Part shown: positions 1-64,000 of the stretch, piece by piece
How positions within the stretch are numbered: the stretch's first letter is position 1
Layout: each line of letters begins with the position of its first letter
Assembly (NCBI GenBank): GCA_002269645.1
Contig: NIVC01001315.1
Span: 186,001 to 250,000 of the forward strand
DNA: 64,000 nucleotides
Direction: 5' to 3'
Origin: Macrostomum lignano
Taxonomy: Eukaryota
Program-made: the position numbers and the translations under genes
The notes under the pieces: model-generated
What the model saw: the letters and a program-made list of their open reading frames with translations, nothing else
What the model was told of the DNA's origin: nothing
The model's database searches: none

Positions 1-195
1 CTGCCATCTCTTTGCCGCGCCCCGGCTTGCAGAGTCAGTTTTGCTGCTTCTATTCGCACGTTGTCCTTAAACTCTGCAGTTTTTTATTGCTACTCAAGCA
101 GAAATACATATGTGCGGCTTTTACACTGAGAACGCGTTTGAATTGTCTTGAGACAGAAAAAAATGCATTTATTTTGGTCTCGTTTCGTCATTTTG

Positions 196-688
196 TATCC
201 ATCTTTTGAGCCGCTCTCAAGCATGGACTTAAACATATCCATCTTTTTAGCTGCTCTCAAGCATGGACTTGAACATATCCATCTTTTGAGCCGCTCTCAA
301 GCATGGACTTGAACATATCCATTTTTTGAGCCGCTCTCAAGCATGGACTTGAACATATCCATTTTTTGAGCCGCTCTCAAGCATGGACTTGAACATATCC
401 ATCTTTTGAGCCGCTCTCAAGCATGGACTTGAACATATCCATTTTTTGAGCCGCTCTCAAGCATGGACTTGAACATATCCATTTTTTGAGCCGCTCTCAA
501 GCAATGGACTTGAACATATCCATTTTTTGAGCCGCTCTCAAGCATGGACTTGAACATATCCATTTTTTGAGCCGCTCTCAAGCATGGACTTGAACATATC
601 CATTTTTTGAGCCGCTCTCAAGCATGGACTTGAACATATCCATTTTTTGAGCCGCTCTCATGCATGGACTTGAACATATCCATTTTTC
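196..688. repeat. Minisatellite, ~12 copies of a 40-bp unit TTTTGAGCCGCTCTCAAGCATGGACTTGAACATATCCATT
   Basis: Head-to-tail near-identical copies with no spacers. Each unit contains two short inverted repeats (TTGAG-N5-CTCAA and ATGGA...TCCAT). Confidence 0.95.
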
Positions 689-3327
689 GAACACATCGGA
701 ATGCATATTTCCTGGTATTTATTAAAGAACAGCATATGTTTAAGGCCAGTCCATGCTTGATATGTATAGGCCATTCCATGGCCATATTCGGTTCAAAACT
801 TGTTAATAAATGAAATAATAGCAGATGGTCCAGATGGCTAAAGAAATGAAGATAATTCTTATAAAGAATGCAGGTAGATAGATGACTACATAATGCTTGT
901 TATACTGATTGATGATCTTATTTTACTATTACTACCTAACATTACTTATGCGGGGGTTTCTGAAATCAGAATTTATCGCGATACAGTGCTGGCTCTCGAT
1001 CATTTCATTAACATCGAAGCCAAATTCATGTTGAGGTCGAGCGTGTATGAGCCAAGGAGTCTATGTAATAATCACAAAAAACTCGCATGCTCTGATATTT
1101 GATCCAATTTAAAAACGGTTAGTAATTATTTTAATAAGAATTTGTTATATTGTATAATTTTCTAAGCACATATTTTAATTTGTGGGTCTGTATAAAAGCT
1201 GACTCAAGCGCCCTGGAAGCTGCACATGTACAGTCCTCAAGAGCTTATTGTAAAGCTTAGTCAGCATCACCCTGGTGAACCCTAGCGTTATATAATCCCG
1301 TTAAAACGATACCATGACAAGAATCGCTAAAAAGTCGTTGCAAACAACTCTCTAGTGGCTCTAGCGACTTTGGAGCGACTCTTGTGACTTTTTAACGATC
1401 TGAACGCGTCTAATGTAACGGAAGGGGCAATTTGAGCTGTACACAATGGGCACCGCAAGCCATGCGCCTGTTTTAGTTCCCCACCTTCATCAACTTTATC
1501 CAGATCTGTTTTATTTGGTGTTCTCGCCATTGCTGTGTGTGGCAACCTCGGATCTGCAATATTATTCATATATTTTAAGTTCCTCATCTTGGCATGTAGA
1601 TTATCGTCCTACTCCACACTTGAGCGTTCAGTTTCAGTTGAATGCTGAAATTTGTTTTTAATCTGACGCTTTTTCCTGAGTGGCCCTGGCTGTCTCGCTG
1701 AGAATCTAGGGCAGTGCACCCTGCTGTGTGCTCATAATTCTGTCGCTTGTTCATTTGGCATTTTAAGCAGAGATTTTTTGCCAATATTCTGATCAACGAA
1801 TATAATTATAGCATTATATTTTTAGTACCTTAGGTATATGGATTTAGTATGTGGATACTGCGGCTTTTCGTCTACTTTCTTTTTTCTGCTTCACTGCTTG
1901 TTTCATCATGACAGATTTGGCGCACTTTGACAGGACTTTTGGATTGGAGCCTCAGTGGGTCTTTATCACACAACCTCAGCTAAAATTGAAATTTTCCGAC
2001 TGTTTGTTTTTACTCTTTTAGCGCACCGTCAGTTTATTTTTGTGTGCAGAGTGCAGACCGATTCTGTAGCAAATTGTTGTAATAAATGCGAATCTGTGCA
2101 AGATTATCAACACTGTGGCGCTTATGCTGTCTCTTGCGTTTATTTGCAATGATTTATCGATCCTGTGCTCAGCCCCAATGCCAGGCATCAAAGGAAGTTG
2201 ATCAAAACCCAATACTCAAGGGTAGTTGCTCAGAATTCCAACGCTCAAGAGGAACTTGGCTCGATGCCAAGTCTTGAGGCAAATTGGTAAAACACCGAAA
2301 ATTGGTAAAACATGGGAATTGGTGAAACACCGAGTCTCAATGGGAATTGGCCAAGCCCCGAGTCTCTATGGGAATTGGTAGAAGGCCGTCTCTACGGGAA
2401 TTAATAAAAAACTAAAAGCCACATTTGCCGTGTTGGAATTTGAATTGTCAATTGCCAAGAACTCAGGGAACCGTGCAGTGTATTTGCTTGCTGTCTGAAG
2501 TCCGGGAGCTGTCTGTAGTATGCAAGGCCCCAGGGGGCGGGCATTCCAGTCTAGCGGACAAGCTCCAGTCTTTGTGCCGCACTCTGCCCAATGCTTTGGC
2601 AATTTGCCCAACCAGCGCCCGCAGTGCCGGCTGGCCAGCGTCAAAATTGTTGTCTTGGGCGATGTCGACGTCGGCAAGACGGCCCTGCTGCACCGGCTGG
2701 TTCACAGCGGTTACCATGGAGACGGTATCTATCGGGCCACCATCGGCTCGGATCTGCTGATGAAGCGGCTGGTGCTGAACTGCAGAGCCGAGGTGACGCT
2801 GCAGCTGTGATTGCTGGCCGGGCAGGAGCGGTTCAGGTCGCTTAACCGCGCCTACTTCAGAGGGGCCGACGGCCGCATTTGCGCCTGAGTATTTGTTCTG
2901 GCATGCAAGCCAGACAAAATCATTGCGTATTGAAAGATGGGGTTGGGGCGCAGCATCCAAGTTCCTCATTGTAAACCACTCATGGGGGCTCATCATAGCC
3001 TCGACGGCGGTTTCCGAATTGCGGGTCGTGTGGAAAATAGTTAATAATCAAAACTAAATCTCTGGCTGTTATAGCATTTCTATATAAGCGTTAAAATTCG
3101 TATCAGTAGTAGAAAAGCCTTGCTTTGCGATCGGATTGAAGTAGAGACTGTACTCTCTACGCCAGGCTTCCATCTTCAACGACATCGTCAGGGGATTCTG
3201 CCAGTTCCATAGCTATCCCCTTGGGGGGCCTTGACTTACTTGACTTAGCTGCAGGGCTGTCCCGGAGGGGACACAGCGGGAAGGCGCGGGCGCCCATTCC
3301 GCTAGTCCCTGAACGGCCGACGCGTCG

Positions 3328-4323
3328 CTATGGACGGAGGGTTGGCGCCGCCCAGGGAGGTCCCCCAGTGTCGCCAGCAGCTATAGTGCTCTCTGGAAAG
3401 GAGAGTTCAGCCCTGCGGGTGGCCCGAAGGTAGCGCATGAGCTGATTAAAGTTTTCGGGTTTGCACGCTTCAGTAATAGATGTGTGTGGCCCGAGGTAAG
3501 TGAGTCTGGCCCGCGTGAAGGCGGGACAGATGCTGACGAAATGCTCAGCGGTTTCGTCACCTGAGTTGCAAAAACTACAGGTGGCGTTGGTGGCGTTGCC
3601 CTGCAGGTACTGGTGCCTGGAGAAGCAGCCGTGACCAGAGAGGGTCATGGTGGCAGCCCGGATGTCTCTGCGCGAGAGGCGCAAGAGGAGCTTCCGGAGC
3701 TGGTGAGAGGGCTGAGGGACAGTGCCTCTGGATTGCCTGCAGTTCGTGCGGTTCGCCCAAGTCGAGCGGTGCTGAGTCCTGATCCACGCATCCGGGTTCC
3801 ATTGGTCATTGATGTTATCGCGCGAGTCGATAGCTACGGAGAAGCGCTGTCTCAGGTTGAGCGTTGAGGCAATGCCATCGGTGAAGACGCGATTGGCCTG
3901 ACACTCGTTGAGAAAGTTGAGGCACAGATCGCTATGCGGGACAAGGTTCCGCTTAGCAGGTGCTCTCATGTAAATGAATTTGACACCGGCATCAATTAGA
4001 CGCCGCGTCGTTCTAGCCGCCTCATTCCTGATGAAGAGGTCAAGAGGCGGAAGATTAAGGAAGGCCCCCATGCCAGCAAAGGGCGTGGACCTGGTGGCGT
4101 TGCAGATGAGCCTACACGCTCTGCCTTGGATCGTGTTGAGCAGGTCTGCATGGCTTTTGACCTGGGTAGCGCTAACCCAGACAACAGAGGCGTACGTAAT
4201 GGCAGGTCTAACTACGGAAGTATAGATCCACCAAAGCCGCTTTGGGGATAGACCCCAAGAAGTGCCAAGTGCTCGTCGGAGCTGGGCCAGGATGGCTGAG
4301 GCACGCTTGGCTTTTGCTTTCAC
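3328..4323 (-). CDS. Retroelement C-terminal part (RT thumb/linker and CCHC zinc motif); RNase H missing
   Basis: WIYTSVVRPAITYASVVW, LNLPPLDLFI, LSGHG...CSFC...ETAEHFVSICPAF. No RNase H DGS/E/D/GHxG...NExAD motifs. Confidence 0.8.
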   Translation of the reverse strand: MKAKAKRASAILAQLRRALGTSWGLSPKRLWWIYTSVVRPAITYASVVWVSATQVKSHADLLNTIQGRACRLICNATRSTPFAGMGAFLNLPPLDLFIRNEAARTTRRLIDAGVKFIYMRAPAKRNLVPHSDLCLNFLNECQANRVFTDGIASTLNLRQRFSVAIDSRDNINDQWNPDAWIRTQHRSTWANRTNCRQSRGTVPQPSHQLRKLLLRLSRRDIRAATMTLSGHGCFSRHQYLQGNATNATCSFCNSGDETAEHFVSICPAFTRARLTYLGPHTSITEACKPENFNQLMRYLRATRRAELSFPESTIAAGDTGGPPWAAPTLRP

Positions 4324-6620
4324 GTGGAGGACCAGTTGAGCCGGTGGTCAAGTATGACCCCGAGACATCTGGTCTGGTGCGCGAAGGCAATATCTCTGCC
4401 GTAGAGCTGCAGAGGACGTATGTTCCAGCGTAGTCTGCTGGTAAACATAATGGCAACGGTTTTGGGCTCAGAGAGTTCCAGACCATTGTCATTGGCCCAG
4501 GATTCTGCTTTGCGGATAAAGCTCTGCATCAGATCCCTGAGCGTGCTGGGAGACGGTCCTGCCACAATGGCCGTGACGTCATCAGCATACCCGACTTTGA
4601 AGACGGGGTCGGGTCGGGAGTCACTCAAAAGAGCGTCCATGACCAGGTTCCAGAGCGTCGGGGTGAGGACTCCGCCTTGGGGTCCACCCTTACAGACTCT
4701 GGTGGAGGCAGTTTGCCCAAGAAGTTGGGCAGTGACCGTACGGTTGGAGATCATGTACATGATCCACCGTATGAGGGTAGCATGAGCTTTGCGATTTTGA
4801 AGGGCCCTCTGAAACGCTTCAAAGATAACGTTGTCGAAGGCGCCAACAATGTCAAGAAAGAGAGCCAGAGCGTAACCGTCACCCAGTACCGCCCTTTCAA
4901 TCTTCTCGACAATCGCATGCAGGGCGCTGTCAGTCGACCTCCCGGTACGGAAGGCGTGCTGATTATTGCTGAGGGGCATCGCTGTCAGCTCGCAGGACAG
5001 CAGCCGCCAGAGAATAAGCCTCTCAGTGAGCTTAAGCATTGCTGACGTTAAGCTAATAGGCCGGAAGGCCTTGACGCTTTGGTAGTCACCCTTCCCAGGT
5101 TTGGGAATAAAGACTACCCGAGCTTCAGTCCAGCATTTGGGAACGTATCCCAGCTGGATAGAGGCCCGCATAAGATTGCGGGTGAGTCTCAGGAACGAGA
5201 GTATCTTGGCTGCTTCACGAAGGAGAACAGGGTAGATACCATCAGGTCCAGGAGATTTGAAGGGTTTGAAGGTTCTGACCGCACGAGCGATTAGGTCTTC
5301 AGTGACAATGCCCGCCGCTAGGGTGGCTCCATCCATCGAATGGTTGGGCTCCGGTCTAGCAGTAGGTACCCTCGGGAAGAATGTGCTAAGCATATGCTGA
5401 AGCACTTCTTCAGGGTCTTTAGTAAGAGAGCCATCATCTTTTTTTATCATGGCTAATTTGGCAGTAGCCTTCCCTTTGGCAGACTTTCCTCGGCGCATCT
5501 TGAGCTTGAGGGCACCCAGCTGGAAAGAGGATCCATTAGGGTACCGACTCGCCCAAGTGCTGGAAAGGCCGAGGACAATTGAGTTGCCCGTCTCCCCCCT
5601 GCGGACTTTGCGGTGATACACCAGTCCACTAGCAGGGAGGTCGGGGTTCAGACGCAGTAGGACCCGGCGAATAACGTCTGGTCCAGCTGCGGTGCTCTTA
5701 GCAGGGACGAAAACCACATAGGGTATCGTCTTTGGACGCTGGCCCCCGCGAAGAAAAAGAGCTCCGCCAAGGTCAGCATCCAAGGAGACCGTCGGTAGCC
5801 GCTGGAGCAGCTGCCGAGCGTCCTCCTCGCTGCTAGGAGCAATAAGAACGAATGTGCTTCGCAGCACCATCCGCTCAATGCCGATGGAGATTCCCTCCTC
5901 GACAGTCAGCTCAATCAGATAGGAGTCAACAGCACTCCACACTTTTTGAAGCTGATCAGTGGTCCAGTCCTGGTCGCGACCTTGGATGATCACTCCCGGG
6001 ATTTTGGCCTTGGCCTTCGCCGCAAAGGTAGCTCCCGAAGGAACCTCCTTGTTGGCAGTGGCCATTTGTTGCGCCGTGGTTTCGGCCTCAGCAGCCGCAG
6101 CAGCATCTCCAGGGAGCGCCGCCGCTGAACTACCGGAGCTTCCACCGGCCGGCCCGTCTGGTTGCCTTGGGACGCCAGTCGCTTCAGCATCCATGGCGGA
6201 CGCCGCCGCTTTGGCCCCCGCAGCTCCCTTCTTGGCCTGCCTTTTGGCGCGTTGTTTAGCGCGTTTGCGCTCAAGCCGAGCCCGCTGAGCTTCATCGGAT
6301 CTGCCAGATTTGGCCGGTCCTTTAGGCTCAGAGCTTGCGGTTCCCTTAGATCCACCAGCGGAGCTGGCAGGTCTTTGGGTATTTTGAGTTTGGTAGCTCT
6401 GGTCGGATCTGCCAGCAGAGCCAGCCGGTCCTTCCTTTGCCACGGTTGAATCAGTCGGTTGGGATCTGCCAGCAGGGCCGGCCGGTCCTTCGGACTGAGG
6501 TTTCGGTTTAGAAGGTTCCCCGTCCCTAGAAAAAGCTTGGTTATCCATAGTCGGCTCGAAGGCCATGAAAGGTTGGTGGGCTACCCTCAAAGGGGCGCGG
6601 TACCCACCCGGCCGCTCCAC
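4320..6620 (-). CDS. Retroelement ORF: gag-like ORF1 fused in frame to reverse transcriptase; no AP endonuclease
   Basis: 766-aa ORF. A low-complexity basic N-terminus and gag-like region run directly into LAMIKKDDGSLTKDPEEVLQHML and the RT. It ends at a 1-nt frameshift (TCCTCCACGTGA; ...NWSSHVKAKAKR expected). Confidence 0.85.
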   Translation of the reverse strand: MERPGGYRAPLRVAHQPFMAFEPTMDNQAFSRDGEPSKPKPQSEGPAGPAGRSQPTDSTVAKEGPAGSAGRSDQSYQTQNTQRPASSAGGSKGTASSEPKGPAKSGRSDEAQRARLERKRAKQRAKRQAKKGAAGAKAAASAMDAEATGVPRQPDGPAGGSSGSSAAALPGDAAAAAEAETTAQQMATANKEVPSGATFAAKAKAKIPGVIIQGRDQDWTTDQLQKVWSAVDSYLIELTVEEGISIGIERMVLRSTFVLIAPSSEEDARQLLQRLPTVSLDADLGGALFLRGGQRPKTIPYVVFVPAKSTAAGPDVIRRVLLRLNPDLPASGLVYHRKVRRGETGNSIVLGLSSTWASRYPNGSSFQLGALKLKMRRGKSAKGKATAKLAMIKKDDGSLTKDPEEVLQHMLSTFFPRVPTARPEPNHSMDGATLAAGIVTEDLIARAVRTFKPFKSPGPDGIYPVLLREAAKILSFLRLTRNLMRASIQLGYVPKCWTEARVVFIPKPGKGDYQSVKAFRPISLTSAMLKLTERLILWRLLSCELTAMPLSNNQHAFRTGRSTDSALHAIVEKIERAVLGDGYALALFLDIVGAFDNVIFEAFQRALQNRKAHATLIRWIMYMISNRTVTAQLLGQTASTRVCKGGPQGGVLTPTLWNLVMDALLSDSRPDPVFKVGYADDVTAIVAGPSPSTLRDLMQSFIRKAESWANDNGLELSEPKTVAIMFTSRLRWNIRPLQLYGRDIAFAHQTRCLGVILDHRLNWSST

Positions 6621-8441
6621 CTGACCGGGCAGTAGGCCAATAGCACCCTCAAGGCTGGCCCGACACCAGGAGGGGGACCGCTTGCGACCGGACTACTCCC
6701 CGGCCTTCCAGCCCATCGGCACGGTCAACACCTTAGGCATTAGAGAGTACGTTGAGCAGTACCACGGCCTGCAGGTTGGCGAGCCAGACCCGCATACCCA
6801 AATTCGGCCGAAGCCACTGGATAGGGTCGCCAGCGCCGGAGCCCAGTCTGTCCAGCAGCCCTAGGGACTGCCTTGAACACACGCGGGGACGAGTACCCTG
6901 GGTCGACTTGCGAGACAGCGTGGGGGGGTCTGCGGCTGCCAGAGGCAAATAGAGGGTGCAGACCTCCCACCAGCCTTGACCTGCTGAAGATAGGGGCAGG
7001 CGTGAAGCATCGCAGACCTTAGCCCATGGGCCTAGTCTGTCTCATACTTCACTGGCATGCTGAATACGCCTTCGCGCGCCCCTGGGGGGCCAGCACAGAG
7101 AATAAAGGCTGTGAACTTTTAAATCGGGTCTAAAGAAAATGGATTGACCAATCAGATCGCCTGGCAGCTCCGCCCCGCTCCTCCCGCAGTGTTCGACCTG
7201 ACCGCCAGCCTTGCCTCCCTGACACACTGGCGCCAGGAATTCGACTCGGAACGGTCCGGGTTCGAATCCGCGGCCGCCTTGCCGCCGCTGCTGTTGCTGG
7301 GTAACAAGGCCGACCTGCCCACGGGCAGCCGGGCGGTTTCCGGCCGATGCGTCGCCGCCTGGCGCAGCGCCCAGCAGCTGCCTAGCGATGCCGAGCGCTA
7401 CTTCGAGTGCTCCGCCAAGACTGGCCTGAATGTTGAGGCCGCCTTCCGCCACCTGGCCGCTGCCTGCCTGTCACGGAGGCGCCACCCGATGGAGGCCGGC
7501 CTGCGGCTCGCGCTGACTAACGGAACAGGCGACAGCGCCTCCGGCTGCGTGTGCCGCCCAGCCTGAATTTCCCACCAAATCTCAGGGGGGAGAATTTCTG
7601 TTTTATGCGACTCTGCAGTATTAGCCTTTTTGGCCCATTGCTCAGCGGGTGCTTTGGGTAAGCTGGGCATCACTGTCACGCAGCTATAAAAAGTACAGCG
7701 GACGGTCAGAGAGGAACCCGGCTCCAAAAAAAGGCTTATGAAAATGAACTCATGCACAGGCTTGAGCCGATACCTACGTGGTCCATCAGTAAAAAATGGA
7801 AAAGCGTGAAGAGTATTTCTCCCTTTGCTATCTGGCGGCAGTCTGCTTGCTCAGTATTTGTTTGAACAGAAGCAGCAGAGCAAGCCTGTGCTTGTTAGTT
7901 TTTAGTCCGATTTCTGTCCGTAAAAAAGATACTCTGCTGCATGCATAAGAAAGCAATGTAAAGTTTTTATCAAATATACCCTACCTGACTGACTGTCAAA
8001 TGTATAAATGTTTCATAAATTCACTACACATCACATATTGGTTCCGATTTGAAAGAATGATTTTTTATTACTGCCATTTTGTCTCTCTGCTACTGCCATT
8101 CCAGCCCTTGGATGCCTGCCGCTTTAATCTCACCTTGAGTCTGCACTGGTAATGACGGAGTTCGCAAATTGGATAATTAGAGCTTACATACAAACATGTA
8201 TATCGCTTTTCTCGAATCACTATTGACTGTCCTGACGCTGACAGAACAAATTAAAGGATGAAATTTCCTATACATTTTCACTTCAACTCCACGGCCATCA
8301 TGCATGACAGCTCGAGCTAATGAGCTGCAGGTATCTCTGACAGGTAGGCGACCGCATGCAGCAGCCTCGGTGTCGAGTTTCCAGTATTGGCCATAAAAGC
8401 GCATTTGGGCAGCCACGGCCTCAGCAACTGTTTTGAAGCAA

Positions 8442-10065
8442 ATGACGGCGCCGGGCGAAAATTCCTCGGCTGACACAGCGGGCGATGAAGAAGAGCCGAG
8501 CCCGAAGTGGCAGCTGCGCTACTGGCCCAACGTGCCTGGCAGAGCGGAGTTCATCCGCCTCATCCTGGTGGAAGCTGGGCAGGAGTTCAGCGAGCACTGC
8601 GACCCCGAGGCCATCTACCTGGACTTCAAGTGTCAGCAGAAAATTGGCTGGCCTGTGTTTGCTGTGCCCATGATAAAGCAGGGTGAGGGAGGCTGCTGTG
8701 CCCATGATAAAGCAGGGTGAGGGAGGCTGCTGTGCCCATGATAAAGCAGGGTGAGGGAGGCTGCTGTGCCCATGATAAAGCAGGGTGAGGGAGGTTGCTG
8801 TGCCCATGATAAAGCAGGGTGAGGGAGGTTGCTGTGCCCATGATAAAGCAGGGTGAGGGAGGTTGCTGTGCCCATGATAAAGCAGGGTGAGGGAGGTTGC
8901 TGTGCCCATGATAAAGCAGGGTGAGGGAGGTTGCTGTGCCCATGATAAAGCAGGGTGAGGGAGGCTGCTGTGCCCATGATAAAGCAGGGTGAGGGAGGTT
9001 GCTGTGCCCATGATAAAGCAGGGTGAGGTTGCTGTGCCCATGATAAAGCAGGGTGAGGGAGGTTGCTGTGCCCATGATAAAGCAGGGTGAGGTTGCTGTG
9101 CCCATGATAAAGCAGGGTGAGGGAGGTTGCTGTGCCCATGATAAAGCAGGGTGAGGTTGCTGTGCCCATGATAAAGCAGGGTGAGGGAGCTGTGCCCATG
9201 ATAAAGCAGGGTGAGGGAGGTTGCTGTGCCCATGATAAAGCAGGGTGAGGGAGGTTGCTGTGCCCATGATAAAGCAGGGTGAGGGAGGCTGCTGTGCCCA
9301 TGATAAAGCAGGGTAAAGCATAATATAAATTAAGTTATCCCAAAGAAGTTATCCCAAAGTTTACACTATTGTTTACCAAAGTCTTAAGTTAAATAGAGAG
9401 GAGTTTCGTAGAGGTAAATTCTGGATTCTGTTGGATGGACGGCGGGTGCTGGCATCTCTTACTGCACTTTTAGAAAGTAGAGCTGCAGCTGCAGCACTGA
9501 TGAGGCTACTTCGGACTGATGTTGGCCGATATTTCACCTCCCAGGCGACTTCGAGCTGGGCCAGACAGCCACCATCTGCCGCTACCTGGCCGAGCGGCTC
9601 GGCCTGCTGCCCGATGGCGAGCCGGACCGCTGGCGGGCCGACCAGACCTGCGCCACCGTCATGGACTTCATCACGGAGGGCCGGCTGGCCTTCCACGGCC
9701 GCAACTTCTACGAGTCGTACTTCGGCCAGGAGGCGGAGACGCGGCCCTACATTGACTATTTTGAGCGGCACCGGCTGCCCAAGTTCCTGCGCCACTTCGA
9801 GCAGGTGCTCAGCTTCAACGCGGCCAACTGGGACGCTTCTGGCGGCGGCCGGTTCGTCGTTGGCCGGCGGGTGACCTACTGCGACCTCTGCCTGCTGCAC
9901 GTGCTGCGTGCTGCGGAGTCGCAGTTTCCGGCCGCCTGGGCCCGCAGCATCGGCGACTGTCCGAGGCTGGCCGAGTTCAAGGCCGGAATGGAGGACCGAC
10001 CGAGAGTTCGAGACTACCTGAGCTCGGCCAGGTGCAAGCCGTTTCAGGGGAACAGCATGATGTGA
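8442..10065 (+). CDS. Glutathione S-transferase (sigma-like), 2 exons 8442-8682 and 9545-10065, 253 aa
   Basis: WQLRYWPNVPGRAEFIRLILVEAG; FAVPMIKQG|DFELGQTATICRYLAERLGL; VTYCDLCLLHVL; RPRVRDYLSS. Phase-1 intron GTGAGG...CTCCCAG; total 762 nt. Confidence 0.92.
8661..9316 (+). repeat. Minisatellite, ~20 copies of a 34-bp unit GCTGTGCCCATGATAAAGCAGGGTGAGGGAGG(C/T)T spanning the GST exon 1 end and donor
   Basis: The first copy encodes AVPMIKQG and contains the donor. A few copies are 30 bp. Confidence 0.95.
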
Positions 10066-10408
10066 TGGGGCCGGGCCATTGGTAGACTGCAGATGGATCA
10101 TCGCTATAAACTACAGGCGTTCGATCTTTACTACATTAATTTGCCCGTAGTTTTAAGACAAATGAAGTGCAGCTTCTTGGTGATGGTGCTTTGTCACGAA
10201 TAAAGGCAAGTTCGGTTGCTCGATCAAATACTTGAATATTAGCGAATGTGAAGATTACTAATCACGTTAAATTAAAAGCATTGCATATTGCTTGAAATTC
10301 ACTGATCACATGCAGCACAGCATCAAGATTGCTTCTTTATCGGGAATTGTTGGACCGCATTCGGCACTGAAGAGTTGGAACGAAGTTTAACTGAGCTTCT
10401 GGTGCTAC

Positions 10409-10668
10409 CGACACCTCTCCTGACCTCCTGTGGGCACCACCGCTCCCGATCTCCTTCAGTGGGCATCACCGCTCCCGACCTCCTTCAGTGGGCCCACCGC
10501 TCCCGACCTCCTTCAGTGGGCCCACCGCTCCCGACCTCCTTCAGTGGGCACCACCGCTCCTGACCTCCTTCAGTGGGCACCACCGCTTCTGACCTCCTTC
10601 AGTGGGCACCACCGCTCCTGACCTCCTTCAGTGGGCACCACCGCTTCTGACCTCCTTCAGTGGGCACC
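10409..10668. repeat. Minisatellite, ~9 copies of a 27-29-bp unit CACCGCTCCTGACCTCCTTCAGTGGGCAC
   Basis: Direct tandem copies visible. Confidence 0.9.
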
Positions 10669-11161
10669 AACACAAGCCTCAGCCTACAACGCTAGTCTTG
10701 TTCGTACGCCAATGTGCGTTTCAAGCAAGACCTAGAAGGAAGATATATTGTGCACTAAAATGAAGTCAAGCAGACGCACTGTTTGTCATGAATTCCTCAT
10801 GTTTTTATTTATTTAACTAAGTCTCCTTAAATTATGATCCATATTTATTTTATAACATTTAAATAGAATTGTTTCCATCAAATTTTAATTGATAAGATCA
10901 GGGAAAAATCATGACGAACTTACAGGTAAAATTAGCACTTGGGATCATCTTTTGACTAAATTTCGCATAGCGCGTTTGCAAAAGAAATTACTGGGAGTTT
11001 TTCTAGCCTTTTTGAGGTTTTTGTGGGGATTTTGATGTCTAAGGACTGCATGCTTACACAGACTCAAGATTTGGAGCTTATGTTAATGCTGCTGTCTATG
11101 CGTGAGCAGTCTCTGATGGCGCTAGCTGGTCTTTTGGCCAATAAGGATGAACTTGGCATGC

Positions 11162-11582
11162 TCAATGATATTGTCCGTCGTGCAGATGATGGCCATGTCC
11201 GTCGTGCATGTGATGGTCATGTCCGTCGTGCAGATGATGGTCATGTCCGTCGTGCATGTGATGGTCATGTCCGTCGTGCGGATGATGGTCATGTCCGTCG
11301 TGCGGATGATGGTCATGTCCGTCGTGCGGATGATGGTCATGTCCGTCGTGCAGATGATGGTCATGTCCGTCGTGCGGATGATGGTCATGTCCGTCGTGAA
11401 TGTGATGGTCATGTCCGTCGTGCGGATGATGGTCATGTCCGTCGTGCGGATGATGGTCCGTCTTGCCGGGTCCTCAGTTGATTCCTCAGCAGCATTTCGC
11501 CAGCGCTGAGGGCCTCCGTGCTGACCGCCAGCGCTGCCAGGCTCGTCACAACGAATGTTAGGATCGCGATAGTCGATGTCAT
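11162..11582 (-). CDS. His-rich secreted peptide, paralogue 1 (one apparent +1 frameshift at 11455-11456)
   Basis: ATG at 11582 gives signal-like MTSTIAILTFVVTSLAALAVSTEA, then LSAGEMLLRNQLRTRQDG. Removing one C gives HHPH(DGHDHHxH)x~11 DGQYH* with TGA at 11164-11162. The N-terminal motif matches paralogue 2. Confidence 0.65.
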
Positions 11583-12044
11583 GCTGGCGGTTGATCGAGC
11601 TTGCTGGTACGAGGCTGCAACTTGAGAGTATTTGCCCACCACTTGCTTTGGCTGTCGCTTGCTCACTAAACCTGAGAGGCTGCCCCAACCACCGCTCCGG
11701 CCTGTGGCCTCTTATGCTGTGCTGCGGCAGTGTCACTTTCGTCTGTGGCTGAAACCGTTGGCCTGTAGGCGCAATTTCTCAAGCTTAAGGCCTGAACTGT
11801 TATGCCGAGCAAAACTTTTGGCCATAGACTATTATCTGCTTGTCCGTAGCTGGATCGCTGAATTCAGAAAAGTACAACGATTCAATATAGCTGGTACGCA
11901 CGCGATCCATCTTGATCATTTAGTATCTGGGCCCGCTTGTACTTTTAGTCAACATCAAGAATTCGCTTTTTTGTCATACTCGTAGATTTAAAGACTGGGT
12001 GGTTTTCCAAATAATAGTGGCTAACAAATAAATCTGTCATTCTA

Positions 12045-12262
12045 TCCACTGGTCTTTGCCTTTATCCACTGGTCCTTGCCTCTTATCCACTGGTCCTTGC
12101 TTCTATCCACTGGTCTTTGCCTCTATCCACTGGTCCTTGCCTCTTATCCACTGGTCCTTGCTTCTATCCACTGGTCTTTGCCTCTATCCACTGGTCCTTG
12201 CCTCTTATCCACTGGTCCTTGCCTCTTATCCACTGGTCCTTGCCTCTATCCACTGGTCTTTG
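12045..12262. repeat. Minisatellite, ~10 copies of a 20-22-bp unit CTATCCACTGGTC(C/T)TTGCCT
   Basis: Direct tandem copies. Confidence 0.9.
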
Positions 12263-12299
12263 CTTTTTCTATCCATACAAGAACAACAAGAAAATGGGA

Positions 12300-13560
12300 C
12301 AAAGCGCCGAGTGCGCGCCAGTCTTCGCCGGTAGGGTGCCTGCAGCGTCACCCAGCAGCACCTGCACCAACGGCTGTGGGCAGTACCACTCAACGCGGAT
12401 GATATGGCCTGCCAGGCAGATTCGGCGATGGCACAAAAAGTTTGTCATTAATTTGTTTAATGAGGGACTGATTATTTCCTGATATTTATCTGCAGTCTTT
12501 ACCTGAGCTGCAGGCGAAGCTAGCGTTTGACCTAAGCTGCGATATCATTGCACCGCAGGAGGTGTCTATCAAGGCTGACCTGGGACTTCACCATGAGGAC
12601 CTGGGCGCTGGAGGGACCTTCGGGGCCGTATAGGAGTTGGAGCGCTGATCGAACCGAGGCTGTCGCCTCGTCGTTCCGGCGACACTGCAGATGGGCAACA
12701 GAATGAGCTGCACGAATTCTTCGCCGCCATCGTGAACGCGCTGACACTCCCGCTGCCAGACAATCCGACGCTGTCGGAGACGCCGCCGGATACAGCCCGA
12801 GACACCGTCGCCGGAGGAGGAGAGCTTTAGCATAGTCCCGGTAAGCACAGCCGACGTTTTGAGGCTTGCCCAATTGTCGCCGGGCAGGAAAGCGCTGGGT
12901 ACTGACACTAGTTAAGTCGCCAGAGTAATGAACCGGCCGCGTGCTCTTCGGCTAGGATCGGCGCCCAACGAATGGACCACGGAATACATCGCAGCTATTC
13001 CTCAGAAGCCGCGCATCACAACCTTGAGGAGTATCAGCTAGGGCATCTGCCTTCGGTCGTGGAGTAGTGGCGCAGATTCTGGCTTTTCGCTGAGGCATCG
13101 AAGAGGCGCGGATACGCTAGCAGATCCTGATGTTATCTTGGGGATTCGCAGATACAGATTTACAGATTTGTGGATTATGTATTCGTCGGTGGATAAGTAC
13201 ACGTGCTGCGCTCCCAATAATGGTGCCAAATCAGCTGGTTTCCGCCATCATGGCGATGTGCTGTGACACGAAACTGCGTGTCAACACCGGACGGCCAATC
13301 GAGACCGTTCTGCTTTACAAAGCCGAGGCTTCTGGACGCTGACAGCTGTGGACTCAATCGAATAGCCAGATCAAGCGGCGCACGCTGGCCTGCTACTCGT
13401 CGACTTCAAGATCGGCGACAAACGAGTTCCAACGCGGCACCTGCACTGTATCATCGCACCGGCCCAGAGCGTCCAAGCGACCTGTTGTGCCATCGGCGAC
13501 TCCAACTGGTTTTATGTTTCTGTCAATGGTCGTTCCTTCTATTAACTTATAACTAATCCT
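12300..13560 (-). pseudogene. GC-rich degenerate coding-like segment of unknown family (helical/TPR-like fragments)
   Basis: Exon-like composition. Fragments such as QDLLAYPRLFD and YRDYAKALLLRRRCL...SALQLLYGPEGPSSAQV lie in different frames with stops. No intact gene model found. Confidence 0.3.
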
Positions 13561-14029
13561 TTCCACTATCCCCAGCTCCATCAACAGTATTCAGGGCCTC
13601 GCGACTATGGCAATTTAAATATAATTTAAACGCAAGAACTGACACAGCATTTTTTTTGATTTAAATTACAGATTTCTGATTTAATTTTCTCAATTTGCTT
13701 CAATTTCTTATTTATTTCAAGTGCATCGATACCAGAATCAAAGCAAATAATTGGTTAGCTTCAACATGCACGACTGATTAGCAGTTTGCAACAGATGTAA
13801 TCATGCAATAGCGGACACTAGAATTGAAATAAAAGGCGGAAAGATGCTTAGATGAAGGTGCGATCAATATAGAGTTTTCTGTTGTGTTAGGATTATGATT
13901 TGTGTGTGGATAATTGGACTGATTGGCTTACGCACAATAACAAGTGGATTAGAGGAAGCGGAATAAAACTTTGACATGCGAATGTCTTTCACGTTTCAGT
14001 CTTCTGGCTTGAATTCAGTGACCACGATA

Positions 14030-14389
14030 TTAGTGATGATGGTCGTCATGGTGGTGATGACCGTCATGATGATGGTGATGACCGACATGGTGGTGGTGAT
14101 GGTCGTCATGTTGATGGAGATGACCGTCATGGTGGTGATGATGGTCGTCATGGTGACCGTCATGTTGGTGGTGATGGTCGTCGTGGTGGTGATGACCATC
14201 ATAGTGGTGGCGATAGCCTTCATGGTGGTGGTGATGACCGTCATGGAGGTGGTGATGGTCGTCATGGTGGTGGCCGTCATTGGCTAGTTCGAAGAGCATC
14301 TCGCCAGTACTGATGGCGTCTGCCTTGGTCAGCAGGGCAGCGGCGCTCATCAGGCCGACTGCCAGAAGTGCGATCAAATACGAGCTCAT
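14030..14389 (-). CDS. His-rich secreted peptide, paralogue 2 (119 aa, single exon)
   Basis: ATG start; signal-like MSSYLIALLAVGLMSAAALLTKADA; ISTGEMLFELAN; then ~80 aa of H/D/G repeats (DGHHHDDHHH); TAA stop. Confidence 0.8.
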   Translation of the reverse strand: MSSYLIALLAVGLMSAAALLTKADAISTGEMLFELANDGHHHDDHHHLHDGHHHHHEGYRHHYDGHHHHDDHHHQHDGHHDDHHHHHDGHLHQHDDHHHHHVGHHHHHDGHHHHDDHHH

Positions 14390-15351
14390 TGCTGTAGCGG
14401 CGTTTCGGGTGGTCCTATGCCAGTGAAAAACGTGGTGCTCTCGTATCTAGCAGATTCGGAAATTAGCTCAAATGCTGCAGCAGCTCTCACTTAAACTGCT
14501 GCGCTTGAGACTCAGCCCATCGAACCTGTCTCCACAGTCCAGTTTTGTTTGTGTAAAAAAACCCTGGCGTTGATGCCACAAATACGTATATGGCAATGAA
14601 ACGAAATTAACTAGTGGCTTCTTTAAACAGATATTTGTTTTTTTCAATGTATTTTTAAAATTAATAGACTTTAAGAAGCAGCACACCTGAGAACTGCTGA
14701 TGTCCCCCATTGCTTAGTTGTATCAGATGTATGTAAATTAGGCATGCAAAACCATTTAACAACAACAACGCATGATTTGCTCATGAATTCGTATGCACTG
14801 TGCCAGTAAGCCAGATGGCCATTTATGCACAGCTGAGTGTGTTTTGCACACGCACCTTACATACATAGAGTGGAGCTATGATGGCTGAATGATGATCATG
14901 TTCTGACTTTATCTTTCACTTAATGACGAGGCAAAATCTAAAATTTACTATATAAACCAGAATAATTGCATGGTTCTACAACAGTACCTGTGTGGGAAAA
15001 TGACAACCATCAATTTAGCACAGCTGTATACAGTGTGTACGTATTTTCAATTCACAAATATGAATTATTTGATAAATAATTATGAAGAATTTTCCCCATT
15101 TCGGCTAGCTACTGTATTCCTTATTTAATTATTTAGAGACAAGACAAGCCTCGAAGAATGAAATATAGCCCAAAAGAATCGGTAACATAGCTTCCGTAGC
15201 TTAGAAACTATAGAAGACAGCAGTGAAACCAGAAATTTTCGTTCAAGAAACAGATAGTTTTGAGCCTGGAAAATGAAACAACAAAATGAAAAGTTTCAAA
15301 CTGATTCTCACTGTTCTAGAATCGGGAATAAGCCAATCCTGATAAGATAAC

Positions 15352-16189
15352 TGTGACGTTGTCAGTTTAAGGTGGTCCCGAAAAGGGCCGTTGGACTGCT
15401 GTTTCTTTATAGTTTCAACCCTTCAGTTTCACCGTTTCAACTAAACTTTTCCATTTGTTTATTGCGACGTTTACTTGTAGTAGTGCCCAACGATTTGTGG
15501 CAATTTCTAATTCACTGTATATTTTGCTATCCTCTCTCGCGACCGTATAAAATTGGCACGATCGATAATTTCAAGTTCTCTCGCCAGCCAATGAAAACCA
15601 CTCGTGCTTCGCGCTCCCCCCCTCTGCGCTCCTTTATTAAACCCCCCGCCTGGCGGCGGGCACTCCTCACTCTTCCTCGTCTCCCTGCTCGTCCCTGTTC
15701 TTGTGTTCTGTGTTCTCTCTCCTTAGGCTTGCCTCCGTCCCGTCTGGCTTGCCTAGCCTTGTCTAGCCTTGTTTTCCTTCTCCCTGTCTGGCTGCCTCGA
15801 GCCTCCTTACCTCAAGCCACGGCTGACGCCAACTTCGCCACTGCTCATCCGCCTGCCTACTACGTCTCACTGCCTTCACTGTACTCATTGCCATTGATCA
15901 TCACGTTACGTCGCCATTATATCACTCGTCTGTCGCTTGAACTCGCATCCAATTTACCTTAAAAGAAACCATTGTTGCAGCCGCCAGTGCCCAGAAAGCA
16001 ATAGTTTGTTATTTGCCAGTAACAACCAAACTTACTATTTACATTGATAATAAAAACGACTACGGCAGTTTCCTGCCCTTATTGCCAAGTGCTCCGCTAC
16101 ACCATCCACTTCGCCTAAGTTGACTTCAACTTATTTTGGGACTAAAACGGCCCTTTTAAGGGTCACGGCCAACATCAAATAACGTGACA
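15352..16189. mobile_element. Solo LTR (838 bp) with 5-bp TSD
   Basis: Begins TGTGACG and ends CGTGACA. ATAAC flanks both sides (15347-15351 and 16190-16194). Subterminal inverted AAAAGGGCCGTT/AACGGCCCTTTT. Confidence 0.8.
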
Positions 16190-16866
16190 ATAACAATCAG
16201 AATCTGCTAGCGTATCCGCGCCTCTTCGATGACTTGGCGAAAAGCCAGGATCTGCACCACTACTCCACGACATTAAGACAGTATAGGCAGATGCGCGCCC
16301 TGATAATCGTAGAAAATAAAAACATTTTGGTGGATTGTTTAGTATAGTAGGTAAACGGAGTGGAATAATGGTCAGACACTCGTGCGCTAACGCACAGCGA
16401 TGGTTGAATGGATTAATAATTATATAATGGATATAGCTCGTAATTATTTATCCATTAAAGTATAGTTATACACAAAGTATAGAGCGGTCACGTGCTGCGA
16501 CCGCTGATTCTTTAGCATTGTTTTTCTGGATTGTTCTGCATAAAATGTGCAAACAACGATCGTCAAATTGCTAAACAATACATTGCAATGCATAAAAATG
16601 TGAATAGCTAGCTAATGATCGTCAAATTGCTCGAAAATGTATGAATAAAATTAAACACTTCATTCTCCAACATTTTTGAAACAATTGTCGATCACCACAT
16701 TTAAATTTTTTTAAAATCAAACAAAAATGAAAAACCAAGTCTGCTAATATACTTCTAGGCTTTCCAAAATTATAAGTAAAAGGTTTTAGGGCCTATCTAT
16801 CTTTAAAAAATCATTCTTAAAATAAAATTATCAAAAAACGGAATTCAGTCAAATGCTGCTGCAGAT

Positions 16867-17508
16867 GGGGGGGGGGTTTTCACAAACTCGAAATTTCACA
16901 ACGTCGAAAGCACCTTCTTTCACAAGGTCGAAATTCACAAGGTCGAAATTTCATAACATCGAAAACTCAAATAGCAGCCACTTTCACAAGGTCGAAACTT
17001 CACAAGGTCGAAATTTCACAACATCGAAAACTTTAGCAAAGGACTTCATAAGGTCGAAAATTCACAAGGTCGAAATTTCACAACATCGAAAAGTCGAAAA
17101 GCAGCCACTTTCTACAACGTTTTTCTACAACGTAGAAAACTACTGTATGGTTCTTGATAGATAAAATTTTCGACTTTGTGAAATTTCGAGCTTATGAAGT
17201 TTCGACCTTGTGAAAGTGGCTGCACTTGAGTTTTCGATGTTATGAAATTTCGACCTTGTGAAATTTCGACCTTATGAAATCTCTTGCTAGATTTTTCGAT
17301 GTTGTGAAATTTCGACCTTGGGAAGTTTCGACCTTGTGAAAGTGGCTGCTATTTGAGTTTTCGATGTTGTGAAGTTTCGACCTTGTGAAAGTGACTGCTA
17401 TTTGAGTTTTCGATGTTGTGAAATTTCGACCTTATGAAATTTCGACCTTATGAAGTCTCTTGCTAAAGTTTTCGATGTTGTGAAATTTCGACCTTGTGAA
17501 AGCACCCC
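16867..17508. mobile_element. Foldback/MITE built of inverted arms of short tandem subrepeats (TTTCACAAGGTCGAAA / TTTCACAACATCGAAAA)
   Basis: Left arm repeats are the reverse complement of right arm repeats. G-rich terminus versus AGCACCCC. Flanking direct repeat CTGCAGAT at 16859-16866 and 17509-17516. Confidence 0.8.
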
Positions 17509-18726
17509 CTGCAGATTATGATCTTGGAATTCTTTGAATTCTTGTTAAAGGCATCAGAGGTCAGGACACATATTCTTTCCAATATATTTAATCCCCTTAG
17601 CATGTCATAATCTCTTAGGCTTAGCCGCGGCATAGGTACCTAATTCTGCAAAAGTTCTCACCAAGTTGGCAAATCGAAACAAAACAAAACTGAGTTGAAA
17701 CATCTATATCTTTTGCACATATCCCAACTACAGGCCTAATGCGATCACACTCATACGTCTTGACAATTATCATATAGTAATAGAATGGCATGGGTGCAGT
17801 TGAATACGTCGTGCTACTTATTAAATAAATATCTGAGAAAACTCGTGGCGAGCTACCAATCTATTTGATCTTTTACTAATCAGTCTTATTAAAGGTAAGC
17901 CTTAGTAGGGTCAAGGTACTCGTACTCTAGGACTAGTGTTCCGCCGTAATTACGGATACGATTACGGAAAACTACGGGGCGGGAACAAAACTGCCGTAAT
18001 TTTGGTTACGGATTACGGTTATTGTTGAAAGGGGCAGTTACGGAACGACTATGGGATTACTGCCAGGAGGACGCTTTTCACGAATTTTCCCGTAGCGTAA
18101 TTGAAGTTAAATTTTTTCAATACGAATTGTTGCATTTCTTCTTGCAAAAAGTATAAAGTATAATATTTAAAAAATTAAATCTCTAATTTTTTGCCTGTCG
18201 TGTTTGAAATGAAATACAAGTTACCATGGTAGTTTGTTTAAATCGAGAAATAATGTTCGCATTTTAATAAAGTGACTTTGGGCCTTCCAATTTAAAATGT
18301 ACTAGATTGAACGCGATTCGTGAGACGTGAACGGGTGGTAAACCTGACATGATTTATTGGATTGGGGATTAGCTATTTGATTTTTATAAACTTTAAATGT
18401 CAACTTTTTTGCTCTGTAGTTGGAGTTTTCAATTTTATACCCTCTTTTTGTCTCGTTTTTGAGAAACAAGCACTCTATGATGTGATATGTGTTTATGTTG
18501 CATATTGAAAATTAAATTGCCAGTTTTGAAGATCTCGACAATCTATGGGAAGGTAGTTTTTACATGTGGTACGTGTTACAAATCTACATGTTTTTTTACA
18601 TCGTTTTCCTTACTATGTCTATTCCTAATTTTTGTTATATTACGGCTACAGTTGTCAGTTACAGGAAACTAGGTGATTATAGAGAAGTGGGCACCAAAAT
18701 GGCAGTAAAATATGGGTACAGTTAGG

Positions 18727-21609
18727 CCATAGTTCGGAAGAGGGCATGTACGCCGGAAATTTCCGGGGTACAGTCAAGAAATTTGGCGTACATGTTGGCG
18801 TACAAATAGTAATTTTCTAAGGCTTTTGGCGTACATGTTTAACCATGATTACTAATTTGGTGTGTAACATGCACCAAAAAATAAAAAATTCGTAACCTAG
18901 TGAAATCAATAACAGTTACAAAGTCGTTCATTATGCATTTACTGTAAAATTTCACGATTGATGCAGAACTGACTTCCGTGTTTTTTGCTTGTGGTGAAGT
19001 TGTAATTTTAACAAAAAATGCACAAATTTTACTTAAATTTTATAAATAAACTGTTGTACATATAAATCTGTCACTTTTTAATAGTTCTTGCTGATAAATA
19101 AAAAAGTTACTTTCCGTTTTCAACATTGACAATTTAAAATTAAATATCGATATCACTAGTCCAGCTAGGTAATGTTTTTATCGGGCCGTTTTGGGCTGAG
19201 ACATTTGATATTCCTGATAGATACAACTCCGGACATTCATTTAGGTTGTATCGGACTCAAATGCGCGAGTCATCCCAACCTTCGCGGCCCAGCGCGGTTC
19301 CTTGGATGCCCGTCAAAACGGCCACACGCGGAACGGCCACACGACAAAACGGCCACACCGTTAAAACGGCCACACGACAAAACGGCCACATAAAACAAAA
19401 AGGGTTGCAGATCGACTGCTCATGAGATCCAGCTCATGACATCAAAATGCAAAAGAAGTGAATGCATTGAGATATTGTGAAATTTATGTAGGCCGAAAAG
19501 GATCCGAAAGGAAGCACCAGAGAAGCGAAGACGAAATTGTATTTTATGGAGCGACCAGCAGTTATGCAAATTTTTAAAAGATGCTAAAATAGTTATGTAA
19601 GAAAGTTAAAAAATGCTAAAATGGTTCACAAAGTATCACAAAGTAAAATTTACCACAAAAGTTAAAAAGTTAGGAGCTTGAATGTCACTCGAAGCTGCAC
19701 TAAAAAATTCCCGTTGCAATCATCTCCAGCAGCTGCATGCTCTCAGCAGTGATCTCCTGCGCCTGAAATCGGCTCCATGCCTGGATCACACAGGCGTGCG
19801 TTCGTTGGCAGCTTTTCTTCTGTCGGCGGTACAACTTGCCGTGACTAAGTAGCTTTCGCTGAGCTGGCACGACTTTGACCTCCTCGATCGATCTGCAAGC
19901 AGCTGCAGTAGCTGGTACAGAGGGTACTGGCCATGCCGGCGTCCTCTTGTATTAATCCTCTGGTGCCAGCCTTCAACGTCGTTGTTAGTTCGGATGGCGA
20001 GTGCAAAGGTTCACCACGTGGACGGTGGAAATGTGGCTGTTGCCGTGATCCAATTGCGCTCTACGTACTCGAGCCACTCTCCCAAAGGCCCATTCAGGTG
20101 AGCAGGTGAGCAGGCAGATCGCAGCTGTTCGAAGTTTGGCAGAATATCATTTGATGGCAGGTAAGCCAGGGCCATCACCTTTCTGCAGAATCTGCGCAGT
20201 GAGTAGGACACTGCGTAGCTGCGTGCAAGGCCAAGCTGCTGCAGATGGCGATACAGTGCTTGGCAACTCGAAGTCGATGGTCTTTGGTTCTTTTGGTCGA
20301 TCTTTTTGTCTGGCTCGCTGCACCATCCGAACCAGAGCAGCTTGGCTCCGAGACCCGTCGACTCCAGCAGGGTCTGATGCCTGCCTGTAAAATGGTAAAT
20401 TTTGATTGATTGACTGACTGATTGATTGATTGATTGATTGACTGATCGATTGATTGATTTACCTAGCTTCAACAATTTCCGCAGCTGGATGGAATAGCTG
20501 CCGCTTGCCATCTGCCTTCAAATCGCGCCACAATGCCACCTGCTCAGCTGTGACGCCAGGTGCGAAGTGGTTGTGCTCGGCGCGATTATTGGTGAAAGTG
20601 CCACCACTCTCAATAACACTTGCTGAGCAGTTCCTGATGCTGCACCTCCAGTACCTCTTCTTCGCTCGTCGGAATTTTTTAACGAAAGTGAATCCAAGAT
20701 TGGAAATCAGAGTGGCCTTGCCCTTCTGTGATCCTTCTTCTACTACAACAAAAGCCTCTTCCTCTTCTTCCAGTACTGTTGAAAGCTCCAGCTCAATTGT
20801 TGGTTCGTCAATGCCAACATCCAATTCCGTGCTATGCAACGGAAACAAGCTGTCTACAAGTGTCTCAGAGTCAGCCTCGAGGCCTGAAATGTAGAGAATT
20901 GGAATGTAGAAAAAAATCTGCTTTAGCTCAACTTCACATGCATCGACTTACCTAAACCTTCTGTAACAACTTCAGGTGCGTCAGATGCTGGTAACCTTAT
21001 TCGCAAACGTAAGGCAGGTCGCTCCTCAGCAGCTAAGCTGGGTTCCGCTGCCGCACTGTGCTCAGCAGCTAAGCTGGGTTCCGCTGCGGCACTGTGCTCA
21101 GCAGCTGAGCTGGGTGCTAGCAGGCAATTTGGACAAAACCATGGCATCGTCTCATTCTTCATGGCATTGTAGCAGCAGATTTACAATAATTACCAATTAC
21201 AGTTAATTCAAATAATTACAACTATAACAGCATACTATAAATAGCAACTCACCTTTCAGACAAAGTCGATGCAGTGCCATCTGCTGCAGCGATCGCAGCA
21301 CAATGCATGCTGGCGGGGTCTGACTCTAAGTAGACACTTTGGACAACTGTCGTCCATTGTTAAAAATGAAAAATGAAAAAAAAAATTATTACATCGTGTG
21401 GCCGTTTTGTCGTGTGGCCGTTTTGTCGTGTGGCCGTTCCGCGTGTGGCCGTGTGGCCGTGTAAATGTAATATATTTACATAGAAGACAAATTTAATAAC
21501 TGCACTGTAAACGACAACGTCACAAAGATACATGGCGTACATCGGCGTACACAAAAAAAATTGGTAGTTTTTTTTTTCCGGGGTACATACAGAGTGTTCC
21601 GAACTATGG
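18727..21609. mobile_element. Non-autonomous DNA transposon (hAT/P-like, 13-bp TIR, 8-bp TSD) hosting a MULE
   Basis: TIR CCATAGTTCGGAA / TTCCGAACTATGG. TSD CAGTTAGG at 18719-18726 and 21610-21617. Subterminal GGCGTACA motifs at both ends. Confidence 0.85.
19304..21460 (-). mobile_element. Mutator-like element (MULE) with decayed PHD-FLYWCH-transposase gene and internal deletion
   Basis: Inverted arrays of AAAACGGCCACACGAC at 19304-19392 and 21395-21460. PHD CPKC...ALCCDRC..W.HRLC...WFCPNC; FLYWCH FTFVKK...YWRCSIRNC...EHNH; QALYRHLQQLGL...ALAYLP...YVERNW; RTNNDVEGWH after an in-frame TGA at 20011-20013. The right terminus appears truncated. Confidence 0.85.
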
Positions 21610-21741
21610 CAGTTAGGCAACTTAATTTGTTGTATGGCCAATACCCGCAAAGCACATTGCTGTGCTTGTGTTGCTTGCACTTGCAAGTTGCTAATTATAT
21701 GTTACTGGAAAATATTTGGTAGGTAATGACAAATTGACAAC

Positions 21742-21932
21742 CAGGGACAGATCCAGAAAGGGAGGGCCAAGGGGTAGGGGGGCCATGGCCATCATGGCTC
21801 CTCTCAGCTGCAGCCAAAAAAAATTTGGTCATTTTTTGGCCTGCTACTATGCCAGGTCTATTTTCAAATATAGGGTTATAGTGCTTGGTATAGCTTAGCC
21901 CCTTCCTCAAAAATTTTCTGGATCTGCACCTG
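21742..21932. mobile_element. Short hAT-like MITE (191 bp)
   Basis: TIR CAGGGACAGATCCAGAAA versus CAGGTGCAGATCCAGAAA. Degenerate TSD TTGACAAC / ATGACAAT. Confidence 0.6.
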
Positions 21933-22487
21933 ATGACAATAGGTTGGTTGTAATTTTGTATTGGTGTGTGAATGCCTTAAAAACTTTTCGCACTACACTC
22001 ATTAATACTGTTCTCCCTCTATAGGCTAGACAATCTATCAGAGCTAAAAATCCCTTATGATAATGAATTTTTTTCAAAAAAATGTTTATTTCTGGCACAA
22101 ATTTTCCTGAGTATTGCAGTACACTAGACTAATGTCAGGGTTCTGGATTGTAGAATAGTGTATACTGGAGCAAAAATCTTATTCTAAAGTTATAATCTAG
22201 AAAATAATCAAATAACTAAACTAAAGTTTTCAGTGATAAAAATTTTTTTAAATAATTTTTTTATATAATGTTGTTGATTTAATTGTATAATTTTTTATCA
22301 TTGACTCTTTATTTAATACTAAATTTGTCTTAAGTTTGCATAAAAATGTCAATATTAATATTTATATTATTCATATTAGTGTATTACATAATAATACATT
22401 TTATTAGTATTAAAATTTATATGCAATGCATTCCAAAATTTATATATTTTTTCTATGGCAAAACTTATAGGCCTCTGCTACCTATAT

Positions 22488-23770
22488 TAGGGACTTCAGT
22501 GAGTTATAAGAAGTGCGTGCCAATGGCAAAAAAGTAAGAAAAAAGTCCAATTTTTCAAGGGCGATTTTAAAGAAACTATAGAAGCCAGGATGAAAGTAAA
22601 ATATGCATTTAAAAGGTAAAAAGGAGCTCTTTCAAATGACACCAACTGCAAGTCTAGCTTTGTTATACTTTTTGCACTGTCTATTTTTAAAGTTGACCAT
22701 TTTTTAGGAGGAATATAAAATTGAAGCCAAAATGAATAAAAAAACAGTGGTTCAGAAAATGCTTTTTCTTAGCTGCAATGTGTTTCTTATAATGGAAACA
22801 AAGGTTTTATAGTGTAAAGGGATAATTTAGAAACATTTTTCTGGTGTTAAAAAAAATTTTTTTTTTCTTTTAATGCCCATATGGCTCTATGCAAAATTTC
22901 AAATCCAAAATTTTCCATGAAATCCTTTTCCTGCATTGTTTCTCTTTATATTTTTCATTACCTATTGACAATACAAGCACAGTAAAAAAAACCGCTTGCC
23001 AATAGCTATAGGCGCAAAAATTTTGTGGAGGTTTCTTTTTTTGATACGTTTACATGTAAAATACCCATTGAAACGTGTATTTCGTGTTTTTTGTGAGACT
23101 CTGCCTTCCGGCAAACTAGTTCTCTGTGTCATTTAACTAATTCTGCTATGCTGAACACGATAGGCAAAACCGTTTTTTAATAAACCCATGCGCAAAGCCT
23201 GTACAGCACATTACATTGCAGTTGGGGTGTCTGTCATGCATTAAAAATTTAGGGCAAGAAGTAGAATAGTATTATAGTAGGTAAAAACCTGAACAAAATG
23301 ACACTAGCCTTGTATAAATTAAGCAAGCAGAACAGATGCTATTGTATTTTTAAAATTGCAATCATTGCGTATCTGGTTAAAATAGTCAAAATTTCATACA
23401 CCCATCCTGTTTCAATTAGCTTAGCAACTTGGGCATATAAAATAATATTAAAATATATAATTCATACAATTAACACTAAAAAACTGAACAAAATGACACC
23501 AAGCACAGTCATTTTGGTTGGCTAGAAAATTAATTACAAGTGTTCAAAGACAAAAAGCCAACTTTTTGGCCAAAAATGATCACAAACCGTAATGTAAAAA
23601 TTCCATTGGCTAAAGGCACAAATCGGGGTTACTAAAATAGCTGTAGTTTCCTTATTACTCAACCAAATCACTAAAGTTTGGCCATTTTGGAAATGGGAAA
23701 GTAAGATCTATCTAGTGAAATAGCAGCCTATAACAATTTCTGAAATTTAATTTTCTCACTGAAGTGCCTA
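22488..23770. mobile_element. AT-rich non-autonomous DNA transposon (1283 bp), 16-bp TIR, 7-bp TSD
   Basis: TIR TAGGGACTTCAGTGAG / CTCACTGAAGTGCCTA (1 mismatch). CCTATAT at 22481-22487 and 23771-23777. Confidence 0.7.
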
Positions 23771-25237
23771 CCTATATATCATAAAAATGGCAAAATATAT
23801 ATGCCAACTTTAAAAGAGTTCATTAATGAATTTTTTATTTACATTTAACCTTCTAGAGCCTAGGAACTTTGCAGAGCATAAAACCTAAATTGCATGCCTA
23901 GCACAATAAATTGCCTAGGATAAGCAAAGTGATAGCCATCTATGAATGCAGTATAAGCATTAGTAATGAGTGCTAGTAAACTTGTCAACTTTTTTGTCAA
24001 CTGGCCTAGCTGTATAGTAAATTTGTCAATTGGTAAATTCATCAACTAGTAAATTCCTCAATACAGTACAGTATATACAGCTATCTCAGTGCACAGATAA
24101 AACAGATTAATAAAAACAATGAGCTGAGATGTGTCATTATAATGCTGGTTTTTAGGCACAGGACATGACAATTGTCAATTGTGACAATGCCTGCCTTTAC
24201 TGTTGCCAGATTGGCATTGTCAATTGCTGGGTCTTTGCTAGATTGACTGGATAAGAGACAGTAGCGCACTGCAGCACCTAGCAGTCTGCCATGTATATCA
24301 TAATCAAATATGAGATATAATAAAATAAAAAACAATGAAACCAAGAATCTTCCATTTCAATAACTAGCTAGGGGACTGCCATTAATTGTTCTAGGATCCC
24401 AATCCTAATCAATTTTAATAAATGTAATTTAAAAAAAAGTATTATTTAATCAACTTTTTATCCACTATTTATCCAATTACACACTATACAAACTCTGGTA
24501 AACTTGTCAACACAGTTGACAAATAAAAAGTTGATAAGTTTACCCAGATAAGGTAAAATTCCAAAGAACCTAGTATAATAGTGCAGGCCTATAAAAAATT
24601 CAAAGAAAAGCACACATATTTGATAGTGCAAATATACAGAAGCATTAAATCATTGATTAAAATGATATATGAATAAAATTGTCTATATATTGTTAGAAAG
24701 GGGTCATAGTAAAAAAGCAAATAGAAATGTTTGCAAAAAGTTTTTCTTGCAAATAAAATAACACCAATGCTATTATTATCTAAAAATTATAGAAACCTGA
24801 ATTAACATTCCTTATAGACATTGCAATTTTTTAATTATTGCTAAGTCATTAAAAAACGTTATTCTATATGTTATTTTATATTCTTATTAAACTGTGATAC
24901 TTTCTAAGTATCTTTAAAGCATATCTATAAAAATCTTATTTCTTTATTCATCTTTAGCTAGGCCTATTTTTTATACTTTTATTTATATTGTTTTTAGTTA
25001 TTATAGTTGAAGCTTACATTAAAAAAGATAAGTTGAGATTTTTAGTCCGTTTGTTTTTTATTGGCAATTTTAATTTTATTGTTTTTCCTATTTTTTAATT
25101 GCTATGCGAAATATTCTAGGCTTTAGTATGTATTATGAATATATAAAAATGCTATAATATGGACTTTTTAATTTTGGTTCAAATTACTGTCAAAATCAAA
25201 TCTTTGCTTATAATCCCACTTATTGATCTTCATTCAT

Positions 25238-25420
25238 GTAGGGAATTAATTCCCCAGACAGTCGCAATTGCTAACCAGCTGCAGCAGGAATTAATTCCCC
25301 GGACACTCGCAATCACTAACCAGCTGCAGCAGGGAATTAATTCCCCAGACACTCGCACTCGCTAACCAGCTGCAGCAGGGAATTAATTCCCCAGACACTC
25401 GCAATCGCTAACCAGCTGCA
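25238..25420 (+). repeat. Four ~46-bp tandem copies containing the palindrome GGGAATTAATTCCC, abutting the RPA43 ATG
   Basis: Unit AGGGAATTAATTCCCCAGACACTCGCAATCGCTAACCAGCTGCAGC; the last copy ends ...CAGCTGCA|ATG. Confidence 0.9.
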
Positions 25421-26077
25421 ATGCCGCCATCTCCCGCTAAGCCAAAGCGCAAGCGGCGCCGCTCAGCTGCCTCCACAACCGAGGAGGCTGACTGGCCCAG
25501 CAGCCTGGCAACTGAGATGGAGAAGCCGCCGGCAGCTGCGCCAGCTGACGTAGAAGAAAAAGACGAAGGCGGCGAATGCTTTGAGCGGGTTCGCCGGGAG
25601 CTGACGATCCCGCTGCATCCCTGGCAGCTGGGCGGCGACGCCGGCGCCCTGGTGGCCGAGCAGCTCCGCTGCCGCCTGCACCGCCACGTGCCCAGCCTGG
25701 GCGGCATCCTGCACAGCGTAGACTCGCTGCGCCTCCTGGCCAGCGCTGATGCCGGCCGGCGCCGTCTGGCCGCCCCGCTGGTGGCCTGCGGCCCCAGCCT
25801 GGTGCAGTGCCCGGTGCGCCTCCGCCTGCACTGCCGCCTGTTCCGGCCGCGGCCCGGCCTCAGCCTGGCCTGCACAGTCACCGCCGTGCTGCCCGAGCTG
25901 CTGTCCTGCGTCTGCCACGGCGTCTACCAGGTCACCGTGGCCGTGCCGCCCGCCACCCCGACGCTGGCGCCAGGCGATCGAGTGTTGGCCAGGGTGGTCC
26001 GGGTTCGAACCCACAGCCGGCTGCAGGTCAGCGTGGAGGCGGAGTTCGTGGCCATCCTGCCGGACCGGGTGGACTGA
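25421..26077 (+). CDS. POLR1F: DNA-directed RNA polymerase I subunit RPA43 (single exon, 218 aa)
   Basis: ELTIPLHPWQL...QLRCRLHRHVPSLGGIL...LFRPRPGLSLACTVTAVLPELLSCVCHGVYQVTV matches the RPA43/TWISTNB pattern (tip domain plus OB fold) as remembered. Confidence 0.8.
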   Translation: MPPSPAKPKRKRRRSAASTTEEADWPSSLATEMEKPPAAAPADVEEKDEGGECFERVRRELTIPLHPWQLGGDAGALVAEQLRCRLHRHVPSLGGILHSVDSLRLLASADAGRRRLAAPLVACGPSLVQCPVRLRLHCRLFRPRPGLSLACTVTAVLPELLSCVCHGVYQVTVAVPPATPTLAPGDRVLARVVRVRTHSRLQVSVEAEFVAILPDRVD

Positions 26078-26787
26078 CAGCCTGGAAAATCGCATTTTTG
26101 CATGCTTTGAACTGAACGTAAATGATAAATAAATAAAAGTACGCGCTGTTCTTTCAATCAAATATCGATGTATGTCTTTTTTAATTATCTACTGTCACTC
26201 CTACAGCTAGCTATGCTGCTACAGCGGGATCAACATTAACCCTTTAGCTTATCTTCATCGCTTTTACCCAGGATTCTGCTTTCTTCACGTTGGTGACTAC
26301 TACCCGATCGTGCAGAAAAATCAGATTGTTTTTTTGAGATAATTTTGCGAATCATTCAACTTCTGGTTCTTTCCCATTCGCTTCAATAATGTCCCGAATT
26401 CCCCCTGCGACTCCCACAATTCCCTCTGAAGCCGTTAAAACCGTTACCGGGACAAGAATCGCTAAATAGTCATTGCAAATCACTCACTGCTGGCCCTAGC
26501 GACTTTAGGGTGACTCTTGTGACTTTTTAACAACTCAAAGAGGGCTGTAATGCAATGGATTTGTAGAAGCTTATAAATAGTCCAAGAGTCCGTGTTGAGT
26601 GCCTAACTTTGTACTCACTCAAGTAGACTAAATAGAGCGGCTATAAATGCGAAATGCGCTTTAGACGCGACTCAGTAATTCTACAGCGACTCTGGCACGT
26701 CTCAGATTCGACTCAGAGTCGATTCGGCCCCTGCGGCGCCTCCCAGCTCAGAGTCGCAGACAATAAAACGACTCAAAATGACTCGAT

Positions 26788-27240
26788 TCCCCCAAACCCC
26801 TCTGAAGAATCTCCTGCATTCCCCTTGTGATTCCCCCAATTGCTCTTGAAGAATCTCCTGCATTCCCCTTGTGATTCCCCCAATTCCTCTTGAAGAATCT
26901 CCTGCATTCCCCTTGTGATTCCCCCAATTCCTCTTGAAGAATCTCCTGCATTCCCCTTGTGATTCCCCCAATTCCTCCTGAAGAATCTCCTGCATTCCCC
27001 TTGTGATTCCCCCAATTCCTCTTGAAGAATCTCCTGCATTCCCCTTGTGATTCCCCCAAACCCTTCTGAAGAATCTCCTGCATTCCCCTTGTGATTCCCC
27101 CAATTGCTCTTGAAGAATCTCCTGCATTCCCCTTGTGATTCCCCCAATTCCTCTTGAAGAATCTCCTGCATTCCCCTTGTGATTCCCCCAAATCCTCTTG
27201 AAGAATCTCCTGCATTCCCCTTGTGATTCCCTCAATTCCT
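26788..27240. repeat. Minisatellite, ~10 copies of a 44-bp unit CTCTTGAAGAATCTCCTGCATTCCCCTTGTGATTCCCCCAATTC
   Basis: Direct tandem copies upstream of NEMP. Confidence 0.95.
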
Positions 27241-27369
27241 GCTGAAAATGGTGCTAACACGGGAGTTTTATCAGTCTGCTTTAGCCGGCAGCCCTGCAGA
27301 TATTCCCTTTCTGTTATCCATTGTTCCTGCAATCCTCTGGCATTCCCTAGCAACAAAAGTTCATCCAGC

Positions 27370-30180
27370 ATGAATTGGCGGTGCCCGAATCCGCTGCTGC
27401 TGCTGCTGTCGCTGCTGCTTTTTCATCGCCTCGACGGCACTCTGGCGGCTCAGCGCGATAGGCCGCTGATCTTCCAGCTTGGCAGCCAGCCAATCACCAT
27501 CAGGCGCGATTCGGTCTCGCTGGCTGGCGATTGGACACAGCGGCTCTGCGTGTTCTGCTCGCCCGGCCTGCCCGCCCACCCGCGCTTCGCCTTCCACGGC
27601 GCCTCGATGCGCATCTCGCTGGCGTCGTCCAATTCGGCGGCGCCGCGCCTCTTCCTCGGGACGAACGAGAGCGATGTTACTGACCGGGTGCGGCAGGCCT
27701 CGGAGGCCTCGCTGTTCCACCGGCTGCTCCTGCCGGCCGCCTTCCGTGACGGATTTTTCTGGGAGCCGCTGATGGCCGCTCGGCGGGCTTTTCTCGGCCC
27801 GCTGGCGCTGCCGCTGCCGCTGCTGGAGCCGTCCTGCGCCGGCGTGCTGATCGAAGGCAAGGAGGAGCCGCCGAGGGCCATCGGTGCGTCCGCAGCAGGG
27901 CCTGCCGCCCATGGTGCTGGGGATCTTGGCTGCAGGGATGAACCTGGGAAATTGGTCCCCAATCTAGGTATATTGATCCCCAATCTAGGGATACTGATCC
28001 CCAATCTAGGAATATTGATCCCTAATCTAGGAATATTGATCCCCAATCTAGGGATATTGATTCCAATCTAGGGATATTGATCCCCAATCTAGAGATATTG
28101 ATCCCCAATCTAGGAATATTGATACCCAATCAAGGGATTTTGATCCCCAATCTAGGGATACTGGTCCCCAATCTAGGGATATTGATCCCCAATCTAGGGA
28201 TATTGATCCCCAATCCTTGGATATTGATCCCCAATCTAGGGATATTGATCCCCAATCTAGAGATACTGATCCCTAATCTAGGGATATTGATCCCCAATCT
28301 AGGGATTTCGATCTATACGACTATAAACAATAGATATGAATCACTAATCTTAGGATTATCGATACCAAATATATGGATTTTTCGCCTGAACTACCCGTAG
28401 AGATGTTACTCGTATTCCCTATTCGGGAATACTAATCCCAGTCAGGGGATATTCCTCAATCTCCCCAACCCGGCACCGCAGCAGAAGGCGACGCCGCCGT
28501 CTACACTGTGCGCGCCGTCGCCGGCCTCAGCCTCGCCCGCCTTGCCGCATTCGTCATCGGCTGCGGCCTGCTGGCCTGGGCGCCCGAACTCAGCCGCCGG
28601 GCCACCTTCCACTACGCTGGCGGCGCCATGGCCGGCGTCCTGCTGTCTGCGGCGCTCCTGGTGCTGCTGCTCAACCGCCTGCTGCCGCTGCGCCGCCTCT
28701 TTTGGCCGCTCTTCCTGGCCAGCGCTGCCGGCGCCGGCGCCATCTGGACTTTCGCCGCCGCGCACGCCGCCGAACTCGCTGAGCGGCACTGGACGACTCT
28801 GTCTGCCTACCTGGCCTGCTCTGCCGGCCTCTCCGTGGTCATCTGCTACTGGCTGGGGCCCGTCACCAGCCAGCGGACTTTCCGCCTGCTGGAGATCGCG
28901 CTGAGGGCCCTGGCGCTCCTCTGCATGCTGGCCTCCTGTCAGGTATGACCTCTGTCCGATTCCCACTACTGATCCCCTTCCACCTGCCTGATCCCATTCC
29001 ACCTGTCTGATCCCCTTCCACCTGCCTGATCCCCTTCCACCTGCCTGATCCCCTTCCACCTGCCTGATCCCCTTCCACCTGCCTGATCCCTTCCACCTGC
29101 CTGATCCCCTTCCACCTGCCTGATCCCCTTCCACCTGCTCGATTTCCGTTCTGACGCTTATCAGCTCCCCTACGCCCTCAGTTCTGGCAGGTATCAGGGG
29201 TGGCAGCGGTGGCAATCCTGCTGCGCGGCTTCTTGACATCCGCCGTGTCGGCCGTCGCGAAGGTCTCGATGTTACGCCTGCGCTGGGCGCTGTGGCAGCG
29301 CCTGGAGTCGGCCTTCTGGCGCTGCTGCCCCCGCTGGTTGCGACCGCTGCACCGGCGGCGCTGGCTGACCGAGGAAGACTTCAGCAGGCAGGGCCGCGAG
29401 TGCACTGAGGTGGCGCTGGAGCATCTGCGGCGGCACTGCGCCAGCCCCGACTGCGACGCCTGGCGGGTCAGCGCGCGCCTGCGGGACCCGGCCGGGTTCG
29501 CCCAGTTTGTGCAGGTGAGTGCTGTCACTGCTGTGCCAATGAGGCCTGTGCACCTCCTCACACATGGATACGGCAGGCAAGCAGTCACTTGAGTATAAAT
29601 ATGAAATCAATACTCGCAGAAAAGCTGTGGGCACCGCGGAGCTACGGTGAGACCGATCTGCGCATTCCGCTGACTCCTGAGCACATACAGGCACATTCCG
29701 CTGACTCCTGAGCACATACAGGCACATTCCGCTGACTCCTGAGCACATACAGGCACGCCAATACTGTACAGAGGCACGCACTCATACACACGACAGCCCC
29801 ACATAAATATAGCTGCGCACGGAATTGAACCAGGGGCCGTTGCGCAAGAGTCTGACGCAGTTACCGCTGCGGATGCTCTGCCAAGTATTGCGGAGCTCAC
29901 AGCTCAAACACCCGGCGCACTTCAGGGCGGCAGCCACCTGCAGTCGCTGCTGGACTCCACGGACCTGTCTTCGGACAGCGACAGTTCGACCGTGGCCCCC
30001 GCCGCCACCACCTCTTCGCCGGCTCCCAACGGATGGAAGGCCACGCCCGGTTCGACGCGCGCCCCCGCAGTGAACGGCAACGGATGTGCGCGAGGCGCCC
30101 GCATGGCGCCGTCCGCGACTCAGATTCGGCAGAGGCGGCCAGTTCTGGACGAGTCGGACGACGGCTCCCTCACTGACTGA
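27370..30180 (+). CDS. NEMP1: Nuclear envelope integral membrane protein (NEMP/TMEM194); exons 27370-27883, 28446-28942, 29182(or 29191)-29514, 29926-30180; ~532 aa
   Basis: Signal peptide; APELSRRATFHYAGG; VICYWLGPVTSQRTFRLL; RRWLTEEDFSRQGRECTEVALEHLRRHCASPDCDAWRVSARLRDPAGFAQFVQ|GGSHL. GT-AG sites with phases 1,0,0. The symbol indicates the family, not proven orthology. Confidence 0.88.
27955..28312. repeat. Minisatellite, ~17 copies of a 21-bp unit TGATCCCCAATCTAGGGATAT (NEMP intron 1)
   Basis: Direct tandem copies. Confidence 0.95.
28970..29140. repeat. Minisatellite, ~9 copies of a 19-bp unit TGATCCCCTTCCACCTGCC (NEMP intron 2)
   Basis: Direct tandem copies. Confidence 0.9.
29812..29882 (-). 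other. Possible tRNA-derived (SINE-like) fragment in NEMP intron 3
   Basis: Minus strand has a B-box GGTTCAATTCC at tRNA-like spacing from a weak A-box (CCGCAGCGGT). The cloverleaf does not close. Confidence 0.3.
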
Positions 30181-31004
30181 GCTGGGGTGTCCGGTGGCTC
30201 CCTCACTGACTGAGCTGGGGTGTCCAGTCCAGTGGCTCCCTCACTGACTGAGCTGGGGTGTCCGGTGGCTCCCTCACTGACTGAGCTGGGGTGTCCGGTG
30301 GCTCCCTCACTGACTGAGCTGGGGTGTCCGGTGGCTCCCTCACTGACTGAGCTGGGGTGTCCGGTGGCTCCCTCACTGACTGAGCTGGGGTGTCCAGTGG
30401 CTCCCTCACTGACTGAGCTGGGGTGTCCGGTGGCTCCCTCACTGACTGAGCTGGGGTGTCCGGTGGCTCCCTCACTGACTGAGCTGGGGTGTCCAGTGGC
30501 TCCCTCACTGACTGAGCTGGGGTGTCCGGTGGCTCCCTCACTGACTGAGCTGGGGTGTCCGGTGGCTCCCTCACTGACTGAGCTGGGGTGTCCGGTGGCT
30601 CCCTCACTGACTGAGCTGGGGTGTCCAGTCCAGTGGCTCCCTCACTGACTGAGCTGGGGTGTCCGGTGGCTCCCTCACTGACTGAGCTGGGGTGTCCGGT
30701 GGCTCCCTCACTGACTGAGCTGGGGTGTCCAGTCCAGTGGCTCCCTCACTGACTGAGCTGGGGTGTCCAGTGGCTCCCTCACTGACTGAGCTGGGGTGTC
30801 CGGTGGCTCCCTCACTGACTGAGCTGGGGTGTCCAGTGGCTCCCTCACTGACTGAGCTGGGGTGTCCGGTGGCTCCCTCACTGACTGAGCTGGGGTGTCC
30901 GGTGGCTCCCTCACTGACTGAGCTAGGGTGTCCAGTCCAGTGGCTCCCTCACTGACTGAGCTGGGATGTCCGGTGGCTCCCTCACTGACAGAGCTGGGAT
31001 GTCC
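30163..31004 (+). repeat. Minisatellite, ~25 copies of a 33-bp unit GGCTCCCTCACTGACTGAGCTGGGGTGTCCGGT containing the NEMP stop codon
   Basis: The first copy encodes GSLTD* (TGA at 30178-30180). Some copies carry a 5-nt CCAGT insertion. Confidence 0.95.
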
Positions 31005-31499
31005 TATTTCTATTTCGCAAATTTGCACATTTTCTCTTCCGCCCAGAATCCAGCAGTTTAGTGTTGTGGATTTGGCACTTGAGCGAAGTTGCTTGTATTC
31101 TAATCTCTTGTTTATTTTGGCAATTATCAATTTTCTATTACCGTAACTTTTGCATTCAGTCAGTATAGATGAGTGCTAATGTTCTGACTAATTTTGCATT
31201 TCTCTCATGTACAAATGATTTGATATTGGCCAGGGTCCCAGTGAGCCAGCTGTTTGGTTGTGACCTACATGTACTTGCATGGCTTTATTGAACGAACACA
31301 GTTGAAAGCACGGACTTCATCTTGCTTGATGTTTGATCGTTAAGGAGAAAATACAGCGGGCACAGTGCAATAGCCGTTCTATTTTTCTATTAATGTGCGT
31401 GGCTTATCAAATTTGCTGGTCTGCTACTCAAAACTGATGAAATTAATCACGAAAAAACGTTTCCCAACAAGATTGTCGTTGATTGTTGATTGTCGGGTC

Positions 31500-31755
31500 A
31501 TCATCTTGTGGCGACATCCAGGGGTGACATCCTGGGGCCGCCATTTTGGGGTGACATCCTGGGGTAACATCCTGGGGTAGTACATCTTGGGGTGACATCC
31601 CGGGGTAACATCCTGGGGTAGTGATATCCCGGGGTAACATCCTGGGGTGACATCCTGGGGTGACGGCATCCTGGATTGGCATTCTATCGGGACATCTTTC
31701 GGGTGAAATCTTGGCGTGACATCCTGGGGTAGTACATCTTGGGGTGACATCTTAG
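31500..31755. repeat. Degenerate tandem repeat of ~14-bp GGGTGACATCCTGG
   Basis: Repeated GGGGTGACATCC/GGGGTAACATCC motifs. Confidence 0.8.
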
Positions 31756-32633
31756 AGTGACATCGTAAGACACACTATCGTAGGGTCGCTAGCAGCTTAT
31801 TGGGGAACTGCTAAGATTGCGACCAAAGGAGCTGAACCTGCTGTGCAGGGATTGCCAGGGGCTGGCGCGACAGTTTTTGCCCCCCTGGCTACACCTAGCG
31901 TGGTAACTGCGGAGGTTCCAGAGTAAAAAATGTGATGCTGGGGATGCATGTAAAACTGTAAAAGCCACTAGAATAAACACGCACGCTGACTAGCCTCACA
32001 ACACTTAAAGCTTTGCTCAAGAAGAGCGATGCGCTTTGTAAAAGCAGTGGCAGCAACGCAGAACTGTTTTTGCATTTTATCAGTTATGCTGAAAACTGGA
32101 GTCAGCCGGTGCGATATGCCACAGAATGGGAGAGAAAGGGCGATAAAACAGCTGTAAAATAAAATAATATATTAAAAACTTTCTATCGAGTCTACTGCTC
32201 TGAGTTAGGCAGTAGTATGGTCAGCATTCGCATTGCCAGAATTAAAAAATAATGCAATAACAAATCTAAAAAGACAAAAAATCTCTAAACTTGTGTACGC
32301 GGTTAAAAATGTGTGCGGGAGTGGCGATACAGTAAATAATAAAGCACAAAAATCAAAGCAGGGTGAAACTCCAATAACAGTTTGAATATGGGAAAATGGT
32401 TTGTATCGACAGGATGGGCGAAGCCAAAACAGAATTGGATTCGCTGCCCACTTGATCAGATAAAGATTTATGAACGAGGTTACAGCAAATTGTTTAAGCA
32501 ATAGGACTAGATAATTGTGTATAGTAGCCATCAGCTCAATATCACAGCTCAATCAACCGCTATCCCAGCTGTATCAACCGCTATCCAAACTCAATCAACC
32601 GCTATCCCAGCTCGATTGAGATCAGATGTGCCG

Positions 32634-35600
32634 TCACACCGCAGTCTCCCTGAACACGCAGATTGTGGTGCCGTCCCGGCGCACGTGGGCGTACACCGCC
32701 CCGTTGCGGTCCGTCAGCTTCACCTGTACGCCCGGCTGGTCGAGCAGCCGGCTGAGCAGCGGCGGGGACGGCATGTCGGCGGGGTCCAGGATGCAGCCGG
32801 CGGCATCGGCTGTTGGGGGGGGGGGAAGGAAGGCAAGCGGTTTGTCTGAGAAATTGGCATCTAGTAGAACACTGCATGCCACTAAGAATCTCACTTAAGG
32901 CTAGCAGTCATCCGCATGGGAATTAAGATAACAATTAAGAATACTATTTGAGCAAGAGAGACATGAGGAGTGGGAGAAGAGACAGGCGACGGAGGGGGAG
33001 AGACAGGCGGGGGGAGACAGGCGGGGGAGACAGGCAGGGGAGACAGGCGGAGGAGACAGGCAGTGAGGAGAGGAGACAGGCGGGGGAGGGGGAGAGACAG
33101 GCACTGAGGGGAGGAGACAGGCGGTGAGGGAATGAGACAGGCGGTGAGGGAATTAGACAGGCGGGGGAGACAGGCGGAGGAGACATGCAGTGAGGGGAGG
33201 AGACAGGCGGGGGAGACAGGCGGAGGAGACAGGCGGGGGAGACAGGCGGAGGAGACAGGCGGGGGAGACAGGCGGAGGAGACAGGCGGGGGAGACAGGCG
33301 GAGGAGACAGGCACTGAGGAGAGGAGACAGGCGGGGGAGGGGGAGAGACAGGCAGTGAGGGGAAGAGACAGGCAGGGGAGGGGAGGAGACAGGCGGTGAG
33401 GGGAGGAGACAGGCGGTGAGGGGAGGAGACAGGCGGTGAGGGGAGGAGACAGGCGGTGAGGGGAGGAGACAGGCAGTGAGGGGAGAAGACAGGCGGAGGA
33501 GACAGGCGGGGGAGGGGAAGAGACAGGCACTGAGGGGAGGAGACAGGCGGTGAGGGAATGAGACAGGCGGTGAGGGAATGAGACAGGCGGTGAGGGAAGG
33601 AGACAGGCGGTGAGGGAAGGAGACAGGCACTGAGGGGAGGAGACAGGCGGTGAGGGAATGAGACAGGCGGTGAGGGAATGAGACAGGCGGTGAGGGAAGG
33701 AGACAGGCGGTGAGGGAAGGAGACAGGCGGTGAGGGAAGGAGACAGGCGGTGAGGGGAGGAGACAGGCGGTGAGGGAAGGAGACAGGCGGTGAGGGAATT
33801 AGACAGGCGGGGGAGGGGAAGAGACAGGCACTGAGGGGAGGAGACAGGCGGTGAGGGAATGAGACAGGCGGTGAGGGGAGGAGACAGGCGGTGAGGGAAG
33901 GAGACAGGCGGTGAGGGGAGGAGACAGGCACTGAGGGGAGACAGGCGGTGAGGGAAGGAGACAGGCGGTGAGGGAATTAGACAGGCGGGGAGGGGGAGAG
34001 ACAGGCACTGAGGGGAGGAGACAGGCGGTGAGGGAAGGAGACAGGCGGTGAGGGGAGGAGACAGGCGGTGAGGGAAGGAGACAGGCGGTGAGGGGAGGAG
34101 ACAGGCACTGAGGGGAGACAGGCGGTGAGGGAAGGAGACAGGCGGTGAGGGAATTAGACAGGCGGGGGAGGGGGAGAGACAGGCACTGAGGGGAGGAGAC
34201 AGGCGGTGAGGGAAGGAGACAGGCGGTGAGGGAAGGAGACAGGCGGTGAGGGAATGAGACAGGCGGTGAGGGAAGGAGACAGGCGGTGAGGGAATGAGAC
34301 AGGCGGTGAGGGAAGGAGACAGGCGGTGAGGGAAGGAGACAGGCGGTGAGGGGAGGAGACAGGCGGTGAGGGGAGACAGGAGGTGAAAGAGACAGACAGA
34401 GTTGAATAAAGTCAGCATAAAATTCAAGACAGTCAAAATCCAATAAAAGTACAGCATGATGCTGTTTGCGACTTAATGGTGTGCGAACTCAAGGCGAGCC
34501 TCAAGTTGCCGGCACTCCAGCAGGCCGGCTCAGACAATTAGTTGCCAATCAATAATAGAAGACCCTTGAGATGCTACTGCAAGTAAACTAAATGCTAAAA
34601 ACTCTAAGAAAACAATTGAGGAAAACAGAAGAGGAGAGAAGCAAAGTACAGATTAGGGCGGGAGTAAATTGGGAGGCAGAAAAAGCAAAAACCTACTCGG
34701 TCACAGCTCACTGTGGCTTTCTTCTGAAAGAGAATGTCATCAATCAATGTTTAGTCATCTGTTTAGGCAATGCGGACTAAGGCTTTGGGTAGCAACTGGC
34801 AACACACTCAATGCTGAGAAAAGTACATATGCACGATAAATGCACCAAAACACCCAGTCTAGTGCGTGCCACTGGTTCATTAATTACTCCTCCTGACCTC
34901 CAGACTCGGGCTATACTGGTTCGATTCTAGAAATTCTTTAAAGTACTCAGTCTTCAAGTAATACATGTACCAGCTACAGGTGTACCATGCAGCTACAGGT
35001 GTACCAGCTACAGGTGTACCAGCTACAGGTGCACCAGCTACAGGTGCACCAGCTAGAGGTGCACCAGCTACAGGTGTACCAGCTACAGGTGCACCAGCTA
35101 CAGGTGTACCAGCTACAGGTGCACCAGCTACAGGTGCACCAGCTAGAGGTGCACCAGCTACAGGTGTACCAGCTACAGGTGCACCAGCTACAGGTGTACC
35201 AGCTACAGGTGCACCAGCTACAGGTGCACCAGCTACAAGTGCACCAGCTATAAGTGCACCAGCTACAGGTGCACCAGCTACAGGGTGCACCAGCTACCGA
35301 CAACACAGCTACAGGTGCACCAGCTACAGGTGCACCAGCTACAAGTGCACCAGCTACAGGTGCACCAGCTAGAGGTGCACCAGCTACAGGTGTACCAGCT
35401 ACAGGTGCACCAGCTACAAGTGCACCAGCTACAGGGTGCACCAGCTACAGGGTGCACCAGCTACCGACAACACAGCTACAGGTGTACACAAACAGCCTGG
35501 TGGACCATCGGAACTCCAACTTTGCTGGTCCTTACCTTCGGCATCTGCCGCGGTGCACAGCAGGGTGGAGAGGAACACGGGCTTGTGGTCGCCCAGGCAG

Positions 35601-38600
35601 TCGTCCAGGCCGAGGACGGCGTACTGAGTCGGCTGGTCAGGCGGGCACAGCAGGGCGCGCCGGGCGGAGTGGCTGCAGAGCACGCGGTCGCACCAGCCGG
35701 GCAGGCGGGTGGCCATGTAGTCGGTGGCCGCGCCCGGCGCCTGGCAGTCCTCGCTGAACGGGTAGGTCGGCGGGAAGGTCACGGGGAACTCAAACAGGTG
35801 CTGGTCGAACGATTTCAGCTCGAAGTCGAGTTCGTTAAGCTGCGATGGGGGCGGCAGTGAGGTATGCGGGGAGCTGCGGCCATGCAGTGATGCAAGTGCT
35901 TCAGCCACACACCATTCGCACATCAGTCACACATCATTATCACATAATTCATATTATCATCATTCATCATCTCATCATCTGATTCATCATTATCACATCA
36001 GTCACATAATTATCACATCAGTCGCACATCATTATCACATCAGTTGCACATCATTAACACATAATTCATACATCAGTCCCACACCATTCGCACATCATGC
36101 ACGCAGCACAGTCTCACCCAGCAGTTCTTGTTCTCATAGAACTCATTAGCGCCGTTGTCCGAGCGCCGCTCGAACAGCTTCTTGCCCACCGACAGCAGGC
36201 AGCCGCCGTTCTCGCCGTTACCGGCGGCCAGGAAGTCGACGCGGCTCGGCCGGCCGCTCTTGTCCGACTGCTCCCGCCGCTCGGCGCCGTCCGCGACCGC
36301 CTGTGCAAGAAAAGACGGAAGCATGAGCCGAGGGGAATTCCACAGGGGAATAGGGGACCTGAGACTGGGGGAATTCCACAGGGGAATAGGGGACCTGAGC
36401 CTGGGGTAATTCCACAGGGGAATTGGGGACCTGAGCCTGGGGGAATTCCACAGGGGAATAGGGGACCTGAGACTGGGGGAATTCCACAGGGGAATAGGGG
36501 ACCTGAGCCTGGGGTAATTCCACAGGGGAATTGGGGACCTGAGCCTGGGGGGATTCCACAGACGAAATGGGGACCTGAGCCTGGGGGAATTCCACAGGGG
36601 AATTGGGGACCTGAGCCTGGGGGAATTCCACAGACGAAATGGGGACCTGAGCCTGGGGGAATTCCACAGACGAAATGGGGACCTGAGCCTGGGGGAATTC
36701 CACAGGGGAATAGGGGACCTGAGCCTGGGGGAATTCCACAGGGGAATAGGGGACCTGAGCCTGGGGGAATTCCACAGGGGAATAGGGGACCTGAGCCTGG
36801 GGGAATTCCACAGGGGAATTGGGGACCTGAGCCTGGGGGAATTCCACAGGGGAATTGGGGACCTGAGCCTGGGGGAATTCCACAGGGGAATAGGGGAGCT
36901 GAGCCTGGGGGAATTCCACAGGGGAATAGGGGACCTGAGCCTGGGGGAATTCCACAGGGAAATTGGGGAGCTGAGCCCGAGGGAATTCCACAGGGAAATT
37001 GGGGAGCTGAGCCTGGGGGAATTCCATAGGGGAATTGGGGAGCTGAGCCTGGGGGAATTCCACAGGGGAATAGGGGACCTGAGCCTGGGGGAATTCCACA
37101 GGGGAATAGGGGAGCTGAGCCTGGGGGAATTCCACAGGGGAATAGGGGAGCTGAGCCCGAGCTGTCCGCAGTATTTCACAGGCAAACATTGGCAAAACTC
37201 GGAGGCCCAACCCTGAGATAGCCGACCATGTCCAGGCGGAAGTTAAAGTCGCCGAACAGAAAGGTCGGGAGTTCGATGCTCGCCGACCCGTTGAGCAGCT
37301 GGTCGAGCGTCCAGTTGAAAGCGCCGCGTCTGAAGTCCGCGTAGATGGACGGCGTCTGCGGGACGGAACGGCTGCTATGATTGGATATCTGCCGCCTGTG
37401 ACTACTGGATATCTGCCGTCTGTTACTACTGGATATCTGCCGCCTGTGACTACTGGACATTTGCCGTCTGTGACTACTGGATATCTGCCGTCTGTGACTA
37501 CTGGATATCTGCCGTCTGTGACTACTGGATATCTGCCGTCTGTGACTACTGGATATCTGCCGTCTGTGACTACTGGATATCTGCCGTCTGTGACTACGGG
37601 ATATTTGCCGCCTGTGACTACGGGATATTTGCCGTCTGTGACTACGGGATATCTGCCGTCTGTGACTACTGGATATCTGCCGCCTGTGGCTACTTGATAA
37701 CTGACATTTATTACTACTGGATATCTGCCGCCTGTGACTACTGGACATTTGCCGTCTGTGACTACTGGATATCTGCCGTCTGTGACTACTGGATATCTGC
37801 CGTCTGTTACTACTGGATATCTGCCGTCTGTGACTACTGGATATCTGCCGTCTTTGACTACGGGATATCTGCCGCCTGTGACTACTGGATATCTGCCGCC
37901 TGTGGCTACTGGATAACTGACATTTATTACTCTGGATAACTGACATTTATTACTCTGGATAACTGACATTTATTACTCTGGATAACTGACATTTATTACT
38001 CTGGATAACTGACATTTATTACTCTGGATAACTGACATATATTACTCTGGATAACTGACATTTATTACTCTGGATAACTGACATTTATTACTACTGGATA
38101 ACTGACATTTATTACTCTGGATAACTGACATTTATTACTCTGGATAACTGACATTTATTACTCTGGATAACTGACATTTATTACTCTGGATAACTGACAT
38201 TTATTACTCTGGATAACTGACATTTATTACTCTGGATAACTGACATTTATTACTCTGGATAACTGACATTTATTACTCTGGATAACTGACATTTATTACT
38301 CTGGATAACTGACATTTATTACTCTGGATAACTGACATTTATTACTCTGGATAACTGACATTTATTACTCTGGATAACTGACATTTATTACTCTGGATAA
38401 CTGACATTTATTACTACTGGATAACTGACATTTATTACTCTGGATAACTGACATTTATTACTACTGGATAACTGACATTTATTACTCTGGATAACTGACA
38501 TTTATTACTCTGGATAACTGACATTTATTACTCTGGATAACTGACATTTATTACTCTGGATAACTGACATTTATTACTCTGGATAACTGACATTTATTAC

Positions 38601-41600
38601 TCTGGATAACTGACATTTATTACTCTGGATAACTGACATTTATTACTCTGGATAACTGACATTTATTACTCTGGATAACTGACATTTATTACTCTGGATA
38701 ACTGACATTTATTACTCTGGATAACTGACATTTATTACTCTGGATAACTGACATTTATTACTCTGGATAACTGACATTTATTACTCTGGATAACTGACAT
38801 TTATTACTCTGGATAACTGACATTTATTACTCTGGATAACTGACATTTATTACTCTGGATAACTGACATTTATTACTCTGGATAACTGACATTTATTACT
38901 CTGGATAACTGACATTTATTACTCTGGATAACTGACATTTATTACTACTGGATAACTGACATTTATTACTACTGGATAACTGACATTTATTACTCTGGAT
39001 AACTGACATTTATTACTCTGGATAACTGACATTTATTACTCTGGATAACTGACATTTATTACTCTGGATAACTGACATTTATTACTCTGGATAACTGACA
39101 TTTATTACTCTGGATAACTGACATTTATTACTCTGGATAACTGACATTTATTACTACTGGATAACTGACATTTATTACTCTGGATAACTGACATTTATTA
39201 CTCTGGATAACTGACATTTATTACTCTGGATAACTGACATTTATTACTACTGGATAACTGACATTTATTACTACTGGATAACTGCCGTCTGTGACATCCA
39301 CATCCTGCAGAGTAACTGCCACATCCTATGGGATAACTATAACATCATATAAAATTATATCTGCCTACTGGATGACTGCCCTATAAATAGAACAATGCTT
39401 CTGCGATATCTGCCTATCTGCCAAACTTACCCGAGACATGCTCTCCAGATTTGAGTCGTCGTGAAAGAGGTGCACATTGACTAAGTCAAAGCTAAGCCGC
39501 CCCACCTGCCAGCGGGTGCGCATGTAGCCTTTGCGAGACCAGGTGCGCTGCGGGCCGAACGGGAGGGTGGGAGCTGCAGGGCCGATTGATATTAAACTGG
39601 GGTAGCACCCGGCACCGGGTGAATAAGGGGCTGAGGTAGGCTAGCACCAGGTGCACATGAGCCCAGGTGGGCTAGCACCAGGTGCACATGAGCCCAGGTG
39701 GGCTAGCACCAGGTGCACATGAGCCCAGGTGGGCTAGCACCAGGTGCACATGACAAATGCAAACACCAATGACAACACACATAGCAGACAACACACATGG
39801 CAGACAACTCACATTGGGAAAAAGTTCCAATGGAAATTTCTGCTTGTCCTTTTCGCCCACCGATTCGATGGAACCGTCGTAGACCTGAAAGCAACGTCGG
39901 CGTGCGTTACATGACAAGATTTCAACGAGAGAACTTTATAATCGTATGAGAGAAAAGGAGCAATACGAAGGTAAAGATTCAGATCCTCAGTTGCTGGGCC
40001 AGCCTCCCAGATCCCCAGTCGCTGGGCCAGCCTCCCAGATCCTCAGTTGCTGGGCCAGCCTCCCAGATCCCCAGTCGCTGGGCCAGCCTCCCAGATCCTC
40101 AGTTGCTGGGCCAGCCTCCCAGATCCCCAGTCGCTGGGCCAGCCTCCCAGATCCTCAGTTGCTGGGCCAGCCTCCCAGATCCCCAGTCGCTGGGCCAGCC
40201 TCCCAGATCCTCAGTTGCTGGGCCAGCCTCCCAGATCCCCAGTCGCTGGGCCAGTCCCCCAGATCCTCAGTTGCTGGGCCAGCCTCCCAGATCCTCAGTC
40301 GCTGGGCCAGTCCCCCAGATCCTCAGTTGCTGGGCCAGCCTCCCAGATCCTCAGTTGCTGGGCCAGTCCCCCAGATCCTCAGTTGCTGGGCCGCCCTATC
40401 AGATCCTCAGTTGCTGGGCCGCCCTATCAGATCCTCAGTTGCTGGGCCGCCCTATCAGATCCTCAGTTGTTGGGCCGCCCTATCAGATCCTCAGTTGCTG
40501 GGCCGCCCTATCAGATCCCCTGTCGCTGGGCCAGCTTCCCAGATCCCCAGTCGCTAGGCCTCGCTCCTGACTCTTTCTAATTAATCAATCCAGCACAATA
40601 TCGTAAAAGCCGCAGCCTCGGCGTGCTGCAATACGGACGAGGCGATCCCAGCGCATCAGCTGGAGCCGCCAGAAGGCAAAAATCTGGCAGCCGTTTTTGG
40701 CAGACGGGTTTGAGCCGTTGCTGGGGCTCCGGGCGGCTTAGAGATTAATGGCTGGGGTTTGGCCTCGCAGACTCAGTGGGGAATCAAAAGTGCACGGGAG
40801 AACTCAGAGTTCGGAGCAGAGCAGAGACGATGGCTGCTCAAATATTTATTGACATCGGGCTGGCTTTGAAGAGCCGAGAGAGGCGTCAGTCCGCCTGGAG
40901 CGGGTCGATAGCCAAAGGCAAGTCAAACAGATCCGGGTGGAAGCAGATTTCGGAGTGCAAAGAAGCCACATATCTCGGAGCAGACTCTGCAGTATCAGAT
41001 GGCGCGGATATAAAAGAGCCACCATGTCAGACAATCCGGGTCAGATTTTCAGTGTGGGTCAGGGTGAGATTCTCAGTGTGGGTCAGGGTCAGATTCTCAG
41101 TGTGGGTCAGGGTCAGATTCTCAGTGTGGGTCAGGGTGAGATTCTCAGTGTGGGTCAGGGTCAGATTCTCAGTGTGGGTCAGGGTGAGGTTCTCAGTGTG
41201 GGTCAGGGTCAGATTCTCATTGTGGGTCAGGGTGAGATTCTCAGTGTGGGTCAGGGTGAGATTATCAGTGTGGGTCAGGGTGAGATTCTCGGTGTGGGTC
41301 AGGGTGAGATTCTCAGTGTGGGTCAGGGTGAGATTCTCAGTGTGGGTCAGGGTGAGATTCTCAGTGTGGGTCAGGGTGAGATTCTCAGTGTGGGTCAGGG
41401 TCAGGGTGAGATTCTCAGTGTGGGTCAGGGTCAGGGTGAGATTCTCAGTGTGGGTCAGGGTCAGGGTGAGATTCTCAGTGTGGGTCAGGGTGAGTTTCTC
41501 AATGTGGGTCAGGGTGAGATTCTCAGTGTGGGTCAGGGTGAGATTCTCAGTGTGGGTCAGGGTGAGATTCTCAGTGTGGGTCAGGGTGAGATTCTCAGTG

Positions 41601-44600
41601 TGGGTCAGGGTGAGATTCTCAGTGTGGGTCAGGGTGAGATTCTCAGTGTGGGTCAGGGTGAGATTCTCAGTGTGGGTCAGGGTCAGGGTGAGATTCTCAG
41701 TGTGGGTCAGGGTGAGATTCTCAGTGTGGGTCAGGGTGAGATTTTCAATAATTATCAATACCATGGGTTCTCAGTTGGGTTCAAAATAAACCTGAATGTC
41801 CGTCACGAGAGCTCCCAGACTCACCTTGGTGTCTTTAACGTTGACAAAGTCGGAGCTGGCGAAGTCCCAGATGCGGATGTCAACAACTCGCGAGTGTACG
41901 AAGTAAAGCGAGCCCAGGGCCTGTGGAGGGATGGGATCAGTGAGTCATGGCTCTGTGGGATCAGTGAGTCATGGCTATATGGGTGCTGTGGGCGATATAT
42001 CTATGGGTGGTGTCGGTTTTTATAACTCTGTAGATTTTGTGAGCCTGTGTGTGACGGTCATGGCTCTTTGATGGTTGGGTCATGGCTCTGTGCTGTCTAA
42101 GAATGTGTGATTCTCGTTTCTGTGGTCCACAACAGACTCAGAGCCAGCACGAACCGTAAAGGTTTCAGCAGTTTTGAAGTCTTCATCTAGGAATATGCGA
42201 ACTCTGTCATAGCTGTTTAGGTCTGGCGACGCCAGGAGATCTCTGCAAAATTGATTACAGGTGAGTCATTGATAAATGCCAATATCATTCAAAATCAACT
42301 AATTCCTTACTAAAGCAATAAATCAATCAATCTCCTCCCCATTGATCATCAATCAATCAATCGATCTGCTCGCCCATCGATCATCAATCAATCAATCTGC
42401 TAGCCCATCGATCATCAATCAATAAATCTGCTAGCCCATCGATCATCAATCAATCAATCAATCTGCTCGCCCACCGATCATCAATCAATCAATCTGCTCG
42501 CCCATCGATCATCAATCAATCAATCTGCTCGCCCACCGATCATCAATTAATTAGTCTGCTCGCCCATCGATCATCAATCAATCAATCAATCTGCTCGCCC
42601 ACCGAGCATCAATTAATCAATCTCCTCCTCATCGATCATCAATCAATCAATCAGTCTGCTCGCCCATCGATCATCAATCAATCAATCAATCTGCTCGCCC
42701 ACCGATCATCAATTAATCAATCTGCTCGCCCACCGATCATCAATCAATCAATCTGCTCGCCCACCGATCATCAATTAATCAATCTGCTCGCCCACCGATC
42801 ATCAATTAATCAATCTGCTCGCCCATTGATCAACAATCAATCAATCAGTCTGCTCGCCCACCGATCATCAATCAATCAATCAATCTGCTCGCCCACCGAT
42901 CATCAATCAATCAATCTGCTCGCCCACCGATCATCAATCAATCAATCTGCTTGCCCACCGATCATCAATTAATCATTCTGCTCGCCCATTGATCATCAAT
43001 CAATCAATCTGCTCGCCCACCGATCATCAATCAATCAATCTGCTCGCCCACCGATCATCATCAATCAATCAATCTGCTCGCCCATCGATCATCAATCAAT
43101 CAGTCTGCTCGCCCATCGATCATCAATCAATCTCCTCCTCATCGATCATCAATCAATCAATCAATCTGCTCGCCCATTGATCATCAATCAATCAATCTGC
43201 TCGCCCATCGATCATCAATCAATCAATCAATCTGCTCGCCCATTGATCATCAATCAATCAATCTGCTCGCCCATCGATCATCAATCAATCAATCTGCTCG
43301 CCCATCGATCATCAATCAATCAATCAATCTGCTCGCCCATTGATCATCAATCAATCAATCTGCTTGCCCATCGATCATCAATCAATCAATCTGCTCGCCC
43401 ATCGATCATCAATCAATCAATCAATCTGCTCGCCCATTGATCATCAATCAATCAATCTGCTCGCCCGCCGATCATCAATCAATCAGTCTGCTCGCCCATC
43501 GATCATCAATCAATCAATCAATCTGCTCGCCCACCGATCATCAATCAATCAATCTGCTCGCCCACCGATCATCAATCAATCAATCTGCTTGCCCACCGAT
43601 CATCAATTAATCATTCTGCTCGCCCATTGATCATCAATCAATCAATCTGCTCGCCCACCGATCATCAATCAATCAATCTGCTCGCCCACCGATCATCAAT
43701 CAATCAATCTGCTCGCCCATCGATCATCAATCAATCAATCAATCTGCTCGCCCACCGATCATCAATCAATCAATCAATCTGCTTGCCCACCGATCATCAA
43801 TTAATCATTCTGCTCGCCCACCGATCATCAATCAATCAGTCTGCTCGCCCATCGATCATCAATCAATCAATCAATCTGCTCGCCCACCGATCATCAATCA
43901 ATCAGTCTGCTCGCCCATCGATCATCAATCAATCAATCAATCTGCTCGCCCACCGATCATCAATCAATCAATCTGCTCGCCCACCGATCATCAATCAATC
44001 AATCTGCTCGCCCATCGATCATCAATCAATCAATCAATCTGCTCGCCCACCGATCATCAATCAATCAATCAATCTGCTTGCCCACCGATCATCAATTAAT
44101 CATTCTGCTCGCCCATTGATCATCAATCAATCAGTCTGCTCGCCCACCGATCATCAATCATCACAGTAATCTTACTGAATCCACTTTTTCACGTTCGGCA
44201 TTGACTGGGCAAAGTTTTTACCGCCGACCTCCTGGCAGTGCAGAGCGATGAAGTCGGGGTCTTTGTCCCTGACGACCTGCATAATTGGCAGTTTGTGCAC
44301 TCTTGACATCCAGATATCAAATACCCTCGGCAAAATGTTAAAGTTTCCACCCCGGAAACCAGTGGGCAACTTTTTTCTCAGATCTCAGAGCCGCAAGTGA
44401 CGCAATTTACACCAGGCCCGCGGTTCTCGTCTCAAAGGTGGGCGATGGTGCGATTCGCGTCACAAAGCCCTACTTTAGGAGAAGGAAGTCTCCAGTCTGG
44501 CTAGAGTTAGATTAAACCTGCCCCTTGTTGACCACCGGTTTCGAGATGGTAAACTTTGTCGAGAATAGCTTAAATTTTTAAACATGCAGCATAATTTTTG

Positions 44601-45199
44601 TTTGTTTTAAACAACGCACCTGATAGAACTGATTCAGCCACTTCTTGAAGAGGTTCTCGGGCTAAAATTTGAAATGTGATTCTAGAGATAGGGAGGACAG
44701 GCAGTACAGTTCACGAATTTAAAACAGTTGTTATAATTTTTTACATCTGTTAGAAGATTGATTCAAATATTTTATAGAATTTTAAAGTTTTGCTATGGAA
44801 AAAAGGTATGGTTGTAAAGATTTATAGCAAATCCCAGATGTTTATAAGGATGTAATATGAACAGTCTGATGCAAATTAGCTACTAGTAAAAATCCATGAA
44901 AATTATATCTATAGAATAGTTTAGTTATAAACACAAAATACTCTATTAGTTTAAAAATGAACTAAAAAAGTACAAATAACAAACCTAAATCAATGTCAAT
45001 GACATCATCAGTTATTAACTAGATTGTTGTTTAATGTTTTAATGAAATTATGTTAAAAACAAAGTAAAACCTATATTAAATAAATCAATCAACCAGGATG
45101 ATCATACTAAAATTTATTTGCCTTATCAGCAATAGCACTTACATCATCAAACAATGATCCGACATTTGCTGAGATAAGAAGGGTTTTAAGGTTTTTCAT
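32634..45199 (-). CDS. INPP5A: Type I inositol-polyphosphate 5-phosphatase; 11 exons: 45199-45143, 44661-44620, 44276-44176, 42242-42155, 41920-41825, 39884-39813, 39547-39431, 37355-37212, 36300-36118, 35839-35536, 32845-32634; 471 aa
   Basis: [13 protein letters not shown]|PENLFKKWL; [14 protein letters not shown]; IFLDEDF...FT|ALGSLYFVH; [11 protein letters not shown]...[11 protein letters not shown]; [11 protein letters not shown]; [10 protein letters not shown]; [10 protein letters not shown]; [10 protein letters not shown]. All introns are GT-AG with consistent phases; total 1416 nt. The start codon and last exon are least certain. Confidence 0.93.
32975..34390. repeat. Purine-rich minisatellite (~19-bp GGAGACAGGCGGTGAGGGA variants), INPP5A intron 10
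   Basis: Many variant tandem copies. Confidence 0.95.
34968..35485. repeat. 15-bp minisatellite CCAGCTACAGGTGCA, INPP5A intron 10
   Basis: Tandem copies. Confidence 0.95.
36328..37158. repeat. 36-bp minisatellite GGGGAATTCCACAGGGGAATAGGGGACCTGAGCCTG, INPP5A intron 8
   Basis: ~23 tandem copies. Confidence 0.95.
37380..39295. repeat. Compound minisatellite: 24-bp GGATATCTGCCGTCTGTGACTACT followed by 23-bp CTGGATAACTGACATTTATTACT, INPP5A intron 7
   Basis: Two related unit types, switching near 37910. Confidence 0.95.
39980..40556. repeat. 28-bp minisatellite GCTGGGCCAGCCTCCCAGATCCTCAGTT, INPP5A intron 5
   Basis: ~20 copies; the same family recurs at 56469-56810. Confidence 0.95.
41035..41745. 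repeat. 24-bp minisatellite GTGTGGGTCAGGGTGAGATTCTCA, INPP5A intron 5
   Basis: ~29 copies, some with a GGGTCA duplication. Confidence 0.95.
42320..44165. repeat. Minisatellite/microsatellite hybrid (ATCA)n-TCTGCTCGCCCA(C/T)CGATC, INPP5A intron 3
   Basis: Units of ~31-39 bp differing by ATCA copy number. Confidence 0.95.
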
Positions 45200-46017
45200 T
45201 GCAAGAGACTGTGCCTTGTAACTTGAATACATTTTAAATTCTAATCTAATACTGCATTGTTGGTAATAAGAAATGACAATGCAACTACGACAACAGATAC
45301 CAAAATGCAACGTTTTTTAAAGACTTTATTTTGAACTGATCCCACTTTTGCGTTTTAAAGAAAATTTTATCCCTTTCAAATAAAGCGTTTTATAAAGTAG
45401 ACAAATGATGCTGCGTTTCTTACAGTCCAGCTAAGTATACTTAAAATGAATACAGAAGTGGCAAATTTAATAAAAAGAAACACTTAAAAAACGAGGAACA
45501 ATTACTTCGAATCAGTCAAATAAATGTAATGTATTTCATAAAACTGTATTTGTGACTTTAAAACGTTAGGTATCGTACCTCAAAGACCAAACATTACAGT
45601 TTTTCATGGAATATTTTTTGTATTTTGATATTTTCAATTGAACTTTGCTGAATTTTCGCTTAGTTATTTACCAGTTTTGATTGCAGTTTACTTTATATCA
45701 AAAACACACTACAAGGGTTTACTCTAAAGCTTATTTTATTTCTTGTGTATTCTTCAATGTCTATTTTTTCGTTTGTTATATTTTGTTAAATTTACATTGC
45801 TACCGTAAAACTAGCATCGTTTGATTATAGCTATAAGTATACGAGTATATTAATAGTAAACCTCTTAAATTTCCTCTTAAAGGTTTTCTTAGTAAAATTT
45901 GTGTACGTTAATACTTTACTGGTTGCTAAATCAAACCCTGAACTCAAACCAAATACAAATTGACATGGAAAGCCGATCCTGTGCGGACTGTACTACTGTA
46001 CATGTAGTGCTCTGACA

Positions 46018-47096
46018 GGGTCCACCCCAACTGCCAGCCGGAAAACTGCCAGCTGGAAAACTGCGAGCCGACAACTGCCAGCCGGAAAACTGCCAGCCGA
46101 CAATTGCCAGCCGACAACTGCCAGTCGACAACTGCCAGTCGACAATTGCCAGCCGAGAAAACTGCCAGCCGGAAAACTGCCAGCCGACAACTGCCAGTCG
46201 ACAATTGCCAGTCGACAATTGCCAGCCGAGAAAACTGCCAGCCGGAAAACTGCCAGCCGACAACTGCCAGTCGACAACTGCCAGCCGACAAGTTCTAGAT
46301 AATTGAATCTACTGTAGCCTACTTATTAGCTAAGTAAAAAGCACGAAACTGTTTGGCTAGTAAAAGGCTTGTGGGGTAGCCTTAAATGTCGCCCTTCCCT
46401 TCCCTAAATTTTTCAGATTTTCTGTAATGCCTATTGTAAATATTTCTGTATTGAAAGTTTATTTACTTTATTATTTAATTTGCGATTGCGATTACTATAT
46501 GACGCAATCCTAGATAAGTCTATTAAATTACTTTACTTAAATAAAGCTTTCAAAGAAAGAGCAAAGGCTACCTAAAATACGAAATTTGAATGCCTTCTCC
46601 TTCACATCCATACTTCTAATGGAAATCTGAAAAATTTAGGGAATGGAAGGGCGACATTTAAGGCTACCCCACAAGCCTTTTGCTAGCCAAACAGTTTCGT
46701 GCTTTTTACTTAGCTAATAAGTAGGCTACAGTAGATTCAATTATCTAGAACTTGTCGGCTGGCAGTTGTCGGCTGGCAGATTTCTCGGCTGGCAGTTGTC
46801 GGCTGGCAGTTTTCCGGCTGGCAGTTTTCTCGGCTGACAATTGTCGACTGGCAATTGTCGACTGGCAGTTGTCGGCTGGCAGTTTTCCGGCTGGCAGTTT
46901 TCTCGGCTGGCAATTGTCGGCTGACAGTTGTCGGCTGGGAGTTGTCGGCTGGCAATTGTCGGCTGGCAGTTGTCGACTGGCAGTTGTCGGCTGGCAATTG
47001 TCGGCTGGGAGTTGTCGGCTGGCAATTGTCGGCTGGCAGTTTTCCGGCTGGCAGTTGTCGGCTGGCAGTTTTCCGGCTGGCAGTTGGGGTGCTCCC
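46018..47096. mobile_element. Foldback (Mutator-like) element, 1079 bp, long inverted arms with tandem subrepeats, 9-bp TSD
   Basis: Termini GGGTCCACCCCAACTGCC / GGCAGTTGGGGTGCTCCC. TSD GCTCTGACA at 46009-46017 and 47097-47105. AACTGCCAGCCGAC arrays plus ~125 bp of unique sequence (46297-46423 versus 46622-46748) are inverted. Confidence 0.9.
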
Positions 47097-47712
47097 GCTC
47101 TGACATTCATCAGGACAAAACTGATTCTGCAGTGGGCATTCGATAGTTTTCTTGAGATTTTACTTTTTACAATAAACCAATCACAATGCAGTCACAATTT
47201 AAATGCGTGTAGTAATGCAGGCCTCATGTAAGCTTTGCTTTACAAGTCCGCTGAATACATTGTAAATGCGCATGCTAACCCAATTGCATAGATTACCGCA
47301 AAAATGTTCTTCTTGAACAAATTTATAAAATTAAGACGCAAATTGAATAGGGCAAAATCAGTCATGGCAACCGGCCGCTTGTAGCCAAGCTCACCGATGG
47401 AATCCGGAGCCGCGTACATGCACGTAACTTTTTACTTAATAGAAGATTGGTACCTGAACGACAGTCAATAATCAAGTGGTTTTAGATAAGCACCTCGAGA
47501 AGTATTCGTATGGTCCTTCAGATGAAAACTTCGGACTAAGCCAATTAAAGTTCTTAAAAAGTATATTTTCATAAGAAAACCAGTATAAAGTGTTTTGTTG
47601 TTCCAATTAGACATTTTTGCTGAAAAATTAAAATAATCAACTTGTATATATAGTAAGAGTCTAGAGTCGCTAACTATCTGCAATTTAGAGTTTCTCCTGG
47701 TTGAATTTCAGA

Positions 47713-49775
47713 TCACACAGGAGTGACACCTTTCACTGCCTTATTGTACTTAAAGAACAAAAAGCCCAGAGCGGCCCCGGTGAGGAGGTTCGTGGGCAGC
47801 AAAACGCCCAGAGTGATTGCCGCGGCCGTGTTGAAAACGAAGTTGCAGCTGGGGACCGGACCAATCGGTGGCCTTGTGCTGGGCTCAGGCGTTGCCGTTG
47901 TGGCGGTGGTCGTGGTCGAGGTCGTTGTCGAGGTCATGGCCGTGGTGGTGGGAGAAGACTCAACCAGAGTGTTTACATAGTTAAGCGTTTGATCCCAGAA
48001 GCCGCAGTCGTCACGTCGGAAGCCATACGGCACGTTGTAGCTCGACGCAAAAGTTTCAAGGTCGATAGTGAAGTTGTGGTAGAACCGGTGGCTGCTGTTG
48101 TACTTGGCCCAGACTTCCTCCTCGTCCCTAGGCACGGGATCGCCCGTCTCAACAAACTTGGCCAGGTAGTCCATCATGCGGACAGACAGATCGGCCTGCT
48201 CGGGTTTTACGATCGGAGCATCGTCGGTCGGGTTTCCGAAGAAGTAGTACGCGTCCGAGCCGTGAGAGGCGCCGATGTAGTTGGGTGTGTTGTCCTGCTC
48301 CGAGAACACGTAGAAGTAGACGTCGTTCGACGTTCCCTGCATTAAAAAATAGTTCGAAAATGCTGCAATCATACACTGCTCAGAGTTGCATGACTAGTTA
48401 AAGCGATATTACAGATGCTAGATAAGCTAACCTGGTTCTTCTCGGACATCTTCTCGGCGAACTCGTTCGCAGCGCTCACGAAGAGCCGATCAGAGGCTCC
48501 ATCCAGCCACCGCTTGTACTGCGCCGGTCCCGATGGGTTTCCGAAGTCCGTCAGTCGGTCGTACATCACATTCTGTCCAGTAACGCTCAGTAGGTCCGGT
48601 TGCCTCTCGTAGTACCTGAACTGGTCCCGGAGCACTCTCTCATAAGTGGCCCTGTCAGCCAGCTGGTCCTGTGTGAGCTTCTGCGACTCCAGGCTGCGCT
48701 CAACGTACACAGCAGCTTCTGCATTCGTCACTCCAATCATGAGACTCATCCCCTCAAAACGACCATTACGGAAGGCCTCAATGGGATCCTCCTTGATGTA
48801 GTCACCGTCGATGACTGGAGGAAACTCGACGCCCTGGAACAGACGGTTGTAGTTAAGCTGCTCGTTGACAAGCTTCTCGGGGGAAACCTCACGAAGGCAC
48901 TGGATTGTGGCATTGAAGTCGCCCTGATCCGGAAGAGGGCAGCTGAGCTGACGGACGGCAAAGTCCAAGTGAAGCCTCTCTACTAGGCTGGTGTCGTTCC
49001 GCACCGACCAGAAGACCATCGGAGAGCCGCCCAGCATGACGGCTCGCTTGAAGTACGTCTTCGTATTATCGTTCAGCATGTGGTACCCGACGGCTGCAGC
49101 TCCGGCGTCCAGACCCATCAGCGTCACCGTCTGCAGGTTTCCTCCGAACCTCTCGATGTTTTTATGCACGAACTCGAGTCCCAAGGCCTGATCTTTCAAG
49201 CCCATGTTTCCAGGCGCCACGGTAGAACTGAGTCGAAGAAAGCCGAGTACGCCAAGTCGGTACTGGAGACTCACGGTGACGATCGACTCGTGGGCTGTTA
49301 GAACACGGCCCGAATTGATTTCTTCGATGATGGAGCCGGTCTCGAAGCGGCCTCCATGGATCCACACGAGCACTGGGTAGCTTCCGGGGTTCGAGGAGGT
49401 TCCGTTGTACGGCGTCCAGATGTTGGCAGCGATGCAGCTCTCCGACATGGACTGGTAGTCTCCGCTCGCTCCGGGGTCTTGGTAGCACCTGCGGTCGAAA
49501 TCGAGCACATCCTGGACGAAGTCCCAATTGGTGAAGACGGGATGAGCAAATCGAAACTCTCCGGTGGGAACCTTGGCGAAGTTGATGCCGAGGAAGGAAC
49601 CGATGTGTACCATGTTTTTGTCTCCAGATCCTTTTGTCTCAATCACGGCGCCTCTGATAGGGCCTTGAGTTGTGGTGACGTTGAGGTACCGCACGATGGT
49701 GAAGTTCCTCTGGGCAGAGACCGCCGCGGCTGACAGAGCCAGCAGCAGCAGCAGGGTAGTGAGGGTCGATTCCAT
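47713..49775 (-). CDS. Cholinesterase/carboxylesterase-fold type I membrane protein A, catalytic Ser replaced by Asp; exons 49775-48432 and 48336-47713; 655 aa
   Basis: Signal peptide; FLGINFAKVP; SESCIAANIWTP; VLVWIHGGRF; VSLQYRLGVLGFL; GNMGLKDQALGL; VTLMGLDAGAAAV; GVTNAE; GASHGSD; Thr-rich stalk; hydrophobic segment; tail KYNKAVKGVTPV*. Confidence 0.93.
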
Positions 49776-50012
49776 GGCCAGTCTGTGTGGTGTGAGAGGT
49801 CTCTGGATCTGCTCCGCGGCCTCTGGCTCGGGCGAACGCAGCTAATATTTCTGCGCTGATTAGATACTGTAAGTTTGTTTTTAGTAACCAAGGCAACTAG
49901 AATTTTAACTTTTATTGATAAGGCCTTAGTAGACATATTGGTCTTCGCTCAGAGGCGCATTTGGTTTCACAAAAATTAATTTTGGAAACGCCACTCAATA
50001 CCAGCAATTTCG

Positions 50013-52048
50013 ATGGCATCGACCCTCACTACCCTGCTGCTGCTGCTGGCTCTGTCAGCCGCGGCGGTCTCTGCCCAGAGGAACTTCACCATCGTGCGGT
50101 ACCTCAACGTCACCACAACTCAAGGCCCTATCAGAGGCGCCGTGATTGAGACAAAAGGATCTGGAGACAAAAACATGGTACACATCGGTTCCTTCTTGGG
50201 CATCAACTTCGCCAAGGTTCCCACTGGAGAGTTTCGATTTGCTCATCCCGTCTTCACTAAGTGGGACTTCGTCCAGGATGTGCTCGATTTCGACCGCAGG
50301 TGCTACCAAGACCCCGGAGCGAGCGGAGACTACCAGACCATGTCGGAGAGCTGCATCGCTGCCAACATCTGGACGCCGTACAACGGAACCTCCTCGAACC
50401 CCGGAAGCTACCCAGTGCTTGTGTGGATCCATGGAGGCCGCTTCGAGACCGGCTCCATCATCGAAGAAATCAATTCGGGCCGTGTTCTAACAGCCCACGA
50501 GTCGATCGTCACCGTGAGTCTCCAGTACCGACTTGGCGTACTCGGCTTTCTTCGACTCAGCTCTACCGTGGCGCCTGGAAACATGGGCTTGAAGGATCAG
50601 GCCTTGGGACTCGAGTTCGTGCATAAAAACATCGAGAGGTTCGGAGGAAACCTGCAGACGGTGACGCTGATGGGTCTGGACGCCGGAGCTGCAGCCGTCG
50701 GGTACCACATGCTGAACGACAATACGAAGACGTACTTCAAGCGAGCCGTCATGCTGGGCGGCTCTCCGATGGTCTTCTGGTCGGTGCGCCAAAGCACAAC
50801 CGACGTGGAGAGGCTTCACGCAAAATTCGCCAGGGAGAAGCTGAACTGCGATCCTGATCGACTCGGTCTTGATGAAGCATTGAAGTGCTTGCGAGAAGTG
50901 GGTCCCGAGGCACTGATTAATGCTCAAAAAGAGTTCATCAAGGATTTTCAAGGTATTGAGTTTCCCCCGGTGATCGACGGTGACTACATCAAGGAGGACC
51001 CGGTTGTGGCGCTGCGAGGCCTCCGATTCGAACCAAAGCAGCTAATTATTGGCTTCACAAACTCAGAGGCCGCTACTTACGTAGAGTCATCGCTTCGTGA
51101 CAAGGGTTGGTCAAAGGAGGATCTTCAGGATCCCGCCAAGTACCGCAGCGTTATCGAGGACAACTTCCGCACCTACGAGCGAGAGCCGGACATCATGTCT
51201 ACCGCCGCCCGCAAGTTCATGACTGACAGATTCACCAGCTTTAGCAATCCTTCCGCTGAAGTCAACTTCCGGCGATGGCTCGATGCCGCCTCGGACCGCC
51301 TGTTCGTCTGCGCAGCCAACGAGTTCGCGGATCTTTCTACGCGGGTGACCGGTCAGGTGAGGGTTCCTTCAGTGCGCTTTTTTTTGTGTGTACATGTATA
51401 CAAGGACTCCTGCAAACAATAATGATTCAGTTTCCATCCAAGTTCGCCTTGTATCAAACATCCATCTACTTATTTCAGTCGGTGGACGTCTACTTCTACG
51501 TGTTCTCCGAGCAAGACAACACACCCAACTACGTCGGCGCCTCCCATGGCTCGGACGCGTACTACTTCTTCGGAAACCCGACCGACGATGCGCCGATCGT
51601 GTCGCCTGAGCAGGCCCAGCTGTCCGTCCGCATGATGGACTACCTGTCCAGGTTCGTGGCTACCGGGGACCCGGTGCCCAGGGACAACGACAGGGTCTGG
51701 GCCAAGTTCAACATCAGCCAGAAGTACTACCACAACTTCACCGCCGATTCAAGCGCCGGTTACAACATCAAATACGGTTTTCACCGCGATGACTGCGGCT
51801 TCTGGGACAAGACGCTGAAGTACGTCAACAGTCTCCAGTCAACGGCGCTAGCCCCAGCACCAGAGGATGTCCCGAAGGTCCGCGTAGTCCGAGACGTTCA
51901 CACTAACCTGACCTTAAATGAAGCGGGGATCTGCGATAATGTCGTGAACGCCACCACCCTGGCCATCATGATCCCCCTGCTCATCAGCAATGTTGCCCTG
52001 CTGGGCGCGCTGGTGTGGCTCCTGATCAAGTACAACTCGCTGGGCTGA
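50013..52048 (+). CDS. Cholinesterase/carboxylesterase-fold membrane protein B, catalytic Ser replaced by Asp; exons 50013-51356 and 51479-52048; 637 aa
   Basis: Same motifs as copy A (GLDAG with GAC at 50679-50681, GFTNSE, GASHGSD). Intron at the same position, after 1344 coding nt. C-terminal hydrophobic segment and short tail KYNSLG*. Confidence 0.93.
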
Positions 52049-53256
52049 GCTGGCGGTTTGAGCAGTCGAAACTGAGCGGATTTGACTTTCTAACTAACAA
52101 TGTAGAGTGCACTGCACGAGCTCGTTCTTAGATTTATACATTTATTTATATATCTATACATATCGGTTTCAAACAAGGCTATTTGAGACGCGCTTAATAG
52201 GTAAACTAATTCGAGAAATTGATAATCTGTTTTTTTTCCAACGACCAACTCTTCAATGTTCCAACCAAACAAATAAATTTTATAAATTTTATATTTCCGT
52301 TTCTTAGTGAGGTGGTTTTTTAGTGAGTAAAATTACCAACAAAGACTGGTCCTTGTGTCAAGTTTCACTTCTTCTGTAGCACTTCATCTCTACATTTTTT
52401 AATCCCTAGTCTAATGGGACCACGTTTAGTGACACCTTTGCTTTGCCTGCAGTTTTGAGCATTCATATATGGCAGCAAGCACAACTCTAAAGACTTCGCT
52501 AAGGTTAGCCAAGACAGCAACCATTGACAACACCAGCCATCAGGCAGGTTCGATCAGAGAGAAAAGCGCAGCGCCTCCACGGGGGCAAGTAGCGGTTGCC
52601 AGTAGCAACCGGTGGCAACAAAACTCTCTCTGGGGTGGCCTGTCGCTTATCTTAAGGGAATTTCAAGCGGTCCAAATCTCAAGTGGCGCGCACTGACATG
52701 CTTAAGAATACTTTTTTGCCCCCCTCACGCATCTTGCAGATAAGCGGAGCCGCAGCTGATGCCCCAGCTGGCACCACTCGGCTCGGAGCCGCCTTCGGGT
52801 CAGGCCGCGCCACCCCCCCCCCTATCAGCTCCTCCGACAGTAGAGAGAATTTTCTCTCTCGCCGTCTGCATTTGAAACTTTCTGCCGCTGCTTCGATAGG
52901 GCGCATTACTTTTAGAGGCCATCAGCCGTTATCTCGGTTCACTGTTCAATATTTTTCAAGTTTCACCTGCCCGCAGGTTGCTGCAGAAGTGGTTTTATCT
53001 TCTACAGAGTTTCATATCAGCGGGTCTACAGCAGTCAGCTATTGCAATTTGATCTTGACATTCTAGATTCAACCAGATTTTACTGCTCAAAATTTTTATC
53101 AACACTTTTGTTGGCGAGTCTAAGTTTTCTCTTAGACATGAACTTTTAAAACTTGGATACGCAGTGGTGGCAAAAGTCAGCAAACAATCCTGTTTTGATT
53201 CGAGGAGCATGCAGGCTGATCCCAGACCATCTCTCCTCATCTAAGGTCAAACTTTG

Positions 53257-53775
53257 ACACATCCCAACTCTGACACATCCCAACTCTGGCACATCCCAAC
53301 TCTGGCATATCCCAACTCTGACACATCCCAACTCTGACACATCCCAACTCTGACACATCACAACTCTGACACATCCCAACTCTGACACATCCCAACTCTG
53401 ACACATCACAACTCTGACACATCCCAACTCTGACACATCCCAACTCTGACACATCCCAACTCTGACACATCCCAACTCTGACACATCCCAACTCTGACAC
53501 ATCCCAACTCTAGCACATCCCAACTCTGACACATCCCAACTCTGACACATCACAACTCTGACACATCACAACTCTGACACATCCCAACTCTGACACATCC
53601 CAACTCTGACACATCCCAACTCTGACACATCCCAAGTCTGACACATCCCAACTCTGACACATCCCAACTCTGACACATCCCAACTCTGACACATCCCAAC
53701 TCTGACACATCCCAACTCTGACGCATCCCAACTCTGACACATCCCAACTCTGACGCATCCCAACTCTGACACATT
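53257..53775. repeat. 16-bp minisatellite ACATCCCAACTCTGAC
   Basis: ~32 tandem copies. Confidence 0.95.
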
Positions 53776-54469
53776 ACTTTATTTCTTTTCCCCACCAAAA
53801 TTCAAAATTCGGTGTGTCACTAAAAGCTGAAAGTTACTACTGCAGCTGGTTCTGGAGCAGTAGTGCGAATTGAGTCCACCTCGCTGTCTTCAATATTCAG
53901 CCTGGGAGGCGCCTCACCTCCATGCATCCCGAATTACGCAACGGAGTTGAGCAGTGTAGCAGAACCTCAATGCCAGGTGTGCGGGAGCAGCCTGAGCGGC
54001 CATAAAGGCAGAAGTCACCTCCGCTCTCACTCAGGTGGCGCCAAAGCTCGGCACCCATGTTGAGCATGACTCACTGGGCCTTTGCTATGAGATTTTCGTG
54101 AGGTCGCCTTTGATAAACTACACGGCAGGTTCTGGTAATTGGAGTCGGGGCCGCCGCTTGTCTCCTCCCCCCTTTGTCCTCGGCTGATCCCCGCAAATCG
54201 TCCGAGGCCCCCCAGCCCCGCCTCTGTGGGCAGCGGAGAATCTTGGAGGATCGGCGGGCAGGAAATTCCCTGTGCAACGGAGTCGCGTGCGGGCAATAAA
54301 GGGGAAAATCTGCGGGGATCACAAAGGTGGGAGGAGACCAAGAGGAGAAGGGGTGGGGCAGAGGAGAGCCGGATCGGAGGAAGAGGCTATGGGGATAAAA
54401 AGGCAGTTCAGGTGCTCCATTTCTGCTTGTCATGCGTGGCTGCGGCACGTGAGGCTAGAGATGGACTGT

Positions 54470-54729
54470 TGAGTGAGTGAGTGAGTGAGTGAGTGAGTGA
54501 GTGAGTGAGTGAGTGAGTGAGTGAGTGAGTGAGTGAGTGAGTGAGTGAGTGAGTGAGTGAGTGAGTGAGTGAGTGAGTGAGTGAGTGTGTGAGTGAGTGA
54601 GTGAGTGAGTGAGTGAGTGAGTGAGTGAGTGAGTGAGTGAGTGAGTGAGTGAGTGAGTGAGTGAGTGAGTGAGTGAGTGAGTGAGTGAGTGAGTGAGTGA
54701 GTGAGTGTGTGAGTGAGTGAGTGAGTGAG
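54470..54729. repeat. (GAGT)n microsatellite
   Basis: ~65 copies. Confidence 0.98.
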
Positions 54730-56468
54730 AAGGCAGCAATTAGATTGGCAGTGAGGAATTAAATAACCAGCCAGCTGCTGAGTGCAGCTTCATCATCATA
54801 ATCCATCAATAGCCTGGACTATGCCTGGCGCAATGCCTCCACTCTGAAATTGCATTTTTCGTATTTATGCGAAATATTCGAGTATTCGAGCTCGCCGAGC
54901 AGTCGAACCTATCGCCGTCGAATAGCGCTCAGAAAATGAGATGCCGAGGCGGAGAGTCGATGGATGACGCAATCAGGGGGGGGGCGATGCTGCGCAGCCT
55001 GCGGGGACTTTGGCGGCGCTGTAATTGGATTTGGCGCAGCCCGAACCCTGCGGCTACTTGAGCTGGGAAATAATTCCCCCCGCCAGCCCGCTCGCTCGAG
55101 ACGCAGACGGACAGCCAAACTCTGCGATGCGGAGTGTGAGACCATCTGACAGCATCTGACAGCGGAACCTGCCGCCTCCGTGGGGAACTTGGCGATTGGT
55201 TTTGACGCGGGAAATCGGCTGAGGCGTCGCGGCGCCGGTAATGCGCGCCCGGGCAGGAAATGAATGGGAAAGCTGGCTGGTGACAAGGACAAAGACACAA
55301 GAACCTGGACAAAGACTGATTGGAAGATTGCGGCTGGCTTCCCCGCCCCTTTCCTTGCCTTCCCCCCCCCGGGTCACGGAAGCCGCAACTCCGTTGTCTG
55401 GGTGAAATTGGATTCAACCCGGCATTCGGGAGAGCTGAGAGATGAGGCGCGGGTCGGCCGTGACTCACCGGGCCGGGTGAGACAATCGGCAGTCCGTCAG
55501 CGCCAGCGAAATTGAATTCGGCGTGAAATCGGCCGCCCTCATCAGCTTATCAGCCCGGCAGGCCGCAGAAGTGCGCCGAGGCCGCCCCGCCGAAATTCGA
55601 TCAGTCCAGCGCGCGAGGTCGCCAGCGAACTGAAAAAGCGGCGGCGCGGGGACACTTAAAAGGTCTGTGACCCTCCCCGACCCCTCCCGACCCCCTCACT
55701 GCAGAATGGTTCAGAGCTTTTATTCAACTAAATTCTCGCCGAAAGTTCGAGAGCTCAAAGAGGGGTCGGGTGAGGCGAGAAAATCTATCGAGTGCCGGGG
55801 CTCAGGCAGGCAGCCTGAGAGCTGAGAGAAAAAGCCTGATTTTCCTAGAAACTGTCAATCAAAGCGCCGGCATTCGCTCACAGGCCAGCTTTGAGCCGGG
55901 CAAAGGAAGTGAAAATGCAAAGCCGGGGTGCCTTCTTCATCAGGGCAGCTCGGGACACAGCGCGAAAGACTGAAAGTCACAAGAGCCCGGCTGCTCAAAG
56001 TCAAGACCTTCAGCCCCTTCCCGGTGCTCAAGGCGGCCCGAATCCCGGGGATTTTTGCTCAGTTCTCAAGATTCTTCGCGGCCTTCTAGGTGCGCGAAAG
56101 AAACTCGAATTGATGAAGCTGGCTGCCACGGAGGCTAGGGGGGGGGGGCTCAAACCTGCTAATTGTCGGGCGGGAAGAAAGCGGAGGGGATCAAACATCG
56201 AAAGTGGGAGAATAAGGGGAGCTGCACTGCATGGGGGCGGTTCGGTTCTCGCCTGGAGTCGGGAAAGTAAAATGATGGGGCTGCGGTTGCATAACCGGCC
56301 CTTCTGGCCCCCCCCTCAGTAGCCGCATTTTCGAGTGCCCCCCTCCAGCCCCGATGACTGGCCGGCCCACTTGAGTCGGGAGTGACTTGCGCCAGGGAGA
56401 TCCGGGATGCAGAACTGGGTTGGAAGCTCCTACATTTACCTTAGGACTCATGCATATTTCTGGAAACT

Positions 56469-56810
56469 TCAGTTTTTGGGCCAGCCTCCCAGATCCTCAG
56501 CTGCTGGGCCAGCCTCCCAGATCCTCAGTAGCTGGGCCGGCCTCCCAGATCCTCAGCTGCTGGGCCGGCCTCCCAGATCCTCAGTTGTTAGACCAGCCTC
56601 CCAGAACCTCAGTAGCTGGGCCGGCCTCCCAGATCCTCAGCTGCTGGGCCGGCCTCCCAGATCCTCAGTTGTTAGACCAGCCTCCCAGAACCTCAGTAGC
56701 TGGGCCGGCCTCCCAGATCCTCAGCTGCTGGGCCGGCCTCCCAGATCCTCAGCTGCTGGGCCGGCCTCCCAGATCCTCAGTTGCTGTACCAGCCTCCCAG
56801 ATACTCAGTT
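56469..56810. repeat. 28-bp minisatellite, same family as 39980-40556
   Basis: GCTGGGCC(A/G)GCCTCCCAGATCCTCAG units. Confidence 0.92.
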
Positions 56811-57275
56811 GTTACCGACAAGCTTCAAGCTTTTCACAAGCAAACAAGCTTCAGTCCTACTTATTGAAAAGTCACGTTTTACTTGTCATTATTTGTCAGG
56901 CCAGTAAAAGTAGCAAATTGATGGGTTTAAAATTGCATTGATTTAGCCCGGCCGAACTCGATCCCATCCCAATATCGCACTGGAGTGGCGCTCCAGACTT
57001 AAGATCTGGAACTCCTGGAGAGAAGCTGGAAAGAATAATGGGCTACGGCTGGAGTGGGAAAATATCCCTTCTCCAAATTTTAAAGCCCCTTACAACCCCG
57101 TGAGTGGGTGAGAATGAGAGGCAGCAAATGGGAGCTGCCGCCCTCCCCCCAGGCCCTCCTCATTGCCGAGGAAACCCCGAGAAAAAAATATCGCTCGCTT
57201 AGGCAGGACCGGCGCCCAGTCAGACGGAGCAAAATCTCCTGTCCCCCGCCTTGCTCCTAGAAGCACACTGGCAAG

Positions 57276-58325
57276 ATGGCTCCGTTGGAGTTCCTCCCGC
57301 TACTCCTGACCATCCTCCTCTGCGCCCGCGCTGCCGCCGGTTCCAGCGACCGGAGCTCCTTTGACGACGCGTCCGCCTGCGCCCAGCGACCGCCTCCGCG
57401 CCGCAGCCTGACGGAGCGCGTGGGAGGGAAAGTCGTGCGCCAGGAGGTCGAGTTGCGACAGACGGCGGTGCACGGCTGCGTGTGGGCGCTGCCGGGGGGC
57501 AACCGCACCGACTACACCTTGGCGGGCCGCTGCCTGCGCGTCAGCGCCACCATCAGCGTCAGCGAGGAGGACGGCGCCGGCGGCTTTTGGAGGTCGCGCG
57601 CAGTGGCGCCGGCCGACGCCGAGCCGGCGGACCCGCGCCTGACCGGCAAGTGCCGCCTCCGCCGCTCCGTGGACTGCCGTCTGCACCCGGTGGCCTTCTG
57701 GGACCCGCGGCTGCCCTGCGACGAGGCGGCGGCCCTCCGCTGCGCGCAGCTGCCGCGGCTTCACTGGCGCCTGCTGGCGGGCCGCAACGTCAGCCAGACG
57801 CTGATCAGCCTGGTGACTTCGGGGCTGCGCGCCAGAGACGGTGCCGCCTGCGAGTGGGCGCTGCTGGGCGGCTGGGCCGGCGACTTCACTCGCTGGTGGG
57901 CAGCGCCGAGCAGCCGTGCGCGCGGTGCCGCGGCGGCGGCGGCGGCGGCATCGCTGACTGCGTAGCTCCAACGTCGCCGCCTTCGCCACCGCGGATGGGC
58001 TGCGCGGCGCGGCTTGGACCCGACTGCCGCCTGCACCTCACCGCCGCTGACGACCCCGAAGCCGCCTGCCGCCGCTCAAGCCAGCAGCCGCTTCCAGCGT
58101 CGTCGGCGAAGGCGCCAGCAGGGGCAGCGGAGGCGGCGGCAACGGCGGCGACTCCACCGTGGAAGTTGCGGCGACTTCGGCGCTCTTAAGTGCCGTGCTG
58201 GCTGGCTCGTTAGCCGCCAACCTGCGGGCTCTCTGATGAGGGACCAGCCTCTCGGCCTTTTGGCCTTTCAGCTGCTGCTGCTCGGAACTTGGAGACTTCT
58301 TTCGCGTGCTGCCTGCTGCAGCTGA
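57276..58325 (+). CDS. Cys-rich secreted or GPI-anchor-like protein of two internal repeats, interrupted by two compensating frameshifts (~57890 and ~58155)
   Basis: Signal-like MAPLEFLPLLLTILLCARAAAG. Repeat 1: CVWALPGG...DYTLAG...DCRLH...DP..C.....LRC. Repeat 2: CEWALLGG...DFTLVG (frame change)...DCRLH...DP..C...(frame change)CGDFGALKC. Hydrophobic C-terminus LGLLAFQLLLLGTWRLL. Confidence 0.55.
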
Positions 58326-58339
58326 TTGATTCCACTGGG

Positions 58340-58655
58340 TGAATGTTCACCCGCGTGTATACAGGTTCTATCTGAATGTTCACCCTCATCCATACAGACT
58401 CTATCTGAATGTTCACCCGCATGTATACAGACTCTATCTGAATGTTCACCCGCATGCATACAGACTCTATCTGAATGTTCACCCGCACGTATACAGACTC
58501 TATCTGAATGTTCACCCGCATGTATACAGACTCTGTCTGAATGTTCACCCGCATGCATACAGACTCTATCTGAATGTTCACCCGCATGCATACAGACTCT
58601 GTCTGAATGTTCACCCGCATGCATACAGACTCTGTCTGAATGTTCACCCGCGTAC
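58340..58655. repeat. 33-bp minisatellite CTGAATGTTCACCCGCATGTATACAGACTCTAT
   Basis: ~9-10 tandem copies just after the 58325 stop. Confidence 0.93.
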
Positions 58656-60189
58656 GTAGCCATGTACATCCGAAACCCACTGATCCACAATACCAGGTAT
58701 TTATGCACGTTTTTCTGTCTCAGCAATTCATATTTATGCTGATTGCAAGCTCTGTCTGCTCACTGCGCTTCAACCTGTATTCGAATACCTCATGGCACCC
58801 GCAGCACTTCAAGATCCCGGACATCGCAGCTCTTGCTTAAATCATGCCTAAACTGCAGCTGTGTACCGAATCCTCGCACAATAAATTTGTTAATTACAAA
58901 ATAGGCAGAATTTCTTCATTTCACTTTATTTGAGTCGATGAGACCATCCCCAGGAAATCCGACTCAAATTACCGGCTCAAAGATAAACGGCCACTTTAGC
59001 AGCGTGGATCTGCAAATCTGGGCTAAGCGTCGAGCTGAGGAGAAAAATTTGAGTCAACAAAAAATCTATGAATGACGTAAGCGTCTCAGCCGGTGGTCTT
59101 GGCTGAGCCGAACTGGCAGAAATCTGTCAAGTTTTTTTTGCGAAAAATTTGAGCTGCGCGTCCCCGCGGCTTAGGAAGGCCGGATGCTCGGGTTTTCAAT
59201 CTCTAATTTCTCCCCACACGCAGCTCTTCCAGCTTTCACGCTCCGGTGGAGGGGGTGGATGGAGTCTGCTCGGTGCCCCAGTGGCAGTGTCCTAACGGCC
59301 GTGAAATCCTATATATTATACTCCATATTTGAGGCGCTTGGCAAACCTTGGCTGGCCGCGATATGAACTGCGAGTTCTGTCAACACCGTCTGGCACCTTC
59401 TTCTTTCTCCTCTTCAGTCAATTTGGTTTCCCGGCGCGCAAGCAGCGATCCAGCGCTGCATTCCTTGATGTCACTAACTGCATGTGACTGCCATGTCAGT
59501 TAGACTATTTTGGTCAAATATTCCTATTTCGTTTTTACTCTACCTGCAGTTTAACCAACTTATCGATGTTATTATTATTTTACCTTTCCTTATCAGCTAA
59601 AATTGATGCCTCAAGGCTTACGGGGGGAATTGCTGATATGGCAAGGCTTGGGGGCATTGCTAAGACACAAAGGCTGAGGTCAGAAGCACATGTACGAGTA
59701 CATTCTTTGTTTGCTTCCCAACGGGGGGAGTAGATTACTAGACTATATACTAAAATCGTTTATCGGTAGGTAGGTAGGTAGGTAGGTGTGTGTGTGATCG
59801 ATTTTAGAAATATAAATCAACTAAAATTGATGCTTGCTTCCACCTATAATTACTACTGGTAATAGCATGTTAGTAGGCAAAAACGCATGTAACTTTATAA
59901 AATTCCAGATGCCGCAAAAAATTCGCTAAAAATCCGTTCTCAAAATCAGATAAGAACTTGCTGCCATGCAGTTTTGGAATCGCCAGGCGCTGGGGGGAAT
60001 TCTAACGGAGCAGCGCAACTCTCAGCTGTCTTATCATTTAGAGGCCCGGCTTTCCAGCGACTGCGGCTTCTTCTACAGTCAGGGGTTCGGCCTCCATGCA
60101 TGCAAACATGCAAACATGCAATGAACCCTATATAACTGGCTAACGGGTTCTTTGCAACTTCACAATCTGGCCTGCTAATGGTTTATGTC

Positions 60190-61060
60190 TTCTCTCTTCT
60201 CTCCTCTCATCTCCCCCCCATTTCTCTTCTCCCCTCATTTCTCCTCCCCCCTCATCTCCCCTCTTTTCATCTCTACTCTTTAATTATCTATCCTCTCCTC
60301 TCATCTCCCCTCTCCCCTCTTCTCTCCACTCCCCTGATCTCCCCTCTCCCCTCATCTCTCCTCTCCCCTCATCTCTCCTCTCCCCTCATCTCTCCTCTCC
60401 TCATCTCTCCTCTCCCCTCATCTCTCCTCTCCCCTCATCTCTCCTCTCCCCTCCTCTCTCCTCTCCTCATCTCTCCTCTCCCCTCATCTCTCCTGTCCCT
60501 TCGTCTCTCCTCTCTAATCATCTATCCTCTCATCTCATCTCTCCCAACTCCAATCATCTCTGCTCACTCCCACAATTTCTCCTCTCTCTCTCCTCTCTCC
60601 TCTCCCCTCATCTCTCCTCTCCCTTCATCTCTCCTCTCCCCTCTTCTCTCCCCTCCTCCCTCCTCTCCTCATCTCTCCTCTCCTCATCTCTCCTCTGTCC
60701 TCTCCCCTCATCTCTCCTGTCCCTTCATCTCTCCTCTCTAATCATCTATCCTCTCATCTCATCTCTCCCAACTCCAATCATCTCTTCTCACTCCCATAAT
60801 TTCTCCTCTCTCTCCCTTCTCTCCTTTCTCGTCTTATCTATCCTCTCTCCCCTAATCTCTTTTCTCTCCCCTCATCTCTCCTCTCCCCTCCTCTCTCCTC
60901 TCCCCTCGTCTCTCCTCTCCCCTCATCTCTCCTCTCCCCTCCTCTCCTCTCCCCTCCTCTCTCCGCTCCTCATCTCTCCTCTCCCCTCATCTCTCCTCTC
61001 CCCTCTTCTCTCCTGTTCTTTCCTCTTCTCTCTCCTCCATTCCTTCTCCTTTCCTCTCTC
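60190..61060. repeat. Pyrimidine-rich (CT) low-complexity tract, CTCTCCTCTCCCCTCAT-like units
   Basis: Nearly all C/T on the + strand. Confidence 0.9.
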
Positions 61061-61399
61061 ATCTGGCTCGCAGTCATGAGCTGGATTCTTTATCTGGCCC
61101 TTAATAAGGCCCTTAATGTAAGTTTGCCGACCCCTTTTCTAATCAAATGCGAATCCAGTCTGTGAGGACCAGCTGGACTTTGGCCGTTAAAATTATTTGA
61201 CAATATTTTCAACGGTTCTCTGCGGAGAAATTCTGCACGAAGAGTTGCCGCAAACGGAAAGTACTGGGCGGTAAAGTTTTTCTTTCTCAATTTGACTTTA
61301 GCAGTTTTGCAAAGAACTGTGGGTTGAATGCCAGTACACACAGTCTGAAAAGCAAAGAATCGTGTCTTATCTACAGGGCAAGCAGGGGTTGCAGACCCT

Positions 61400-61890
61400 G
61401 AAGCTTCAGGTTGAGTAAGATTAGGAGATAGTACCCCTGAGAAGGGTTTTGGACCCCTGAAAGCTTCAGGTGAGTAAAAGCTGAAGTCCTAAAGCTTCAG
61501 GTGAGTAAAAGCTGAAGTCCTAAAGCTTCAGGTGAGTAAAAGCTGAAGTCCTAAAGCTTCAGGTGAGTAAAAGCTGAAGTCCTAAAGCTTCAGGTGAGTA
61601 AAAGCTGAAGTCCTAAAGCTTCAGGGTGAACAGCAGTTGATTCCCTTAAAGCTTCAGGGTGAACAGCAGTTGATTCCCTTGAAGCTTCAGGGTGAACAGC
61701 AGTTGATTCCCTTGAAGCTTCAGGGTGAACAGCAGTTGATTCCCTTAAAGCTTAAGGGTGAACAGCAGTTGATTCCCTTGAAGCTTCGGGTGAACAGCAG
61801 TTGATTCCCTTAAAGCTTCGGGTGAACAGCAGTTGATCCCCTTAAAGCTTCAGGGTGAACAGCAGTTGATTCAAAGCTTCAGGGTAAACA
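61400..61890 (+). repeat. Compound minisatellite: 31-bp AAAGCTTCAGGTGAGTAAAAGCTGAAGTCCT x5, then 33-bp AAAGCTTCAGGGTGAACAGCAGTTGATTCCCTT x~8
   Basis: Tandem copies sharing the AAGCTTCAGG core. Confidence 0.92.
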
Positions 61891-62388
61891 TAACTTTAAG
61901 CCTTCCTGAAGCTTCATTGTGAGTAAAAATCAGTCACTTGTCGTCACTATTGCCGGGGCCTCCACTTTGGTTCGAATAATTAGTTGGGGAATTTCCATTA
62001 GCAAGCGAGCGCATCGCTAGATCGGATGAAAATCAGCCCCCCCCCGACCTTGAGCGGGGGTTGCACGCGGGCGAGGCGAGGCGGGAAATTCCTGCCCAGC
62101 AAACAATGTAGTGTACATACATTCAATGTACATTGCGGTTATCTTGAAAATCAGGGGCTTATCAAGGGAGCCCCTCGGCCGCTCAGATAAGTTCTAAATT
62201 TAGAAACGCAAGTCCCTAAAAAGAAATAGCGGGGAGAGGGTGGCTGAGTTTGATTTTGAAGAATTTTCCACTACCCCAGACAGCGTGGAAATCCTTCGCC
62301 TGGCCTAATTTTCTCAACTATAAATGCCAGTCAGTCAGTCAGGAAATTCTCAACCAAAGCAATATACATTCCTAGAAAACTCTGCGCC

Positions 62389-63553
62389 ATGCCAGAAAAC
62401 TCGAGCTCCGTTGCCAAGATGCCGGCTAAAGAGAAGCTCCAGCAGGAGGAGCAGGAGCGGCCGCAGCCGCCAACCAGCCGCCAGTACCGCCCGCTGGCCA
62501 CCCGCATCCGCCGCCGCATTGAGAAGGGCCGGCGCTGGTTCTCCTGCGAGTTCTTCCCGCCGCGCACCCCGGCGGCCGCTGTGAACCTCGTCTCCAAGTT
62601 CGACAGCTTCGCCAGGGGCCGGCCGCTGTTCTGCGACGTCACCTGGCACCCGGCCGGAAACCCGGCGGGCGACTCACCCACCTCATCTACCTCGGTGAGA
62701 ATCTCTGGATACTGTGAATTCGACTGGTTTTGTCTAGCATTTAAGAATAACACCCAGCCTTCTCTACTTCTTTATGTAGCATTTCGAGTACTTTTGTGTC
62801 TTCCTGGCGCCTTCTGTGCCTTACTAGCGCAATAATGGCACCTGCTGTGACTCATTGACATCTTGTGTGTCTTCATGGCGCCTTGTGTCTCCATGGTGAT
62901 GGCACCTTTTTTATCACCATGGCTACTTGTGTCTCATTAGCATTTTGTGTGTCTCCATGGCGCTTTGTATCTCCATGGCACTTTGCACCTCCATGACACT
63001 TTCTGTCTCCATGGCATCTTCTGTCTCCATGGCATCTGTCTCCATGGCACCCTGTGTCTCGTTAGCATCTTGTGTCTCCATGGCGTCTTGTGTGTCTCCC
63101 TAAAGCTTAATGTATTCTTCTGTAGCATACTGTCTCCCTGGGCAGTTTGTGTTTCCCTGACGCCTCTACAACAGGATCTAAATTGCAGTCTCCCGCCTCA
63201 TTGCCCTGCGCCAGGTGGCCTCCGCCATGCTGAACTACTGCGGCATCGACACCGTGCTGCACCTGACCTGCGTCGGCCAGACCGAGGCTCGGCTGGTGCG
63301 CGTGCTGGATCGCGCAAAGTCGCTCGGACTCAAAAACATCCTGGCGCTGCGCGGCGACCTGCCCGAAGACGCCGACGGCAACCCAGGCGGCGCCTCAGCC
63401 GCGGCCATCGGCGGCCCGGCCTTTGCCAGCGACCTGGTGCGGCTGATCCGGCGGCGCTATGGCAGCTTCTTCTGCATCGGCGTGGCCGGCTACCCGGCGG
63501 GCCACCCGGAGGCCGCCAGCTACGCCGAGGACCTGCGCCGGCTGAAGGAGAAG
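62389..63553 (+). CDS. MTHFR: Methylenetetrahydrofolate reductase, first two coding exons (62389-62694, 63215-63553); gene continues past the window
   Basis: WFSCEFFPPRT...AVNLVSKFD...FCDVTWHPAGNP; |VASAMLNYCGIDTVLHLTC; GLKNILALRGDLP; ASDLVRLIR; IGVAGYPAGHPEA; DLRRLKEK|gt. Phase-0 GT-AG intron. Confidence 0.95.
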
Positions 63554-63674
63554 GTTGGGGCGGGTTCTGTGCTGAGCACATGGCTGAGTCACTGCTCACA
63601 GCTGCTCACAGCTGTTAATAAGGCAGCTGTTAATTCTTGGGTTTCTCTGCTCAAATTTGTACTTGTCTGTCTCC

Positions 63675-64000
63675 CTCTTCTCCCTTCTCCCCTTCCTCCC
63701 TTCTCCCCTTCCTCCCTTCTCCCCTTCCTCCCTTCTCCCCTTCCTCCCTTCTCCCCTTCCTCCCTTCTCCCCTTCCTCCCTTCTCCCCTTCCTCCCTTCT
63801 CCCCTTCCTCCCTTCTCCCCTTCCTCCCTTCTCCCCTTCCTCCCTTCTCCCCTTCCTCCCTTCTCCCCTTCCTCCCTTCTCCCCTTCCTCCCTTCTCCCC
63901 TTCCTCCCTTCTCCCCTTCCTCCCTTCTCCCCTTCCTCCCTTCTCCCCTTCCTCCCTTCTCCCCTTCCTCCCTTCTCCCCTTCCTCCCTTCTCGCCTTCC
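63675..64000. repeat. 16-bp repeat CCCTTCTCCCCTTCCT in MTHFR intron 2
   Basis: Tandem copies running to the window end. Confidence 0.97.

Follow-up and report, generated by a model that had tools for sequence, protein, structure and literature searches.

Two His/Asp/Gly-rich minus-strand loci of Macrostomum lignano as a predicted secreted orphan pair, one copy intact and one frame-broken

The question raised by this locus is whether two histidine-rich stretches lying close together on the minus strand of the flatworm Macrostomum lignano are genes, and what kind of product they would specify. The window, i.e. the whole stretch of DNA that was analysed, comprises 64,000 nt of contig NIVC01001315.1, and its assignment to M. 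lignano is supported by its esterase genes, which are 99.1-99.8% identical to M. lignano proteins. A sequence-only reading of this DNA had described two minus-strand genes about 2.4 kb apart. Both His-rich loci were found, separated by 2.45 kb (ATG of the first, hereafter P1, at 11582; stop of the second, hereafter P2, at 14030), although P1 is frame-broken as assembled. They hold the only two strongly His-rich tracts in the six frames of the window, and a six-frame scan of the whole window for GEML or for the pattern [LIVM]S[AST]GE[ML][LIVMF] gave matches at P1 and P2 only. A neighbouring ORF in the window represents a GST exon.

According to the ORF list and its translation, P2 is an intact ORF of 119 codons followed by a TAA stop (14030..14389, minus strand), and everything that had been read in it, namely a leader ending in DA, the octapeptide ISTGEMLF and an irregular DGHHHDDHHH tract, was seen there. 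Translated in order, it gives MSSYLIALLAVGLMSAAALLTKADA, ISTGEMLFELAN and then DGHHHDDHHH and onwards, and it is predicted to be processed into a secreted protein rich in His, Asp and Gly. The signal-peptide-like leader of 25 residues (14315..14389, minus strand), with a predicted cut after ADA, shows Kyte-Doolittle 11-residue means of 2.1-2.6 across residues 1-20. It is followed by the conserved post-cleavage motif, located by motif scan and alignment (14291..14314, minus strand), and by the His/Asp/Gly tract, which extends over 82 residues from D38 to H119 (14033..14278, minus strand). Units of this tract are irregular, 11-14 residues long and each headed by DGH, and the tract carries an internal duplication of 114 nt whose halves are 82% identical, with 5 synonymous versus 13 non-synonymous differences, the other frames being similar in this respect. 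The ATG of P2 has a purine at position -3.

In P1, a leader ending in EA, the octapeptide LSAGEMLL and a regular DGHDHHxH octamer, all proposed beforehand, were found by translation and from a table of the repeat units, yet not within one frame. The frame as assembled holds 49 codons and a TGA (11433..11582, minus strand; ORF list and translation), and consists of the signal-peptide-like leader MTSTIAILTFVVTSLAALAVSTEA (11511..11582, minus strand; alignment and hydropathy, predicted cut after TEA), of LSAGEMLLRNQLRTRQDG and of an out-of-frame PSSARRT; the conserved post-cleavage motif, found by motif scan and alignment, occupies 11487..11510 on the same strand. The His/Asp/Gly tract lies in the shifted frame (11162..11462, minus strand; TRF and unit table), where a shortened first unit is followed by 11 phase-perfect 24-nt units DGHDHH[P/L/M/I]H, a terminal DGQYH and a TGA stop at 11162..11164. 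TRF reports a period of 24, 12.0 copies, 92% matches and 0 indels, and the units vary only at codon 7, with a linked synonymous change at codon 6, apart from one D>G replacement.

The leader frame and the His frame of P1 overlap over 44 nt (11433..11476, minus strand; translation and unit table), and any 1-nt deletion within this frame-break stretch gives a P1 ORF of 139 aa. One extra C had been held responsible for hiding the array, which is a valid description, but a deletion of 5 nt (ATGAC) describes the lesion equally well. The first repeat unit (11444..11462) measures 19 nt and corresponds to the 24-nt consensus minus ATGAC, and the lesion can be written either as this single deletion or as a unit shorter by 6 nt plus one extra C. 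Rescue of the frame by an intron was considered and ruled out, since a search for GT dinucleotides across the frame-break stretch returned none. In its assembled form P1 does not amount to an intact gene; for this haplotype or assembly, its sequence suggests that the copy is a pseudogene, is a null allele or was mis-assembled. Candidate poly(A) signals, taken from sequence only, are the first AATAAA motifs 3′ of the two stops, 312 nt off the P1 His-frame stop (10844..10849, minus strand) and 313 nt off the P2 stop (13711..13716, minus strand).

In regard to the kinship of the two loci, leader and motif are identical at 17 of 39 residues and give a local score of 56 against 25.9 +/- 4.8, a value attained in 2 of 20,000 segment-preserving shuffles. 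The two coding sequences form a single collinear blastn HSP, which runs from codon 5 into the tracts with 62.7% identity over 346 nt. Judged by this collinear, same-frame similarity beyond composition, P1 and P2 are a paralogous pair by common descent, and the proposal of paralogues with a common leader and post-cleavage motif holds. Their homology is restricted to the coding sequence; homology of the flanks, as in a recent segmental duplication, was looked for and the flanks were not alignable, which indicates that the duplication is old. Different codons are used at 8 of the 17 identical leader and motif residues. Over the nine codons of the motif, dN is 0.16 and dS 1.29, while the leader alone gives a dN of 0.54 and a dS of 0.67; by this nine-codon estimate, the motif was held at the protein level while silent sites diverged. 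As for the tracts, the view that they were built independently is overstated. The P1 array arose by recent amplification of a single unit, separately from the 114-nt duplication of P2, but both tracts are punctuated by DGH heads and align collinearly, so that the His/Asp/Gly tract itself probably predates the duplication of the locus.

Coding signals within the tracts have to be read with caution. All frames of the His tracts are open, and the length of an ORF therefore weighs little. The window contains at least 25 minisatellite arrays with periods of 14-176 nt, and in such surroundings a 24-nt array by itself is no coding sign; the use of repeat periods that are multiples of three as a coding argument was likewise rejected, since about one third of the minisatellites in the window show such periods. 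Outside the tracts, GC at the first, second and third codon positions of the P2 leader and motif is 0.59/0.44/0.72, compared with 0.57/0.42/0.70 in the esterase genes of the window, and the values of both leaders resemble those of genuine window genes.

Signal peptides were judged by inspection, from hydropathy and the -3/-1 rule. Both leaders have hydropathy means of 1.9-2.6 over the first ~20 residues, and their hydrophobic h-regions are followed by small-x-small sites (ADA before I, TEA before L); by these rules, both products look like classically secreted proteins, which is the type assigned to them in the sequence-only reading. Beyond the leaders, both chains are highly polar. The long domain, said to be roughly half His, matches that description, as His makes up 52% of the mature P2 chain, 50% of the P1 units and 42% of the conceptual mature P1. 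Asp amounts to 17% in mature P2 and to 17-20% across both mature chains, which further contain 10-13% Gly, have a pI of 6.1-6.2 and measure 94-115 residues or about 11-13.5 kDa; Cys and Lys are absent and Tyr occurs only once or twice. By calculation, they carry a net charge of about +25 to +29 at pH 5, which turns to about -18 to -21 at the pH of seawater. An AF2 model of P2 shows a helix at residues 2-37 and then a low-confidence coil, consistent with a disordered tract. Judging from this composition, the pair would probably bind metal ions such as Zn, Cu or Ni.

Searches for relatives were made at several levels. Pfam at E<=10 returned no domain in either protein except a spurious PFF1_TM match of 12 bits, and the Trematode Eggshell Synthesis (TES) domain was without a match in the pair; a PDB sequence search at E<=10 gave no match; profiles of histatins or other curated His-rich antimicrobial families gave none at the same thresholds (Pfam and PDB, E<=10); and Rfam had no match anywhere in the window. 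When full-length P2 was compared with a collection of 5.8 billion proteins, none of the 8,000 word-sharing candidates scored reached E<=1, a search probably flooded by His words, and a leader-plus-motif profile found no protein in the same collection that shares three 5-residue words with either leader. The profile was also run with HMMER against 1.84 billion representatives and gave 0 matches at E<=0.001, at the limited power of 43 columns and two sequences. Exact-product look-ups for P2, the shortened P1, the two ORFs of the plus strand and that of the nearby GST exon found all of them unrecorded, and a metagenome scan with leader and motif patterns produced 286 pattern matches, 0 of them confirmed. 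The collection includes both public M. lignano proteomes (PAA..., A0A1I8.../A0A267... entries), and these contain neither ORF nor proteins sharing their leaders. Public M. lignano annotations are transcript-based and were made with TransDecoder (PMC5730564), and absence from them counts mildly against strong expression. No such sequence occurs in the supplements of a seminal-fluid screen of M. lignano, and literature searches on His-rich secreted proteins of Macrostomum or flatworms turned up no description and no paper on a His-rich protein of Macrostomum. The family is thus undescribed within Pfam, PDB, the protein collections and the literature searched, with 0 relatives, as had been suspected.

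Several explanations compete for these observations. Possible, albeit doubtful, is that both loci are non-functional, i.e. decaying copies of a gene with its function elsewhere, or never-expressed ORFs, with tracts reshaped by the minisatellite dynamics found throughout this genome; in that case leader and motif would be alike by common descent and not through present function. The broken frame of P1, the absence of both ORFs from the transcript-based public proteomes, the minisatellite arrays of the window (at least 25) and a leader dN near dS agree with such a decay, and the M. lignano genome is highly redundant, which lets copies die (PMC5730564). However, P2 keeps its ATG, leader, cleavage site, motif and open His frame despite strong silent-site divergence, both leaders show a gene-like GC pattern across codon positions, and signal peptides usually evolve fast, so that a leader dN/dS near 1 is not diagnostic. 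It is very improbable that P1 owes a function to programmed +1 ribosomal frameshifting, which would take place within the 44-nt overlap or at its end and yield the 139-aa His-rich protein. A +1 shift anywhere in the overlap, stop codon included, does join the frames (an example of a site would be the antizyme-like leader-frame UGA, ACA-UGA-C), and the array past the break is still phase-perfect, but recent amplification accounts for this regularity and a simple 5-nt deletion for the sequence, P2 requires no recoding, neither a known stimulatory element nor a slippery context was recognised, and the window is without an Rfam match. Coding by the plus strand, which would give Val/Met-rich hydrophobic proteins, deserves hardly any credence: the two ORFs (11147..11509 and 13976..14287) are open and ATG-initiated, but the one at P2 stops short of the conserved motif, so that the conserved, non-repetitive leader and motif lie outside it and this part can be coding only on the minus strand. 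Furthermore, the sequence 5′ of each plus-strand ATG is non-homologous between the copies, and neither product is recorded.

A different function is envisaged if the genes are real but serve host defence, with a peptide of the histatin or metal-withholding type released into mucus or the gut lumen in place of a structural or curing protein; this peptide would affect microbes either by withdrawing Zn, Cu or Ni or by a membrane or redox activity that depends on metal. Secreted antimicrobials rich in His are known in the histatins and in tick microplusin/hebraein, and the product is likewise small, soluble and extremely His-rich, free of Cys and Lys and scarce in Tyr. It is devoid of structural or adhesive traits such as large size, DOPA-able Tyr, Lys/Arg blocks or Gly-rich scaffolds, and it is unlike the adhesive protein Tmed-ap3 with its GRKHS repeats. 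On the other hand, most membrane-active peptides are cationic, whereas the pair is strongly anionic at seawater pH, and Pfam shows no likeness to an antimicrobial family. We regard this function as quite unlikely.

The reading that we prefer, at an even balance of confidence, takes the loci as tandem paralogues of an orphan M. lignano family of small, classically secreted, disordered proteins, with P2 intact and P1 broken. The leader would bring the precursor into the ER and be cut off after ADA or TEA, and the mature chain would begin with the conserved, helix-prone (I/L)S(T/A)GEML(F/L), which may sort, pack or dock the protein. The remaining His/Asp array could chelate Zn2+, Cu2+ or Ni2+ multivalently and double as a pH switch, positive at a granule-like pH of 5 and negative at seawater pH. 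Given this charge switch, release would bring deprotonation, after which the protein would bind or bridge metal ions. A more specific suggestion, made tentatively and held to be unlikely, is that this Macrostomum-restricted poly(His/Asp) family condenses or cures a specialised worm secretion when triggered by pH and Zn/Cu, the secretions named being duo-gland adhesive, cement-gland or eggshell material, stylet matrix and rhabdites.

If expressed, the pair would be an extreme case among secreted His-rich proteins, with about half His, about one fifth Asp, 94-115 residues and no homologue. Since in situ hybridisation, RNAi and transgenesis are routine in M. lignano, an expressed minimal His/Asp array would be easy to test in vivo, where metal-triggered curing, granule packing, metal buffering and defence are candidate roles. 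If unexpressed, the loci would be merely a decaying duplicate pair within a redundant, repeat-rich genome. The pair also illustrates how such sequences escape annotation, through low complexity, six open frames, minisatellite-rich surroundings and one broken copy.

Among known systems, vertebrate HRG is a multidomain plasma glycoprotein of ~75 kDa with cystatin-like domains and tandem GHHPH repeats, which binds Zn2+ and shifts its behaviour around the histidine pKa. The predicted pair resembles it in being secreted and in having a short, tandem His-rich repeat, and HHPH occurs in 6 P1 units. In contrast to HRG, the pair is without domains (Pfam finds no cystatin-like one), is only about 11-13 kDa, is Asp-rich, starts with another N-terminal motif and has a repeat that is DGHDHHxH or irregular and not GHHPH; homology is undetectable. 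Extreme His content, short tandem repeats and metal or haem binding are also known from Plasmodium falciparum HRP2/HRP3 and from Helicobacter pylori Hpn. Their repeats likewise evolve by unit amplification, and HRP2 has a signal peptide; however, HRP2 repeats are built of Ala, His and Asp (AHHAHHAAD), Hpn is a cytoplasmic protein of a bacterium, and these unrelated lineages show no N-terminal motif of the GEML type.

Closer in proposed behaviour is mefp-12 of mussel glue, a secreted His-rich protein from acidic vesicles whose assembly is driven by deprotonation in seawater and by Zn2+ (PMC13022425). By analogy, the same physico-chemical switch may operate in the Macrostomum pair, and the curing role, if true, would make the pair a minimal, DOPA-free and disordered counterpart of mussel His/Zn curing. 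The sequences are unrelated, and mefp-12 has structured coiled-coil and zinc-finger-like domains and Cys, whereas the pair is predicted to be disordered, lacks Cys and is far richer in His and Asp. In Schistosoma japonicum, a protein annotated as 'histidine-rich glycoprotein precursor' ranks with the genes most strongly biased towards females and is listed with eggshell genes (PMC4851400). Such flatworm female or vitellarial His-rich proteins are secreted and linked to the eggshell by expression, and they are likened to the pair by description only; this link makes an eggshell or cement-gland role of the pair plausible by analogy. Vitelline protein C (vpC) of Fasciola hepatica is vitellarial, Gly- and DOPA-rich. 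The pair differs from it, having 1-2 Tyr and no match to the TES domain.

Nereis Nvjp-1 and the Gly/His-rich proteins of Glycera and the squid beak harden structures through coordination of Zn or Cu. They are larger, with Gly exceeding His and with Ala or Tyr, while His reaches 52% against 10% Gly in P2, and the pair as a whole has 10-13% Gly versus 42-52% His at about 11.5-13.5 kDa, which sets it apart from the Nvjp-1 type. In composition, the pair fits the part of a soluble chelator better than that of a load-bearing matrix. Hardening of the Nvjp-1 or beak kind is the model behind the idea of a stylet function for the pair.

The intact member of the pair, P2, is a minus-strand open reading frame of 119 codons (14030..14389) that reads MSSYLIALLAVGLMSAAALLTKADA as a signal-peptide-like leader, then ISTGEMLFELAN, and then a tract rich in His, Asp and Gly, DGHHHDDHHHLHDGHHHHHEGYRHHYDGHHHHDDHHHQHDGHHDDHHHHHDGHLHQHDDHHHHHVGHHHHHDGHHHHDDHHH. 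Its paralogue P1 starts on the same strand with an ATG at 11582 and reads MTSTIAILTFVVTSLAALAVSTEA followed by LSAGEMLLRNQLRTRQDG, after which it exits the His frame and meets a stop at 11433 after 49 codons. The P1 His array lies in a frame shifted by one base and consists of 11 phase-perfect 24-nt units, DGHDHH(P/L/M/I)H, then DGQYH and a stop at 11162..11164; the units differ only at codon 7, in a linked silent change of codon 6, and in one D>G replacement. The coordinates and peptide strings assigned to both loci by the sequence-only reading proved correct when re-read, and GEML motifs and strongly His-rich tracts were found, in six frames over the whole window, at these two loci only.

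In regard to the frame break, the first P1 repeat unit is 19 nt long (GACGGACCATCATCCGCAC), which corresponds to the 24-nt consensus minus ATGAC. The earlier account of an octamer hidden by one extra C is a valid description, since the unit can be read as 18 nt plus one C, and a single 5-nt deletion describes it equally well. Deleting any one base within 11433..11476 gives a 139-residue ORF. As this interval contains no GT dinucleotide, an intron cannot rescue the frame. A programmed +1 frameshift could in principle do so but has no support. P1 in this assembly encodes just the leader and 25 residues. Because a 5-nt deletion is atypical of homopolymer error, we lean towards a real lesion, as in a pseudogene or a null allele, rather than an assembly error. 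The sequence-only observation of the pair holds, except for the gene status of P1, frame-broken in the assembly, and the independent origin claimed for the tracts.

The two loci align in one collinear HSP (346 nt, 62.7% identity) that begins 12 nt past each ATG and extends as far as the tracts. Homology is limited to the coding sequence, with no alignment between the loci in either the 5′ or the 3′ flanks. In the non-repetitive leader and motif, 17 of 39 residues are identical, 8 of these 17 being specified by different codons, and the local score of 56, against 25.9 ± 4.8, was matched by 2 of 20,000 segment-preserving shuffles. Codon-position GC in both leaders (GC1/2/3 about 0.58/0.47/0.72) matches that of the esterase genes in the window (0.57/0.42/0.70). 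Confinement to coding sequence, similarity beyond shuffles and gene-like GC all argue against chance readings of minisatellites in place of paralogous coding sequences. Such an explanation could nevertheless draw on the fact that every frame is open in such tracts, on the multiple-of-three periods common among the window's non-coding arrays, on a dN close to dS over the leader alone, and on a search of a 5.8-billion-protein collection, inclusive of both public M. lignano proteomes, in which nothing had even three 5-residue words in common with either leader. The plus-strand ORF over P2 stops short of the conserved motif, so conservation is explained by the minus strand only. Across the motif codons, dN of 0.16 and dS of 1.29 (n = 9 codons, a small sample) suggest an old duplication in which the motif would have been held by selection.

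Since the public proteomes were annotated from transcripts with TransDecoder (PMC5730564), absence of the pair from them mildly signals weak or restricted expression, or the discarding of low-complexity ORFs; that P1 and P2 are silent relics seems to us unlikely, though far from negligible. None of the collection's entries for the window esterases come from run-level assemblies, and its negative result is therefore uninformative on raw RNA-seq. Relatives of the pair were detected neither in Pfam, PDB sequences, two large protein collections and a metagenome scan nor in Rfam, and no account of a His-rich protein from Macrostomum turned up in the literature that could be searched; as far as these searches reach, the family is undescribed. 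In composition and presumed function the pair can be grouped with secreted His-rich proteins such as HRG, HRP2, those of mussels and Nvjp-1, but it falls in none of their families: tests for the domains or repeat types that define them were negative.

As to the history of the tracts, the P1 array is a recent amplification of a single 24-nt unit: its units are 92-100% alike, whereas the leaders of P1 and P2 are identical at 58% of nucleotides. The P2 tract carries a separate duplication, of 114 nt. Common to both tracts are DGH unit heads, of which P2 has six (spaced 11-21 residues) and P1 twelve (spaced 8), so the His/Asp/Gly tract is probably older than the duplication, and the view that the tracts were built independently gives way to one of independent remodelling.

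Both leaders have a hydrophobic core of 17-20 residues followed by ADA|I (P2) or TEA|L (P1), satisfying the -3/-1 rule, and neither chain contains a later hydrophobic segment, ER-retention signal, Cys or N-glycosylation sequon. Predicted mature P2 has 94 residues (11.5 kDa, His 52%, Asp 17%, Gly 10%, pI 6.2), and conceptual mature P1 has 115 (13.5 kDa, His 42%, Asp 20%, Gly 13%); at pH 5 the computed net charge is about +25 to +29, and at pH 8.1 it is about -18 to -21. Single-sequence AlphaFold2 gave one helix at residues 2-37 (pLDDT about 70-80) and a low-confidence coil over the tract, weakly consistent with disorder.

His imidazoles and Asp carboxylates are classic ligands of Zn2+, Cu2+ and Ni2+ that bind only when deprotonated. 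From this chemistry, we infer that the pair could act, once secreted, as multivalent chelators of metal that switch with pH: in acidic granules they would carry positive charge and no metal, and in seawater they would turn anionic and bind or bridge metal ions. The (I/L)S(T/A)GEML segment conserved at the N-terminus may have a part in sorting, packing or docking. The switch principle has been demonstrated experimentally for mussel mefp-12 (PMC13022425). For a putative role in eggshell or cement gland, flatworms offer a precedent in the S. japonicum "histidine-rich glycoprotein precursor", which is one of the top female-biased genes and is listed alongside eggshell genes (PMC4851400). A role in defence or metal withholding would suit proteins that are small, soluble and poor in Tyr and Lys. 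The load-bearing role of a stylet or jaw protein is the poorest fit, as the chains are short and contain far more His than Gly. It is reasonable to regard the pair as secreted, undescribed proteins that probably bind metal, with expression, metal binding and tissue being what we infer for it; M. lignano being a tractable model, the pair is readily testable.

The window as a whole is eukaryotic. At 47.7-52.0 kb it has two carboxylesterase genes arranged head to head (an inverted pair, 47716..52045, with two exons each and mutual identity of about 75-79%). They match different annotated proteins of M. lignano, one at 99.1% identity (PAA65366.1, P0006) and the other at 99.8% (P0003, a UniRef A0A1I8... 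entry), so the DNA is from this free-living marine flatworm. P1 and P2 are bounded on one side by a two-exon GST gene (8442..10065, plus strand; GST_C_3, E=8e-15) and on the other by a FLYWCH zinc-finger ORF (20459..20848, minus strand; E=2e-7) that may be transposon-derived. A Ras-family GTPase exon fragment (7144..7566, plus strand; E=1.5e-7) lies upstream of the GST gene. Long ORFs at 3328..6620 (minus strand) with a reverse-transcriptase domain (RVT_1, E=7e-28) point to a copy of a non-LTR-type retroelement. Downstream of the P1 His-frame stop, the first AATAAA comes after 312 nt (10844..10849, minus strand), and downstream of the P2 stop after 313 nt (13711..13716, minus strand), near-equal distances despite the lack of alignable similarity between the 3′ flanks, which may reflect coincidence or a constraint on 3′UTR length.

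Minisatellites are unusually abundant, with at least 25 arrays of period 14-176 nt in the 64 kb window, in line with the published share of 15% that simple and tandem repeats take of the genome of M. lignano (PMC5730564). Two further arrays flank P1: the one at 12040..12267, which separates the paralogues, has 20/61-nt units of the GGACCAGTGGATAGAGGCAA type, and the one at 10412..10669, directly downstream of the GST gene, has 29-nt units. Inside the GST gene, a minisatellite (8659..9314, plus strand) repeats a 34-nt unit about 20 times and is made of the last codons of exon 1 and the splice donor (GTGCCCATGATAAAGCAGG, then GTGAGG), so the intron begins with about 20 reiterated exon-end/donor copies, which are potential decoy donors. 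The stretches 13056..13136 and 16190..16271 form a short dispersed inverted repeat and are 91% identical, and strong local GC/AT-skew anomalies at 32000..34400, 42300..44200 and 60200..64000 coincide with long minisatellites (20-nt x65, 31-nt x57 and 17/16-nt CT-rich units).

What the first reader, a model, noticed from the sequence alone, without database searches (positions are those of the whole stretch)
47713..52048. Two cholinesterase-fold membrane proteins with an Asp at the nucleophile elbow but retained Glu and His
Seen: both copies read VTLMGLDAGAAAV where esterases have GESAG (GAC at 49109-49107 and 50679-50681). The oxyanion loop is HGGRF instead of HGGGF. The triad Glu (GVTNAE/GFTNSE) and His (GASHGSD) are kept. 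Both have a signal peptide and a C-terminal TM; copy A has a Thr-rich stalk and ends in a class I PDZ-type motif (VTPV), while copy B has a 6-aa tail. Established: Ser-less members of this fold (neuroligin, gliotactin, neurotactin) are adhesion molecules, and Asp-nucleophile alpha/beta hydrolases exist (epoxide hydrolases, haloalkane dehalogenases). Inference: either a lineage-specific adhesion/receptor pair, one signalling-competent and one tail-less, or an esterase scaffold with Asp-His-Glu chemistry.
Basis: partly seen in the sequence, partly recalled or inferred. Interest (0 to 1): 0.82.

Follow-up and report, generated by a model that had tools for sequence, protein, structure and literature searches.

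The report
Flatworm cholinesterase-like membrane protein gene pair
Two head-to-head genes of the flatworm Macrostomum lignano encode cell-surface proteins with a cholinesterase fold in which the catalytic serine is an aspartate; they are real, conserved and flatworm-specific, but are most likely non-enzymatic binding proteins, a known kind of thing.

Summary
The window is Macrostomum lignano genome. Two divergently transcribed two-exon genes (A, minus strand, 655 aa; B, plus strand, 637 aa) encode full-length carboxylesterase/cholinesterase-fold proteins. Each has a signal peptide, a C-terminal hydrophobic anchor, Asp at the nucleophile elbow (GLDAG), Arg at the third oxyanion-loop glycine (HGGRF), and the triad Glu and His.

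The two copies are not independent evidence. Their first 807 nt form a 97% identical gene-conversion tract that contains both the Arg and the Asp.

The genes are functional: ORFs and splice sites are intact, dN/dS is 0.13-0.20 against a duplicated locus, and the public annotation is RNA-seq derived.

They belong to an all-Macrostomum clade with no ortholog elsewhere. The clade is closer to cholinesterase-like proteins than to neuroligin. Clade members carry D, G, E or S at the nucleophile position.

Kept Glu and His is not evidence of catalysis, because neuroligins and most Ser-less relatives keep them too. GxDAG variants recur in turtles, locusts, ticks and nematodes.

Best reading: a lineage-specific pair of non-catalytic surface binding proteins. 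Asp-based catalysis is not excluded. The "signalling versus tail-less" idea is weak.

The parts
48432..49775 (-). Gene A exon 1 (codons 1-448): signal peptide, oxyanion loop HGGRF (R143 = 49349-49347), nucleophile elbow GLDAG (D223 = 49109-49107), triad Glu E353 (48719-48717)
   Evidence: ORF and splice junction read. Pfam COesterase E 7e-105. Residue mapping against AChE. Codons checked.
48337..48431 (-). Gene A intron, 95 nt, GT..AG, phase 0
   Evidence: The splice restores the frame. The GT..AG is kept in the duplicated locus L001.
47713..48336 (-). Gene A exon 2 (codons 449-655 plus stop): triad His H473 (48264-48262), C-terminal helices, Thr-rich stalk (47958-47848), hydrophobic anchor (47826-47752), 12-aa tail KYNKAVKGVTPV (47751-47716)
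   Evidence: In the AF2 model the stalk 576-632 has pLDDT below 50 and a helix spans 632-649.
49776..50012 (.). 237-bp intergenic spacer between the two start codons. It is not palindromic and is the presumed divergent promoter region.
   Evidence: The inverted repeat begins exactly at each ATG, so the spacer lies outside it. The promoter role is an inference.
50013..51356 (+). Gene B exon 1 (codons 1-448): signal peptide, HGGRF (R143 = 50439-50441), GLDAG (D223 = 50679-50681), triad Glu E352 (51066-51068)
51357..51478 (+). Gene B intron, 122 nt, GT..AG, phase 0, at the same codon position as in gene A
51479..52048 (+). Gene B exon 2 (codons 449-637 plus stop): triad His H471 (51545-51547), short non-Thr-rich linker, hydrophobic anchor (51953-52027), 6-aa tail KYNSLG (52028-52045)
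48969..49775 (.). Left arm of the 807-nt inverted repeat (codons 1-269 of A). It is a recent gene-conversion tract shared with B.
   Evidence: 97% complementary. dS 0.055 here against 1.7 downstream. pS per 45-codon block is 0.00-0.17 here and then jumps to about 0.8.
50013..50819 (.). Right arm of the 807-nt inverted repeat (codons 1-269 of B)
48068..48331 (.). Left arm of a second, older conversion tract (85% identical) at the start of exon 2, covering the His loop
   Evidence: I2. pS is 0.28 for codons 453-497, against about 0.8 in the flanking blocks.
51478..51741 (.). Right arm of the second tract (B exon 2 start)

Best explanation
A and B are a Macrostomum-specific, expressed, selectively maintained pair of type I membrane-anchored proteins. 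Each ectodomain is a complete cholinesterase/carboxylesterase fold that no longer works as a serine esterase. The nucleophile is Asp, the third oxyanion-loop Gly is Arg, the Glu before the nucleophile is Leu, and the choline-binding part of the Cys loop is deleted.

They most likely act as cholinesterase-like surface binding proteins (pseudoenzymes), in the manner of neuroligins and other cholinesterase-like adhesion molecules. A glycosylated globular domain is held off the membrane, on an O-glycosylated Thr-rich stalk in A and Mlig028046. It binds a partner, while the 6-12-residue tails carry little or no signalling capacity of their own.

Arg143 and Asp223 sit next to each other in the former active centre and probably neutralise each other. 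This is an inference and the distance was not measured.

The two genes keep an identical N-terminal half by gene conversion. They have diverged to saturation in residues about 270-452 and in the stalk, anchor and tail, so any difference in partner or in assembly lies there.

Shown: gene structures, fold, residue identities, clade membership, purifying selection and the conversion mosaic. Inferred: lack of catalysis, surface binding role, the Arg-Asp pairing and the membrane topology.
For: Fold and residues:
- Pfam COesterase matches the full length.
- The AChE alignment places D, R, E and H on the catalytic and oxyanion positions.
- The AF2 model has mean pLDDT 82.5, with 91-98 for the 10-residue blocks holding R143, D223, E353 and H473.
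- Foldseek top matches are BChE and AChE, with neuroligin-1 (3vkf) at rank 38, all near E 1e-44.

Loss of esterase features:
- GESAG has become GLDAG and GGG has become GGR.
- The Cys loop is shorter by about 10 residues. This removes the segment that holds the choline-binding Trp in the aligned AChEs.

Family context:
- The genes sit in an all-Macrostomum clade (69% bootstrap).
- Members of that clade carry D, G, E or S at the nucleophile position, and several have lost Glu and/or His. The clade as a whole is therefore not under selection for a triad.
- D (GAC) and R (CGC) are each one base change from a Gly codon GGC.

Base rate: 39 of 49 Ser-less relatives keep Glu and His, neuroligins included. 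[quoted passage not shown]

Surface-protein anatomy:
- There is a leader peptide and 7 N-x-S/T sites in each protein.
- The Thr-rich stalk, a PPIGP(V/I)PS motif, and the hydrophobic segment followed by basic residues are shared by A and Mlig028046 at 37% identity.

Real genes:
- ORFs and GT..AG introns are intact at both loci.
- omega is 0.20 (A versus A2), 0.13 (B versus B2), and 0.19 (A versus B in the saturated part).
- The GenBank models of this assembly derive from RNA-seq assemblies (PMC5730564).
Against: - No direct evidence of binding, localisation or lack of activity exists.
- Asp is a legitimate nucleophile in other alpha/beta hydrolases, and the elbow keeps the small-x-Nu-x-small shape.
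- R143, D223, E353 and H473 are all invariant across the A / B / Mlig028046 subclade at only 37-39% overall identity. This could reflect a functional site.
- All 9 Asp variants found outside Macrostomum keep Glu and His. This is not significant against the Gly rate (0.76^9 is about 0.09) and the cases are not independent.
- Arg and Asp do not strictly co-vary in the clade. One domain has Arg with Gly and another has Asp with Phe. The salt-bridge idea is therefore not required by the data.
- The tree is neighbour-joining only, with moderate support.
Confidence: 0.6

Rival explanations
1. The ectodomains are active ecto-enzymes that use an Asp223-His473-Glu353 triad, as haloalkane dehalogenases and epoxide hydrolases do. 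Alternatively they use Asp/His as a general base, with Arg143 helping to bind an anionic or polar substrate. This would be a chemistry not yet described in the type B carboxylesterase family.
For: - Asp sits exactly at the nucleophile elbow in a G-x-D-x-G turn.
- Glu and His are kept in A, B and the 37-39% identical Mlig028046, together with Arg.
- GxDAG variants with Glu and His kept recur in several animal lineages. They are conserved across three turtle genera that are 63-73% identical to each other, and across two grasshopper genera.
- The genes are under purifying selection.
Against: - Keeping Glu and His is the rule in non-catalytic relatives too (PMC3531081).
- Sister domains in the same clade have Gly or Glu at the nucleophile position and have lost His or Glu.
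- Pfam reported only COesterase and a sub-threshold BD-FAE match, so a relationship to dehalogenase or epoxide hydrolase families was not reported by that scan. The cap-domain residues those enzymes need cannot be identified.
- A bulky Arg at the oxyanion-loop position next to the nucleophile would more plausibly fill the site.
- The paper searches found no report of an Asp-nucleophile enzyme in this family.
Confidence: 0.15
2. A and B are the flatworm orthologs of a characterised cholinesterase-like adhesion molecule (neuroligin, gliotactin, neurotactin or glutactin) and so are not new.
For: - The overall architecture is the same as neuroligin: leader, cholinesterase-like domain, O-glycosylated stalk, one TM.
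- A ends in a T-x-V motif, as neuroligins end in a class I PDZ ligand (the neuroligin end is from memory).
- Neuroligin-1 structures match the model at E about 5e-44.
Against: - Neuroligin-1 scores about 165 bits and 27% identity, against 246 bits for AChE.
- No neuroligin or gliotactin passed E 1e-70 in the profile search, whereas many cholinesterase-like proteins did.
- The NJ tree separates the all-Macrostomum clade from neuroligin-1.
- The cytoplasmic tails are 6-13 residues rather than a long signalling tail.
- The PDZ-type end is not conserved in Mlig028046.
Confidence: 0.04
3. The pair is a decaying duplicate or an assembly artefact with no function.
For: - M. lignano assemblies are highly redundant (PMC5730564).
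- Several public gene models for this locus are broken or fused.
- The locus lies among tandem arrays.
Against: - Four intact copies exist at two loci with canonical introns.
- omega is 0.13-0.20.
- A and B have saturated synonymous divergence outside the conversion tracts yet keep open frames.
- Transcript-derived annotation exists.
Confidence: 0.03
4. Variant on anchoring: copy B is GPI-anchored rather than transmembrane, as some acetylcholinesterase forms are. Its C-terminal hydrophobic segment would be a cleaved GPI signal.
For: B has only six residues after a 23-25-residue hydrophobic stretch. Small residues (NEAG, CDN) lie 8-15 residues upstream and could serve as an omega site.
Against: The segment is followed by Lys. 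It aligns with the K-[YW]-x-[KS]-L-[AG] juxtamembrane motif of A and Mlig028046, which have 12-13-residue basic tails typical of stop-transfer anchors. No GPI predictor was available.
Confidence: 0.25

Closest known systems
Neuroligins and other cholinesterase-like adhesion molecules (non-catalytic type B carboxylesterase-fold surface proteins)
   Same: - Leader peptide, complete cholinesterase fold without the catalytic Ser, triad Glu and His retained, glycosylated stalk and a single C-terminal membrane anchor.
- A's C-terminus fits S/T-x-hydrophobic.
- The structural match is as good as to cholinesterases.
   Different: - The genes are not orthologous.
- The nucleophile position is Asp, not Gly.
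- Arg sits in the oxyanion loop.
- The cytoplasmic tails are only 6-13 residues.
- The PDZ-type end is not conserved in the nearest paralog.
Acetyl- and butyrylcholinesterase and the invertebrate and deuterostome 'cholinesterase-like' proteins
   Same: These are the highest-scoring relatives by sequence: 246 bits to AChE in the PDB, and about 365 bits to the profile for amphioxus, hemichordate and priapulid cholinesterase-like proteins. The first two disulfides are shared, and the third is also kept in B.
   Different: - There is no catalytic Ser.
- GES has become GLD and GGG has become GGR.
- The Cys loop is shortened, so the choline-binding Trp segment is missing.
- Copy A has lost one Cys of the third disulfide.
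Oxyanion-loop mutants BChE G117H and blowfly esterase E3 (LcaE7) G137D
   Same: The substitution of the third oxyanion-loop Gly by a charged or polar side chain is at the same position as R143 here. The equivalence comes from the alignment plus my own knowledge of the numbering. BChE G117H appears as PDB entry 2xmb. The E3 mutation is cited in PMC8387733.
   Different: Those enzymes keep the catalytic Ser and gain organophosphate hydrolase activity. Here the Ser is gone as well.
Asp-nucleophile alpha/beta hydrolases (haloalkane dehalogenases, epoxide hydrolases)
   Same: Asp at the nucleophile elbow with a His base and an acidic partner (PMC3531081).
   Different: - They belong to different alpha/beta-hydrolase families. 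Pfam reported only COesterase and a sub-threshold BD-FAE match for A and B.
- Their cap-domain residues for binding halide or epoxide have no identifiable counterpart here.
Other natural GxDAG variants in the same Pfam family
   Same: Asp at the nucleophile position with Glu and His kept. Fully aligned cases: turtle acetylcholinesterase-like proteins, Oxya and Schistocerca carboxylesterases, an Ornithodoros cholinesterase-like protein, and Parastrongyloides and Lineus proteins. Hofstenia 'AChE 3' also has GNDAG and the Glu, but its His region was not aligned.
   Different: - Those keep GGG (or GGD in the tick) rather than GGR.
- They are mostly 540-600 aa proteins without the stalk and anchor seen here.
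- They are unrelated by descent to the Macrostomum clade.
- None was found to be functionally characterised in the papers searched.

Membership tests
Type B carboxylesterase/lipase family (Pfam PF00135 COesterase; ESTHER block C) | Full-length match to the family profile above the curated cut-off | tested here: met
   352.3 and 350.8 bits against a cut-off of 27, covering profile positions 4-501 and 4-515 of 515.
Type B carboxylesterase/lipase family (Pfam PF00135 COesterase; ESTHER block C) | Cholinesterase-type alpha/beta-hydrolase fold | tested here: met
   The AF2 model has pLDDT 82.5 and pTM 0.83. Foldseek gives TM about 0.85-0.88 (normalised by target length) to BChE and AChE at E about 1e-44.
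Type B carboxylesterase/lipase family (Pfam PF00135 COesterase; ESTHER block C) | Ser-Glu/Asp-His triad with Ser in G-x-S-x-G and a GGG/GGA oxyanion loop (defines catalytic members) | tested here: not met
   The motifs are GLDAG and HGGRF. Glu and His are present. A and B are therefore family members by descent but not canonical catalytic members.
Acetyl-/butyrylcholinesterase | Catalytic Ser plus the choline-binding Trp in the Cys (omega) loop | tested here: not met
   Ser is replaced by Asp. The loop between C97 and C114 is about 10 residues shorter than in the aligned AChEs, and the Trp-bearing segment is gapped.
Neuroligin | Orthology: groups with neuroligins in a tree and scores best against them | tested here: not met
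   Neuroligin-1 gives about 165 bits and 27% identity, against 246 bits for AChE. The NJ tree places A and B in an all-Macrostomum clade away from neuroligin-1. No neuroligin reached E 1e-70 with the clade profile.
Neuroligin | Long cytoplasmic domain ending in a PDZ-binding motif | tested here: not met
   The tails are 12 aa (A) and 6 aa (B). A's T-P-V end fits class I, but the paralog Mlig028046 ends Q-P-I.
Neuroligin | Neurexin-binding surface | not tested
   This needs model coordinates and a neurexin partner.
Gliotactin / neurotactin / glutactin (insect cholinesterase-like adhesion proteins) | Orthology to the Drosophila proteins | tested here: inconclusive
   No named member appeared among hits at E 1e-20 or better or 1e-70 or better, nor among the 30 representative proteins whose names were looked up. 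No reference sequence was available for a direct comparison.
Asp-nucleophile alpha/beta hydrolases (haloalkane dehalogenase / epoxide hydrolase type) | Asp at the nucleophile elbow with a His base and an acid | tested here: met
   D223, H473 and E353 are assigned by alignment.
Asp-nucleophile alpha/beta hydrolases (haloalkane dehalogenase / epoxide hydrolase type) | Membership of those sequence families, and cap-domain residues that activate halide or epoxide | tested here: not met
   Pfam reported only COesterase and a sub-threshold BD-FAE match, and no dehalogenase- or epoxide-hydrolase-type family, for either protein. Cap residues cannot be identified.
Asp-nucleophile alpha/beta hydrolases (haloalkane dehalogenase / epoxide hydrolase type) | Catalytic turnover through an alkyl-enzyme ester on Asp | not testable with these tools
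   This needs enzyme assays and mass spectrometry.

The most novel reading that the evidence does not exclude
The cholinesterase/carboxylesterase fold has repeatedly evolved a working Asp-His-Glu centre: in Macrostomum, and independently in turtles, grasshoppers, ticks and nematodes. The Macrostomum proteins would then be membrane-anchored ecto-enzymes, with an added active-site Arg, that carry out a reaction not yet known for this family.
Probability: 0.12. Interest if true: 0.8.

Novelty: new variant of a known kind. Interest (0 to 1): 0.36.

Why it matters
Cholinesterase-fold proteins that have lost catalysis have been recruited several times as cell-surface recognition molecules. A flatworm-specific clade with its own active-site remodelling (Ser to Asp plus Gly to Arg) and its own stalk and anchor module adds an independent example. 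It occurs in an organism where RNAi and transgenesis are routine.

The pair also shows clearly how gene conversion between inverted paralogs can hold half of a protein identical while the other half diverges to saturation.

If the Asp were catalytic, which I consider unlikely, it would extend the chemistry known for a heavily studied enzyme family. It would also make the scattered GxDAG variants in other animals worth assaying.

Tried and rejected
- Measuring triad and Arg-Asp geometry. The AF2 model was obtained but its coordinates are not exposed to the scripting sandbox, so no distances could be computed.
- Expression and localisation data. The gene identifiers Mlig008387, Mlig029545, Mlig028046, Mlig032086 and Mlig012102 occur in no searchable paper. 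They also do not occur in the held supplements of three M. lignano transcriptomic papers.
- Literature on Ser-to-Asp variants of carboxylesterases. Two searches found nothing relevant. The locust esterase table has Gly and His variants but no Asp.
- Orthologs in other flatworms. None was found by the exhaustive single-sequence search or the clade profile search. Transcriptomes of other Macrostomum species appear not to be in the collections, so 'Macrostomum-specific' means 'among public proteins searched'.
- Strict Arg/Asp covariation as support for a salt bridge. This was rejected, because the clade contains Arg with Gly and Asp with Phe.
- 'All Asp variants keep Glu and His' as evidence of catalysis. 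This was rejected as not significant (9 of 9 against 26 of 34 for Gly) and not independent.
- Clustering of the wider family. The loci of Mlig032086 and Mlig028046 hold single copies without a head-to-head partner.
- More copies in the window. A tblastn of A against the window found only A and B.

Full report
**What is there**

The region holds two divergently transcribed genes whose start codons are 237 bp apart.

- Gene A runs on the minus strand: exon 1 49775..48432, a 95-nt GT..AG intron, exon 2 48336..47713. It encodes 655 residues.
- Gene B runs on the plus strand: exon 1 50013..51356, a 122-nt GT..AG intron, exon 2 51479..52048. It encodes 637 residues.
- Both introns are phase 0 and fall after codon 448.
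- Both proteins match Pfam COesterase over the whole profile (E 7e-105 and 2e-104).

The nearest database entries are all from the flatworm Macrostomum lignano, so the window is M. lignano genome. BOX15_Mlig029545g1 is gene A itself, and BOX15_Mlig008387g1 is a 92% identical copy of A at another locus.

**Checking the observation**

Alignment to solved acetylcholinesterases (best E 5e-72) places the key residues as follows:

- D223 falls on the catalytic Ser (GESAGA versus GLDAGA).
- R143 falls on the third Gly of the oxyanion loop.
- E353 (A) / E352 (B) falls on the triad Glu.
- H473 (A) / H471 (B) falls on the triad His.

The leader peptide, the Thr-rich stalk of A, the C-terminal hydrophobic segments and the two tails (KYNKAVKGVTPV and KYNSLG) are all present. 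An AlphaFold2 model of A has mean pLDDT 82.5, with 91-98 for the 10-residue blocks that hold the four active-site residues. The stalk is disordered and a C-terminal helix is predicted. Foldseek matches butyryl- and acetylcholinesterase and neuroligin-1 about equally well, all near E 1e-44.

The first 807 nt of the two coding sequences form a 97% identical inverted repeat that starts exactly at each ATG. Synonymous divergence there is 0.055, against about 1.7 (saturated) for codons 270-575. A block-wise scan shows:

- pS of 0.00-0.17 up to codon 270;
- pS of about 0.8 for codons 271-452;
- a second, older shared tract at the start of exon 2, with pS 0.28 for codons 453-497;
- pS of about 0.8 again at the 3' end.

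A and B are therefore old paralogs whose N-terminal half, including both the Arg and the Asp, is kept identical by gene conversion. 'Both copies have Asp' is one observation, not two.

Independent support comes from elsewhere. A duplicated locus (L001, contig NIVC01000151.1, 94.5% identical over 6.8 kb) carries the same head-to-head pair with the same residues. A distant paralog, Mlig028046 (37-39% identical), has EGR / GLDAG / E / H with the same GAC and CGC codons.

**Are the genes real?**

All four copies at the two loci have open frames and canonical splice sites.

| Comparison | dN/dS |
|---|---|
| A versus its duplicate (A2) | 0.20 |
| B versus its duplicate (B2) | 0.13 |
| A versus B, saturated part | 0.19 |

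The GenBank annotation of this assembly was built from RNA-seq-based transcript assemblies (PMC5730564). The existence of the models therefore implies transcripts. I found no expression pattern in searchable papers or in the held supplements.

**Where they belong**

An exhaustive phmmer search of 1.84 billion representative proteins found nothing closer than general family level outside M. lignano. The best single-domain hit is the M. lignano paralog Mlig028046 at 252 bits. The next single-domain hits reach about 195 bits, and those whose names were looked up are 'cholinesterase-like' proteins of hemichordates, a crinoid, amphioxus and a crustacean.

A profile built from the Macrostomum sequences again recovered only M. 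lignano proteins at the top, followed by cholinesterase-like proteins at about 365 bits. No neuroligin or gliotactin passed E 1e-70, and no other flatworm appeared.

A neighbour-joining tree (76 domains, 452 columns, 100 bootstraps) groups A and B at 100%. They sit inside an all-Macrostomum clade (69%) with Mlig028046, Mlig032086 and four domains of a fused model, A0A1I8G704. This clade is separate from neuroligin-1 and from the cholinesterase-like group.

Within the clade the nucleophile position holds D, G, E or S, and several members have lost the Glu and/or the His. Only the subclade A / B / Mlig028046 has R-D-E-H. A and Mlig028046 also share a Thr-rich stalk, a PPIGP(V/I)PS motif and a similar membrane segment (GVLL..T..GALGF). 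All three share a short basic tail that starts K-[YW]-x-[KS].

**How it most likely works**

The proteins cannot be serine esterases or cholinesterases:

- The Ser is gone.
- The Glu before it is Leu.
- The third oxyanion Gly is Arg.
- The Cys loop is about 10 residues shorter, which removes the segment that carries the choline-binding Trp in the aligned enzymes.

The retained Glu and His are not evidence of catalysis. Of 49 Ser-less domains from other organisms that could be aligned at all four positions, 39 keep both, including every neuroligin. [quoted passage not shown]

The anatomy is that of a cell-surface protein: a leader, seven N-glycosylation sequons, a mucin-like stalk in A and Mlig028046, and a hydrophobic anchor followed by basic residues. 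I therefore read A and B as lineage-specific cholinesterase-like surface binding proteins, that is, pseudoenzymes.

Arg143 and Asp223 occupy adjacent positions of the former active centre, and I infer that they pair. I could not measure this because the model coordinates are not exposed. The clade also contains Arg without Asp and Asp without Arg, so the pairing is plausible but not required.

Both GAC (Asp) and CGC (Arg) are one step from GGC. The only clade member with Ser uses AGT. This is compatible with a path from Ser through Gly to Asp in an already inactive ancestor, but it does not prove it.

A and B share their N-terminal half and the His loop. Functional differences must therefore lie in residues 270-452 and in the stalk, anchor and tail. 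In this fold, residues 270-452 include the helical subdomain around the gorge mouth and one dimerisation helix (assignment from my own knowledge of the fold).

- The 'lineage-specific adhesion/receptor pair' reading is consistent with everything found.
- 'One signalling-competent, one tail-less' is weak. A's tail is only 12 residues. Its T-P-V end is not conserved as a class I PDZ ligand in Mlig028046, which ends S-Q-P-I. B's KYNSLG looks like a truncated version of the shared juxtamembrane motif.
- B could instead be GPI-anchored. I consider this the less likely option, and no predictor was available to test it.
- 'Asp-His-Glu chemistry' cannot be excluded.

In favour of Asp-based chemistry, Asp at this position with Glu and His kept recurs in other animals:

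- three turtle genera, 63-73% identical to each other, whose squamate relatives have GQSAG;
- two grasshopper genera;
- a soft tick, a nematode (two domains) and a nemertean;
- partial cases in an acoel, a tsetse fly, a Drosophila species and a copepod.

All nine fully aligned Asp variants keep Glu and His. This is not significant against the Gly rate, and the cases are not independent. I put Asp-based catalysis at about 0.15.

**Comparison with what is known, and novelty**

By descent the proteins are members of the type B carboxylesterase family. They fail the tests for cholinesterase (no Ser, no choline-binding loop). They also fail the tests for neuroligin (no orthology, no long tail).

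They work most like the cholinesterase-like adhesion molecules, but they form a separate, Macrostomum-restricted clade with its own active-site changes and anchor module. That makes them a new variant of a known kind. They are moderately interesting to people who study this fold and are not surprising in principle.

**Limits**

- The tree is neighbour-joining with moderate support.
- Reference sequences for gliotactin, neurotactin and glutactin were not available.
- Signal peptide, TM, GPI and O-glycosylation calls rest on inspection and hydropathy.
- No structure coordinates, activity data or expression patterns could be obtained.

Noticed in passing
window 48969-49775 / 50013-50819 and 48068-48331 / 51478-51741: The two inverted paralogs are a gene-conversion mosaic. 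Codons 1-269 are nearly identical (pS about 0.05) and a second, older tract covers codons about 453-497 (pS 0.28). The rest is saturated (pS about 0.8). In the 5' tract A is closer to B at the same locus (dS 0.055) than to its own duplicate at the other locus (dS 0.155).
   Followed up: yes
L001 (GCA_002269645.1 contig NIVC01000151.1, 728906-751030), genes at 7777-9826(-) and 10001-12125(+): A second copy of the whole head-to-head pair exists, 94.5% identical over 6.8 kb including the flanking tandem arrays. This fits the duplicated genome of the sequenced M. lignano line.
   Followed up: yes
public models P0002 (Mlig029545g1), P0004, P0005, P0006 compared with window 47713-52048: Several public gene models of this locus are faulty. 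P0002 reads residues about 48-145 in another frame, although the window has a clean ORF. P0005 has a similar frame slip. P0006 fuses antisense and repeat ORFs to gene B.
   Followed up: partly
gene A residues S433 and C559 (exon 1 / exon 2); gene B C433 and C554: Copy A, and its duplicate A2, has Ser where B and Mlig028046 keep the first Cys of the family's third disulfide. This leaves C559 unpaired. All three proteins also have a lone juxtamembrane Cys (A C612, B C600). Free cysteines could make intermolecular bonds.
   Followed up: partly
proteins P0336, P0343, P0345 (turtles), P0252 and P0376 (grasshoppers), P0311 (tick), P0156 (Parastrongyloides), P0182 (Lineus), P0186 (Hofstenia 'AChE 3'): Asp at the nucleophile elbow (mostly GQDAG) recurs in unrelated animal lineages of the same Pfam family. 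Glu and His are kept in all nine fully aligned cases, and the oxyanion loop is usually an intact GGG. The turtle set is conserved across three genera, while squamate relatives have GQSAG. No functional study was found.
   Followed up: partly
L003 10001-12526 (Mlig028046) and protein P0121 (A0A1I8G704, 3380 aa): Mlig028046 is intronless and carries a Thr/Pro-rich mucin-like region of about 200 residues before its cholinesterase-like domain. A0A1I8G704 is a fused model of seven cholinesterase-like domains with G, D or E at the nucleophile position. It probably represents a tandem array of further family members.
   Followed up: partly
window 46028-46291 and 46752-47086; 53250-53774; about 30 further arrays across 1-64000: The gene pair is flanked by minisatellites. 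Two arrays of the same 14-nt unit lie in opposite orientation just 3' of gene A, and a 16-nt array lies 1.2 kb 3' of gene B. The whole window is dense with arrays of 13-50-nt units. Many long 'ORFs' in the mechanical list are just these repeats.
   Followed up: no
window 4320-6620 (-), with adjoining ORF 3328-4323 (-): A 766-aa ORF has a reverse-transcriptase domain (RVT_1, E 7e-28). It is a retroelement unrelated to the finding.
   Followed up: no

Follow-up and report, generated by a model that had tools for sequence, protein, structure and literature searches.

Several gene pairs and repeats are known in which inverted copies are homogenized by gene conversion. The palindromic pairs Amy-p/Amy-d and Hsp70Aa/Ab of Drosophila show concerted evolution by ectopic gene conversion (PMC3924832). 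In Caenorhabditis, the head-to-head neighbors of the hsp16 modules and hsp70-7/-8 convert across a few hundred unique base pairs, with tracts that often comprise an ORF or part of one, and conversion between inverted paralogues raises allelic diversity at each paralogue (PMC3966223). Repeated, fragmented conversions between the head-to-head primate genes SIGLEC11 and SIGLEC16 homogenize the 5′ part, and with it the encoded N-terminal extracellular region, but leave the 3′ parts different (PMC5701461). On sex chromosomes, intrachromosomal conversion keeps the inverted arms of palindromes, with a unique spacer between them, almost identical (PMC3403216). With regard to the encoded proteins, the cholinesterase-like adhesion molecules (CLAMs; neuroligin, gliotactin, neurotactin and glutactin) have a COesterase-fold ectodomain in which a triad residue is replaced, and are membrane bound (PMC9958613). 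A search for published work on the locus described here, or on gene conversion in Macrostomum lignano, returned nothing relevant.

The window, a 64,000-nt stretch of M. lignano contig NIVC01001315.1, carries two neighboring genes, A and B, that lie head-to-head and encode cholinesterase-like membrane proteins (Table 1). Each has two exons; A, on the minus strand, encodes 655 aa in a spliced coding sequence without internal stops, and B, on the plus strand, encodes 637 aa. No further COesterase genes were found by tblastn in the 64-kb window. The product of gene B is 100% identical by BLASTP to a public protein (P0001); this protein and another UniRef-only protein, P0004, have no nucleotide records on record. 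The public gene models of both genes are corrupted within the repeat arms, and mapping of short reads there will be ambiguous.

Table 1. Features of the head-to-head gene pair, in window positions
Feature	Positions	Strand	Details
Gene A exon 1	48432..49775	-	448 codons, donor CAG/GTTAGC; read from sequence; Pfam COesterase E = 1e-84
Gene A intron	48337..48431	-	95 nt, GT..AG
Gene A exon 2	47713..48336	-	207 codons + stop; His loop, Thr/Pro-rich stalk, C-terminal hydrophobic anchor
Gene B exon 1	50013..51356	+	448 codons, donor CAG/GTGAGG
Gene B intron	51357..51478	+	122 nt
Gene B exon 2	51479..52048	+	189 codons + stop
Arm A, probable converted tract	49000..49775	-	gene A codons 1-259, signal peptide to FWSVR
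Arm B, probable converted tract	50013..50788	+	gene B codons 1-259
Unique spacer between the two ATGs	49776..50012	.	237 nt; presumably a divergent promoter used by both genes, plus 5′ leaders
Older high-identity tract, A side	48068..48331	-	start of exon 2, contains His473
Older high-identity tract, B side	51478..51741	+	start of exon 2, contains His471
Gene B G-L-D-A-G elbow	50673..50687	+	Asp223 at 50679-50681, where GxSxG is expected

The initial annotation had described the 5′ halves of these genes as a near-perfect 775-bp inverted repeat, identical from the ATGs and stopping abruptly after the residues FWSVR, and our analysis bears this out. An inverted-repeat search returned arms of 807 nt (48969-49775 and 50013-50819) at 97% identity, 237 nt apart. 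Compared base by base from both ATGs, the arms measure 776 nt with 11 mismatches (98.6% identity), located at nt 5, 184, 186, 213, 246, 249, 325, 408, 549, 582 and 708; mismatches become dense from nt 777. The outer end is the third base of codon 259, an edge sharp to one nucleotide and lying inside an exon. At the inner end, A and B are unrelated over the 25 nt that precede the ATGs (14 mismatches). The spacer indeed has no symmetry, as had been stated: its in-register match to its own reverse complement is 30%, the chance level. The count of three amino-acid differences within the tract also held, these being E2A, N83K and S109T.

Beyond the tract, the following ~190 codons had been called strongly diverged, and codons 260-450 of A and B share only 56% nucleotide identity, with third-position identity of 27-45%. 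Third positions differ between A and B at 9/259 codons in the tract versus 207/373 outside it (Fisher p = 3e-49), that is, 96.5% identity versus about 45%. When the A/B mismatch vector was permuted (n = 2000), the minimum was 149 mismatches per 776-nt window, versus the 11 observed. A comparison of dS along the two copies, which the initial annotation had suggested, gave 0.043 for codons 1-259 and saturation for codons 260-450 (pS 0.77, dN 0.46). The homogeneity of A and B therefore reaches synonymous sites, as conversion between paralogues would have it, and the synonymous saturation outside the tract supports the earlier view that the duplication is old. GC3 is high throughout the gene, at 0.73 in the tract versus 0.64-0.70 in the gene middle. 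This excess is too small to serve as an argument for GC-biased conversion, of which the tract carries no clear mark.

We compared three loci, with six arm copies, all from one assembly. A second copy of the locus (L001, on NIVC01000151.1) contains genes A' and B' and is collinear with the window over 11.5 kb at 94%; a third copy of the whole locus (L003, on NIVC01001659.1) contains A'' as its copy of gene A. Between the window and L001, 11 informative sites in the tract pair A with B and A' with B', and one, at boundary nt 777, sorts by gene type. By contrast, 403 sites in the remaining coding sequence sort by gene type and none by locus (tract versus rest, Fisher p = 9e-21). In neighbor-joining (NJ) bootstraps, {A',B'} receives 100% in the tract, where the gene-type split receives 0%, and that split receives 100% elsewhere. 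Topologies along the gene are thus incongruent on either side of a discrete breakpoint, the pattern expected of conversion between paralogues. Distances agree: A and B differ at 11-12 positions in 776-777 nt of the tract (1.4%), A and A' at 51 (6.6%), and B and B' at 23 (3.0%). Paralogues within a locus are thus closer than the same gene in sister loci, again as conversion predicts.

Individual sites date this exchange. Site 270 reads G,G / T,T / C,C across the three loci, both arms of each locus being alike; T at site 321 occurs in both L003 arms, and T at site 471 in both window arms. These three sites show that conversion took place in separate loci after their latest split. Coding divergence between the window and L003 is 0-0.35% outside the arms versus 2.3% (A) and 1.0% (B) within them (Fisher p = 7e-6), an excess that is expected if conversion shuffles differences between paralogues. 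The haplotypes CCCC/TGTT at nt 184-246 form a mosaic over the six arm copies that is only suggestive of polymorphisms shared between the paralogues.

Gene A' holds two islands, at nt 143-171 and 449-483, with 27 differences, some of them synonymous, and a divergence similar to that of the unconverted region. They point to patchy conversion that has overwritten the corresponding stretches in A and A''. The islands are present in one contig only, and an unseen third paralogue could alternatively be their source; a short-word BLAST of the window, L001 and a further sequence (L002) for a donor matched only the islands themselves, and the protein search returned no further paralogue as a donor. Grouping by locus in the tract and by gene type in the rest, arm states common to a single locus, and unconverted islands all support conversion that is repeated, patchy and still going on, and with it the ongoing conversion and mosaic history proposed from the initial annotation. 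The spacers of L001 and L003 have the same orientation as that of the window and are 97.5-98.7% identical. No spacer inversion was found among the three loci, all of which are collinear, so crossovers between arms are not documented.

A second, shorter high-identity tract had been reported over the His loop at the start of exon 2, and we recovered it as 264 nt at 84-85% identity. Its dS is 0.36 for codons 451-510 (overall range 0.36-0.66), and its GC3 is 0.8-0.9. All 34 of its informative sites sort by gene type and none by locus; thus, it predates the split of the loci. We regard it as left over from earlier conversion, now ceased; for this tract alone, constraint is a partial alternative to old conversion. 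The tract starts at the intron boundary, but we rejected a cDNA template for conversion as the reason: exon 1 directly adjoins the tract in mRNA, yet its end is diverged (third-position identity 41%).

Exon 1 of both genes matches Pfam PF00135 (COesterase) at 285 bits versus a cutoff of 27 (E = 1e-84), exon 2 spans the C-terminal part of this profile, and acetylcholinesterase (AChE) structures match with E values down to 4e-71. The near-identical tract covers the fold's conserved N-terminal half, the oxyanion motif and elbow included. The elbow Asp had been placed within the homogenized part, where we also find it, as Asp223 of a G-L-D-A-G motif (49109-49107 in gene A). This motif aligns with G-E-S-A-G of acetylcholinesterase 4qww, with Ser replaced by Asp, and the GxSxG catalytic serine expected of an active esterase is lacking. 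The elbow residue is Asp in 13/13 M. lignano members and Ser in 68/68 other matches with the motif. The catalytic His and Glu are retained, since Glu352 and His471 of gene B align with AChE triad residues; the resulting Asp-His-Glu triad was not otherwise seen among the family members recovered in the analysis. Both proteins have an N-terminal signal-like segment and a C-terminal hydrophobic segment (KD-19 scores 1.7-2.4), followed by a tail of 6 aa in B and 12 aa in A. The C-terminal segment may be a GPI signal instead of a transmembrane helix. Outside Macrostomum, the best matches, about 29% identical, are esterases and AChE of insects and crustaceans, with one glutactin-like match at 26%. 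No orthologues in other Macrostomum species were among the protein-search matches, the next best being 29% identical. Between homeologues, dN/dS is 0.04-0.07. Both genes are thus under purifying selection, and neither is a decaying copy.

We propose that the first 776 coding bases of A and B are kept near-identical by repeated mutual gene conversion, and assign this reading a probability of about 0.88. A and B would have arisen by an old head-to-head inverted duplication, the duplicated gene being a lineage-specific one for a cholinesterase-like membrane protein, and their first 776 coding bases would act as a small palindrome. Its arms would be homogenized by repeated short-tract, non-reciprocal recombination on the same chromosome, the other arm serving as repair template when one arm suffers a break or a stalled fork. 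The inner limit of the converted domain would be the unique spacer, homology stopping at the ATGs. The outer limit would be codon 259, past which the copies would be too diverged to pair, and this boundary would therefore be self-maintaining. The comparison of the loci itself shows the homogenization, its sharp limits, its patchiness and its recurrence once the three loci had separated. As for the pathway, we infer that breaks are repaired through strand invasion and that heteroduplex with mismatches is rejected. The outer boundary most likely arose either by selection for different C-terminal halves or by drift past a pairing threshold.

Could the tract instead reflect a single event before the loci split, in which the 5′ 776 nt were replaced once or arose as a partial inverted duplicate, with the arms independent since then? 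The outer boundary lies at the identical nucleotide in all three loci, which makes the domain older than their split, and A and B are not identical but differ at 11 sites. However, a single event predicts grouping by gene type in the tract, where we find the 11-to-1 grouping by locus and full bootstrap support for {A',B'}. Over the same bases A is also closer to B than either is to its counterpart in L001, and sites 270, 321 and 471 carry states common to both arms of one locus only. Thus, we consider a single event very unlikely. We give even less credence to an artefact of assembly or polishing, whether paralogues were collapsed into one consensus, a chimeric read formed a palindrome, or short-read polishing ran across copies. 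The genome, with its three subgenomes, is known to be hard to assemble (PMC10733133), and the assembly, made with Canu from PacBio reads, was Pilon-polished with Illumina and RNA-seq reads, short reads prone to multi-mapping (PMC5730564). Indeed, six near-identical arm copies invite cross-mapping, so single fine-mosaic sites could be polishing errors. Mis-assembly of the tract as a whole is made unlikely by three separate contigs that have the same head-to-head structure and boundaries, yet their own differences. The arms adjoin a unique asymmetric spacer and diverged, intact, in-frame 3′ halves; a palindrome made by a missed adapter would lack both this kind of spacer and the diverged flanks. 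Nor is majority-driven polishing able to yield states private to both arms of one locus. The least probable alternative, to which we attach almost no weight, is that purifying selection with codon bias or RNA-level constraint holds the 5′ half identical without conversion. It would fit the conserved part of the fold encoded by the tract and the high GC3 across the gene, but not the contrast in third-position identity, nor the signal peptide, which is poorly constrained and likewise identical between A and B. Constraint is also unable to produce grouping by locus, and the phylogenetic incongruence refutes it for the main tract.

Recurrent conversion could itself be the mechanism of a selected co-evolution of the paired-receptor type, with homogenization favored since the two proteins would need to show a common N-terminal face. 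The initial annotation had likewise set a homogenized structural core against a diversifying middle specificity region; the middle may be such a region, and homogenization of the core may be selected or may follow passively from retained homology. In favor of selection, conversion covers the N-terminal half of the ectodomain, whereas A and B differ in the middle, stalk, anchor and tail; purifying selection acts on both genes, and the layout parallels SIGLEC11/SIGLEC16 (PMC5701461). Yet the converted and diverged tracts lie within one globular domain rather than two modules, and a passive, homology-limited process gives the same pattern, so we think such selection unlikely. Slightly more doubtful is the fuller proposal that A and B are paired membrane proteins under selected conversion, whose N-terminal halves would have to stay identical while their C-terminal halves, stalks and anchors are kept deliberately different, the mini-palindrome serving as a co-evolution device. 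More speculatively, a crossover between the arms would now and then invert the 237-nt spacer, swapping the two promoters.

Recurrent arm-to-arm conversion is a textbook process, and the general significance of the locus is therefore modest. It offers a compact natural case of conversion over part of a gene, with a 0.78-kb domain, a one-nucleotide-sharp edge, islands and three homeologous replicates in one genome. It is a handy place to ask how conversion domains shrink and become fixed, how paralogues escape homogenization, and how conversion inflates apparent subgenome divergence in a recent polyploid.

It is useful to contrast this locus with the systems introduced above. Like the CLAMs, the M. 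lignano proteins have a COesterase-fold, cholinesterase-like domain without at least one triad residue and are membrane bound, as predicted from sequence. Unlike them, they show Ser replaced by Asp with His and Glu kept, their cytoplasmic tail has only 6-12 residues, and their nearest relatives outside M. lignano are ordinary esterases and AChE; they thus lack the orthology to neuroligin, gliotactin, neurotactin or glutactin and the substantial cytoplasmic domain of that group. As in Drosophila Amy and Hsp70, A and B are adjacent mirror-image paralogues, more alike within a genome than orthologues are. Homogenization in the fly pairs is limited to coding sequence, with independent flanks, and identity in M. 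lignano likewise starts exactly at the ATG. However, the whole coding region is homogenized in Amy and Hsp70, whereas in M. lignano the homogenized part ends 40% of the way along (codons 1-259 of about 640), at a sharp boundary within an exon, and the remainder is saturated. The SIGLEC genes are 9 kb apart and share a 3-kb tract over several exons and introns; here, the spacer is 237 nt and the tract lies in one exon. Moreover, the homogenized and diverged SIGLEC parts are separate protein modules, whereas the M. lignano boundary cuts a single alpha/beta-hydrolase domain. The diversity gain in Caenorhabditis matches the excess window-L003 divergence in the arms, although those cases concern another gene family and phylum and come without a three-locus comparison. 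Sex-chromosome palindromes have arms of tens of kilobases to megabases that contain whole genes on non-recombining chromosomes; the M. lignano arms, by comparison, span 0.78 kb, contain only partial genes and exist in three homeologous copies. Large ampliconic palindromes of the Y/X-chromosome type are marked by many-kilobase arms, whole genes and >99.9% identity, versus 776 nt and 98.6% here. Overall, the M. lignano locus works like a palindrome, yet stands outside the large ampliconic class, and is a new, clean and sharply bounded instance of the well-known process of gene conversion.

Genes A (minus strand) and B (plus strand), head-to-head paralogues for cholinesterase-like membrane proteins, carry near-identical 5' coding parts as inverted arms on either side of the spacer between their ATGs. 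A repeat finder reports arms at 48969-49775 and 50013-50819 (807 nt, 97% complementary, 237 nt apart). Counted from the ATG, the arms of A and B differ only at nt 5, 184, 186, 213, 246, 249, 325, 408, 549, 582, and 708. Mismatches become dense from nt 777, and the 25 nt 5' of the two ATGs are unrelated. Thus, the tract comprises 776 nt (49000-49775 and 50013-50788; 98.6% identity), from the A of each ATG to the last base of codon 259, which encodes the R of FWSVR, much as the initial annotation had described its near-perfect inverted repeat. The 237-nt spacer is asymmetric, also as described there: its in-register match to its own reverse complement is 30%, the chance level. In 2000 permutations of the A/B mismatch vector, every 776-nt window held at least 149 mismatches, whereas the real tract has 11.

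An AG lies 8-10 nt 5' of each ATG (cacAG/actggccATG in A, 49776-49790; accAG/caatttcgATG in B, 49998-50012). Since trans-splicing affects the mRNAs of 38.8% of M. lignano genes (PMC5730564), these could be spliced-leader acceptor sites, in which case the mature 5' leaders of A and B would be very short.

Coordinates of features in the window, or in locus L001 where stated
Feature	Position	Strand	Remarks
Gene A exon 1	49775-48432	minus	read from sequence
Gene A intron		minus	95 nt, GT..AG; read from sequence
Gene A exon 2	48336-47713	minus	read from sequence; product 655 aa
Gene B exon 1	50013-51356	plus	read from sequence
Gene B intron		plus	122 nt; read from sequence
Gene B exon 2	51479-52048	plus	read from sequence; product 637 aa
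G-L-D-A-G elbow, B	50673-50687	plus	
G-L-D-A-G elbow, A	49115-49101	minus	
HGGRF oxyanion motif, B	50430-50444	plus	
HGGRF oxyanion motif, A	49358-49344	minus	
A' islands	L001 10184-10228, 10489-10538		gene A'
Minisatellite arrays, examples	33049-34375, 37909-39284, 42321-44160, 53250-53774, 60204-61014		
(TGAG)65 run	54470-54729		

Both coding sequences, of two exons each, translate without stops and match Pfam COesterase (PF00135; exon 1, E = 1e-84; exon 2, the profile end). Their closest solved structures are acetylcholinesterases (AChE; E = 4e-71). In the AChE alignment, G-L-D-A-G (Asp223) stands at G-E-S-A-G, the triad Glu and His (B residues 352 and 471) are retained, and the oxyanion GGG has become GGR (HGGRF). 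All 13 M. lignano proteins of the A/B clade share G-L-D-A-G, HGGRF, and the triad His/Glu; the other matches bearing the motif have Ser at the nucleophile position (68/68). Judged from these residues, the COesterase fold of the clade would either house an unusual Asp-His-Glu triad or be that of an inactive esterase. The products of A and B each have a signal-like segment at the N-terminus and, towards the C-terminus, a hydrophobic segment with 6-12 residues after it; the A product also has a Thr/Pro-rich stalk. The nearest proteins outside M. lignano are only ~29% identical, so the duplication is lineage-specific. The public gene models for A (P0005, PAA69530.1) and for a B copy (P0002) are partly out of frame in the arm, yielding 'RYTSVPSSASTSPRF...', while the genomic frame is intact (49298-49642, minus-strand frame); reads that map ambiguously to the repeated arms probably misled the annotation.

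Divergence between A and B changes sharply along the gene (Nei-Gojobori). In codons 1-259, dS is 0.043; in codons 260-450, synonymous sites are saturated (pS 0.77) and dN is 0.46, as befits the old duplication proposed initially; in codons 451-510, the start of exon 2 with the His loop, dS is 0.36; and in the tail synonymous sites are saturated again. Third positions differ at 9/259 codons in the tract vs 207/373 outside (p = 3e-49), which rules out protein constraint as the cause of tract identity.

M. lignano is a recent polyploid, assembled with three subgenomes at ~2% SNP divergence (PMC10733133). Besides the copy in the window (contig NIVC01001315.1), where locus L002 matches 38000-59775 at 100% identity, we recovered two more complete A-spacer-B units, and reading frames are intact in all six genes. 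L001 (NIVC01000151.1; genes A' and B') is collinear with 47292-58618 at 94%. L003 (NIVC01001659.1; genes A'' and B'') is syntenic on both sides, with 96-98% identity in long BLAST blocks holding the gene pair and downstream flank, 86-92% further left, and 99.65-100% in coding sequence outside the arms. Divergence from L001 amounts to 3.7-7% on the A side (47713-49775; intron, 11.7%) and to 1.0-1.2% on the B side (50013-52048; intron, 4.3%). Such inequality between adjoining genes suggests that the homeologous loci have a mosaic history relative to each other.

The whole window is crowded with minisatellite arrays (38 TRF rows with score >= 300; units of 14-66 nt, up to 65 copies), whose copy numbers vary between homeologous loci. 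At 46026-47100, a 14-nt unit (CAACTGCCAGCCGA) forms two arrays, inverted relative to each other around a few hundred unique bases, with arms of up to 193 nt at 96%; L001 collinearity in BLAST ends just to their right, at 47292, and L003 is still syntenic there. On the minus strand, 3328-6620 holds two long ORFs, one of 766 aa with a reverse transcriptase domain (PF00078, E = 7e-28) and another of 331 aa; they probably belong to a non-LTR retrotransposon.

In a four-gene comparison of A, B, A', and B', 11 informative tract sites pair A with B and A' with B', one, at the boundary (nt 777), follows gene type, and none supports the third grouping. Outside the tract, 403 coding sites follow gene type and none follows locus (Fisher p = 9e-21). 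Neighbour-joining agrees: {A',B'} has 100% bootstrap in the tract, and the gene-type split has 0% there, 100% in the middle, and 100% in the exon-2 tract. This grouping by locus in the tract and by gene type elsewhere supports the ongoing conversion and mosaic history initially suggested. The second high-identity tract noted at the His loop is also real (264 nt, 85%), and all 34 of its informative sites follow gene type, none locus, which places it before the separation of the loci. The best reading is a former conversion tract, now quiet; high GC3 (0.8-0.9) and strong protein constraint near the His loop may also contribute to its identity.

Coding sequences of the window and L003 differ by only 0-0.35% outside the arms, against 18/776 (A vs A'') and 8/776 (B vs B'') within them (p = 7e-6); in the tract, 16/259 and 6/259 third positions differ, vs 3/396 and 1/378 elsewhere. 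Site 270 is G in both window arms, T in both L003 arms, and C in both L001 arms; the two L003 arms have T at site 321, and the two window arms have T at site 471. At nt 184/186/213/246, A has CCCC and B TGTT, A'' has TGTT and B'' CCTT, and A' and B' both have CCCC. These states and haplotypes indicate exchanges between arms within separate loci after their latest split, and hence that tract conversion is recent, repeated, and patchy. They fit the finding that gene conversion raises diversity at each paralogue (PMC3966223). Within the otherwise homogenized tract, two islands retained in A' (nt 143-171 and 449-483) hold 27 differences unique to this gene; several are synonymous changes in conserved codons, and the divergence is close to that of the unconverted region. 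They occur only in the L001 contig and are missing from the protein models of the other annotation. On the simplest reading, they would be relics of the original A-type sequence, which A and A'' have since lost to overwriting; BLAST of the window, L001, and L002 and a protein search found no alternative donor.

Homogenization thus stays within a fixed domain of 776 nt, where it has recurred in every locus as short patches, and its outer boundary falls at the identical nucleotide in all three loci. Going by established knowledge of ectopic recombination, a break or stalled fork in one arm would be repaired from the other, on the same or the sister chromatid. Conversion tracts would halt at the unique spacer and at codon 259, beyond which 56% identity bars pairing; once formed, the outer boundary would therefore be self-maintaining. 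All DNA compared comes from one assembly, GCA_002269645.1 (Canu on PacBio reads, Pilon polishing with Illumina and RNA-seq; PMC5730564), and with six near-identical arm copies, polishing errors could be among the single-site mosaic details. The main conclusions are independent of single sites, since they draw on three contigs, on blocks of sites, and on states that both arms of a single locus share and no other locus has, a pattern that majority-driven polishing would not yield. Nor is the tract the decay of a redundant copy, since dN/dS between homeologues in the middle region (0.04-0.07) reveals purifying selection on both genes. Selection may itself favour identical N-terminal halves, an argument made for SIGLEC11/16 (PMC5701461).

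We found no paper on the A/B locus, which is a new case of a known process, gene conversion. The same process acts in Caenorhabditis inverted pairs (PMC3966223), in SIGLEC11/16 (PMC5701461), and, at larger scale, in sex-chromosome palindromes (PMC3403216). It also acts in the palindromic Amy and Hsp70 pairs of Drosophila, whose concerted evolution is limited to coding sequence (PMC3924832). Unlike all of these, A and B are homogenized over only the first 40% (codons 1-259), within one exon; the tract boundary falls inside a single globular domain; and recurrence is documented by three homeologous replicates.
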